A DNA stretch of 64,000 nucleotides, taken from contig OZ316899.1 of the NCBI GenBank assembly GCA_973895155.1, positions 9,608,287 through 9,672,286 on the forward strand. Reading direction: 5' to 3'. The translations under genes and the position numbers were made by a program. Below, piece by piece: positions 1 through 64,000 of this stretch. Every line of letters starts with the position of its first letter. Within the stretch, counting starts at the first letter, position 1. Source of the stretch: Marsupella aquatica. Taxonomy: Eukaryota > Plantae > Marchantiophyta. The notes beneath the pieces are model-generated. The model was given only the letters and a program-made list of their open reading frames with translations, ran no database searches and was not told where the DNA came from.

Positions 1-3000
1 GTCTTTCTGAGTCTCATCCTCCTCTAAGTTTGCAGCCTCCAATTGGTCCTCCAGCTCCTTTATCTTGAGCTTCAACAATGCTAGGTGTTTAGCTTTCACC
101 CTCTGGTCATGAGTCCCCTTCTTGATCTCAACTTGGGTAGCACCCTTGCTGGTCTGATCAGCCTCCTGAGCCACTATGATAGTGCCTTCTTTGTTGTTCT
201 TCTTGGATGAGGTGGCAGCCGGCTTCACCTCCTCAAGACTGGTCACCTCACTGATACTGGGCAGAGGTGAATGGCTGGTAAGAGCCGCCTGCTCTAGCTC
301 CTCTCCAAACACTTCTTCTTTGGTCCATTGGCTCACCATGTTCAACATGTATACCTCATCCTCATCAGATTCAGATTTGGTACTCAATTCATCGGAAAGC
401 TCAGAATCATATTCATCCAACTCATCAGTAGTCTCTTCTTGATGCTTGTCATGACCCCATGAAACTGAAGTGGCAGGTTTGCCAAATCTAAACTCCTTCT
501 TGCCCCAATCAGTTACCACTTGGGCTCCATACAACCAAGGCCTTCCAATCAAGATTGGGTAAGTAGATGGCCTTGCTGGTCTCATCACCAAGTAATTCAA
601 CAAGAACTCCTGCCCCCCAATGAGAGTAGGTACTTGAGTGAGAGTCCCCACAGGTAGCACTCTTGCTCCATTTGCTAGCCTCATTGTCCTTGCTGTTGAC
701 TGAAGTTTCTTGAAACCTAGTTGTTGGGCAGTAGCCTCAATCATGATATTCACACCTGAGCCTCCATCAACTGGTACATACGAGAGTACACACCCATTCA
801 CTTGAACATCAATCTCAGGTGCTCCAAGGTCTTCACAAACCATCATCACATCAGCTGGGGTCCCAACCTTTGGAAGCTTCCTCCTTCTCCTTCCTACCAA
901 CATCTCCTTCAGTTGCCTCCTATACAAAGGGTTGTCTTTGATCAGCTGCCCCACTGTAGCAGTAACCAAACAATCTTTCACATCCTTCTTGATGTCATAA
1001 GAGGGTACCTTGTTGGTCTCCTTCTTCTCCTCCACCTCAGCTTCTTCCTTCAAAGCTTTAGCAACCTTCAGGTCTTTGTTGATGGCCTCTTGATGCACCT
1101 TAGCCTCCATCTCCTCCAGTTGTGTCTTGACTTCCTCATTCACCTTGGGATAGAAGAGCTTTGGATGGTCCCTCTTGTAGTCACTATCTTCAGCGGGTGG
1201 GACTTGAACTTCTGCTCCAATTTCAACTTTGGTTGGTGACTCTGATGAGTGCTCCTGTCTCTCCTTCCTCTTCTTCCTCTCTTCTACTCTTTCCTTCTTT
1301 CTTGTGGACCTGGTAGACACCTTGTAACACACAGCTTCCTCCTCAGGTGTCTCCATTCCTGGTAAATCTGGCTGGTACTCCCCACCAGCAACTTGTGTCA
1401 CTCCATCTTTGGTCTCCTCTTGCCATTCCATACTCAATAAGTTCACTGTGGCTTCACTAGGAACTTTGGCAACCACTGGTTGAGGAGCTTCCACCCTTCC
1501 TACCATCATCTTGCCAGCCAATCCAATAGGACAGTTGGTTGTGGTATGACCCTCTCTTTTGCAAACAGCACAAAGATGATAGGGAGCTCCTTGTCCTTGT
1601 CTCCTTGGTTCAGGGCAACTAGTGGAATAGTGCCCTAGTTTTTGACAATTCCAGCAGATCACCACGGTAGTTCTTGCCACTCCCCCAGGTCCTTGAGGTC
1701 CTATTTGATCCACCATTCTTGGTTGAAGACCAGGCATAAGTTGAGGTGCCATGGGTGGAGCTGGTCTTCCTTGCAAAGTTCTTGGGCCTCCCGAAATCTG
1801 GTACACCATCTCTGGGGCTTCTTCATAGAAGTAGTCCACTTCGCTTGCTTGATAAACTTCACTGGGCTCTTCATTGACATACTGAACTTGATTCCTCCAA
1901 CCCTGGCACTCCTGAGGTGTATGGCCAAAACTTTTGCACTTGACACACCATACATGGGCTCTATTCACCGGCACCTTTCTCCTATCAGGTTGCATACCAG
2001 CAAAATGAACTGATAGGGCCTTGAGTTGGTTGGTGATCTCACTCATCTTGTTGTCCATCAACTTCTTCTCCTTGCTTGCTGGTGTAGAACCTTCCACCAA
2101 GTTGAAGGTTGCAGATTTGTGGTGCTTACCACCTGGCTTCTTCTTGCTGGCTCTCCTCTTTTGGTCGCTTTTTTTCTTTGCCTTTTTCTTTTTCTTTTTC
2201 TTCTTCTTCTTCTTTTCAGAGTCCTCCTCAGAATCAGCTTCTGATTCTAAATTGGAAGTACTCTCCTCAGATTCTGAATCAGAAGTATCTTCAACTGAAC
2301 TACTTGAGTCACTTGAGCTAGAAGAAGAATCATTATGGGCAAATCGCTTCTTCTTTCTCCTACTCTTGGAACTTGAGATCTCAGCACTCCTATAAGACTG
2401 AGATGCCTCAATGGCCTCCTCCAAAGTATTAGGGTGGGCTTGCCTTACTGAGACACCCATCTTCTTGGGTAGGCTTGCCACAAACCATGCCAACAACATG
2501 GAGTCTACTGGTCTAGGGTCAAGCTTGGTAGCTAACCTTTGAAACCTTTGTAGAAACCTCCTTACTGACTCCTTGGATCCCATTCTGATCTCTCCCATCT
2601 TGATCAAAGCTTCTGATTCTTCTCCCACCTTCCTAAACTCCTGCAAGAAGGCTAGCTTGAAGGCATCCCAATCATTCTTGGTGGCATTTGATAGGTTGTT
2701 GAACCAAGGTCTTGCTTCTCCTCTCAAGACACCCGCCAAAGTGGTCAACTTAATATCAAACTCTCCATTGGCTTGGGCTGTCCCAATGAAGTCCTCCAAC
2801 CAAGCATCAGGATCCTCCTTGGGCTTGCCATGGAATGTCTTGTACTGAAATCTTGCTCTTTGAGTCACTACCATGGCTGCTTCTTGCTCTTCACTTGTGT
2901 TGGAAGTGGAAGAGGATGTATCACTCCACCCTACACTGGGTTCCGCTTCAGCTTGCAAATGAATGTCCACCCAATCTGGTTGCTCCAACTGGTCCCCAAA

Positions 3001-3051
3001 GTTAGAACTAAGAGAGGTTTCTCTTAGTGCTTGACTCCTTGTAGTGGGCAT
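1..3051 (-). CDS. gag-pol: Ty3/Gypsy gag-protease polyprotein, 5' part (runs off the left edge), family G1
   Basis: Manual translation from ATG 3051: MPTTRSQALRE..., gag core FHGKPKEDPDAWLEDF...LRGEARPWF, a Ser/Lys-rich tract, three CCHC knuckles (CVKCKSFGHTPQEC, CWNCQKLGHYSTSC, CAVCKREGHTTTNC) and the aspartic protease motif VPVDGGSGVNIM near 745-780 in the same frame. It is missing from the ORF track, consistent with having no stop codon inside the window. Confidence 0.9.
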   Translation of the reverse strand, partial: MPTTRSQALRETSLSSNFGDQLEQPDWVDIHLQAEAEPSVGWSDTSSSTSNTSEEQEAAMVVTQRARFQYKTFHGKPKEDPDAWLEDFIGTAQANGEFDIKLTTLAGVLRGEARPWFNNLSNATKNDWDAFKLAFLQEFRKVGEESEALIKMGEIRMGSKESVRRFLQRFQRLATKLDPRPVDSMLLAWFVASLPKKMGVSVRQAHPNTLEEAIEASQSYRSAEISSSKSRRKKKRFAHNDSSSSSSDSSSSVEDTSDSESEESTSNLESEADSEEDSEKKKKKKKKKKKAKKKSDQKRRASKKKPGGKHHKSATFNLVEGSTPASKEKKLMDNKMSEITNQLKALSVHFAGMQPDRRKVPVNRAHVWCVKCKSFGHTPQECQGWRNQVQYVNEEPSEVYQASEVDYFYEEAPEMVYQISGGPRTLQGRPAPPMAPQLMPGLQPRMVDQIGPQGPGGVARTTVVICWNCQKLGHYSTSCPEPRRQGQGAPYHLCAVCKREGHTTTNCPIGLAGKMMVGRVEAPQPVVAKVPSEATVNLLSMEWQEETKDGVTQVAGGEYQPDLPGMETPEEEAVCYKVSTRSTRKKERVEERKKRKERQEHSSESPTKVEIGAEVQVPPAEDSDYKRDHPKLFYPKVNEEVKTQLEEMEAKVHQEAINKDLKVAKALKEEAEVEEKKETNKVPSYDIKKDVKDCLVTATVGQLIKDNPLYRRQLKEMLVGRRRRKLPKVGTPADVMMVCEDLGAPEIDVQVNGCVLSYVPVDGGSGVNIMIEATAQQLGFKKLQSTARTMRLANGARVLPVGTLTQVPTLIGGQEFLLNYLVMRPARPSTYPILIGRPWLYGAQVVTDWGKKEFRFGKPATSVSWGHDKHQEETTDELDEYDSELSDELSTKSESDEDEVYMLNMVSQWTKEEVFGEELEQAALTSHSPLPSISEVTSLEEVKPAATSSKKNNKEGTIIVAQEADQTSKGATQVEIKKGTHDQRVKAKHLALLKLKIKELEDQLEAANLEEDETQKD

Positions 3052-3159
3052 GCCACTCACAATCACCTTTTTATATCTCCCTCCTCTTGAACAACCAACC
3101 TGCAAACACACCTCCAAGTCTTGTGGCTCCACTCCCACAACAAAAATTGCAAGGAGTTG

Positions 3160-3177
3160 TCCCCGACAGCGGCGCCA
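3160..3177 (-). promoter_or_regulatory. Primer binding site of element G1
   Basis: Minus strand TGGCGCCGCTGTCGGGGA, resembling the Athila-type PBS; lies 20 nt inside the LTR end at 3198. Confidence 0.85.
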
Positions 3178-3754
3178 AAAACAAGGGTGAGACTCTATGT
3201 CAAACACTTGTCAAGGAACTTAAGCGGCTTTTCTCCCCAAAGGACTACCTAATACCTGCTCCATATCATACTAGGGTCACAAAGGATTGACAAAATTTCT
3301 GAAATGTGCCTACAATGTCTAATCACTCCATACATAAGTAGTTTCAACTCTCCACTTCTAGAGAGGTAGTCCCCTTGACTACTTTTGTACTCACACCCTT
3401 CCCCTCTCCTCTACTCCAAGGATCAGCAAGGGGGATCTCCGCTCCAAGCTATCAGCTTAGAGTAGATTCTCACACAAACACCCAAGAACCAAAGTACTTT
3501 CCTTTTCAAGCTTAAGTCTCCTCAAGACCCTCAAAGTAGTGTTAGCCCTCAACCTTGCCCCCTGGCCTTGGTTTGGGTCCACGCATCCCCTTTGAGCTCT
3601 AGAGAAGGCTGCTCTATCTAAGGACTCTTCCTCTTGTTCTTACTTCTTGTTAACACTACACACCAAGCAAAATACTTTCCACCCTCAAGCTATAATCCTT
3701 TCTAAGTCTCAAAGTAGTGCTCTACCTTAACCTTGCCTCCTTGGCCTTGGTTTT

Positions 3755-6700
3755 TGTGGTGCGTCTCATGGCTCCCCAAACCCAAGAAAACCCCCTTGCT
3801 CAAGCCGATTCCCGCAGGTTTTGTCCTCGGCAAGGCCATTTCCGCGGCTTAGCGGCATGGGATGCTGCTAATTCTCCTTCTACTACTAATAACATTTTAT
3901 ACACATATACTGGACAGATCCTTCATTGGGTCATGAGATACTTAGCCGGCCTATTCTAGGCCTTCCCTTGTATTCCTCTCCTGGTCTTCCATTAGGTATG
4001 TTTGGATTCCGCCGCCGGAATGATCCCCAATTGGCTTGGTTAAGCCGCTAAGACCTCTCTCAGCTCGACACATCCAACTCTCACTCCCTTGCTACTTCCC
4101 TTCATTGATGTGGGCACTCTTCACACAAGTTAATGCGACACACAAATAGCAAAATGACTCCTTCTGACTGAGTTATACCATGCACTTGCCATACAAACAG
4201 TACATCTCATACACAAGCTCTACAAACTAAGTCATGAGGCCAACTCTATTCAGTTCTTAGGCATGAGGAAACATGAATATACACAAAGGTCACTGTATAA
4301 CTAACCGAGAGCTTCTCTTACTACTTGATCCCAGCCCTGCTGGTGCAACTAAAAACTTGCTAAAGAAGAGGCCCTGGACTCCCCGCTGCCCAGGTATTTA
4401 TCCTGGCAGCGGATCTGTCCAGAACTTCGCTGCGTAAGCTTAATCTATCCTACCTGTAATCTACCTAACTGTACAGCAATGCAGGAGCACAAGTGTTGCT
4501 CCTACCAGTGGATCCGCCATCCACTAATCTAAGTGTTAGGGCCGTCTTCTGGTCTTGATCCTAATCCTAAACTTGGAGATCTGAGCCTGCCCTGCCCACT
4601 CACGCCTCCTACCTCCACGTCCGCCCTTCCTTAAAGAAACGACGCCCTTGCACCGTCACGACACCGGTGGCGGATCCTCAATGGACGCCCCCAACGCTTC
4701 CCCCGCAGCCACTGTCGTCGGTCCATCCTCTGACAGATTACCTGCCCCGGACTGAGTCAACTCTTCATCGGCTTGACTGGGTCCACCGTCGGCTTCAGCC
4801 TCAGCATCGGTCACGGCCTTTGATACGGCTTCGGCCTCCCCGTCATGTTCTAATGGAGGATCCGGTACCTCGGCTTCATCAATAGTTGTCCCGGCCTCGG
4901 CCTTGCCATCCCCACCTTCTTCAACAGGTGGATCTACTGTCGTGACCATGTTGGAGGTTGGTGCCGGGTTGACCTCCAGGGTCACAACGGCTTGGTAAGC
5001 CGTATAACTCCCAGGCCTAGAAGGTTTCCGCTTCTTCTTCTTCCCTGTTTTGGTAGCTGGTCCCTTCCCCTTGCTACCTACCTCCAGCACCGGGGCGTGT
5101 GTCTCGGCTTGTCTTTCGGCCAGTACCCCTCCTGGTAACGGAGTTCCCACAATTGGAGTTGGACCAGATGAAGCTAAGCACTTAAATACTGCGGCCTGTT
5201 TCTTTAGCCGCTCCGTTTGGTTGTCGGCCAGCCGCTATAAGTTCTCCATCTTCCTGGTGGTTTCCTCCAACTCCTCCTGGGCTTCCTCCAGGTCCTTCTG
5301 TCCCTCCTGTAGCTCCTTTCTGGCTTCCTCCAATTCCAATTTTAAGGTAGCCCTCTCCTTCTGGGTTGCTCTTAGCTCCTTGTCGAGCTCCGCTACGACC
5401 TCAAACTCCATCTTATTCATCTTGGCATAAGTCTGGTCGAGCTGGTCGTCCTTCTCACGCAGGTCGGCCTTGAAGCTGGCCGTTAGGGATGCAAGCTCCT
5501 GCTGCAACGCAATAATCCCTTGATAGGATTTTCCTAACTCGGCCTCCTTCTGCTCAAGGGCTCCGCGGATATCCTCGAGCTCTCCTTTCAACGCCCTCTC
5601 CTTTCTCTGAGTCTCCGCCATGGCTCGGTTGTTGGCGGTTATGTGGGCCTCCTCTGCGTCCCTCAACTCCTGCTTCCACTTTTCCCTGTCCTTGACCGCG
5701 CTAGCCAACTCTCCTTGAGTTCGAGTCAGTTTATCTTTGATAATTTGATTGCCAGACTGAGCGGCATCCAATTGTCCTTGCATGATGTTTAGCTCATGCC
5801 GCTTAATCCGCAGCTCATCTTGGGCTTTCTTGGCCGCCTGCAGGTCTTCCACCTCGGCTTCCATCTCCCTAAGCCGCCGGATGACCTCGTCCTTCTTGCT
5901 TCTCTCCAAAGCCACCGCTTCTTCTGATTGGTGCTTCTCCAACATCTCCCTCTGGAAAAAAGGTCCCTGCTCCAACTCCTCCCCAAATATGCTGAGCGCC
6001 AGGTCCCCACACATCTCCCCATACTCCATGGCTCTATCTTTAGCATAGGTGGAGTAAGTAGAAGTCATCGGCATCAACCACCTCGGCCTCTGTTCCCAAG
6101 CCGCCTTGCGGATTTCTTCTACGGTGGCAAGAGGGTTGCTTCTTTTTTCGGCAAGTCGCCTGATGTCCTCCGGCCAATCTCCTCCTGGTAAATCTTTCTC
6201 CCTTGCCAGGGCTGCTTTCTCTTCCTCCCTAAGTTGCTCCTGAAAATCTTGTGCCGTCTGCTTTATGCCGTCAAAGCTCCGGGGAGCAACCTCTGGTGGG
6301 GGAGACTCAGGGCTACTCTGCTGGGTGGGGTCCCCTCAAACTACTCTTGGAAGCGTGGGGATAAACCGGCCACAGGTCCTTACTCCTGGAACATGATGAT
6401 CCGACCCATAGCCGGAGTTATCATTGCTGTAATCCTCCATCGCCTCCTCCACTGCTTGGACTCCCGGCTTCCCCCTCTGTTCCCCTGGTCCTGCCGTGAA
6501 AACGGCCTCACAAATCACGGGCTCTTGTTCCTCCTCTGGTTTCCAGGCTGTCCTCTCCCTCTGCTCTCCGCGGGAAGGAGCCTTAGGCTGCTCTGCCTCC
6601 AATTCGGGGCTTGAGCTCCCACATACATTTGAACTCTCGGCTTGTGTTCCGGCCTCCTTCTCTCGTTGGCTCCGGTAAAGGGGTTTTCCCTCCTGAGTTG

Positions 6701-8470
6701 GCTTAAGCTGGCCTCTGGGGCAGTGTCCTATACCGGTGCTGTTGCCGTTGTCGGTGCCGTTCTCTCCTTCTCCAGCAATTTCAGCAGATTCTGCATGCCT
6801 GATTGCTGCATCGGCAAGTCTTCTTTCCTTGGTCGAAACACCTGCTCGATCGTAGGACTGGCAGGCTGGTTGGGCTCTTCTGTTGCCGGCCTCTGCTCCG
6901 GAACCTCCTCCGGTGCCCTTGCCGATAGGGGAAGTACTGGGGCAAAGATTTGACTTCTGGCATACCGGCACAACAGCGGCATGTGATAGCCAAGCCGGGA
7001 CACGCTTCCCACGCCGATCACCTGCTGTTCCTCCTTCAAGATCTTCTTCAGTTGGTTGAGGAGGTACCCATTGTAATCCCGGCTTGGGTCTGGCCTTTCT
7101 GCTAGGTAGACCTGAGCCTTGCCGATCTCTGCCCTCGGCAAGTTACAATGCATGGTCACTCGCAAGAAATTGATCATCTCTCCGATGTGCGGGTTGGTGC
7201 AAGTGTTCCGGAAGAAGCCATTCTTTGTTGATGGTCCTGGGAACGACCGGAACTCCTTGTCAGGTAAGGTCTTCCTGGTATCAACCTTGGTCTTATTACC
7301 CATTGGCAAGCCAAACACCTCGGCAATCACCCGGGGAGTGAGATAGAAATCCTTCCCATACACCCTCGTGGAATTGGTCTCGGGTTCCCATGATCCCACG
7401 AATTCTAATAAGTCTGAGTCTGGCACCTCCGGCTTCAGCCATGGTAATCTTACGAAGGCTTCCAAGCCGGATCCGGCCATGAAGCCCTGGTACTTCTTGG
7501 TTTGCATGGCCGTAAAGCATGCATCCTCCTCCCGTGCAAATTGTAATTGCACTTCCTCTGGTAGGGTCGCCGCCCAGCCTTTCCAGGTGTCATCCTTTGT
7601 TAGAATGACATTGATGGGATCGACCTCCTCCTCTTCGGCTTCTCCCTGCCTCCTGTTCTGCTGCTCTACTGGCTTCCTTGGTGCCGCCGACCTCGTTCTT
7701 TTTGCCACGGTGGCCTCTTCGTTGTTGTTTCCTTTCCTCTTCATCTCGGCTGTCGTGGATGTTTCTCCTAGCACAGTTGCCTTTGTCCACCCCTCTACCC
7801 TTCAACTCCCAGTGCACGTCGTTGCAACGGTTGATGGCTTCCCGAATGCCGACGATTCTGTCTTCGCAAAACAGAAGGTCATCGAGCTGATTGGCAGTAG
7901 GAGTCCACAAGAACTCGGCCTTGATGAGTTCTCCTCCTAAGAAGGCAGACTTCTGCAGCTCCCACAGTCGAGCGAGCTCCTGCCGTTCTCGAGCTGCTCT
8001 CTTTGATTCTTCGTTCTCGTAAGTCCTAATGTACTCAGTTGCCCATTCGAACAGGCATCCCCAAAAATGTGCCGCTTGATTGACGTTGCTCATACCCTCC
8101 TTGACTCGATCGTTGGTATCTGCTCCCACCCAGAGTGCTTGCCTAAGCAGCTGACAGTAGGTGGCCTTCCGTAGTCGTCTGCCCAGTTCGTGCTTGCAAT
8201 TGAGCCACCATTCCTCGCGAGCGTTCCTTACCCCTCTCCTCCTCTGGTCTTTCCTCCCGTTGGTTACCCCTAGCCGCCGATGCTTAGCGCGCCCTAACCC
8301 TAATCGTGTTCTCTCCCCAGGCGTCTTTACCTCCGGCCTCGGCCCGGGTTCCATAGTCACCCTTAATTGTTTATATTTTCCTTATTTTTGTTACTATACT
8401 AATGTGTTTATAGGGTACACCTCCGTTTTCCCCACTTAACTGGCCTAGTGATTCCTGGCTAGGCATCACA
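3755..8470 (-). mobile_element. 4716-bp solo LTR (family G2) carrying an internal gene
   Basis: Termini TGTGGTGC...GCATCACA (inverted, 1 mismatch), 5-bp TSD GTTTT (3750-3754 / 8471-8475), no gag/pol inside. The empty site is visible in the LTR copy near 10441-10460. Confidence 0.85.
4656..8093 (-). pseudogene. LTR-embedded gene of about 1145 codons: N-terminal domain + PMD/Transposase_32-like domain + coiled coil + acidic tail; disrupted
   Basis: ORF pieces 7590-8360, 6728-7774, 6336-6971, 5235-6077 and 4656-5150 join through two frameshifts and in-frame stops at 6336 and 5235. Likely start is MSNVNQAAHFW (8093). The core GLEAFVRLPW...DLLEFVGSW...IAEVFGLPMG aligns by eye with the LTR ORFs at 32496 and 42640. 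Confidence 0.75.
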
Positions 8471-8572
8471 GTTTTGTACTAGCACATCCCCTTCAAGCTT
8501 AGACCAAGATTACATCATAGCATGGACTCTTCTCTTGCTCTCATATACTTTAAATGCACTCACACTTAATGG

Positions 8573-9478
8573 ACTCATGTATGATTTTTGGGGGCAGTCC
8601 AAAACAGCCCGGAAGTACTGTTTTCCCAACAAAAAAATCCAAAAAAATTTCTAAGTGTCAACCGCGTCGGCAGCGACCACGACTTAAGCACGAGGCCGGG
8701 ACGACTCAAGCATGAGGTCAGGAACACCATAAGGGTCAATACATGAGATGCTTGCTTCGAATTGGGATCAAGAGGCAGCTACGAAATTGAATTGAGCTGC
8801 TATAGCTTTAGGCATGGGATGCTGATCAGAATTGGCTGGTCGCCTTGATGCTGCTGATTGGAATCAAGCTGCGTGCTATGGAGAAATAGGCTGCTGCTGA
8901 TCAAGAGCTAGTTGGCTGGCTGTGAGCTATGGTGGGCTATGAAATTGAAGGGCTGGCAACTGATCAGACTTACTGCTGCACCAGAATTAGAAGGGCTAGC
9001 TTCAAGCACGAGATGTTGAGTGTTGGCTGATTAGTAAGTATGCTGCTAGCTCAATAGTGTTGTTGCTCTGCTAGCTACGAAGTTGAGAAGGGTGAGCTAT
9101 GGCCGGCTGCTGGAGAATAGAGCTAGGCTGCTAGCAAATTGATTGAATGTAGTAGCAAAAGGACCAGCTGCAAGGAAGAACAAGGGCTAGCTGCGAATTG
9201 GTGGGCTATGGCTGCTGCAAAATTTTGCTGCGATTTTGAATCACCTGCAAGGTTGGATGGCTATGGAGGTGGACTGAGAAGGCTGCTGCAAACTGGGCTG
9301 AGCTATCGATTGGCCTGCTGCCATTCAAATCCAACAGATCATGTTGCACTTTCAGATTGAATTCAAGAGAGAGGAAAATGACTGCGAAAATTGATGTCCT
9401 TATCAAATTCTTCATAAGAAACGTGAGTATAATGAGAGTACTCTCCCCTGATGACACCTGGAATCTCCATAAGGGGCG
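8573..9478 (+). repeat. Probable 3' internal region of a G1-type element with degenerate short tandem repeats, ending in a polypurine tract
   Basis: Recurrent GCTGCTGATCA / GAGCTATGG / GAAATTG motifs at about 8760-9320; AAGGGGCG (9471-9478) immediately precedes TGTAAAG. Confidence 0.45.
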
Positions 9479-11315
9479 TGTAAAGTAAGTGTAATTGGGT
9501 TGCCACTTACACCCGCTTTACACCAAAAATAGGCCTTGGGAGAATGGGCATAACTTTGGCTAGGGGTATCCGTTGGGGCCCAAATGTTTTTGTGCTGAGT
9601 TAGGGGAAGGTAAGGCACCCCTTGGTGAAGGTGGAAACCCAAAAAAAGAGTCTCAAATATATTTTTAGCCGAGGCCATGAGGGGGTCCCGATAGCTTGCA
9701 AACCAAAGTCGGCAAAGGGGAATGACTACCAGATTTAGGGGCTGACCTTTCTTGCACCCATACTACTTTAGTTAGGCTCTAGGGAAGGGTACTTACCTTT
9801 GTTCAAAGGTGTAAGGTCATTATGTTAAGAAAAGTAAGTATAGGGGGTAGTTTACTTAGGTACTAAAGGGGTTACAAGTAAAATAAGGCCATCTTTGAAT
9901 AGGCACAACTTGAGACTCACTCACTCTTTTTACAAGCTTTCAAGTGGGTTGGGAAGCTGGTGAGGAAGACCATAAGTGGGAGCAGGTTTGGAGGTCAAAG
10001 CATGCAACTCATGTGTGGCATGTTCTAGGGCTTGGAAGGAGTCCAAACAATAGGTTGTAGGGTGGGCTACGAGCTATAGAGTTGGACTTTGTGTGGTAGG
10101 AGGACTTGGGGGAGGAGGAATTGGACCCCAGGTCAAGCTTGGTGTGGTGTGAAAGGAGAATAATATATAAGGAGTAAGTTTTCATTTGTTAGGGACCAGG
10201 AGTCTCATCTCTTAAGTGAAATCTCTACCTTGCCAAGGTAGGGCTAAGCTTGAGAAGGGAGAGGTGGTCCATGCTTAGTGTGGAGAATGTGTAGTGAACT
10301 TTTGTTGTAAAGGTGATACAATAAAAGGAGACTTATCAATCTTCATTGTGACCATTAAGTGTGAGTGCATTTGAAGTATATGAGAGCAAGAGAAGAGTCC
10401 ATGCTATGATGTAATCTTGGTCTAAGCTTGAAGAGGATGTGCTAGTACAAAACCAAGGCCAAGGAGGCAAGGTTAAGGTAGAGCACTACTTTGAGACTTA
10501 GAAAGGATTATAGCTTGAGGGTGGAAAGTATTTTGCTTGGTGTGTGGTGTTAACAAGAAGTAAGAACAAGAGGAAGAGTCCTTAGATAGAGGAGCCTTCT
10601 CTAGAGCTCAAAGGGGATGTGTGGACCCAAACCAAGGCCAGGGGACAAGGTTGAGGGGTAACACTACTTTGAGGGTCTTGAGGAGACTTAAGCTTGAAGA
10701 GGAAAGTACTTTGGTTCTTGGGTGTTTGTGTGAGAATCTACTCTAAGCTGATAGGTTGGAGCGAAGATTCCCCTTGCTGATCCTTGGAGTAGAGGAGGAG
10801 GCTTTACACCGTGCCAGGAAACAGGAAAATGATTTCCTATTATGAGCAAAATTTTACTGTTATCAGCAAAAATGAGATATAAAAAATTTCTCATTAAAAC
10901 TCAAAATTTTCAAAATATTTTTAAAAATGATCATTTTTGGCTAGGGCCAAGCGCTACTATTACTAGCTTGGGGCGCTAGTAAAAAAATTCAAAAATTTAA
11001 ACCCAAAAAAAAAAAATTCAAAAAAATTTCAAAAAATTCTCATCCATTTTGCTGTTTATTGTTTGTTGTTTACTGTTTCCTGGCACAGTGGTTATACCCT
11101 AGAGGAGAGGGGAAGGGTGTGAGTACAAAAGTAGTCAAGGGGACTACCTCTCTAGAAGTGGAGAGTTAAAACTACTTATGTATGGAGTGATTAGACATTG
11201 TAGGCACATTTCAAAAGTTTTGTCAATCCTTTGTGACCCTGGTATGATATGGAGCAAGTATTAGGTAGTCTTTTGGGGAGAAAAGTCGCTTAAGCTCCTT
11301 AACAAGTGTTTGACA
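9479..11315 (+). mobile_element. LTR of family G1 in the opposite orientation (probable 3' LTR)
   Basis: 10351-11315 is a near-identical reverse complement of 3198-3754 + 8471-8572 and ends TTTGACA. The left boundary TGTAAAG after a purine tract is inferred and less certain. Confidence 0.75.
10798..11099. mobile_element. MITE-like non-autonomous DNA transposon, 302 bp
   Basis: Absent from the paralogous LTR (near 3405-3415); 8-bp TSD TAGAGGAG (10790-10797 / 11100-11107); subterminal inverted repeat CACnGTGCCAGGAAACAG; A/T-tract-rich interior. Confidence 0.85.
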
Positions 11316-11658
11316 CTATAACATTGGGACATCATAAAGCCTATTATGAAGGCCTTTCATTGAACAATATGAATATTTGTTTGATCAATGTGTGATCACT
11401 CTTGGTGTGGAGAGTTAGTGTTTGACTATTCTTGTTGATTGGATCCTCTCCACACTTGTTTCCTGTTTATACGCCATGTTGGTTCGGTATGGACGCTTGA
11501 TTCCATAGGAGTGATCTGGGTTTGCAACCGGACATTCTAGTGTGCTGTGTATTTCTCTCCTGGCGATGTTGGAGTGATGCCCAAGACACCATGGTGAGTG
11601 CTTGTGGTGCTGATAGGGACAGATTGCCCTTAGGGTTAGCACATAGATTAGGTTAGGG

Positions 11659-14258
11659 TTGGTCACCACGGATTCTTCTGGTGCTGCTGGGTTACCCGAT
11701 GGACGACGGACTGGTTTCACTCGGAGTGGGGCACAATTTCGGCCAGCGGCATTGGTAGCAGTCAACAGTGCAGCTTCAGATAGTGATTCCGATGAGGACT
11801 CAGTCACCAGTTCTCCTCGTCATCAGGTGGTTGCACCTTTGTTGTGGGATATGGACGAGATGTACGGGGCTACAAAGGGCCCACGATAATACTCTGGTGC
11901 AGTTGGCACAATTGATCTGGATGACTTCATCCAGGAGTTTGATACGTGGTGCGATATACAGACATTGTGTAACGCCACGTTGTTTACCCCTTTCATGGCA
12001 TGGAAGGGATTATTTCAGCATTTGGAGGGGTCACCCATGGATGACTACCATGAGTTTTGGAAGGCTCATTTGGTTGAGATTGAGGCATGGAGGCAGCATT
12101 GGTCGCCTAATTACGTGTCCATCACCTATGGCACTAGTGCGGCTACCCAACCCATTGCCACAACTGCTGCTTCTTCTAGCAACACTAGCCAGAGTGGCAC
12201 ACCATCCACCAGCAACACTCCAGCAGCATCCACCGCTACTCCTGCTGGTGTGATTGTGACAGGAACTGAAGTTGCGCCAGCATTTAACCCTGTGGTGGAA
12301 TTCTTTGAGGTACTGAAGCAAAACTATCAGGGTGTGAAGCATAACTATCAGGGTGTAAGAACTGATAAGTTGAAGGGTCTTCAGGAGTTCCAGCGCAAGA
12401 CTGGAGAGAGTCTACGTGAGGCATACACTCGTATGCGCAGATTGATCACTGTCACCAAGGGAGTGACAGAGGCTTAGGCAGTCCAGTTTTGGTATGCAAT
12501 TTTGGACAGAGAATTGCGATGCAGAGTGAGAGATGTCACTATGCTTAGGGATGCAAATCCCACATTAGCAGTTGTTTTTACACTTTCTGAGCGCATTGAG
12601 CTCAATATGGTGAATGAGAAGGTGGTGACTTTTGGATTTGCCAAGGAAGCACCACAGGCTGCATCTACATCCACACCACAGCCTACTGCACGGAAGACCC
12701 AGAGGGAGAAGCCTACTGCACAAGAGTCTACCAGCCAGAGACCTGTGCCCTCTTATGCTGGACAGCAGTCAGGATGTTGGACCTGTGGTGGGGATCATGC
12801 ACAGAGATATTGCCCAGATCATAGAGGATCAGGGGGAGCATCAGCGCCTGATCAGCGACAATGTGATCACTATGGAGCTCCTGGACACACTAAGGATAGG
12901 TGTTTCTCACTCCATCTTGAGTTATGGAGGGGAGGATACCGTACACATGATCAGGGAAGAGGAGAAGGAGGAGGAGGTGGTGGACGTGGTCATGGCATGC
13001 CACATGCAGGGAGACAGGGAGGTGACGCTGCCCCTACTGTAACCATAGATCCAAAGGATGCTAAGATTGCTCAATTGGAGCAATAACTAGTTGCCATGGC
13101 TAGTTCCCAGGTGAGACCTACTTCTGATGATGGGGCATCTACATCCTATGGACCTTCCACAGGTCCTTCCACATCTTATGGAGCTGATGAAGACCTTGCC
13201 ACCATGGGATTCATGTGTGGCACTGCACATATTGATGCATCAGCAGCGTTGACACGTGGGGCAGCCAAAGCTCTTGAGCCCCGAGGAGCAGTAGTGGAGT
13301 TAGATCCACAGAGGGGGATGCACGTTGGCAGACAAAGCTTCCTCAGTCTTTTACATTGTCAGAGACAGTTCAAATTGCCTCTATGAACCCGGTTTGGACA
13401 AACCCTGATGTGGGTAAGTCGGCAGAATTAGGTAGTGATGCAGCAGGGATGACAGGTACCCTGCTGGGGGCGGCTACTGCCATGGTACATACCCCATTAT
13501 TTTCAGCAACAGACATGCTGAACTTGGGAGTTGGTCCTGTAGAAGTGTTCAGATTGGCAGCTACACTTTGTGAGGACACTCCAGTGGTTGCTTCCCATGC
13601 AAAAGCAGCTTGCAGTGTTGAAGCAGTGAAGACCATGCCACCTACTGCTACTAGTGAGACATGGCATGCAGCAACAGCAAGGTTAGTGGATTTACCAGCA
13701 CACCCTGCATTTGAGAGGACTAGGTTTAAACCTAGTGTTGTGTCATTGGATAATCGAAGTGGTATCTTCCAATTAGTTGGGCCTTCTGGGGCAGTATACC
13801 AACCAGAGAGAGTGTTATTGGATACTGGTGCTCAGCCCTTGATGTTGGGTAAGTCTGCCATACGTGGATTGGGATTGCGTCCAGAGGATTTGGAGGATTG
13901 TCCCTTTCCCATTCAGACTTCATTGGGGGGACCTACACCTACACAGCACATTACCAGGAGACCTCTTGATTTGAGGATTCAGGAAGGTCATACCTCAGAT
14001 AGCTCACACATACAGGCGTGAGCTATTCTGACTAAGGCAAAGTCATATGATGTGTTGGTGGGATGTACAGTGCTCTACCCCATGGGATTTATTCTTGATT
14101 TTTTGGAGGAATCAGTGTCATATAGACCTGATTGGCAATCAGGAGATGCTCGATTGAGAAAATTGCCAGTGAGATTTAGTGGACCTGTGGGAGGCCCTAA
14201 ATCCACACCATTGTCTTTGGCAGCATTCAGTGGTCTAATTGCTGGACGTGATGATTGA
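11659..14258 (+). pseudogene. gag: G3 gag and aspartic protease (stops and frameshifts)
   Basis: Gag-like LQEFQRKTGESLREAYTRMRRL; zinc knuckles CWTCGGDHAQRYC and CDHYGAPGHTKDRC; protease VLLDTGAQPLMLG near 13811-13850. Confidence 0.8.
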
Positions 14259-14483
14259 TTGAGGGTAATGCGCATGCAACAGATGTTCCACCATTGGAGG
14301 AGTCTCATGAGGAGCACATCATGCAAGGATTACCTGTTGGCAGTGTTGTGCCACCAGTGTGGGGCACTGCACAGGCCTTGCCACAGGCAGCAGCACGATT
14401 GGTACATGATGCATGGCATCATGCTTTTACACCAAAGTCAGGACCATAGTAGTCTCTTGCAGATGGACTTGTGACTCTTTCCA

Positions 14484-15500
14484 TTGGATACCACTCCTAT
14501 TGCTTGGCAATATCCACTGGAGGGTATTTGTTTGTTGGATCTTTTTGGTGGGATTAACACTGGATTGGCTGCTGTTCTTCAGGCAGGAATTCCTGTGCGT
14601 CGTTATTTGTATGTGGAGATAGATGAGACAGCACGGAGGGTCTCATTGCGACATGTGGCTATGTTGGTGGATAGATATCCACAGTTGCTGCCAGTGGATG
14701 CTGTTTGTGGTTATCAGCATGCACTACCTGCTGATATTTCATTGTTGGGGGTGGATCATCTGCATCATGTTGGCCCCATTGATTTGGTGATTGCTGGTTG
14801 ACCATGTTAGGGCCAATCTAGAGCTGGCGTTGGGCATGGACTTCATGATCCACGCTCTGCATTGTTTTGGGAGATGTTACGGGTGCTGCATCATCTCCAG
14901 CTACATCAGACACAGTCTCCAGCATACATTTTGGAGAATGTACCATTGTTAGGTGATGATTGTAGTCGGATATTTGCCAGTGTTCACCAAGTGAGGTCTT
15001 GGATTGGACCTGCTGTGTTATTGGATGCTGCACATGTGGGTTCTCGTGCACATTGTCCACGCTTGTGGTGGACTAATTTGATCCCATGTGAGGTGCTGAA
15101 GCGCGCATTTGACAGCATTCCACGTTCACCAGCCTTAGTGGTGGATGATGTTTTGGATCCAGGGCGTCGTGCACAAGGTGTGACCCAACCTGATAGACCT
15201 CCATTGGCAATGATCAATGTAGTTGGGCGCCCACGTTGTGCATTACCCACTCTTGTAAGCCACTCTACTTCATATGCATTTAGAGCAGGTGGCCCTGGAC
15301 TTGTGTGGACACAGCTCTCCAGCAGTTAGTGAAACCTACTACTGATGAGAGAGAGCGTGCTATGGGATTTTTGACTGGCACTACTGTAGTTGCCTCTGTG
15401 CCAGAGGGTTTGCGGCGCCAGGTTCTTGGTCAAGCAATGGATCTAAATTGTTTGACTTGGATTATCAGCTTGGGAGTAGCTGAACAATTGCGGATGCACT
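14484..15500 (+). pseudogene. DNMT3-like DNA (cytosine-5) methyltransferase domain within pol
   Basis: C5-MTase motifs in canonical order: I LDLFGGI, II YLYVEID, IV IDLVIAG*PC*G (Cys codon 14805-14807), V GLHDPRSALFWE, VI YILENV (ENV 14934-14942), VII LLDAAHV, VIII AHCPRLWWTNL, IX ERERAMGF, X RRQVLGQAMD. Two stops and one frameshift near 15305. Confidence 0.92.
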
Positions 15501-15765
15501 CTGCTGGAATTACTAATTGTCCCTTGGTGAGCTTGCGGTCCACTGAGACAGTACTGACCACAGTTGGGGGCGAGCAGACAGTCCATGGACCTATGGCAAG
15601 ATTGGCCAAGGCTGGATATATTGTTGAGCAAGAAGGGACTGCTCAATCTACTGCTAAATAGCAATCATCGGCTATCTCTTCTACCCTACAAAGAGATATT
15701 AGGGATTTGGTGGAGAGTTGGGAACCACAGCTTGGCCCTAAGTTGATAGGGGAGGAGAGACGTGC

Positions 15766-17220
15766 ATGCATCGATTCCTAGAGAGTTACTGGAATTGTTT
15801 TGCATTTAGCATGAAAGATTTGGGGACATTAAAGGGTCCTAGTATTCAGATTCAATTGGCTAGTGATGCGTCAATCTTTCGTAGGCCATACCATTATAGT
15901 GACATGGAGAGAGCTTTGATTCAAAGCAGAACTCAAGATTTGTTGGAGGCTGGATTGGTGGAGATTTCATATGGGGAGTATGCATCTGCCACAGTGATGC
16001 CAACCAAGAAGGATGTGCATGGCAATTACACAGATAGGCGCATGTGTGGTGATTACAGACCCATTAATCGCCAGACAAAATCTGATAGATATGCCATGCC
16101 CACACCCGAGGAGATCTTTGATGCTGTGGGGCATGCAAAGGTTTTCAGTTCATTGGATCTGAGGGCAGGGTACCATCAGCTTCCAATTAGGCATGCTGAC
16201 AGGTCCAAGACAGCATTCTGGGGGATTGATTCTTATGGCAAAGATCGTTTGTATCAGTGGTTATTCTTACCATTTGGGTTGAAGAATGCACCAGCTAAGT
16301 TCCAGAGAGTCATGGATCGAATCCTTGCAGGTTTGGATTTTGTCAGATGTTATATTGATGATATTTTGGTCTATTCTTCTACTGTGGAAGAACATCAGCA
16401 GCACTTGCAGATTGTGTTGGAGAGATTGAGAGCACATGGGTTGAAGCTTCATCCTAGCAAGTGTAAGTTCTTCCAAGACCAGATTGAGCATTTGGGCCAC
16501 ACTATATACCCAGGGGGATTGGGTGTACAACAAACTAAAGTGGAGGCCATTACACGGATTCCTCATCCTACTCATGTGAGCAGAGTTCGTGCATTCTTGG
16601 GATTGGCAAGCTACTACAGGACGTATGTTAAAGGATTTAGCCAGCTTGCTAAACCTTTGACCATACTCACTAAGTTGGATCAGGAATGGATTTGGGGTGA
16701 TGGCCAGGAGCATGCCTTTCAGGAGTTGAAGCAAAGGTTGGCATCATCCCCTATTTTGAGAAGACCCATTTTAGGCAGACCATTTCAACTACACACTGAT
16801 TGGAGTGGAATAGGACTTGGAGCAGTGCTGACTCAGAAGGATGATGAGGGGAATGAGTTTGTTGTGGCATATGCCAGTAGATCAAACAATTTAGCAGAGG
16901 CTAAGTATAGCTCTTATGAGGGAGAGTGTTTGGCAGCAATGTGGGTTGTGGCACACTTTCGCTGTTACTTGTTTGGTAATCCTTTCACTTTGATCATTGA
17001 TCATCAACCTCTCAAGTGGTTAATGGAGTCTGACAAGCTTATTGGGAAGCTTGTAAGATGGGCATTGTTGTTGCTGGAATATGATTTCCAGGTTGTACAT
17101 AGACCTAGAAAGGTGAACTTGGATGCAGATGGGTTGAGCCGCAACCCATGTACCAGTCAGCAGGATGAGACTAGAGCCAGATGGCATGATGAGTTAGATA
17201 AGGAGATGGTGCCAGGATGA
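15766..17220 (+). CDS. pol: G3 reverse transcriptase + RNase H (intact 484-aa segment of a decayed pol)
   Basis: RMCGDYRPIN, LDLRAGYHQ, LPFGLKNAP, YIDDIL; RNase H FQLHTDWS, YSSYEGECLA, DHQPL, ADGLSR. Confidence 0.95.
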   Translation: MHRFLESYWNCFAFSMKDLGTLKGPSIQIQLASDASIFRRPYHYSDMERALIQSRTQDLLEAGLVEISYGEYASATVMPTKKDVHGNYTDRRMCGDYRPINRQTKSDRYAMPTPEEIFDAVGHAKVFSSLDLRAGYHQLPIRHADRSKTAFWGIDSYGKDRLYQWLFLPFGLKNAPAKFQRVMDRILAGLDFVRCYIDDILVYSSTVEEHQQHLQIVLERLRAHGLKLHPSKCKFFQDQIEHLGHTIYPGGLGVQQTKVEAITRIPHPTHVSRVRAFLGLASYYRTYVKGFSQLAKPLTILTKLDQEWIWGDGQEHAFQELKQRLASSPILRRPILGRPFQLHTDWSGIGLGAVLTQKDDEGNEFVVAYASRSNNLAEAKYSSYEGECLAAMWVVAHFRCYLFGNPFTLIIDHQPLKWLMESDKLIGKLVRWALLLLEYDFQVVHRPRKVNLDADGLSRNPCTSQQDETRARWHDELDKEMVPG

Positions 17221-17454
17221 CATGCATCTGCCTTTCTTTGTTGGGTGCCAGCATACATTGGATCTGTGGACTCTACCTCATTGGATGGAGTGGATGATGA
17301 GTCTTCAGATGTGGATGTTGGTGAGGTAACTTCTGGACAGCAAGATATTCACAATGATGTGAGAGTGTTGGAATATCTACGCAGTGGTTCTATTGTTGGC
17401 AGTGTTGATGCCAAAGAACGTGACAGGGTTCTACAGAGAGCCAAGAGATTTTGA

Positions 17455-18480
17455 TGGGAGGGAAACCATCTTTTGAGAGTACTGCATGATGGTAGGGTGT
17501 TGGTGGTACCAAAACCATCACAACGAGTACATTTGGTGCGACATGCACACGAGGAGTTGGGTCACTTTGGTGTGAAGCGCACTTACAACTTGCTACAGAC
17601 ATAGTGTTGGTGGCGTGGTATGCACACTCATATCCAGCAGTTGATAGCTAAGTGTGTGGTATGTGATAGAGTGAGAGCATCATTTAATGCTCCCACTCCC
17701 CAGTTGCACCCGTTGCCGATCATGGGTTTGGGATATCGTTGAAGTTTGGATTTTTCTGGTCCATTACCTCTTACCCAACGTCATAATTGGTATGTTTTGG
17801 TCATGGTGGAGCACTTCTCCAAGTGGATTGAGCTAGTGACGTTGCCAGATAAAGCCAGTGGAGGAGTTGTTACATTTTTGGATCGTGTACTCAGTCATTT
17901 TGGAGCACCAGCTGAGGTGTTGACTGATCAGGGAACTGAGTTCCGTGGAGAGTTTGAGAGTTTGTGTGAACAAGCTCTGATTGATCATCGTACTACCTCT
18001 TGTGATCATCCTGAGGCAGATGGATTAGCTGAGAGAGTTGTGCAAACTATGAAGAGAGGATTGTGTAAGTATGGCTTGCAGGTTTGTCATTTGGGAGATT
18101 GGGATCTCCAGCTACCTTGGTTAGCTATGGGCTATCGTTTCAGTCGGCAAGCATCACTTGCATCCTTCTCACCTTACTTTTTGTTCTATGGTAGAGAGCC
18201 AGATTTGCCAGCAGCTATTCGTCGTGATGCTACACCAGTTGTGAACTTGGATGATCCTGATGTTTGGATCAAGGTGTGTTCAGAGAGAGCACGGGTATTT
18301 TAGAGAGTGATGCCCATGGCTTTTGACAACCTTGCCATTGCCCAACATCGTGATACTTTGAGGTATGCCACTATTTGTGGAGGAGGTTACCGTGCAAGCA
18401 TTCGACAATTTCATCCTGGTGATTATGTTTATTTGCAGCAGATAGCACCCACGACACTTGATGTGCCGCAGGCCGGACAA
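17455..18480 (+). pseudogene. pol: G3 DDE integrase
   Basis: HHCC (HEELGHFG...CVVC) and core LDFSGP, TDQGTEF, ADGLAERVVQTMK; several premature stops. Confidence 0.9.
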
Positions 18481-18641
18481 TCTTACGTGTGCGTGAAGTG
18501 TTGCCTTCTGGTGTCTTGATGTTGGAGGGAAGCGATGGTATGGTTTGGAATGATCATGTGCGCAACTGTGCACCATGTCACCTTCCCAACATTGATGGTA
18601 CAGTAGATCCAAGCTTGGCACATGTTCGTGCTGGCTTGAAA

Positions 18642-18779
18642 TGTATGTTGTGTGGATCTGCTCAGGGAGCAGCTACTATGTTGATTTGTGATAAGTGTTC
18701 TAGAGGATGGCACATGTCATGTTTGACACCACCATTGCAGGTGATTCCTAGTGGATCATGGTTGTGTCCTCAGTGTCGG
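18642..18779 (+). other. PHD finger at the integrase C-terminus
   Basis: Complete C4HC3 pattern CMLC...MLICDKCSRGWHMSCLTPPLQVIPSGSWLCPQC, followed by R and a stop. Confidence 0.9.
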
Positions 18780-18955
18780 TGAAGCTGACTAGTTATCATT
18801 TGTGTTCTCTTGACAGATATGGATTGCAGGTAGGTGATCGATGGGGCTCACTTGCATCCGGCCTCCTGATCTTCACACCTAAAAAGGTATATATCAACCT
18901 TGTAAAACTCATGGCTAGCTAGAGTTAGGGGACCTTACTCCCAGCTAGGGGGGCG

Positions 18956-19566
18956 ATTGTGGGTTTTGGACATGTGTGGACATGAGTTCCACTTGTATTC
19001 CATTCTCTTGTGTTTATGATGTGGCAGTGTGACTATGTTTGGATGTATGTGACAAGCGATGTATGTTGTGTAGCGATGTGTATGCGCACGACAGCTGTCA
19101 CACCATTCTAAGTAGTGTTAGAGTGTATCGTACTATCTAGATCCGTATGTTTGGTATGTGTGCTATATGAGCCGATAAGGTTCCGTTAGGTTTGTGTGAG
19201 AGGGTACTTCTCACTTGTGAGGCATTGAAAGGTCATCTTTCAATGTTGAGCCTTGGAGAGAGAGGAGCTTGAGTGTGGCTATGGTGGCTGTGAGCTCCGC
19301 TTGTGTAACGTGGATTCCTTGAGTAGTGCAAGGTGCGTTGGCTTGACATACGTGTGTGATCGGATCGGTGCGGGATTGATAGGGTATTGTTGACCGGGAT
19401 CGTTGTGCCGATTGTGGAGGGAGATTATTGTGGGTTTTGGACATGTGTGGACATGAGTTCCACTTGTATTCCATTCTCTTGTGTTTGTGATGTGACAGTG
19501 TGACTATGTTTGGATGTATGTGACAAGAGATGTATGTTGTGTAGCGATGTGTATGCGCACGACAGC
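18956..19566 (+). repeat. LTR-like 3' end of G3 with a 140-bp direct repeat (18956-19095 / 19427-19566)
   Basis: Two 140-bp copies with 3 mismatches seen; 19096-19564 reads TGTC...GACA. Confidence 0.75.
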
Positions 19567-19599
19567 ATCCACAATTCCTCCTTTTGGGGTAGAGGCTCA

Positions 19600-20916
19600 T
19601 CCTCAATAACCCCATTTCCATTCCCTATACTGTAAACATCTTATCCCAAGAAAAATGTCAAAGCATACCAAGGTGAAAAGTCAGAAGTGTCTTGACTCCC
19701 AATGATATGTTCTTATGAGCTATGTTGAGTTCTTCTTTTAACTTCTTGAACAAGAACCCCAAGTAGTCTCATGATTCACACAACGTCTGGGCTAACAACC
19801 ACTGATATTTCCCCAATTCAGGCCAACTCCCCAATAACCACAATGTAACCCTCAAGAATAACCCTCAAGTGCAACCTCTTTGGATTGGTGCACTGAGTCT
19901 TGAGGAATCCATTGTCCTTTGGCTTCCCGTTAAACTCCATAAAGATTTTGTCCCTCTAGAAGAAGAAACAGGTATCAATCTTGCTACTACCACCCAAATT
20001 CATATGGAAGGCTTCACCTATACCCTTCTCTAACAGTTGGAACACCCCATCATAGATATAGATGAGGTTCCGGTCAACATCCTAGTTGCCCACAAACTCT
20101 ATTATTTAACTCCCAATCAAGGATATCCTTCCCACGCCATGCAATTGAATGAAATCTTCTAACCCAAATTCATAAAGTTTGAGAACTTGTTAGATTGCAA
20201 GGCTACAATAGCCTTGACATTCTCAGTGGGTCTTACCAGCTTCAATCTGGCTTCTGCAGGTATAGTTTCCATCCACCTGTTCTAGTTCCAATATTTGGGT
20301 GACAACGTGATTGGCTGAGCTTCGTACTCCAAATCATCATCTACAACTTCCTGGTTGGATTCCCTACCCTGACCAGCCTATGTTGCTGATAAGTTTCTAC
20401 CTTGGCCCCAACCTTGGCCTAAATTTTCTTGATTCAAGCCTGATCCCTTCTTTGCCGACGGCTTTGCCATGGCGACTCCATCTAGGACCTACTTCTTGTT
20501 GTTGGCCTTCTTAGCCACCACCTTTCAAGCCATTTCTGCTTTGCAACAATATGTTTATGGGGTTGCTGAGAATCCTCCCCTCCTAAGATCATCTTGGGTG
20601 CCCACTCCTTGTAGTCCCTGGTAGCTAGATTCCAATGCTCAATCAAGCATTGATAGACGGCTTGACGGATTGATTGTACATTCCCTTCCTCAAAGAACAA
20701 CACATTCAAATTCTCAACATTGGGTTCCCACTTGAATGTTGCATCAAATGTACTTCCCAATGATGAATGCGGTTGATGTAGTTGCCCATGACCGCTCAAT
20801 GTTTGCTCGCTCTCTCTCAGCTTGTGCCGGATTGGTCTCCTTGAATACCCTAACAATGTGTCATGCGTAGTTGAGAAATGTCCGCCATAAATGCCTTGCC
20901 TGATTGAACCTAGCCA
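19600..20916 (-). pseudogene. Old, heavily decayed homolog of the LTR-embedded gene (family G5)
   Basis: Manual translation gives (M)ARFNQARHLWRTFL...FKWEPNVENLNVLFFEEGNVQSIRQAVYQCLIEHWNL and WMETIPAEARL...GLEDFIQL...IEFVGN...IGEAF...KIDT...KDNGFLKTQCTNP, collinear with the G2 ORF. The lower coordinate is approximate. Confidence 0.7.
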
Positions 20917-21670
20917 CACTACTACATATCGGCCCCTTTTGCGAAGGTGTTTTTTGACGTCGGGAAGGCCTTGCGATGTTAGAACCTTCAGATACTTTGT
21001 GATGCAACACGCATCACAATATCCCATGCTCTTATCATTGCAAATTCATGTTGCAAAGCTATATACATCGCAATTAATTTTTGATGTTATTGACTTCGCA
21101 ACACATTTAGATACTAGTTGTCTCGCAACAACTTTGTGAGTCCGCGACCATCGCAACCATATTCGGATACATTTTGGTTCATAATTTAGTGATACTAATA
21201 TGATCACAAGTGGTTTGTGAACCTATTATGTTCGGAAAGTGTTGTGAAGAATGTTGGGTCGCAAAGTATCGAAGCCAATTTGGTCGCAATTTTGAGAACG
21301 TATTTGTATCACAAGTACCGATGGAATTGGATTCACAAGAGGTTCAGAAATTCCTTCCTGACTGGTTCAAAAAATGTTTTGCAAAGAGAGTTGTTTGCAA
21401 AGTTTTCAGAATGGAAATTTTTGAGAGAATACTTTAGAAGATGGAGAATGCATGTGTTTAGGTTATATGCTAGGGATTTCAAAAAGGTGGCATGCATGAG
21501 GATAACTTTTGTAGTGGCTAGGGTTGCATATATAGCAGTAAAATGAAATTTCAAAGTCCAAGTGTTTGTAAGACAAAAGAAGAAAATAAATAGGTAAATA
21601 TAAATAAAACCATGATAGTTAATATAATCACAATTATACGCTCACAACAAGTTTTACTACTAGTGATGCA

Positions 21671-21936
21671 TCAAACTTGGTCCTCATCCTCTCCTCCGTT
21701 TGACACAATAATAACTTCAGGTTTTTATGAGATAATGGAACGAGATCGTGGCACATACGGTATAACAACTGACCACTCCTCTGGGTCTGGTGGGTACGGA
21801 ATATAGAAACACTGCTCAAGGTGACTTGGGAATGTAAACGGTTCAGATGTTTGCCAATGAGATGGTTGAAAGCTAGTTGCTGATGTCTTCAGTCGAGTAA
21901 ACCCACAATCATCAAGAAGTACCGTGCGATTCTCAC
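21671..21936 (-). pseudogene. C-terminus of the CACTA-A TnpD-type transposase (DUF4216-like), cut off by the retrotransposon
   Basis: RTVLLDDCGFTRLKTSATSFQPSHWQTSEPFTFPSHLEQCFY...EDQV* matches the CACTA-B C-terminus at 23279-23540. Confidence 0.85.
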
Positions 21937-23278
21937 TGTCACGTCGTCGGCTGCGGCCTTAACTCAGACTTCAGCTTAGACGGGCACATCCCTCGTAAAT
22001 CTGAGGGTTCGGGCAGGAAGGGAAGCACGTAATGCACCTTATTCTTGTAAACTAGCGCTAAGTGCGCATACTGCTAAATACGGACACCTCCTAGGTATGG
22101 TTTGTGTTCCGCCGCCGAAACGTACCTTAGTCGATAGCAGGATTGACCCCGGCTTAAGGGCTTCTAAGCCTTCGTGTTGTCCGCCTTCGATCCGGATTCG
22201 ATGATACAGGTCCTCAACCCGTGCTCGCAACCACTTACCCACAAGCTGCACCCTGTGCACATCTCGGGTAGTGCGTTCGGCCTGGCGCTGCCACCCATAT
22301 ATGAGAAACCCACACACATACACGCGCACATGCATACAATCTCGATTTACACGAAGGAAAATGATGGGAAAGGATTTTACTCACTACAACATATTTTGCC
22401 CTTTTGCGAAGCTCATTTGCGTCCGGACAGACGTTTGCGATTCCAGATGCTTCAAACCGTTGATGACTCAATACGCATCGCAATTTGCGATACTTGTGGT
22501 ATCGCAACTTTGGTCTTCCATGCGATTTGCATCGCAAACATTTTGCGAACTTTATTGTATCACAATATTTTGCGAAACTACAGAGATTACAAAACACATT
22601 ACGAAGGCTCCGCGACCGCTCCGAAAGTCCGAAACCACGGTAACATTAATGATGCGAAACAATTAGTATTGGAGGATGTTTGCGAAAAGGTTAGCTTCAA
22701 ACAATTTGCGATGGGTTTGTATGGCAAATGTGCGAAACGATGTGGATGGTAAATGTGGGATGGTCTGGATATCGCAAAATAGTGAAGCGTATAGTATGGA
22801 ATAATTGAGAAACGGTTTAAATGGCAGAATTGTGATTTGGTTGGGATTTGTTTAGTCTCGCAAATAGTTCGCAAACGTTTATGTTAGACTTGTGTGTGCA
22901 TCTTTAGAGTTTGAATGGGGGAGGAGGAGGGAGGGAGGTGAAAGGTGAAAGAGGGAGGAAGGGAGTTGGAAGGTGGATGAGGGACGGAGGAAGAAGGGAG
23001 TCCAAAGAGGGTTTACTAAAAATAGGAGAGACTTTAGCGAAGAGGGAGGGAGGAGAAAAAGCTATGGAGTTTTTGGAAGAGGAAGGAGAGTTTGGGTTCA
23101 AAGAGGGAGGAGGGATAAGGGAGGGAGTACCCATGTCACTTATATGCATGACCTCTTTTGAAAGTAGGAGTCCAAAATGAAAATACCTACCACACTAATG
23201 GTGTATGAAATATTAATTAAGAAACAACATGAACAATCCATGATATAGATTTTTGGTTTAAATATCCATAAGTGTCTC

Positions 23279-26200
23279 TCACACTTGGTCACCTTCAATG
23301 TCCTCTACATCTGACACAAAAATAGTGTCTGGCTTGTCTGAAACAATGGAACGAGACCGTGGCACATATGTGATGACAAGTGACCACTCTGGGTCTAAGG
23401 GGTATGGAACATAGAAACATTGCTCCAAGTGAGATGGGAAAGTAAATGGCTCTGACGTTTGCCAATGAGATGCTTGAAAACTAGTGGCACTTGTCCTCAA
23501 CCGTGTAAACCCACTCTCATCTTGCAGTACAGTGCGATTATTACCAACAAGGTTCACTTTGAACCACTTGCACTTGAAGACATACTCCTCAAACTTAGAT
23601 TGGTTGTCATATGAGACCACCAAAATCTCCTCTATCTTCCCATAGTGTGGCACAACATCACGAACAATGTTCCTGTCATGTCGGCTACTCCGAGAGTCCT
23701 GACAAAACTGCCCTTGAACTCCACAATCAAAAGTACAAGCCCTCTTCTCATCAAGGGAAGAAATCCTGAAATTAACAAGACCCATATATTGTTACTACTA
23801 CACAAAAAACACTAATCATGTTATGAGGAACCTTTCATACCAAAAGAGAAAAACACACTTATCTTAAGTAAAATGATTACTATATCTTAAGTAGTAGTAC
23901 ATGAATATGGAAAACAAGGTTAGGAACTAGTGAAACCTGAAGTGTCTCCCTTGGGTCCACATGGCCGTCTTGGATGTTACCACTCTCAAAGGGCCATGAA
24001 CAATGGTCCGAATGTCATTTGTCATAGTAGGAAACTGTGAGACATCTCCTCCTTGTGCCAAAATGCCATCCAACTCAACCAACTTTTCCTTCATAAACTC
24101 ATGCAACTTAGGAAAAATCCTTGCCCTTTGACTCATTCTTTTGGCATTGTCATAAAACTCCCTCCATTCATCCATGACATTGCTATTACTCAACATGAAT
24201 GTATTCAACTGTGTCCACTCTGTTGATGTAAGCATGCGTGTTTTTGTTGCTCCTGTTAAACGGTCCTCCTCCTCTTGCCTCTCCTCCATCCAAGTACGTG
24301 GTAAAGTCCGATCAATGGTGGCCAAGATGTTACTACAATAAAACATGCTCTCTGCAGCCAAGTATCCTGTAGCTATGCTTCCCTCCACTCGTGCACGGTT
24401 ACGTACATAAGCCTTCAAGACTGACATATAACGCTCAAGCCAGTACATCCATCGACAATGAACTGGACCAGCAATGGCAACCTCCCTCACAAGATGCACA
24501 AGTAAATGAACCTGACAATCAAAGAAGGAAGGAGGGAGGGCCTTCTCCAACTTGCAAACCACCTCAGCAGCCAATACCTCCATTCCAGGAATCTCTTCCA
24601 CATATATCTCCTTTGAGCATATCCATCTCAACAAACGATCCAATGACCAAATGGCATCTTGCACTTCTTTGGTCCCCAACCCTATAATTGCCACTGGCAA
24701 TATATGCTGCAATAAGCGGTGATAGTCATGTGTCTTGAGATACCGTGGCCATTTGTGATTGTCCTCCATCCCAAAAGCTTTCCTCAAATTGGCACCATAG
24801 CCTGTAGGAAACCGCATCTCCCCTATACGATTCCGGAATTCACGTCTTTGGCCAACACTAAGCACCCAAGGAGCAGAAGGACGATGTTCCAAACCTGTGG
24901 CAGGATCAACTTGTACCCATACATCTGGATGCATTTCCAACTCTTCACATGCCTCCCTGAAGTTAGTGTCCTTCTCCCCATAAAAATGAGCTATCAACGC
25001 CTTCCCCACATTTCCCTCTATGTGCATGGGGTCTAAAAGATGGCGGATCTTCAACTCTGACCAATAGGGCAAACTGGCTAGTATACTCCACCTCGTCAAC
25101 CCAGTACCATCAAAGGTGAGGGGATCATCAGGGTCTGCCACCCTATCAGCTAGTGACTTCCAATGCCCAAAAGTTGTTGGTTCCGGAATTTCCCGCATAT
25201 CACCAAGGGGCATGTCAAAGGAGGAAAATAAAAGTGGGTCAGACCTCATCTCATGCCCCATCGGAAGAAACTTTGTATGCCCAATGTAAACAATCTTCCT
25301 AAGCCATGGGGACCAAATTGCCATATCTTGCAATTGTGGACCACAGGTGGAGCAAGCTTTGTACCCCTGAGTTTGCAATCCAGAGACAAAGCCAAACCCT
25401 GGTTACACCAAAAATAAAACCAGACTAAATGTTAGGGTTGTCACATGACAAACAAGTATATTAAAGAGCATATCAAAGAAGGGTGGCATATGGTCAAAAA
25501 GTCATCTTACCAGGATAGTCATGCATTGTCCAACAAACTACCCCTCTCAATTTAAATACACGTGGAATGCCTCCTGTATTTTTCCTGCCATCATATGCCC
25601 ACACTCCACCCCACAGTTTTTGGAGTTCTCCAATCAATAGTGCCAAATAAGTGTCAAAGTTCTTCACCTTTTTTGGACCTGGAATAATCAAAGACAGCAA
25701 GAGGAACCCCTTCTTCATGGATAGCCATGGTGGAAGGTTGTAATTCATCACAACCACGGGCCAAACTGATGTAGGTCTTCCCTTGCCTCCAAGGGCATGA
25801 GGACTAACCCCATCAGATGCCAATCCCAACCTCACATGACGAGGATCATGTGCAAAGTCTGGCCATGTTTCCTCAATCTGTTTGACTGCAGGAGAGTCAA
25901 TTGGCAACCGCATAACACCAGGCTCTCATCGATGAGTCTTATGCCATACCATCAACTCTACCAAATCAGAACACCTGTACATGTGCAACAACCAAGGAAT
26001 GAAGGGAAACCAACGAACAACTTTTCTTGGCACCTTCTTTGTAATCATGTTGGGGTCATACCGTGGCTCATGACATTTAGTACACTGTGTCTTCTTCTCA
26101 TCGGCCCCATGAAATAACATGCAATCATTCACACATGCATGAATGATATGATATTCCATGCCAATTGATGAGAGAACACGCTTGGCCTCCTTCCAAGTTC

Positions 26201-27989
26201 CTGGCAACACATTTCCAGAAGGTAACATAAGGTCATGACAAAGTGCAAACATATCAGATAACAAGGCATTGCTTGCCTTGTGTTTGGCCTGTAGATTCAT
26301 CAACCCCAAGATAGCAGAAAGACGACTCAAATGAGCACCCTCATAGACAGGAGTTCGGGCATGTTCCTCTGCTTCCCCCCATTGGCGGTGTCCCTCGGGG
26401 GTATGTCTTGGTCGTGGATCATTGGGGGGCACATGACCTCCTTGATCAGCAGACACCTCAGCATCATCACCAGGGACGTCAACACCAAACCAATCAACCA
26501 TAAAATCATCCATGGCTCTATCTTGGTCATCAATAACCTGTTCATATGTTCTGGGTAAATTGCAATCAGGGTTGTTGCTTCCACTGTCACTTGATGAGGA
26601 ATGTGACTCAGAGCCTTGTCCTTCTTCCGGCATATCCATTTCCCGATATGCTGCTCTCAATCTCCGCGGTAACATATTTTGAGAGGGTCGCACATTCTAA
26701 AAACAATGCAAACAATTGAAAGTTACAAAGCAAATAGTTACAACATGTAGAAGAATATATGGGGGTGTGAAAACATGAAATAATATCGGTACTGGTGTAA
26801 ATACAAAATGTGGCCAAACGCCATGTGTATGGTCATTTTCTAATACCACACATAGTGAGTAAACAACTCATCACCTGAGTGAATGGTCCTAGTAGCTATA
26901 ACCAGACAATGGTCATGATGATATGTCTGGCCATAAGGGGCTGGTGGAGGACCCTCAATGAAACCCACTCACAATTTTGCCTACGCTTGGGGCGAGTCCC
27001 CACAGTACTGTTTATGAAACCAGCTATATTCCCAGTTCGTATGGGGTCCCCATCTATCACCCGCTGCTCACTATACCTCCTAGTGTTTCCATCAAAAGTA
27101 TCTAACTCCAAGGCATAAGTCTTCCACTCAGGATGTTGTGCAAGGATCATGGTCCAATGTCTTCTCTTGTAGATGGGTCCACCATAAGGAAACAACGTAG
27201 GTCCTTCTCGACCGCGTCCACCACTACCACTCTCGGTATCCACAATGATGTCTTGACAAGCAAAAACTCCATAGCCATGTCTATCCCCAAGTGTGGAAGG
27301 TTTGATAACCCAACGTCTTCCCCAAACCTCTACCTCCTCACCATAGGAAAGCTCTTGTGGCAAACCAAGAGTCTGGGGATCCCAGTCCTTGATGATAGGA
27401 ACACATCTGCCAGTAAACTCACAATCACCCCACCTATCGGTAACCACTGCCTTGTACAAATCAGTATCCCCTCGGGGCCGTCTCTTGGAACGCTTTCTCC
27501 CTCTTGGGACAACAGGCTCACCCCCAACTGCCCTAGGACTGGAGGGGGCTGTTGCTAGACCCAAGGCTTGTGAGAATGCATTGCCTATAGCATCTAGAAC
27601 ACCTTGTGATGGGACATAAGGTGCTGATGCCGCAGGTCTAGGCCTACTAGATACCTATTCCACCCAAACCAAAACAAACAACAAGAGGTGTGAAATTAAA
27701 AACCTTCACCATTGCGATGTGGAAATAGGGTAGAAACTAAGGCGTAAACACTTACCACATGGGATGAGGAAGCCCCTGTTGTATGACGTCCGTAACGTCC
27801 ATATCTCTCAATATGCTGGGTGCATATATAGGACTTTTGGGAAACCTGACCCACGCATTTGGCACATTGGCAAAGCTGACGGGGTGGACCACGAGGAGGA
27901 GGTGCAGTCGTGTGAGGTTGAGGAGGAGGTGGTATATCTTCATCGGAGGAGGAAGAATCTGTGGTGGAGATCTCAGAAGATGAAGACAT
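23279..27989 (-). pseudogene. CACTA-B TnpD/Tnp2-type transposase, predicted exons 27989-27756, 26696-25511, 25398-23937, 23765-23279
   Basis: Exon 1 has the Cys/His transposase-associated motif CQCAKC...HIERYG. Core motifs: IHACVNDC, RHVRLGLASDG, NYNLPPW, TMHDYP, LDPMHIEGNV, LKTHDYH, VHLLVHL, GPVHCRWMYWLERYM, EGSIA, FKCKWF. GT-AG sites are phase-compatible; in-frame stop at 25926. Confidence 0.88.
26840..27654 (-). pseudogene. SET-domain exon of CACTA-B (one frameshift near 26962)
   Basis: IKPSTLGDRHGYGVFACQDI, LFPYGG, IDGDPIRTGNIAGFINS...NCEW, then after a 1-nt deletion DHCLVIATRTIHSGDELFTHYVWY*; preceded by acceptor AG at 27656-27655. Confidence 0.85.
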
Positions 27990-28399
27990 TGCCCCTACAA
28001 AGATGTATAATTTGCAAGTTAGGGGTTATTACCAAATAACATCACAATATCAAGCTGGACAAATGTAAGTTCTCAAGTAATGATGACATGAAACCAAACA
28101 CAAAAGGAACACTAAAAAATACCTTTCTGAGACCCAGGCTCAACGGTGCCAATAGGTCTTGTGGCTCTAAAATAATGAACCAAATCTGGAAGTATGAGAA
28201 AAGCTGCAAGTACACAAAGCGAACACCTTACATACATGTCCTCTTTATAGATAGTGGGAACCAAAAATTTTAATTACATGAATAAGCCTAACTAGACCCA
28301 TCTATTTTAGTCCGTACCTCCAGATGCCCGGGCTCTCACGATGCATACGCATTAGCTAGTATCAATTCATGCAAAAGTGCCGCACCCTGCAAGTTGTCA

Positions 28400-28900
28400 T
28401 AGCTCCTCCTCCTTTGTTAGCATAAAACCCATGGAAAAACCATTAAAACCCAAAAGATCCATAAAACCCATTAAAACCCATAAAACCCATGGTAAAACAA
28501 CTAAAACATTAATCTCATCTAACCTTGCTTTGCCTTTTCCAAACCCTCACCCCCAAACCTCTGACCTATTACAAAAACCTAGACCCTCACTCCCAATCCC
28601 CTTCCTCTCTTTTGTTTTAAACCCTAAACCCTTGCTTGAACCCTAAAAGCCTACAACCATAAATGCAAACCCTGCTTAAACCCAAAATTAAAGACTTAAA
28701 CCCTAAACCCAAACCCAACTTTAATCCTAAACCCTTTCCTCACTTATTAATTTTAAACCAAAACCCAACTCTTATCAAAATTAGCCTACACCCACACCAT
28801 GTATAGCTTAAAAAACGGAAGGTTTGACTGGTAATCTCGCTTTTAACCCCTAAAAAAACCAGCTTCATCCAAGACCCAACCCTAACAAACGTCGGGATTT
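28400..28900 (+). repeat. AAACCC(T)-rich, telo-box-like tract between the divergent CACTA-B genes
   Basis: Many AAACCCTA / AAAACCCA / AAACCCAA units. Confidence 0.7.
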
Positions 28901-29354
28901 GAAACGACGGAATTTCTTAATTACACAAAAGGGCACAGTATAACTTACATGGCCTAAACAAAAGGAGGAGGGAAAGAATGTGAAAAAAAATTTCGCCAGG
29001 AATTGCCACGATATTGAGAACCGACCTGCTTCGCAACCTGCTTCAGAATTTGGTCACATTATTTGCGAAGCAAAATGTTTCGCAACAGCTTCGGAAAAAT
29101 AGAGCTCGAGAGCATTTTTCGCGTCTCTGCAGCTTTGCGAAGGCTTTGCAAAGCGTGTGGTTTCGCATTGGTTTTGGAAAGTTGAGATACTAGTTGCGAA
29201 GCGGGCTGATTCACAAATTGCGATGCGGACTGCGTCGCAAATGTGTTTTGTCTGGGCATTCGGACCTTCCAGCCGGGTTACGAGGCCCATTCGACGTTTT
29301 TTGAAGTGAGGGAGGGCAGGAGGAGAGCTTGCGCGCGCTTGGTGTTGGATAGCT

Positions 29355-31396
29355 ATGGATTCTAGTGGAGGGCGTGGAGGGGATGGGGCAGGGGCAAGTG
29401 GGAGTGGGAGTGGCAATGGCAATGGAGGGAACAGGAATGAGGAGAGTAATCAATGGACGAATTTGATGGCCGAGCATCTCAATGCCACACAGCTGAGCCA
29501 TTTGGATTTGAGTACACCAGCTGGGATTGCTTCTTTGAGTGCAATTCTAGGGCAAGCTTTGCAAACCGGGGTTGCAGCAGGGTAGGCTTAGAGGGAGAAA
29601 GAGGCAAAGGCTGTAGCTGAGGAGAAGGCCAGAGAGAAGAAACGAAAGAAGGAGGAGAGGGCTAAGGCAGGAGTACTCTCTCCTGCAGCCCTCGAAAAGA
29701 AGAGGAGAAGGGAGGAACAAGATGAGATTCGAGCACAACGTGAGGCGCAGCGGAAAAAGGAGGAAGAGAGGAAGAAGCTGCCATTGATTGCCTTGGTTGA
29801 GGGCATTCCTACTGAGTTGGCCTACACTGGGGCAAAGAGCACTATCAGGCTTGCTGTGAGGACTAGCTTTGCACGAGGTGTTGAGTGGGGGAAACTAAGC
29901 AGAGTAGAGGAAAGTAATGACTTAGGTCAAAGATTCATTCAGAAATGGAGCAGAGATTGATGACCAGTGGCTTGCAGATAGAATTTCGAATTCAATGTCT
30001 CAAGCACGATACCATGATAGGAGGAAGGTGAGGGCCTACCTGGCAAGCTTGCAGGAGTACAGGAACGTGAGGAGGCCAGTGCAATTCATAGAGGATGTGT
30101 GGAACGCGTTCTATAAGGTCGAGGTGCAGCTGAAAGTAGCCAAGGACCTCCAATTCTGGAAGGAGAAGGAGGCCAAGGCACTTCAGGCCGGGAAGTCAGA
30201 CCAAGACCTCAAGGCATTGGCTGAGAAGGTCTCTCAGCTGCAGCACATTGTGTATGAAGTGGGGACACCACCCCAGAAGTTCATCCTTGCAGCAGACCGA
30301 GTCAGCAAACGCCCCAAGACCACACACAAGATGGGGCAAGGTGGACTTCCCGGCCTGAAAGCAACCTTCGTGAGTCCTCTCCCCTCCTCCCCTGCTTCTT
30401 TTCCTTCGCCTTCAATTGTTGTTTGCTTGCCTGCAATGCCCCTCGCAGACCTCTGCTTTACCCCTTATGGCCTCCCCTTTCGTTTTAGGTCACCCTGACA
30501 CATTGCGTGCCTTAGCCATTTCTCGGATTTTTTTAAAAGCACAGTTTGCGAAACAATTGCGAAGCGGGTTGCCTCGCAATTGTTTCGCAAACTCTATTAT
30601 AACCTTTTTCCCGTAAGGTTTGCGAAGCCATTGCGAAGCAATCCGATTCGCAGTCTATTTTGCAAACTTAAATATATTTGAATTTGCGAAGGTGGGAGTT
30701 TTGCAAAGCTTGTTTCATTTTGAAAAACGTTTAGTGTCGAGTGACAAATGTTTGTTAGGGTAATGGGGTTTTTTCTGGTTAGGGTACCCTTTTTACCCTT
30801 TTTAGGATTCCTTTTTTGCTTAAGTACCCTTAGTTACTAACCCGGGCCCCTTATGTTTTGGTGTTTCAATTTTTTGTGGTAGTATAAGAGGTACCGCCGC
30901 AAGATAACAACAAAGGAGATGGAGATAGGGGCAGAGCATGGGGCCAGACATCTCTTTGAGTTGGTTGATGCAGAGTTGGCTAGTGTGAGTGATTTGTAGT
31001 ACCCTTTCTAAACCCGCACCCATTCCATTTATAAGGTTTATACATTTTTCCTATTAACCCTAAACCCGAATTAACCTTGTGACATGGAAGCAGGATAAGG
31101 AGAAGCAGGAGGGGAGTGAGGATAGCAGTGAGGAGGATAGCGGCGCTGATGATGGGGACACTACCGGGGCCACCACGAGTGGGTCCAGAGGGGCAGGGAG
31201 TGCTGCCACACCTAGCACACCAGGAGACCAGGAGGATGATGATGAGGATGATGACGATGATGAGGATGAGCCAGATGGGGAGGAGCAGCAGGCACCACCA
31301 CCACCACCACCCCCCTCCCGTCCAGCTCGTCCCGCCCAAAGCAAGAAGGACAAGGGGAAGAGGCCAGCAAAGAGGAGTAGGCGGGCTCCATTCTAG
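29355..31396 (+). pseudogene. CACTA-B second gene, TnpA/Transposase_24-like, spliced, with stops and frameshifts
   Basis: MDSSGG..., a charged coiled region, RPVQFIEDVWNAF, HKMGQGG (resembles the HxxG motif of Ptta/En/Spm ORF2), donor GTGAGT at 30370, small exon at about 30883-30984, acidic last exon; conserved in CACTA-A. The family assignment is by eye. Confidence 0.65.
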
Positions 31397-32495
31397 AGGA
31401 TGCAGATGTAGTTCACTCCATATGGCATATGGATTAGTCAAAGGATAGTGTCTTGGTATTTGATACCCCATAGGGTTTTAGAAAACCCTAATTTTTGTAC
31501 ATTCAGGGATTTTTGGCATATATAAAGTTTTGCTTTGGTATCTTCATGTGGAGCAATAAGACCCCAACCCAATTATGAACCCAAATATACAAAACCCAGC
31601 CCTCAAACTATCCTTGCGAAACACATGCGAACGCCATACTATCGCAAACTTGCCATACATTGAGTATTGGAACATTGCGATACTTTTGGTTCCGCAATTG
31701 TGCGACACCCTGACTGACGCAGTTATGCGATACCATATGAATGGCAACGGAATTGTCAAGACAACAACTTTGCAAATAAGTTATAGTTCAGAGCGCATCG
31801 CAAACCGATAAAGAGTCTGTCGAGATCGCATAAATGTGATTTATGTGCGATAAAATAAGTTTCGCAGTGTGCAAAGGTGTTGCGAAGGGGTTGCGAAAGT
31901 CCGATTGCGAAGCTGTGGGTTTCAAAGAATGCGAAAGGGTTGCGATGCGTAGCGTTTCGCAAACGCCGAAATTTCATAATTTGGTCCTTTGTTAGTTGCG
32001 ATGGGACGGGGTTCGCAAAAGGGGTCGGTAGTGTTGTAGTGACTACAAAGGGAACATATGCGTACACTTAGTTGACCCGACAGCCTCGGAATGAACAGGT
32101 TCAAGGCCGAGGGTGCACACTACAACGGAGCCCGGCTTCGCACTTGCCCGACGAGCTTAGTCCTACCCCCTCCCCTTGGTACTCTTTCATTCCCAGAGGT
32201 CAGGACTCCCCGCACATACCGCGGACGTCCAACTCTGCAACTAAAAACCCCCCCTTGCCTCTACCGAGGGGTGCACTAAATACTAAGGGATGAGGGATGG
32301 GGTGTCCTCTCGCCGAAGATTCGCTGCCTAAGGTCCTAACTAAGCTGACAGTCAGGCCGGAAAATGGCTGTCTTATTAGAAGATCCTAATCTACGCAGGC
32401 TGGACAGCATGGCAGCGCTGCTGTACCTGAGGCAGGTGCCTGTCCCAAGAGCCTGACTAAGCCAGTCCTAATCCTAATCTATTCCTACTCCGCTG

Positions 32496-35178
32496 CTAAT
32501 GCTTGGGACGCTTGCCAGAGCCGCCCGAATGGGAGCGGCCATCCCGCTGCCTTCGAAGCCTGTCATTGTCCGCCTTGAGGAGCTGGACCTGGTCCAGCAG
32601 AGATTTTTTCTCTCGCCTCGCAGCGTCCGTCTCCTCTACTGCCTCCTGACATGCCTCCTCCAGCTGCTGGGCGTCGCTCATCAGTTTACCCGCCAGCTGG
32701 TCCTGCTTCTCGGCCTCGGTTTGGAGCCGCGCCACCTCGGTCTGCAGCGTGGCTATCTCCGCCGTGTCCCGCTGGGCGCGTTCCTCGGCCTCCTCCAGGT
32801 CTTTCTGCCAGGTGACGGTTTGATTCTTCAAACTGTCAATCTGGTTCCGGAGTCGTGTAATCTCGGCCTCGTTCCCAGCTTTGGCCTGTTCGGCTAGGGC
32901 GGTAAGAGCGTGCGCCTTTGCTAACAACTCATCGGCGGCTGCAACCTTGGGTCGTAGTTGCAAAAGCTCAGCCTCTTGAGCCGCAACTTCGTTCTTTAGG
33001 TACACGGACTCCACCCGGTACCGCTCTATCCTCTGAAGGGCCACTGACTGGGCCCGATCTGCCTTTACTGCGGCAACCAACTCCTGATTGAAGAAACAGG
33101 CTACCTTCCGGGCCATGAACTCCCCGGTATCCCGGGCAATTTGATGAGAGAAATCTCCCAGAAGCCCGTTCAGAAATGTACCCGGTACGAAGAGTTCCGG
33201 GTGGTCCAGGTTGTGCCTGTTCGGAGTTGGGCACGGGCAGACGTCAACACGTGCGGGGGCCGGGGCAGTGACGTCCAGCCCTGGGGACGTAACGTTGGAA
33301 GGGGCTGGAGTGTCCTCCTGCAGCAATGTCCAGTTCTCCGGAATAGCCACCGGTGGGTCTTTGGGAGACCCGGGCTCGGGTAAGACCTCCAGCGTACCGA
33401 CTTCTGTACTTAGCCCGGCTTGTTGGGTCGCATCAACGGTTGCGACAACCGACCCATCCGGTACCTCCTTGGTTACGACTACAGCTACTTGTGGAGGTGG
33501 GGTGGGTGAAGCTGGCGTGTTCGCTGGACTTCGGGCCTCGGGTTGGGGCCGTCTCTCCAAGGCCGGGAAAACCCACCTAGCTGGGACCAGCTTTGTAACG
33601 TTGACACGGGGAAGGGTTCGTCGATCAAACCGGGCGTACCACTCAAGAATGATCTCGATGTGGCTAGCGAAATACGCCTTCCCGCCAATGTACAACGTCT
33701 TCCTTCGCCGCTCCATCTCTTCATGGAATTTCTTAGCGAAGTACGACGCCCACTTCCTAGGTCGATAGTTCTCGACCTGGATAACCTGGGCGGCGAAGAT
33801 CTCCCCCCGGGGTTCCATCATGTGGAGGGCGTACCTCTGGAACTCCAGTCGCTCAGCTATCTCGGGGATGAGGTAGGTCTTCATCACGAACCCGTTGTCC
33901 ACTGCTCCCTCTGAGGGAAAACTTGAAGATTGGTACTTGGCTCCCTTGCCCCCGGGAGCCCGTGATTCGACTCGATGGTCACCTTCGGGTAACCCAAAGA
34001 TCATCCTGAGCCGTTCTTCCATGAGGGACATACTCCTTCCCCGCAGCCGAGTATGTTGACACGCGTCGTCATAATTCCTGACGAACTCCATCATGTCCTC
34101 CCCGTAGTACCTGCAAGTGTTCCAGGGGAGGGAGGCGAGGTGCTCAAATCCCTGAGTCTTCAGGTACACCGCATGCTTGGGATGGAGGATGTTTTTGTGA
34201 ACGTTTTCCCCCATGCGGTGCATCGTCACCTTGGCTACGGCTACCGTGGCCAACGGTAACCCGAATGCAGTGGTGGATTCCTTCCTCTTCTTCTCCCGTG
34301 ACTGGCTCGGGGAAGGTGACACTTCCCCATCCTCCCGATCAGGCCTGGGTAGTGCCACTGCCGTTAGTAACGGGCCCGGGGCGGCCATGGTCACCATGTT
34401 GTCTGCCGGGGCCGCTCCTGGGGTCAGAGCAGGGGGTGGGGACGATATAGTGTCGGCCCCCTGAGCGCTTGTTCCTCTGGGCCGCCTGGTCAAGGGTGGG
34501 GTAGCCTCGTCGTCATCGCTAAGATCCATAGCGTTGATGACGGAGCATACTTGTGCTGGCTGGGCGATCGGTGGTGGGGTTTGGCTAGGCTGCGGCTGAG
34601 GCTGAAGCTGAAGCTGAGCCTGAGGTTGAGCCTGAGGTTGCATGGGTATGGGTACGGGTACGGGTACGGGTTCGACTGAGTTGGTCATGTTGGTTGATGG
34701 CCGAGTTCCCATGAAGCTCTGTAGGTGCTGGTAGAAGTTCTCCAAAGCAGGTGCAGACGACCTTGTCGAACGGGTAGTGCTGGACTCGCTGTTGATGATA
34801 GCCCAAACCTGAGCAGGGATGTGGTCGAAGTGATGTCGTTGCAAGTCGATTGTACCCGAGATATTGAAGACCTCGTCCGGAAGCCGAAGCAATGCTTCCC
34901 AGAAGCCGAAGCAATGCTTCCCAGAAACCGATATATTTGTCTCCGTTGAAGAAGTACCCAGATACCTCTGCTGGTCGGTAAAGCTCGCTCTGAGATGGGT
35001 AGTCAAAGTTAAGGATGTAGTGGTGTCGTCCTGCTAGGCGGATGGCTCTCTCGTACTCGCGTTCGATTTTGTATCGGCGCGGGTTGGCGTGTTTTAATGA
35101 GTCGGCCAAGTGCCTTCCGGTAGATAGGAACTGCGTCCATAATTGAATGGCCGAGCTGGAGAGGATCGTGTGCGACAT
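32496..35178 (-). pseudogene. LTR-embedded gene, 3' LTR copy (frameshifted by a 22-bp tandem duplication at 34880-34923)
   Basis: ORF 34585-35178 (MSHTIL...) switches into ORF 32496-35006 at the duplicated GAAGCCGAAGCAATGCTTCCCA. Contains a Pro/Gln linker, the PMD-like core GFEHLASLPW...MEFVRNYD...LRMIFGLPEG, a coiled coil and a basic C-terminus KRPKH. Confidence 0.85.
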
Positions 35179-35611
35179 TCAGAGGAGATAGTAGTGGTGA
35201 CTTAGAGCGAACGAGAGAGCTGGGGTCGAAGCTGGCGCGTGGACTGATGGACTGGTGCACTACAAAGGGTTGGCTCCCCTTTTATACCTTGAGGGCTTGT
35301 CGATCCCCCGACGTCTCCTCGACGCCCATAGGCTGAACCGCTCATGCTTGTGGTGTACCGGCCACTCCGCCGGTCTGAGTCAGCGCGTGTCAGTGGCCGC
35401 TTCTTAAGTACGTTATACGGACCCGAGGGAGGGGCCCCTCCACGCTCGTAACCCGGGTGTGCAAATAGCGACCCGCCGCCAGTCTGAACCTGAATTCCCC
35501 CTTATTGCCTAATGATGTCCTACCCATAATGATTACCTAAATACTATCGTTATGCTAATAATAGCGGCCTAAGACACTCCTAATGCGCGTGCTAAGCGCA
35601 GTTAGACCGAA

Positions 35612-38600
35612 TCACTCATTAACCGCCGTACCGGCGGCGTCACATAGCTCCCTGCTTAATTGTGAAGCGTCCTCGCGAACATCACTCTCGGCGTCATCAT
35701 CTTGATGGTGGTACTTTTTTACACGATCGTAGCTGATTCGCGTGGGGAGTAAATCGCCGGCATATGTTGCAAGCTCCAAAGATCCGTTACGGTAGATCTG
35801 ATTCACAAGGAAGGGCCCTGACCACCGGGTATGAAGCTTCCCTGGAAACTGCATGTACCTACTATCGTACAGAAGGACTAGATCGCCTGCCACGATGTCG
35901 ACCCTCCATAGTCCTTTGTCGTGCTGCTTCTTCAAAGTTGCCTGTTTCTTCACGGCGTGTCGAGCTGCTAGTAGCCGTGCTTCTTCCAAGGCTTCAATCT
36001 GATAAGCTCGGTCTGACGAACTTTCAGATTCAGGTAAGCGATCCCGAATGCTGACCCGTGGAGTGTGTACTTCAAACTCGACGGGCACCAACGAATGTTG
36101 GCCGAACACAAGAAAGTACGGGCTGTGACTCGTAGTAGTTTTGTAAGCTAGATTATACGAGTACACCGCTGCGTACAACTTATCATCCCAATCCGTTTTG
36201 TGCGCAGCTACAGTTTTGTTGAGGATCTTCCCAATGATACCATTTGCTCTCTCCGCCATCCCGTTGGCTTTAGGATGATACGGGGTAGTCTTGCGGTGCT
36301 TGACTAGGTAACGCTCCGTAAGCTAGGCTACGGTGTCATTGAGGAAGTGGGTTCCACGGTCGCTTACCAATTCTAAGGGCGGGCCGAATCGGGTGAAAAT
36401 CTGTTCGTATAAGAATCTAGCACTGGTTGCGGCGTCGTCCTTTACCGTAGCCCGCGCTTCGACCCACTTGGTGGAGTATCAATAGCTAGTAGGATGTACC
36501 TGCATCTTTGCCTTCAGGCAACGGGAGTAAACGGCCCGATATAATCAATTCCCCATTTTTCGAATGGTGCCAATGGAAGCACAGATGTGAGCGGGTGATG
36601 ATGAGCCCGCCTCGGGGCCCCAGCTCGCTGACACAAGTCACAGCCCTTAATGAAGCGATGTACATCCCGATGCAACGTAGGCCACCAATACCCCAAGTCC
36701 AGAATCTTTCGGGCTGTCGTGACCACCGCGAAATGGCCTCCAGCTTCTTCTTCATGCAGGGCCCGCATCACGATAAGCGTCTCCTTATACTCTAAGCAGC
36801 GTCGTAACTTTCCATTAATACCTTCCTTATGTAGGTGACCCTGTATCATGACGTAAGGCCCGGCGTTCCGTAAAAACACAACGGCGGCCTCCTGATTGAT
36901 GCCGTCAGGGATGCGGCCCGTTAAAAGGAAGGTGATTATTGAGCCGTACCACGTTGGTGTCCCCTCCCCTACGTGGAACAACTCCTCATCCGGAAAAATA
37001 TCATCAATTGGCTGATCGACTGGTACGCCGTCCAGCCGTGAAAAGAAGTCGGCATTGAGGTGTGCCTTTCCTGGCCGAACCCGAACTTCGTAGTTAAATT
37101 CCTGGAGAAGTAGCACCCAACGGGCTATCCATCCCATTACGTCTACTTTGTTGACCATGTACTTCAGGCTGTCGTGATCCGTGTGGAAGATGACCTTGTA
37201 GCCGAGCAGATAGTGCCGGAACTTCTTACATGAGTAGATTATGCCCAGTGCCTCTCGATCCGTGGGGGAATAATTTTTTTCGGCTGTGAATAATTGACGG
37301 CTAGCGAAGTAGATGGGGTGATCGCGTCCATCCGTATCAAGCTGACTAAGCACAGACCCGATACAGAACCCTGACACGTCGACATACACGTGGAACTCCT
37401 TGTTCCAGTCTGGAGTGACCATGATAGGTGCGGTGGTGAGTCTTTTACGGAGTTCTTTGAAAGCAACCCGTCTCCTTGGGGTCTCCTCGTTCACCGCGTC
37501 CTTTTTCATCATCTCTGTTAAGGGCAAAGCTATTTTAGCAAAATCTTTAATGAACCGACGGTAATACCCTACGCAGCCCAAGAAGGATCGTACTGCTTTT
37601 TGATCCACGGGGAACACCACTGCCATCCAGGCCGCAACTTTCTCTTGGTCCACCTCAATGCCCCGTTTGGACGCACGATGCCCGAGTAACACCCCCTCCT
37701 CTACCCCGAAGAAGCATTTGGTGGGATGTAGTTTGAGGTTAACATCTCGGCATCGTTGCAACGTTCGTCTTAGGTGTTCGGGGTGCATGGCAACGGTTCC
37801 GAAGATGGCAAAGTCATCGATAAATATCTCCAGAAATTCCCGTAGGAAATCGTGGAAGATATTCATCATAAGGCGCTGAAACATGGCCGGGGCGTTACAC
37901 AGACCGAAAGGCATCCTCCGAAATGCGAAAGTCCCCCACTCCGTAGTGAAAGTTGTTTTGAGCTGATCCGCGAGGCGAATCCAGATTTGGTTATAACCTG
38001 AATACCCGTCAAGAAATGTATAGATTTCATTTCGGGCTACCATATCTAGAACCATATCCGTGAATGGTAATGGGTAATGGTCTTTTCGGGTTGCGTCGTT
38101 CAGCTTACGGTAGTCTTGACAAATACGAATCTTAGGTTTTCCATCCGTACCTCCCTTCTTTGGTACAATGACAATGGGAGAGACCCAGTCGCTGGCCATT
38201 ACCGGGTAGATGATATCGGCGGCGAGGAGACGATCAATTTCCTCCTTCACTAAGATGGAGTACCTCGGGTTCATGCGACGTTGTCGCTGCCGTACCGCAT
38301 GGGCTCCTAGGTTCAGATCGATCGTGTGTACTCCCAACTCGGGGGAGACGCCTGTTAAATCATGATGACTCCATGCAAACACATCTTCATATTCCTTGAG
38401 CAAAGCTTGGATGGATTTTTCAGCCTCCCCTGTCAGAGCGTGGCCCAGGTTAAAAGATTTGTCCATCCCAATGGTGTACTTCCGGTAGTGCTCCTTCTTG
38501 ATGACTTCAACCTGGTTTCGCAGGCTCGGGTCCAGGCTCGCATCAAGCTCAGCTAACCGAACTCCTCCGTACATGGGTGGAACCGGGATTGGTCTCGGGA

Positions 38601-38619
38601 TTGGAGTTACTTCCTCCAA
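35612..38619 (-). pseudogene. pol: G4 RT-RNase H-integrase (frameshift near 36515)
   Basis: RICQDYRKLN, FLDGYSGYNQI, MPFGLCNAP, FIDDF, VYVDVSG, TDHDSLKY, HEEEAGGHF...CDLC, WGIDYIGP, GKLHTRWSGPF. The stop codon lies 33 nt inside the LTR. Confidence 0.93.
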
Positions 38620-38646
38620 TTGCGGAATGGACGGATCCCATGAGAC

Positions 38647-41617
38647 TCATTTCTTATATCTCGGTCTTGAGTTTTCGGCCTCGGGCGGTTGTTGGACTAG
38701 TTCGTGGTCACGAGGCTCTGCAATGGTAGAAGCAGCCTCGGCTCCCTGCTTAGCTGGAGCCGTGTCCTCCGTCTCGACAAGTTGTTCGTGCGTTTCCTCA
38801 TCCCCGGTAGTAGATGTGCTTGGGGTGGACTCAATGGCAGCCCTCGGGTAATTTAGGAGATGTGTTTCACGGGTTGCTTCAACTCCGAAGACATCTTCCT
38901 CGGACAGGGACGAGATGAGTTCAATCATATTGAGTTCCTCTTCCTCCGAGGTCTCCGAATCATATTCCTCGGGTCCTTGTGGGGTTTCTCCCTGATAATC
39001 GTCCATTGCCCATGATACCCGTATGGTGGGTTCCCCGAACCGTAGCTCCTTCTTTCCCCAATCCGTGACTACGCGGCCACCGTACAGCCACGGCCTGCCC
39101 AGAAGAACCGGGTAAGAGGAGGGACGAACCGGCCTCATAACTAGGAAGTTGAGATAGAACTCCACCCCTCCCACCAGAGTGAGCACTCGTGTGAGCGTGC
39201 CTAATGGGAGGACCCTTGCCCCGTTTGCTAATCTGATAGCTCGGGCTGTGGGTTGATACGTGAGGTATCCTAACTTGACTGACGTTTCTTCAGTCATGAT
39301 GTTGACTCCCGCTCCTCCGTCTACAAGAACCATCTTGATGGTACAATTATTAATTTCGATCGAGATGTCTGGCGCTCCAAGGTCCTCGCATATCATGTTG
39401 CAGTCCGCGATCCCAACTCGGGGTAGTCTCCTCCTTCGGCGACCCATGAGCAACTCCCTTAGTTGTCGTCTGTACTATGGGTTGTTCTGCAGCAGTTGCC
39501 CCACCGTCGCTGTAACCGGGCAACTCTTCACGTCCTCCTTAATATCATAGTCCTCCTTCGTTTCTTCCTTCGGCTGCTGCTTGGCTTCCTCTTGTTTATC
39601 TTGCTTTTCTTGCTCCTATCGCCGGGCTGTCTCGGCTGCTTTGATGTCCTTATCGATTGCCTTCTGGTATTCCCGAGCTTTGTAAGCCTCCAGCTGTTTC
39701 TTTACCAATTCTTCGATGCGGGGGAAAAATAGCCTTGGGTCATCCCGTCGGTAGTCATCGTCCTTCTCCGGGGGTATATCTATCGTTGGCTGCACCGGAG
39801 TAGTATCTTGCTTTTTCCTGCATTTCTCCTCCTACTTCTCTTCCTTCCGTTCAGCTCTTGTTGACACACGATAGCACTCAGCCTCGTCAGATGGATTAGG
39901 GTGTTCCGCCACGTCCACCAGATTCACCCACTCGGTGTTGTCATCTTGCCATTCTACAGCAATCATTTGGACGACTGCATCGCTCGTGGCCGGTCCAGCC
40001 TGGGCCGGTCAAGCTGCGCTCGTTCGAGCAGCGATTACCAACGGACAGTTGGCCGTGGAATGAGCCTCCGTTTTGCAGACTTGACATAGTGGGGTGCCTC
40101 AGCCATCTCCCTGACGTCTTGGTTTGGTGCATTCCCTCGCAAAGTGTCCTGGCTTTTCACAGTTATAACAAACCGGGGATCGCCAAATCCCTGGCTTAGG
40201 AGGGATGCTCGGGTTACTGATAACCTGGAAACTCCGGCCATTGTTTGGGTAGGGGTACGCAGTTCTACCCGCTAAATTACGCGGACCTATCGTTGAAATC
40301 TGGTACACGGAATCAGGAGGGTCCTCAAAGAAATACTCCGTGGACTCCGATTCGGGACCCGGGTTGTCAACATCATCCAGCTCTACTTGGTAAACTCGGT
40401 TCTTCCACCTTGGGCATTCCTGCACCACATGGCCGGATTGGAAACACTTTGAACACCATGCATGGGCTCGAATCTTAGATGGCTTCTTCTTCTCCACCGG
40501 CTCTTCCGCAAGATGTACTGACAGTGCTTTGAGTCGATCCGTGATTTCATTCAGCTTGTCTGCTTCGGCAGCCTTTGGATCTGGTATCGTTCTTTGCGCC
40601 CGGGGTTTGATCTTCCCCTCCTTCTTCACTCATCTCTTCTTCTTTTTGCTCCGGCATCCGCTCTCCCAGTCACTTCCTGATGAACTGGAGGTAGAGGATC
40701 CGGTGCTTGAAGCTGAATCCGAACTGGATTTCGTCTCCAAGCTGGACGAGGTCGAACGATGTTTCTTCTTCTTCTTGCGTTTCTTCTTCCTCTCGTCGTC
40801 CGATTCGGAGTCACTGTCACTGAAGGTCTCGTACTTACCCTTCTTGCGGCGTGCTCGCTGGCTCCGCCGGGAGTTATAGGTGGACTCCCGGTAAGTTTCG
40901 GCGCACGCTATGGCCGCCTACATTGAAATTGGATTATTTTGGCGTACCCAAAATTGCATATTCGTGGGCAAACCATGAAGGAACCATGTAAGCTGGAGCG
41001 CGTCTCCCGGCCTGGGCCGGATCTTGGCTGCAAGTTTCTGAAACTTCTGAATGAACTTCCGCAGGGACTCCTTCTTTCCCATGCGAAGCTGGCCAATCTT
41101 TAATAGAGAACGCTGTTCTGATCCAATGGCACGAAACTCCTGCAGCAATGCAGCTTGGAATTGTGCCCATGTAGTCCCGAGTGGCAACGAGTTGTACCAT
41201 GGACGAGCTTCTCCCCGCATCACTCCCGGGAGGACAGTTAGCTTAATGGCGTCTTCTCCATTAGCTTTAGCAGTGGCTTCAAACTCATCCAACCATTCAT
41301 CCGGATCATCCCCATGACGCGCCCTTGAAAGGTTGATAATGAAATCGCGATCGTTGCGATATTTGTGGAGGAGCTTGAGCAGCGCGGGCCATCGGTGGAG
41401 TGGCTGCCATAGGTGGTGGTGGAGGTGGCGGTGGTGGTGGCGGAGGAACCGCAGCAGGACCGGTCGAACCGGACCCCAAAGGTCCCGGGGGTATGTTCAT
41501 ACGTCGGGGCGATTGCGAGTCCTCCGAGCCCAAAGAATCAGAACTTGTCGTGGTTGCACTTTCTCATTCGCTGGTCAATCTCCTCAAGTAAGCTGCTTGA
41601 GAGCGAGTGACGGGCAT
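38647..41617 (-). pseudogene. gag: G4 gag-protease (several stops and frameshifts)
   Basis: Start MPVTRSQAAY (compare G1 MPTTRSQAL), MRGEARPWYN, knuckles CSKCFQSGHVVQEC and CYNCEKPGHFAREC, protease VLVDGGAGVNIM. Confidence 0.88.
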
Positions 41618-41710
41618 TTACTCATATAAATGCGATGGTTAGTACTACGTCCTGATGTATCCTGCCTAGGTGAATACGCACATGTCTCCCCTCTACGATA
41701 TGTAGAGTGC

Positions 41711-41728
41711 CCCCTCCATCTAGCGCCA
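41711..41728 (-). promoter_or_regulatory. Primer binding site of G4
   Basis: Minus strand TGGCGCTAGATGGAGGGG, 12 nt inside the LTR end at 41741. Confidence 0.75.
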
Positions 41729-42639
41729 AAACAAAGGCTATGTCACGTCGTCGGCTGCGGCCTTAACTCAGACTTCAGCTTAGACGGGCACATCCCTCGT
41801 AAATCTGAGGGTTCGGGCAGGAAGGGAAGCACGTAATGCACCTTATTCTCGTAAACTAGCGCTAAGTGCGCATACTGCTAAATACGGACACCTCCTAGGT
41901 ATGGTTTGTGTTCCGCCGCCGGAACGTACCTTAGTGGATAGCAGGATCGACCCCGGCTTAAGGGCTTCTAAGCCTTCGTGCTGTCTGCCTTCGATCCGGA
42001 TTCGATGATACAGGTCCTCAACCCGTGCTCGCAACCACTTACCCGTAGGCTGCACCCTGTGCACGTCTCGGGTAGTGCGTTTGGCCTGGCGCTGCCACCC
42101 ATATACGAGAAACCCACACACATACACGCGCACATGCATACAATCTCGATTTACACGAAGGAAAATGATGGGAAAGGATTTTACTCCAAAGGGAACATAT
42201 GCGTACACTTAGTTGACCCGACAGCTTCGGAATGAACAGGTTCAAGGCCGAGGGTGCACACTACAACGGAGCCCAGCTCCGCACTCGCCCGGCGAGCTTA
42301 GTCCTACCCCCTCCCCTTGGTACTCTTTCATTCCCAGAGGTCGGGACTCCCCGCACATACCGCGGATGTCCAACTCTGCAACTAAAAACCCCCCCCTTGC
42401 CTCTACCGAGGGGTGCACTAAATACTAAGGGACGAGGGACGGGGTGTCCTCTCGCCGAAGATTTGCTGACTAAGGTCCTAACTAAGCTGACAGTCAGGCC
42501 AGAAAACGGCTGTGTCTTATTAGAAGATCCTAATCTACGCAGGCTGGACAGCATGGCAGCGCTACTGTACCTAAGGCAGGTGCCTGTCCCAAGAGCCTGA
42601 CTAAGCCAGTCCTAATCCTAATCTATTCCTACTCCGTTG

Positions 42640-45300
42640 CTAATGCCTGGCACGCTTGCCAGAGCCGCCCGAATGGGAGCGGCCATCCCGCTGCCTTCGA
42701 AGCCTGTCATTGTCCGCCTTGAGGAGCTGGACCTGGTCCAGCAGAGATTTGTTCTCTCGCCTCGCCGCGTCCGTCTCCTCCACTGCCTCCTGACATGCCT
42801 CCTCCAGCTGCTGGGCGTCGCTCGTCAGTTTACCCGCCAGCTGGTCCTGCTTCTCGGCCTCGGTTTGGAGCCGCCCCACCTCGGTCTGCAGCGTGCCTAT
42901 CTCCGTCGTGTCCTGCTGGGCCCGTTCCTCGGCCTCCTCCAGGTCTTTCTGCCAGGTGACGGTTTGATTCTTCAAACTGTCAATCTGGTTCCGAAGTCGT
43001 GTAATCTCGGCCTCGTTCCCAACTTTGGCCTGTTCGGCTAGGGCGGTAAGAGCGTGCGCCTTTGCTAACAACTCATCGGCGGCTGCAACCTTGGGTCGTA
43101 GTTGCAGAAGCTCAGCCTCTTGAGCCGCAACTTCATTCTTTAGGTACACGGACTCCACCCGGTACCGCTCTATCCTCTGAAGGGCCTCTGACTGGGCCCG
43201 ACCTGCCTTTACTGCGGCAACCAACTCCTGATTGAAGAAATAGGCTACCTTCCGGGCCATGAACTCCCTGGTATCCCGAGCAATTTGATGAGAGAAATCT
43301 CCCAGAAGCCCGTTCAGAAATGTACCCGGTACGAAGAGTTCCGGGTGGTCCAGGTTGTGCCTGTCCGGAGTTGGGCACGGGCAGACGTCCACACGCGCGG
43401 GGGCCGGGGCAGTGACGTCCAGCCCTGGGGACGTAACGTTGGAAGGGGCTGGAGTGTCCTCCTGCAGCAATGTCCGGTTCTCCGGAATAGCCACCGGTGG
43501 GTCTTTGGGAGACCCGGGCTCGGGTAAGACCTCCGCCGTACCAACTTCTGTACTTAGCCCGGCTTGTTGGGTCACATCAACGGTTGCGACAACCGACCCA
43601 TCCGGTACCTCCTCGGTTACGACTACAGCTACTTGTGGAGGTGGGGTGGGTGAAGCTGGCGTGTTCGTTGGACTTCGGGCCTTGGGTTGGGGCCGTCTCT
43701 CCAAGGCCGGGAAAACCCACCTAGCTGGGACCAGCTTTGTAACGTTGACATGGGGAAGGGTTCGTCGATCAAACCGGGCGTACCACTCAAGAATGATCTC
43801 GATGTGGCTAGCGAAATACGCCTTCCCGCCAATGTACAACGTCTTCCTTCGCCGCTCCATCTCTTCATGGAATTTCTTAGCGAAGTACGACGCCCACTTC
43901 CTAGGTCGATAGTTCTCGACCTGGATAACCTGGGCGGCGGAGATCTCCCCCCGGGGTTCCATCATGTGGAGGGCGTACCTCTGGAACTCCAGTCGCTCAG
44001 CTATCTCGAGGATGAGGCAGGTCTTCATCACGAACCCGTTGTCCACTGCTCCCTCTGAGGGAAAACTTGAAGATTGGTACTTGGCTCCCTTGCCCCCGGG
44101 AGCCCGTGATTCGACTCGATGGTCACCTTCGGGTAACCCAAAGATCATCCTGAGCCGTTCTTCCGTGAGGGACATACTCCTTCCCCGCAGCCGAGTATGT
44201 TGACACGCGTCGTCATAATTCCTGACGAACTCCGTCATGTCCTCCCCGTAGTACCTGCAAGTGTTCCAGGGGAGGGAGGCGAGGTGCTCAAATCCCTGAG
44301 TCTTCAGGTACACCGCATGCTTGGGATGGAGGATGTTTTTGTGAACGTTTTCCCCCATGCGGTGCATCGTCACCTTGGCTACGGCTACCGTGGCCAACGG
44401 TAACCCGGATGCAGTGGTGGATTCCTTCCTTTTCTTCCCCCGTGACTGGCTCGGGGAAGGTGACACTTCCCGATCCTCCCGATCGGGCCTGGGTAGTGCC
44501 ATTGCTGTTAGTAACGGGCCCGGGGCGGCCATGGTCACCATGTTGTCTGCCGGGGCCGCTCCTGGGGTCAGAGCAGGGGGTGGGGACGATATAGTGTCGG
44601 CCCCCTGAGCGCTTGTTCCTCTGGGCCGCCTGGTCAAGGGTGGGGTAGCCTCATTGTCATCGCTAAGATCCACAGCGTTGATGACGGAGCGTACTTGTGC
44701 TGGCTGGGCGATCGGTGGTGGGGTTTGGCTAGGCTGCGGTTGAGGCTGAAGCTGAAGCTGAGCCTGAGGTTGAGCCTGAGGTTGCATGGGTATGGGTACG
44801 GGTACGGGTACAGGTTCGACTGAGTTGGTCATGTTGGTTGATGGCCGAGTTCCCATGAAGCTCTGTAGGTGCTGGTAGAAGTTCTCCAAAGCGAGTGCAG
44901 ACAACCTTGTCGAACGGGTAGTGCTGGACTCGCTATTGATGATAGCCCGAACCTGAGCAGGGATGTGGTTGAAGTGATGTCGTTGCAAGTCGATCGTACC
45001 CGGGATATTGAAGACCTCGTCCGGAAGCCGAAGCAATGCTTCCCAGAAACTGATATATTTGTCTCCGTTGAAGAAGTACCCAGATACCTCTGCTGGTCGA
45101 TAAAGCTCGCTCTGAGACGGGTAGTCAAAGTTAAGGATGTAGTGGTGTCGTCCTGCTAGGCGGATGGCTCTCTCGTACTCGCATTCGATTTTGTATCAGC
45201 GCGGGTTGGCGTGTTTCAATGAGTCGGCCAAGTGCCTTCCGGTAGATAGGAACTGCGTCCATAATCGAATGGCCGAGCTGGAGAGGATCGTGTGCGACAT
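42640..45300 (-). pseudogene. LTR-embedded gene, 5' LTR copy (886 codons, one CGA>TGA stop near 45197)
   Basis: ATG 45300 is in frame with the 798-aa ORF 42640-45036; the sister LTR has CGA at the stop position. Confidence 0.87.
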
Positions 45301-45400
45301 TCAGAGGAGATAGTAGTGGCGACTTAGAGCGAACGAGAGAGCTGGGGTCGAAGCTGGCGCGTGGGCTGATGGACTGGTGCACTACAAAGGGTTGGCTCCC

Positions 45401-45408
45401 CTTTTATA
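45401..45408 (-). promoter_or_regulatory. TATA box of the LTR-embedded gene
   Basis: TATAAAAG lies 101 nt upstream of the ATG, with identical spacing at 35279-35286 and in the diverged solo LTR at 58771-58778. Confidence 0.7.
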
Positions 45409-45770
45409 CCTTGAGGGCTTGTCGATCCCCCGACGTCTCCTCGACGCCCATAGGCTGAACCGCTCACGCTTGTGGTGTACCGGCCACTCCGCCGGTCTGA
45501 GTCAGCGCGTGTCAGTGGCCGCTTCTTAAGTACGTTATACGGACCCAAGGGAGGGCCCCTCCACACTCGTAACCCGGGTGTGCGAATAGCGACCCGCCGC
45601 CAGTCCGAACCTGAATTCCCCCTTATTGCCTAATGATGTCCTACCCATAATGATTACCTAAATACTATCGTTATGCTAATAATAGCGGCCTAAGACACTC
45701 CTAACACGCGTGCTAAGCACAGTTAGACCGAATCACTCATTAACCTCTATACCGGCGGCGTCACACTCAC

Positions 45771-48700
45771 CAACCAAGTGAATTTGGAACCACTTACACT
45801 TGAAGACATACTCTTCAAATTTTGTATCCGCATCATAGGATACAATCAAGATCTCCTCTATCTTCCCATAGTGAGGCACCACATCTCGGATGACATTGGT
45901 GTCATGGCGGCTACTTTGTGAATCCTGCATGAACTGCCCTTGAACTCCACCGTCAAAAGTTCTACCCCTCTTCTCATCAAGCTCAGAAATCTTGAAATGT
46001 CTCCCTTGTGTCCACATTGCTATTCTAGTCTAAACAAGTCTCAAAGGGCCATGAACAATTGTTCGAACCTCAGGAGTCATATCTGGAAAATGTGATACAC
46101 TCTCACCTTGGGCCACCATAGCATCCAACTGAAGTACTTTCTCCCTCATATACTCAAGGAACTTTGGAAAAATCCTTGGGCGACGACTCTCCCTCTTTGC
46201 ATCCTCATAAAACTCTCTCCATTCTTCCATCACAGTACTATTACTCAACATGAAAGTAGTCATCTGTGTCAACTCCACTCCGGTCAGTAAGCGTGTTTTT
46301 TTGGCTCCTGTTAAACGATCCTCCTCCATTTCTCTCTCTTCCATCCAACTGCGTGGACAACTAGGATCAATGGTAGCTAAGATGTTGCTGCAATAGAACA
46401 TACTCTCAGCTGCCAAGTATCCTGTTGCCATGCTCCCCTCCACTTGTGCACGATTCCGTACATAAGCCTTTCACACAGCCATATACCTTTCCAACCAATA
46501 CATCCAATGACAATGCACTGGACCAGCAATGGCAACCTCCCTCACAAGATGAACAAGTAAATGCACTTGACAATCAAAGAAGGAAGGAGGGAGGGCCTTC
46601 TCTAACTTGCACACTACCTCTACTGCCAATACCTCCATCCGTGGGATCTCTTCTTCATATATTTCCTTTGAGCATATCCATCTCAACAAAGTGCCCAATG
46701 ACCATAGGGCGTCTTGCACTTCTTCACTGCCCAAGCCTATGATTGCCACAGGAAGTATATGTTCTAGTAAATGGTGATAGTCATGTGTCTTCAGATACAT
46801 TGGCCACTTATGACTGTCCTCCATCCCAAAAGCTTTCCGGAGATTGGCACCATAGCCTATAGGAAACCGCATCTGACCTATGCGTTGTCAAAACTCTCTT
46901 CTTTCACCAACACTCAAAACCCAAGGAGCTGAAGGACGGTGTTCCATCCTTGTTGATGCATCAACTGTTATCCATACATCTGGATGTCGTTCTAGATCCT
47001 GGCATGCCTCCCTAAAATTATGGTCCTTTTCTCCATAAAAATGCTTGATCAAAGCCTTCCCAACGTTTCCCTCTATATGCATGGGGTCTAACAAATGATG
47101 AATCTTCAACTCTGGCCAATACGGCAATGTGGCTAGTATACTCCACCTCGTCAACCCACTTCCATCAAATGTCATGGGGTCGTTAGGGTCTGCCACCCTA
47201 TCAACTATGGATTTCCAATGTGCAAAGGATGTACGCTCAGGTATGTCACGCTCATCACCATTGATCATGTCAAAGTCTGAAAATAGAAGGGGGTCAGACC
47301 TCATCTCATGTCCAAGTGGAAGAAACTTGGTATGCCCAAGGTAGATTATCTTGCGAAGCCATCTTGAGTACTTGGCCATATCTTCAAGGCTTGGACCACA
47401 AGTGGAGCATGCCTTATACCCTTGAGTTTGTAACCCTGAAACAAACCCAAACCCTGCAACAAACCCAAACCAAAACAACTTTCTCAATTAGAGTCAAAGG
47501 ATTTAAAAAGTTCATGTACATACATAAATATGAGGGACTTCTTTTAAAACAAACTCTCTAATACATAAAAAAAACACCAATCCATACCCCTTACCAGGAT
47601 AGTCATGCATGGTCCACATATTGATTCCCTTCAATTTGAAGACACGTGGTAATCCCCCTGTAGTCTTCCGACCATCATAGACCACACCGTCCCATAATTT
47701 TTGGAGTTCCCCAACCAATAGTGCCAAATAGGTGTCCATGTTTTTTACCTTAGATGGACCTGGGATAATCAATGATAGCAATAAGAAGCCCTTTTTCATG
47801 GACAACCATGGTGGAAGATTGTAATTCATAACAACCACCGGCCAAACTGATGTTGGGCGTCCTTTCCCACCAAGGGAGTGGGGGCTGACCCCATCCAATG
47901 CCAACCCCAACCTCACATGATGAGGGTCATGTGCAAACTCTGGCCATTGTGCCTCCACATGGTTGTGAGCAGGAAGGTCACTGGCAACCGCATGACACTG
48001 GCCTCTGATCGATGTGTCTTATGCCATACCATCAATTCTGCCAAGTCTGAACATCGATACATATGCAACAATTGAGGAATAATGGGAAACCAACGGACAG
48101 CTTTCCTGGGCACCTTTTCCGTCAACATGTTGTTATCATATCGAGGCTCATGACAAATTGGACACTCATTTATGTTGGCATTGGTCTCATGATATAGGAT
48201 GCAGTCATTCACACAAGCATGAATGATATGATATTCCATACCAATGGATGATAGAACTCTCTTTGCCTCCTTCCAAGTTCCTGGCAATACATTGTCACTG
48301 GGTAACATGAGGTCATGGCAAATTGCAAACAAATCCGATAGAAGGGCATTGCTTGCCTTGTGTTTTGCCTGAAGATTCATCAATGCCAAGATGGCAGAGA
48401 GTCTATTCAAACGAGCACCCCCATAAATAGGTGTTCTAGCATGTGCCTCCGCTTCTTCCCATTGTTGTTGACCTTCTGGTGTATGTTGAGGTCGGGGGTC
48501 ATGTGCAGCATTTGGTGGAGGAGCTCCTTCATTGGGTGGTCCACGTCCTTCACCATCAACGTCCACACCAAACCAATCTGTCATGAAGTCATCCATGGCT
48601 GTCTCCTGGTCCTGCATGACCTCAAAATCTGTCCTAGGTGCCCCTTCATCCAAACCCTCATTGTCACTGTCATTGGATGAAGAATCTGTTGATGATGTGA

Positions 48701-50131
48701 CTCCGTCTTGTGGCATGCCCATTTCTTCATATGTAGCTCTCAACCTCCTTGGCAACATATCTTGACTAGGTCGCACATTCTATGGACAATACAATAAAGC
48801 ATTCACAATCAAACTCCAAATTAAATCCCTCATAAGACAAAAACAATATCGACACATATTATTAACATACAATGTGAAAGAACATCATAGGTTTAGGGTG
48901 TAAACCCTAACTTACAAAATATATGTTCACAAAGCATGAAGGAACATATAAATAATACATGTCCCTAAAATAAGCCTAATCCCACTCATAATGTGTAAAC
49001 AACTCCTCTCCGGCCTTGATGGTCCTAGTAGCTACAACTAGACAATGGTCATGATGATATCTCTGCCCATATGGTGCTGGAGGGGGACCATCAACAAAAA
49101 CCCATTCACAGTTTTTCCTACGTTTAGGCCGGGTCCCCACGGTACTGTTAATAAATGAAACCGGCTATATTTCCACTACGGATGGGATCACCATCAATTA
49201 TACGTTGTTCACTATACTTCCTAGTGCAACCATCAAAAGTATCCATGTCCAATGCATAAGTCTTCCACTCAGGGTGTTGTACAAGGAGCATGTTCCAATG
49301 TCTCCGCTTGTAAATGGGTCCACCATATGGGAACAACGTTGGTCCATCTTGAGAGCGCCCTTTTCCACCCATATCATCCACAATGATGTCTTGGCAAGAA
49401 AAAATTCCATACCCATGTCTCTCCCCTAGTGTAGAACTTTTGACAATCCAATGTCTTCCCCAAACCTCTATTTCCTCACCATAGGTTATATCACATGGCA
49501 AACCAAGGCAATCAGGATTCCAATCCTTTATGATAGGAACACATTTCCCTGTGAATGTACAAGGTCCCCACCTACCATCAACCCTATAGGTGTACTGATC
49601 AACTTCCCCTCTAGGTTGCCTTTTAGACTGTTTTTTCCCTCGTGTAACAATACCATCACCCTGAACTGTCCCAACACCACTTCGCTCTGCTGCAACTAAA
49701 CGGAAAGCTTGTGAAAGGGCCAAGCCTATAGCATCTAGAACTCCTTGTGAGGGAACATAGGGTGCTGGTGCCGTGGGTGTAGGCCTATTAGATACCTATA
49801 GGAACAAATCCAACAAAGTGATTGTGAACTTCCCCAACTTATCACGCTAGCAATATTTATTGAATAAAAAATAAACCATAGTAAGTTTACAACTCACCGT
49901 ATGGGATGAAGAGGCTCCGGGTGTAAGACCTCAATGTTGTCCATATCGAGAAATATGGTCTGCACATACATATGACTTCTGGACAACCATCCCCACACAT
50001 TTTTTACAACTGCAAAGTTGGCGTGGTGGACCACTAGGTCGACGAGCGGCTGTTTCAGGCTGAGGAGGAGGATCTATGTCCTCATCAGAGGAGGAGTCTG
50101 ATGTGGTGGAAGTTGTAGAGGATGAAGACAT
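45771..50131 (-). pseudogene. CACTA-A TnpD-type transposase, 5' part; predicted exons 50131-49898, 48779 to about 47595, then about 47452 onward
   Basis: Same motifs and splice sites as CACTA-B; exon 1 is 234 nt in both; multiple stops and frameshifts. Confidence 0.87.
48976..49795 (-). pseudogene. SET-domain exon of CACTA-A (4-nt duplication near 49150)
   Basis: VKSSTLGERHGYGIFSCQDI, LFPYGG, IDGDPIRSGNIAGFI/NSTVG...NCEWVFVDG...DHCLVVATRTIKAGEELFTHYEWD*; acceptor AG at 49797-49796. Confidence 0.85.
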
Positions 50132-50569
50132 CTGGCAATGGAAGATTTGGAATAGCGCGCGAGTTAGTAAAAAAATAGCTAAAACGATCATTTGTAATCC
50201 CTACGTAGACATATTAAACTAAAATGAAAGGAAAAAATACCCTTATGAGACCCGGGCTCAGCAATGCCTATAGGTCTTTTGGTCCAAACTTGATGAACCC
50301 AATCTGGAAGTAGGAGGGAAAAATCTACAAATATACAATGAATTAAGCAATGACTTATGGTAAACTATAGAAAGGGATGATAGACCCTCAAGTTACAGTA
50401 AATATAAAATATGCCAGGAAAACAAGCTTTACCTTTCAGATGCCCGAGCTCTCGCAATGCATATGCATTAGCCAAAACTTTCAAAATGATGGGGAAGTGC
50501 CCTACAACTCCTAGAGTGTTCCACCCCTTCATGTTAATGAAATAAAGAAAGCATACCCTCAATTAGAAA

Positions 50570-51500
50570 AAACAACCTACCCTAAACATGAACATATAAA
50601 ACCCTTACCCAAAGCCCTAGCTAACCAAAACCCCTACGCTAAAAACCCAACTGCTACATTCAAACCCTAACCCAAATTAATCCCTCAGCTATAACCTAAC
50701 TCAAACCCCATCTGAAACCATAACCCAAACTCCCTCATTACCTATGAAGCCTTTACCCTAAACCCTAACCCAAATCACTAAATTAAAAATTAAACACAAC
50801 CCTGAATTATAATTGAACCCATCCATGCCCTATATTCAATACCTAACCCAAACCCCTCAGCTAAAACCTTACTCAAACCCCTACCTTAAACCCTAACTCA
50901 AACTCCATCCTAAGTTACCTATCCATATTCCCTCATTACCTATCATGGGTAACCCCTTACACAAAAATCCTAACCCAAACCCCTCAATTAAAAATGAAAC
51001 ACAACTTAGAATTAAAATGGAACCCAACCCCTATATTTAAAACCTAACCCAAACCCCTAAACTTAAACCAAAATCAAGCCCCTACCCTAAACCTAACCCA
51101 AAACCCTAAACTTAAACCAAAATCAAGCCCCTACCCTAAACCCTAACCCAAACCCCTAAACTTAAACCAAAATCAAGCCCCTACCCTAAACCCTAACCCA
51201 AACTTCTCAATTACAACCTTACCCAAACCCCTACCTTAGACCCTAACCTAAAGCCCTCTATTAAAACCATGTCCCTAAACTGAAATATGTATAGAGCAAA
51301 AAATATGAAATAAGTGAAAAGTCAAACCCAACCCTTACATTAAAACCTAAACCCAAATTAACCCCTTCAACTGAAACACAACCCTCCCTAAACTAAACCC
51401 TTTCTAAATCCAAACCCCAAATTAAAACTCAAACCCTGTGTTAAATAAGAACCCAATTAAGATTCAAAAACAAAAACACAAAGCCCAACTACAACCTAAA
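50570..51500 (+). repeat. Telo-box-rich array including about 3 tandem copies of a roughly 51-bp unit (about 51040-51200)
   Basis: Repeated AAACCCTAACCCAAA; unit CCTAACCCAAACCCCTAAACTTAAACCAAAATCAAGCCCCTACCCTAAA. Confidence 0.8.
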
Positions 51501-51965
51501 TCCTCTTCTTCAAACTAATTGGCCATTCACAAATCCATGTTGAGTTAAAAGGGTTGAGGCCATACCCTTGTAACGCCATTTAAACACCTAGGATAGTTTC
51601 CCACCCTAAACCGAGATCACCTGCCTCGCAAATTGCTTCACAAATTAGAGATACATTTTGCGAACCTTCCGGGTTCGCAACATCTTCGCAAATACAGAGG
51701 CCGAGAGCAATTTTTGGGCGTTTCTGCGGGTTGCGATGGATTAGCGAGGGTATGTTCTTCACAAAAGTATCGCAAGTTGCAAGACAGTTTGCAAAGGTAA
51801 TAGGGTGGCAGTTTGTGATGCAAATGTGATCGCAAGGAGGTTTTTTTTGAAATGCGTAAGTGTCGGTGGGAGCTCGCGGCGAGCTCATTCCTTGTTTGAT
51901 CGGGAGAGCGAGAGGAGAAGGGGTCGCGGGGAGAAGATCAAGAGAGACCTGGGAGGGATTGAGCT

Positions 51966-53940
51966 ATGGCTACCGATGGGAGTGGAGAGCACGGTGGGAG
52001 TGGAGGACATGGTGCTGGTGGTAGTGGCAATGGGGCAAATCAGGAGAAGCAACATAATGCATGGAGCAACTTAGTAGCCCAACATCTCAGTGCTGCTTAG
52101 TTGGGTGAAGTAAATTTGAATACTCCAGCAGGGCTTGCCTCCTTGAGTGCCATTTTAGGCCAGGTTTTGCAAACAGGAATTGTGGTAGGGCAAGCTACTA
52201 GAGACGAGGAAGAGAGGGTCGCAGCTGAGGAGAAGGCTAGAGAGAAAAGAAGGAAGAGGGAGGAGAGGGATGCAATTCAAAAACAACGAGATGAGCAACA
52301 TCAAAAAGAGGATGCAAGGAAAAAGCTTCCATTCATTGCCTTGGAGACAACTGGGGCTCCAACTGAGCTAGCCTATGCAGGGGCTAAGAGCACCATCAAA
52401 CAGATCATCACAAGCAATTTCTCACGAGGCATGCAATGGGGAAAGGTTGAGAAGGCAGAGTGAAAGAGAGTGATGAATCAGATCAAGGATGCATTTCGTA
52501 ATGGAGCTGACATAGATGAGCAATGGCTGGCAGACAAGATTTCTAATTCCATGTCTCAAATGAGGTACCATGATAGGATGAAGATTAGAGCCCACCTGAG
52601 AGACTTGAGATCGTACAGGAATTTGCGCAGGCCCCTCCAATTCACTGAGGACATCTGGAATGCATTTTACAAGATTGAGGTGCAAATCAAAGCAGCTCGC
52701 GAGTTGGAACAGTGGAAGGATACACTAGCTCGATCCCTGAAAGCAAAGGAGACCGGGAAGCTCCCCCTTGACCATGACCTGAAGGGACTTGAGCAGAAGG
52801 TAGCTGATGTGCAAAAGGTGGTCGACAAAGAAGGAAGACCACCCAAACGTTTCATGGATGCAGCCAAGTGAGTGAAAGCCACCCCCAATCCAGTCCACAA
52901 GCTGGGTCAAGGCGGGCTCCCCGGTCTCAAGGCCCACTTTGTGAGTGTCTCCTCTCCTCCCTACGCTCTTTCCTCCTTACTTTCTCAGTTGAGGTAATGC
53001 AAGTGAAGGGAATGTCATGAATGTCCATGCTCGCATGTGCTTGCTTGTGCACTGTTTTAGGTCACGATTGACACTTAGAAATTTGCACATTTTAAAAAAC
53101 CCCTTGGGATCACAGTTTGCGATTGCATTGCGATGCGTATCCGTTTGCAAGAGCCTCGCAAACTCTATTATGCACTTTTTTCTTTTTGGATTTTCTGATG
53201 TTGTTGCGAAGGTACGCGCATCGCAAAAGCCATCGCAATGCCTTCGCAAAAATTAGGGCTTCGCATTTTGTGAACGCATCAGCTTCGCAAATGTGAATTT
53301 GAGTTGTTTTCAAAGTAGTTTAACTTTTCTAGGCCTAAGGCCTCTCGCATTGTGAATTTTGGTTTAGCCTATGGGTTTAATTTTTGGTTTTATGGTGCAT
53401 GGCAGTACCGGAAATATAAGAGGAAGATATCCAAGAAACATATTGAGATAGGGATGGAGCATGGGAGAAAGTACCTCTTTCAGATGGTGGATGCCGAGTT
53501 GGCTACTGTAAGTATCTAGGTGTTCAAGGTTTAATTAATTGTGATGCCAACATTGTGGATGACCCTTTTTAATTTGTAGAAACTGATTAAGTGTACGGAT
53601 GCAGGATTCGGATGAGCTTGAGGGGTCGGGTGCTGACGCAAGTAATAGTGATGATGAGGATGAGGGGGATACTCCTCTTACCAGTGGTCCTAGGGAGGGG
53701 GGCAGTAGCCGGGAGGTAGGTTCATCCCATCGCGGTAGTGGTAGTAGTCGTGCATCATCGAGATAGGTTGATGATGAGGGGGAGCAGGAGGGAGGTGACG
53801 AGGAGGAGGATGGGCAGGAGGAGGAGGAGGAGGAGCAGTAGCACCAAAAGGCACCGCGCACCCATCAGCACCAGGCTGTACATCCACGGAAGGATAAGGG
53901 CAAGAAGCCGACAAAGCGGGGTTGGAAGAGTCCATTTTAG
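51966..53940 (+). pseudogene. CACTA-A second gene, TnpA/Transposase_24-like
   Basis: Homologous to 29355-31396 (LNTPAGLASLSAILGQ, QWLADKISNSMSQMRYHDR, HKLGQGG, same GTGAGT donor, ends ...SPF*). Confidence 0.65.
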
Positions 53941-56900
53941 TTAGCTTGTAGAATCTCATGATCGGGCTCATGAGATACATGTCACTGACTAGCCGTGTTG
54001 GACCTTAGCTAGGATAGCATATGTTGAGTAGGGTGACTTGGCATCAGATATGCCACCCCTCTTGTGTATTGGGTTCCTTCAAGCCCTAACATTTTGGTAT
54101 ATCCACCTATATACTTGCCATCTTATAAAAAACATTTGCCTTCCATATTGGGTCCACTGCCAAGAGAAATCCCTCGCAAAACATTGATTGAAGTCGTGTT
54201 CCCATGAAAGTGCAAACCCATTGCAAACTTGGATAACTAGGAAAGACTGAAATGACTCGGATCGCTATTATAGAACCAAGTAACATCACAAGTTGCGAAC
54301 ACAAACGCTTCACAACTTCTGGCCTAAACTATCTCACAAGTTCCGATCCAATTTGTTTCGGAAGTCCCCATCAAATTTATTTCGCATAAGAGTGATCTTA
54401 TAAGGCTTGCTAGTTGCCAACACCATGACATCACAAATACCAAACGCATTCCCATCACAAACATGTAGCAAACCTTTCAGCTTCACAAAAATCAACGTCG
54501 GTAACAAAGGACCGTGCGGCATAATGCGAAGCATTTGCGACAATTTTGAACTCACAAGTGTTTGGCAAGTTGCGAGAAAATTTGGCTAGGAAGTTGCCAT
54601 GGTGTTGCGATGGCGTTGCGATGGTCCGCGTGCGAAGGTTTTAACTTCGCAATTTGGGATGGTGTAGTGATGCGTGTTAGTTCGCAAGTGCCGGAATTCT
54701 GTTTATCGGGCCTTTGTTGATTGCGATGTGTATGGGTTTGCAAAAGGGGCCGATAGTGTAGTAGTGCCATCTTGTCATGCCATAAGCTTTGCCCTTGCGC
54801 GGATTTTGGTTTAGACGGGCATAATCTTCATTAGTTTTGAGGGTTCGGGCAAGGAGGGATGTGCAAACTGAACCTTATTCCCGTAATCTAGCGCTAAGTG
54901 CGCCTATTCCTACATATGGAAATATCATGGGTATAGTTTGTGTTCTGCCGCTGGAACGTACCTTAAGTCAATAGCTAGATTGACCCCGGCTTAAGGGCTT
55001 CTAAGCCTTCGTAAATTCCGCCTTCAATCCGGATCCAATGATATGGGTATCCAACCCGGGCTTGCAACCACCATCCGCAGCCGACACCCCATGCACAGCT
55101 AGGATGATGCGTTTGGCCAGGCATTCTCTACCCATATAAGAGATTCATGCATGAAACGGAACTCACTCACATAAAATATTGGTTTACACAAAGGGAATGG
55201 TGGGAAAAGACTTTACTTTGGAAACCGTCATACACATATACACGGTTGACTCAACATCTCTTGAGTAAACAGGCCCAACGACAGAGCGACATACACTACA
55301 ACGGAGCTCGGCTCCGCACTCGCCCAGCAAGCTTAGTCGTACCCTCCCTCCTTAGTATCTTTTACTCACAAAGGCCGGGACTCCTCGCGCATCCTACGGA
55401 TACCCGGTTCTGAAACTAAAATCCCCCTGTCTCTACCAAGGGGTGCACTAAATACTAAGGGCCGGGGTCCGGACCGACCACGTGCTTGAATCTAAGCTAT
55501 CCCCTAGATTCTAAACTTTGCTAATTGTCAGGCCGTAAAATGGCGTGTCTTATTCTAAGATCCTAACTACAAAGGTTGGTTGGATAGGACAGCGCCGCTA
55601 ACTAGTTTTGGCGCTTGTCCTTATTGCCTGACTATCCTATTCCTAACTCTATCCTACACCTATCCCGCCGCTAATGTCTGGCACGCTTGCTAGATCCGCT
55701 AGAGTTGGACTTGGAGCGGCCATCCCGCTGCATTTAGGACGTCTATCTCGGTTGTGTCCCGTTGGGCCCAAGCATCGGCCTCCTCCACATCCTTTTGCCA
55801 GATGATGGCTTGTCCCTTCAAACCGTCAATCTGGGTTTGAAGCCGTGCAATCTTGGCGTCCTTCCTGACTCTGGCCTGCTCTGCCAAGGATGCCTAGGCC
55901 CTAGCTTTGGCCACCTGATCTTCAGTGGCCGCTACCCAAGGCCACAACAGTTGGAGTTCGGTCTCCCGAGCTGCAACTTTGTCTTTGAGGTGGGCAGACT
56001 CAATCCAATATCGCTCTATTCTCTACGTAGCCTCGGCTTGCGCATATCCTGCCCGCACGGCTGCAACCAACTCCTGGTTGAAGAAGTAGGCCACCTTCCG
56101 TGCCATGTACTCCCCGGTATCCCGTGCAATTTGTTGAGAGAAGTCTCCCAGTAACACATTCAAAAATGTGCCCGATGCAAAGAATTTTGGGCTTTCCAGA
56201 CTATGCCCCTCTGGGTTTGGGCAAGGACAGACCTCAGCTTGCGTGGGAGTTGGAATGGTGACGTCCAGCCCTTGAAGTATGGCGGGAGAGGGGGTTGGGT
56301 TTGCTGGGGCTGGGCAGTTCTCCTGAATAGTCGTGGAGGTTGGCAGGATGTCCTCTACAACTGCAGTCTTGGGCTTGGGTCCGGCCTCTGCCGCCTGACT
56401 TCAATTGCGTTGACCCGATTGATCGCGTCCAGGTTCGCAATGACTGCATCATCTGGTACATTTGGAGGGGCGACAACGGCTGATTGCGGGGCCGGGGTAG
56501 CAGGTCTCACGACCGCTAGACTTTGGGCCTCAGGCTGGGGTCGCCTCTCCTAGGCCGGGAATATCCACCGCGATGGGGTCAGACTGGGCTCGTTGATACG
56601 AGGGAGGCTTTGGCGGTCAAAACGAGCGTACCACTCAATGATGATTTTGATGTGGCTAGCATAGTACGCCTTCCCGCCGAGGTACAAAGTCTTACTCTCC
56701 GCTCCATCTCATCATGGAACTTCTTGGCAAAGAAGGACGCCCACTTCCTAGGCCGATAGTTCTCAACTTGGATTACCTGGGCGGCGGATATTTTGCCCCT
56801 CGGTTCCATCATGTGGAGGGCGTACTGCTGGAACTCCAGTCGTTCTGCTACCTCCGGGATGAGGCATGTCCTCATCAAGAATCCGTTGCCCACTGCTCCC

Positions 56901-57369
56901 TTGACCGGGAAGCTAGAGGACTAATACTTGGCTCCCTTGCCCCCGGGAGCCCGTGATTCTACCCGATTTATTCCTTTGGGTAGGCCAAAGATCATCTTAA
57001 GACGTGCCTCATTGAGAGACATCACTCTCCCGTGCACTCGGGTTTGTTGGCGGGCTTTGTCAAAGTTCTGGATGAACTCCGTCATGTCCTGCCCGTAGTA
57101 CCTGCTTCCATTCTGAGGGAGAGAGGCAAGGTGCTCAAGCCCTTGGGTCTTTAGGTAGCACGCATGCTTGGGGTGGAGGATGTTCTTGTGGACATTCTCC
57201 CCCATGCGATGCATGGTCAGCTTGGCCACCACAAGGGCAGCCCGGATACGGCTGCGGGTTCCTTTCTCTTCCTACCCCGAGACTGGTTCTCAGGGTGACT
57301 TGAAGAGGGGGACATCTCCCCATCCTCTCTATTGGGCGGCGGCAGCACTACCGCCGTTAACACTGGTGG

Positions 57370-57656
57370 GGGGTATTTACAAACGACGTGAAACAGCAAA
57401 CAGTAACAGGAAACAAAAACTGGTGTGGAATTTTTTTTTGAACCTTTTTTTTTTTGCCAAAAATATTTTTTTGCTAGCGCCCGGCGCTGGTAATGCTAGC
57501 GCCCAAAGCTAGCCAAAAAATTGTTGTCGATAATTTCTTTTTTGAAAAATGTGATTTTTTAGGAAATATTTTTACATTGTCATTTTTCTGGTAACAGTAA
57601 ATTTTTGCTGGTACTAGTAAACCTGTTTCCTGTTTATTGTCACGCATGTCATACCC
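57370..57656. mobile_element. MITE-like element related to 10798-11099, opposite orientation
   Basis: 8-bp TSD ACTGGTGG (a 9-bp reading CACTGGTGG is also possible); ends GGGGTAT...ATACCC; AAACAG repeats; shared central CTAGCGC...CTAGCCAAAAA block. Confidence 0.8.
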
Positions 57657-57825
57657 ACTGGTGGTGGGGCTGCTACTGTCACCGTGTTATCCACCCGGGC
57701 TTGTGTGAGTGGCGCTGGGTTGCTCGGCGCATGCTGATTTGCACCTCACGGTCACCGGTTCAAGGGAGGTGAGCCTCCTCGTCTTTGGAACTGATGTTCA
57801 CCGCGTTTACCACGGATCGCACCTT

Positions 57826-58106
57826 GGGGGGTTAACTTAGTGTATATTTTGGGGTACCATGTGTGATCCGAGTCTAATATAAACACACCTATTTTATGAT
57901 GTGAATATTCCAAAAATATTCTCTATTTTCAATATCAATAACCTATTTTACTTTATAAAAGGGAAAAATTAGAGAATGTTCTATAAATATTGGTCTATAA
58001 TACCTTCTTTTGCTTCCTACGCTTTTTAAAAATTTAGCTAATTTCTATGAAAAATACCTATTTTGGATTGCACATGGTTCCTAAGATTTTTGATAGCCAA
58101 CCCCCC
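57826..58106. mobile_element. AT-rich MITE-like insert with imperfect TIRs
   Basis: GGGGGGTT...ACCATGTGnnATCC is inverted at both ends; absent from the G4 LTRs; no clean TSD, although GGATCGCACC occurs near both sides. Confidence 0.6.
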
Positions 58107-61100
58107 CGAGGATCGCACCCAAAGGGGTGGTGCAACCGGTGTTGGAAATCGGCTTGGGTGAGGCCGAGGTGGTGTTGGCGCGGGCACCAATGAGTTGGCG
58201 CCGGTTGTAGCTGGAAGAGGCGCCATATGATTGAGCAAGTCCAAGGGGAAGCCGAGTGAGGTTAGGATAGATGTCTTGCCCGTAGTTGCGGTACCAAACT
58301 GATAGTCAATAAAAGCGTGGACTTTGGCGGGGATATGATTGAAGTGGTGTCGTTGTAAGTTGATCGTGCCCGGGAGGGTGAAGACCTTATCCGGAAGCCA
58401 AAGGAGTGCTTCCTGGATACTGACGTACTTTGGGCCGTCAAAGAAGTACTCGGAGATCTCGTCGGCATGATAGAGCTTGCTCTGGAACGAGAGGTTGAAA
58501 TCTCCGTTATAGTGAGAGCGCCCGGCTAAGCAGATAAGTTGTTTGTACTGCCTTTCGGTTTCGTACCGGTGCGGGTTGACCTCAGCCAGTGACTTTGCTA
58601 AATGATTTCCGATGGATAGAAATTGAAGCCAAAACCGAAGGGCAGAATTGGACATAATCATGACAGACATATAGGGAACGACGGCAGGTGACTGAGGAGC
58701 AAACGAGTAAACTGAGATCAAAGCTAGCGCGAAGAGTGAAGTGGTGGTGCTTCGCAAGAGAATGGCCCACCTTTTATACCCAGAGGGCTCGTCGGCCGAA
58801 TGGTCCCTTCCTCCTTCTGATAGGCCGATCCTATCACGCTTGTAGTGCACCGGCCACTCCACAGGTCCGGGTCAAAGCGTGTCAACGAGCCGCCCTCCCC
58901 TTGATTTGTTATATGGACCCAAGGGGGCATCCCTACACGCTTGTGATCCGGGGTACGAATGGTGCTCCGCCACCACCCCGAGCGTAAATACTCCTTATTG
59001 ACTAATGATGTCCTGGTCGTGGTTACTACCTATTTTAGTGTCGTTGTGCTAATTATTACGGACTACTATGTCCTTAGTGCACGTGCTAAGCACGGATTAG
59101 ACCGAATCACTCATTAACCGTCGTGCTGGCGGTGTCACACATCTCAATACTTAGAAAAAGAGATTATTGTTCCTAAACCCTAAACTGTGTGGCTACCAGT
59201 TCTAAGAGTTTTGCCCAATAAGTAATATTCTATGTGTAGGAAGTGAAATGAATAGTGACTCTCAAATCTCACTCCGTTACCCCCCATTATAGATGTAAGT
59301 TTTGTACAGTTAGGCATTGGAATACTACCATTTTTACTGTGTCGTATGACCCTGAGTAGCCATTATTTATTGAAATCTATAATCTACTTATACTAAGCCT
59401 AAGTCTACACTGGTTATATATATATATTCTTTAAAAACAGGACAACTAAGCTAATAACATATACAATAACAAGCACGTATCCCTATTATTTACATAGCGA
59501 TCCCTGTCAAGGCATTACATTGATGGTCAAGGACATGTCATGGTGGTCTTGTATGCGGGCAAGGACGCTTGGCCAAGCGCCCTATTTCAGTTGTGCACGG
59601 GTCAGAAGTTGCAAATAGGGGTTGCGATTGGATTGACAGCCGCATCATTGGAGCCGGATCAAAGGCAGGTAATCCAAAGCTTAGAAGTCCCTAAGCCAGG
59701 GTCGATTGAGGTATTGACTGCAAGTATGTTCTAGCGGCACAACACAAACTATACCCAAGTAACTTGTAATACATACAGCTATGCGCACTTAGTGCTAGTT
59801 TACACGAATAAGCGCGGACAGCACGTCTCTCCTTGCCTAAACCCTCAATACAAACAAAGTTTATGTTACATTTAAAGGAAGAGTATGTCACTTAAGGACT
59901 AAACTTTGGTGTGACAAACACACTCTATAAGGACATTCCTCCTCTGAGTAAACCAAGTCTTCTGGTCCTGGTTGAGATGGCTTAAATTTGGACAACTGTC
60001 TACAAGCTCCAATTGCAGATGGTTTCCTAGCTATTTGTTGACCAGGTTTAGTTGGGTGTTGTGAACCAGGTCACCAGACGCTAGTACGTTGGACTTTGGT
60101 TTGTTGTGCACAACTCTTCCTTGTGTAGACAAAATAGTATTTATGTGCACATTTGTTGTGTATATAGAGCTGCATTTTGGTGCAAAGATTGTTGTTTAGA
60201 CACTTATGCATTTGCCTGGATGGTGTTTGCTTGAATTGCTAAAATTGATGCACAAGGCTACTGATGAGCAAGTCAGAGTGATCTGATTAATGATATTATC
60301 AAATTGACAATCTTCAATGTGCCAAACCCCATGTACATAGAAAGAATTTCAGCAAGTAATGATAGGATGTCTCAAAATTAAAAAAGGTGGTTGCATTGGT
60401 GGCAGTGGCAGCACACACCTTTGCTCAAGTGCAATTATATAAATTCTCTTATTGTGTAGTGTGCTGCAATGTCTGAGACCCTGGTCCTTTCGAACATGTT
60501 CCATTCCAATGGCCATATCTTTGATGAGACTCATGCTCACCTTTTGACTCTTCATCTTCTCCTTCAAATTGAAGGTGCCATAGGTTTGGTTCTCGAGGGC
60601 TCACTCCAAGGGAGATCCCATATCATGTACAAAGTTTTCAAGTAATAAGCACCATAAAACTTAAGAAAATAAAATGATATTTATAATTTTAAAACCCCTA
60701 ACTTTATGGGATTTCCTAGGACTATTCCCAAATTTGGTATCAAGAACCCAAGTTCTTGTAGTTCTCAAAATTGAATTAAAACGCTCATATTTTTCTTAAA
60801 CAATTTCTTTAAGTCTACCCCCAAGTTAATGAGAAAAACCCTAACTTCTTTGTGCGCGATGGGTCAAAAGCAAAGAAGTGAGGACCCCTAGGTTTGGTTC
60901 CTCCGTGAACCAATGCTGTCATTGTCACCATGGTCATCATTGATTGCATGTTTTGATCTAACAATCTTTCCAAACCTACATACACAAATACATCGATTTG
61001 TAGACGTCTTGTATCTGGACATGGCTCGACCATTCATCACAGCGAGAATCTAGGCACCAATCAAACTTTTCAAAACTCCTACCACTGTAATAGAGGAAGA

Positions 61101-61848
61101 CATGTCATCAGGTTAGAACATCTATACAGTGACATCAATGTTGTCTTAATGCATTGTATGAGAAAACGAAATGTCCAAGTTTGATGGCACTCTCTCTAGT
61201 AGTTCTGCCTTCCATTATCCCCCCGGGGGGGGGCTCTCAATTTACATTCTTTCGAGCCCTCAGACGTTCATGTGTGTCTTGCATTCTTGCCCTCTCATGA
61301 TAGGGGACATTGACCTTTCCAAACTCTACCTCTGCTCCACAAATACATTGACTCATTGTCCTCGATGCTTGACACTCTCCCTCTCAGCATATTGTACACA
61401 TTAGGGGAGTGGAAACACTCACGCGCAGAGCATCATGTAAAATGAGATAAATGCAAAAGTTCCGTAACATGACATGACAGTGATTTGGTGGTCCTCCTCT
61501 AAATACATTGTCAAGAATGTATTTGGTTCAAGATTATTCAACTTTTATGCACCTACGCTCCGCTTTACTCCAAACCCTAAGTCGCTTAATTATATAGAGT
61601 ATGATACATTTTTTATACATAGATATCAATGTCTAGAACATTTCATATATGCTATGGTTGCACAACATTTGGTTTATCCGACAATTGGGTCTTTGTATAC
61701 ATTATTGTCAATGTATACTAATTCCAAGGCTTTGTGTTGTTGTGCGGCCGCCTGGCGTATGGTTTGTTTGACACCATGGTTGATGTTATGCATTGTTGAC
61801 AATGTATACAATGTCAATACATTGGTTCACGTAGAATTGCGATCATAG

Positions 61849-61986
61849 TCGACTGCATTTGACTACACGGTCAGACATTGAAGAACAATAGAACATGTTG
61901 TGTTTTACAATGACAATCGACTGCATTTGACGACACGGTCAGACATTGAAGAACAATAGAACATGTTGTGTTTTACAATGACAATC
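61849..61986. repeat. Tandem duplication, 68-bp unit x2
   Basis: TCGACTGCATTTGAC(T/G)ACACGG...ACAATGACAA repeated with 1 mismatch. Confidence 0.9.
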
Positions 61987-62064
61987 TCAGGTTATAAAGA
62001 CTGCACACTATGTTAATAGAATATCTCATACAAAATTGTACCTCTGGTACCTTAAGACAATTTC

Positions 62065-62545
62065 ATTATCTTTTGGTTTGTTAAGCATAAAATTAGGTTA
62101 AGATCTCTTATGATAATAATGATTCATTAAGATACTGCTGTGATAGTATCTTGGTCTGTTAAGTGATGGTACATTAGGTACATCTCTCTAAACAATGTTA
62201 AGTAGAAAAGGTAAATTAAGTATATCTTACTATAAAAGCGCCAAGCGAAGCCTACTCTTAAGGGCCTAGGTTCTTTATCTTTTGGTTTGTTAAATACAAA
62301 AGTTAGGTTAAGTAACTCTTATGATAGTAATTATCAATGAAGATACTATTGTGATCTTGGTCTGTTATGTAGAAACAGTACATTAAGTATCTCTCTCTAA
62401 ACAATGCTAAGTAGAAAAGGTACATTAAGTATCTCTCCAAACAATATTAAGTAGAAAAGGTCATTAAGTATATCTCTCTAAACAATGTTAAGTAGAGAAG
62501 TTACATTAAGAATATTTTACTATAAAAGTGTCTATTCTTAAAGGA
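62065..62545. repeat. Degenerate tandem repeats (roughly 40-bp unit inside a larger duplication of about 210 bp)
   Basis: TACATTAAGTATCTCTCTAAACAATGTTAAGTAGAAAAGG recurs 4-5 times; TTATCTTTTGGTTTGTTAA recurs near 62066 and 62275. Confidence 0.75.
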
Positions 62546-63099
62546 CTAGATGTAGAGATCTCTATACCTTAACTTCCAATACAACCAACTCGAACCTACT
62601 CGTAAGGGCCCAGGTCTAGAATGAAGCCTTTAGATGGTAAGGCCCAATACAAACAAAACTGATAATGAGATTCAATAACTTAAACATTTTAAATGAAGAT
62701 GACATTACCCTTTAAAAGACAATTGAAATGAGCATGGACAAAGACTAACCAAAATAATATAGGAAATTTATTGTACAAAGATTGAGATGAGTATGGACCA
62801 AAAATAAAGAATGAGACATAGACAACCAAAATAACATAATTTTTTTATTGTAGAATATTTTCATTCATATCTATTTAAGTTAATAGGTCATGGGGCTAGT
62901 CTCCCTAAACAATGTTGTCAAGTCTACTTTAGGCAGTTTTAGTATTATCCATGTTTAGGTACACGACAAAAGGTTTTTACGTTAATTTTCCACCAGGCAT
63001 TGACAAGCGTAAGAGGTAATGCCAAGACTAACATTAGGGGATAGTTATTAAAAAATTCCAAGTCAATGGGATTGAGACACATTAATTATTCAGGGCTAA

Positions 63100-63440
63100 A
63101 ATTATGAAAGTGTTTGATTCCATATACAACATATGCACAACTAACATTTCCTCCTGGGAGGTTCTTTATATAGATGTGGGGTAGGAACATTGGGTATCAA
63201 CCCAAACCTGGAGCTAACATAACTCAGGTGTAACTCAGGTTTAAGGTAAGGTTTAGTTTAGGTTATAACACTCCCCCTTGGATGTTACATGTCAAGGGAA
63301 TGTTGCATCCATCTTAAGTAAATTAAACCTGGAATGGTTCCTATCCTTGTTAGTCTATCAGTTTGTGTGTAATTATTTATGCATATAGGGATGTAACCTC
63401 ATCAAAACCTCCTTGCTTTCTTTAGGAGGAAAGAGTGTCA
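63100..63440 (-). mobile_element. Possible decayed Ty1/Copia 3' end (RNase H tail, PPT, LTR start at 63270)
   Basis: Minus strand AAGGGGGAG|TGTTA, a faint YIP...TD.LT...RFNLL remnant upstream, and TATATAAA downstream. The LTR end was not located. Confidence 0.45.
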
Positions 63441-63559
63441 CCATTCATATTAGCTTTATGTAAGTTTATAATTTCTAAGTGTTCTGTAATTGGTCCTATG
63501 TTTACTCGTGGGAGTAGAAGCGACTTTGCTGTGTGTGTCTTCAATCTTGTGTATGTATG

Positions 63560-64000
63560 TTGTAGTAGAAAGTTCTTTACCTCTGCTATTATAGCCTTAA
63601 GCTGCTCGGTAAGAGCTACGATGTTATCTGGCGTTTTAGCTTCTAGCTTGACTTTCAACTTCCCCCTCCTTCTACCCTTCTTTTTCCGAGATTTTTCTTC
63701 TTCAGAACTAGAAGATGACTCACTCTTGCTACTTCCACTATCCGAGCTTGAGTTATCACTTCTTGACTTCTTAGAATGTTTCTTTTTCTTATCTTTTTTC
63801 TTATGGGGTGATCCTTCCTCCGATGAGGAACTCTCAGACTTGAGCTGTTTCTTCCGGCTTGTGATGTCCGCATTAATGTATAATTGAATATCTCTAATTG
63901 CCTCGGCTAAAGTCTCTGGGTTCTCCTTCCTAATTGCAAAACTCATCTTCTGTGGCAAAGCATTCACCAACCATTGAAGTTGCATACCTTCAGATGCATT
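63560..64000 (-). pseudogene. gag: Gag fragment of the G1/G4 lineage
   Basis: LQWLVNALPQKMSFAIRKENPETLAEAI plus a Ser/Lys tract aligns with G1 LAWFVASLPKKMGVSVRQAHPNTLEEAI and G4 LTWFLHGLPTNMQFWVRQNNP. Confidence 0.75.

Follow-up and report, generated by a model that had tools for sequence, protein, structure and literature searches.

A gene with a predicted VANC-like core lies inside the long terminal repeats of a liverwort Ty3/gypsy retrotransposon

Genes that lie in or overlap U3 are familiar from MMTV sag and HIV nef. The accessory open reading frames (ORFs) of plant non-chromovirus Ty3/gypsy retrotransposons, such as PMD-A of Ogre/Tat, the extra ORFs (eORFs) of Athila/Retand (PF10536, PF03078, PF04195) and Transposase_32 (PF20167), form a second group. 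In the descriptions compared here, these extra ORFs sit internally, either upstream of gag or downstream of pol and ahead of the 3' LTR (PMC7264820, PMC6317226), and the PMD frame of Ogre is likewise placed in the internal region (PMC7264820, PMC6317226, PMC5418596). Published models give PMD and VANC a common fold. VANC21 and the other VANC proteins (DUF1985) are products of VANDAL Mutator-like DNA transposons and have been described as dicot-specific (PMC13547354), with VANC21 reported to recognise short motifs in non-coding DNA of the transposon that encodes it, stripping silencing marks from that family alone (PMC10398659). PMD-C domains, found in the angiosperm host proteins MAIN, MAIL1 and MAIL2, are reported to resemble DUF1985 of VANC and to oppose Polycomb silencing (bioRxiv 2024.09.27.615353), while VANC and the Athila domain have been modelled as coiled-coil oligomers (PMC13547354).

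The window analysed here is a 64,000-nucleotide stretch of the liverwort Marsupella aquatica (contig OZ316899.1, positions 9,608,287 to 9,672,286). Its central element has the following parts:

41741..45765, minus strand: LTR A (5' LTR), 4025 bp, TG...CA
32042..35644, minus strand: LTR B (3' LTR), 5' piece, with a TATA box at 35279-86 and the gene at 35178->32496
21937..22381, minus strand: LTR B, 3' piece, beyond a CACTA insertion
45766..45770, plus strand, second copy at 21932-21936: target site duplication (TSD) CTCAC, bracketing the entire element
41712..41728, minus strand: PBS-like site starting TGG, 12 nt past LTR A
35645..35657, minus strand: PPT-like purine-rich tract abutting LTR B
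35612..41700, minus strand: internal region with broken gag (Retrotrans_gag, zf-CCHC), protease, RT-RNase H and integrase

LTRs A and B both start with TG and finish with CA, belong to one minus-strand element and are 96.6–97.3% identical in the window self-comparison (K2P 0.027). The 4-kb LTR with a TSD proposed in the initial annotation was borne out, 41741-45765 pairing with 21937-35644 between the two copies of CTCAC, except that LTR B is not one continuous block, being divided by a CACTA transposon (22382-32041, TSD ACT). The element is a non-chromovirus Ty3/gypsy retrotransposon, with direct TG...CA LTRs, a TSD in the 4–6 bp range, PBS, PPT and a 6.1-kb internal region in which a domain search confirmed the Ty3/gypsy order gag-PR-RT-RH-INT, and with no chromodomain match in its integrase in Pfam. 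Unlike in Tat/Ogre, no archaeal-type RNase H (the mark of Tat/Ogre/Retand) was found by Pfam in pol, RT_RNaseH being followed directly by Integrase_H2C2; pol is colinear with that of homolog P0104, which likewise has no archaeal-type RNase H listed. The closest named RT-RH matches are from Calypogeia fissa (66%) and Riccia sorocarpa (54%), with weaker matches in seed plants. Because the integrase stop falls 32 nt inside the 3' LTR, no space is left for an extra ORF between pol and that LTR, and none was found there; in contrast to the eORFs of Ogre/Tat and Athila/Retand, the accessory gene is missing from the internal region and is instead doubled in both LTRs. The LTR-PBS spacer is long (12 nt, 41729-41740) and is longer still in an element at 1-3200 (3180-3198), and the internal region starts with TAGC and ends with GCTA (35645-35648), extending the terminal inverted repeat.

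The gene carried by LTR A comprises:

42640..45300, minus strand: accessory gene frame of 886 codons, from ATG at 45300 to the stop at 42640, with a stop at codon 35
44926..45300, minus strand: N-terminal helical domain, codons 1-125, conserved in homologs
44425..44442, minus strand: basic patch RGKKRK, codons 287-292, NLS-like (RGRKRK in copy C)
43732..44394, minus strand: globular core, codons 303-523, with a predicted VANC21/PMD-like fold
42691..43203, minus strand: C-terminal coiled coil, about codons 700-870, with weak coiled-coil Pfam matches
45401..45408, minus strand: TATA box, TATAAAAG, 358 nt from the 5' end of LTR A

As first described, the frame fills two thirds of the LTR (2661 of 4025 bp, 66%) in the sense of gag-pol, and all parts of the proposed architecture were recovered: helical N-domain, Pro/Gln linker, RGKKRK patch, globular core and coiled coil. 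The N-terminal domain gave no confident fold match, and the basic patch is a candidate NLS. The gene had also been called complete, which fails for all three copies examined (A, B and C); 886 codons is the length of the frame, not of an open ORF. Copy A has an in-frame stop at codon 35 (45196-45198), copy B is thrown out of frame near codon 85 by a tandem duplication of 22 nt (34880-34931), and copy C combines an insertion of about 0.9 kb with seven in-register stops and several frameshifts. Since neither A nor B shares its break with the other LTR and the A-vs-B differences are neutral (20/22/22 by codon position), they would fit decay after insertion.

Related sequences elsewhere in the window are listed below, of which solo LTRs C and D show that the gene belongs to the LTR:

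54773..59139, minus strand: solo LTR C, TG...CA, TSD CATCT, about 70% identical to A, TATA box at 58771-78
from 58670, minus strand: decayed gene copy in solo LTR C
3755..8470, minus strand: solo LTR D of a distant family, 4716 bp, TSD GTTTT
N-domain from 8093, core 7555-6929, coiled coil 6335-5238, minus strand: broken paralog in D
19640..20916, minus strand: decayed D-like paralog F

In the window self-comparison the match to LTR C, at about 70%, spans 54811-59153. Solo LTR D was inserted into the LTR of another element, with the empty site present at 10449-10453, and the core of its paralog is 27% identical (E 3e-17) with a weak N-domain match. The expectation that every insertion carries two gene copies (in LTRs A and B) and that solo LTRs retain the whole cassette is upheld by C and D, both TSD-flanked and both gene-bearing. 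The counter-explanation offered with it, namely that the true LTR is short and the block a separate insertion, is refuted. Contigs of four of four sequencing runs cover the D block end to end far more deeply than its flanks, and in a comparison of four runs for LTR A those of three do likewise (one run is possibly the window's own sample), a depth that does not equal copy number; the gene-bearing block behaves as a single repeat unit. The gene thus occurs at both ends of the full element as well as in the solo LTRs of two families, and decays after insertion. At position 8388 in D, the contigs of one run continue with different letters, hinting that this solo LTR has lost part of its 5' region.

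Several other elements of the window deserve mention. A four-level nest occupies 20917-54766, where paralog F was entered by an old CACTA element, this by the LTR element (in the DUF4216 region of the CACTA) and the 3' LTR in turn by a younger CACTA, which is related to the old one (77% identical in part). The old CACTA (20917-54766, TSD CCA) and solo LTR C (TSD CATCT) inserted a few bases apart, both at the apparent start codon of paralog F (20914-20917, 54766-54773, 59140-59144). A different Ty3/gypsy element (~11800-19566) contains a broken C5 DNA methyltransferase domain 5' of RT (14475-15326, plus strand, PF00145, E 2e-9) and a PHD finger past the integrase (18462-18779, plus strand, PF00628, E 8e-12); DNMT-bearing retrotransposons have been reported from dinoflagellates and charophytes (PMC5890265), whereas this one has a liverwort host. 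An element of a related family (1-3051, minus strand) retains an open gag-protease frame of more than 1000 codons, with 64% DNA identity in the protease region, and its own LTR shows no sign of the accessory gene. Two related AT-rich insertions (10798-11100 and ~57390-58300; 71% over 220 bp) interrupt two different LTRs and possibly form one MITE-like family.

Purifying selection on the frame, proposed as a check, proved strong: dN/dS between A and C is 0.24 (bootstrap 0.20–0.31; 750 of 886 codons alignable), against 1.10 and 1.72 in the two other same-strand frames. Region by region, the lowest ratios fall in the core (0.15) and the helix/coiled-coil part (0.18, codons 641-886); the N-domain (0.23) and the first linker (0.30) come next, and the second linker has the highest (0.71). 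The LTR-borne frame is a real gene that evolved under purifying selection. A search with the core profile retrieved 79 proteins among 1.84 billion representatives, and the 13 named representatives among the 30 homolog clusters examined are all from liverworts (11 Calypogeia fissa, 2 Riccia sorocarpa). One homolog, P0082, is a natural uninterrupted protein of 906 aa in which the N-domain, linker, basic patch and core all recur, followed by the coiled coil and a basic tail; the N-domain also precedes the core in three Calypogeia proteins outside the profile-building set (E 4e-11 or better), and domain order is kept down to 27–32% identity. In the Riccia sorocarpa gene models P0061 and P0069 the core is joined to, and follows, a DDE_Tnp_4 transposase fragment, so PIF/Harbinger DNA transposons may be further carriers of the domain, or else these models may fuse neighbours.

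The AlphaFold model of the core was matched to the VANC21-DNA crystal structure (PDB 9LNJ/9LNK) with moderate scores and a clear gap to the next match, VANC21 being its only structural neighbour at 10% sequence identity. We therefore predict a VANC21/PMD-like fold, through which the protein probably shares a fold superfamily, via VANC, with MAIN, MAIL1 and MAIL2, to which no sequence match was found. A link to PMD/Transposase_32, the earlier label of the core, emerges only by way of homologs and predicted fold; the window protein itself has no Pfam match to either. The suggested comparison with PF10536 gave no match at gathering score on the window protein, on 48 of the 79 homologs or on P0082/P0089. 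For PF20167 (gathering score 45 bits) the window protein had no match and 4 of 48 homologs had weak ones (17–30 bits, best E 4.6e-7), with hhalign linking the family profile at 97.7% to one homolog carrying such a match; no Pfam gathering threshold is reached, in contrast to the eORFs of Ogre/Tat and Athila/Retand. DUF1985 had no sequence match in the window protein or the 48 homologs, the only lead being an ESM feature score of 0.81. The protein further differs from VANC in its extra N-terminal domain and in the position of its gene, inside the terminal repeat of a retrotransposon, and its named homologs are from liverworts. VANC-style tandem target arrays were not found in the non-coding parts of LTRs A and C, and a dispersed TTAG excess exceeded the shuffle threshold in one of three LTRs.

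Based on the predicted VANC21 fold and the literature on VANC21, PMD-C and the Athila domain, we suggest, with a probability of about 0.5, that the LTR protein is a nuclear, oligomeric DNA binder, most likely protecting the LTRs of its own family from silencing. Transcription would run from the TATA box to a polyadenylation region within the 3' 0.9 kb of that LTR; the protein would be imported into the nucleus by the basic patch, would oligomerise by the coiled coil and would counter methylation or Polycomb silencing by sequence-specific binding to the LTRs of its own family. Every solo LTR whose frame is open would be a source of the protein in trans. An anti-silencing role had been guessed in the initial annotation; the fold match lends it independent support, and the absence of VANC-style tandem arrays counts against it, as does a TTAG excess above threshold in only one of three LTRs.

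For the layout of transcription, close to an even chance is given to an arrangement compatible with either function: the element would have just one promoter, at this TATA box, with a U3 of about 0.4 kb and with the gene inside a very long R or U5. In that case the gene would head the genomic RNA as its first ORF, in the manner of Ogre ORF1 or Retrosat2 ORF0, rather than being a U3 gene with a private promoter, and its expression from a solo LTR would require a polyadenylation site 3' of the stop. TATAAAAG occurs at 35279, 45401 and 58771, always 101 nt before the ATG and with a leader free of indels, so the three-copy spacing first noticed stands, but A and B are one insertion and the copies thus represent two independent lineages. 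Neither LTR A nor LTR C (where the box lies 362 nt from the LTR 5' end) has a second TATA[AT]A[AT] match anywhere, so this box may be the LTR promoter itself rather than the gene's own, which favours the single-promoter layout. The grass elements Retrosat2, RIRE3 and RIRE8 are similar in having LTRs longer than 3 kb, a TATA near the 5' end, many solo LTRs and an extra ORF, and sequence motifs served to place a TATA close to the 5' end of the 3.2-kb Retrosat2 LTR and to give it an R of 2 kb; compared by description only, its ORF0 is given in the text consulted as upstream of gag-pol and is not placed in the LTR (PMC3485330). Against this layout, TATA-like sites lie close to each end of solo LTR D (8412, 8375, 3901), as two promoters and a U3 gene would predict, and an 886-codon upstream ORF would hamper gag translation unless spliced out. 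Moreover, the 3' non-coding 0.9 kb, with a TG-rich stretch and blocks conserved across families, is 75% conserved, above synonymous sites (dS ~1), and so holds cis elements. A fragment of the LTR 3' end in opposite orientation (59644-59865, plus strand) also has the conserved non-coding blocks. Like MMTV sag and HIV nef, the gene lies in the LTR and hence at both ends of the element, but those proteins are unrelated and much shorter, and placement in U3 is here putative.

We regard as unlikely a role for the same gene and fold in the replication cycle, where the protein would bind LTR cDNA ends or host chromatin and aid nuclear import or target-site choice of the integration complex. The integrase without a chromodomain match would suit such a role, as would the nesting of several window elements in other transposons, although nested insertions are common in TE-rich regions. 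Nuclear import and regulation have also been proposed for plant aORF proteins (PMC7264820), but the sole structural neighbour is a silencing-related DNA binder of a DNA transposon, and the core following DDE_Tnp_4 in two Riccia gene models suggests use by unrelated transposons. Less probable again is self-repression, a copy-number brake fed by the growing pool of solo LTRs, in which the dose of an LTR-borne gene would scale with total LTR number. The PMD proteins MAIN and MAIL1 are needed for TE silencing (PMC5418596), yet TE reactivation in mail1/main is tied to reduced MORC1 expression and MAIN/MAIL1 oppose Polycomb (bioRxiv 2024.09.27.615353), and both gene-bearing LTR families are deeply covered by the runs' contigs, with depth again distinct from copy number. 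A functionless captured or inserted passenger copied along with the LTR, as the breaks in every window copy and the neutral A/B differences might suggest, is highly improbable and largely refuted by dN/dS of 0.15–0.24 between subfamilies, the conserved domain order and the uninterrupted homolog, neutral A/B divergence being what decay after insertion predicts.

The domain superfamily and the idea of an extra ORF are already known, while three features appear to be undescribed, namely that such an ORF sits within the LTR, that it persists in solo LTRs and that a liverwort retrotransposon protein has a predicted VANC-like fold; in the open-access literature searched, we found neither a plant element with a gene inside its LTR nor a VANC-like retrotransposon protein in bryophytes. 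Extending the anti-silencing reading, we tentatively propose, as possible rather than probable, that these LTRs are self-contained anti-silencing modules, a single repeat combining a promoter, a VANC-like gene and the sites bound by its protein, that solo-LTR formation scatters trans-active cassettes, and that the VANC/PMD fold is an old anti-silencing domain of mobile elements already present in liverwort retrotransposons, not a eudicot invention from a captured MAIN-like gene. If so, solo-LTR formation, normally the host's removal route, would spread cassettes that keep the family active.

The function of plant Ty3/gypsy extra ORFs is a long-open question, and VANC of DNA transposons is the best-characterised sequence-specific anti-silencing system in the literature compared. 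The present family is a retrotransposon candidate for such a system: there is a structural hypothesis for its protein, and its own LTR is an obvious target. The liverwort homologs bear on the host or transposon origin of the PMD/VANC fold, which Ikeda et al. (PMC5418596) left open. Annotation that masks LTRs would conceal such genes, and a solo LTR, beyond a promoter relic, may be a whole gene.
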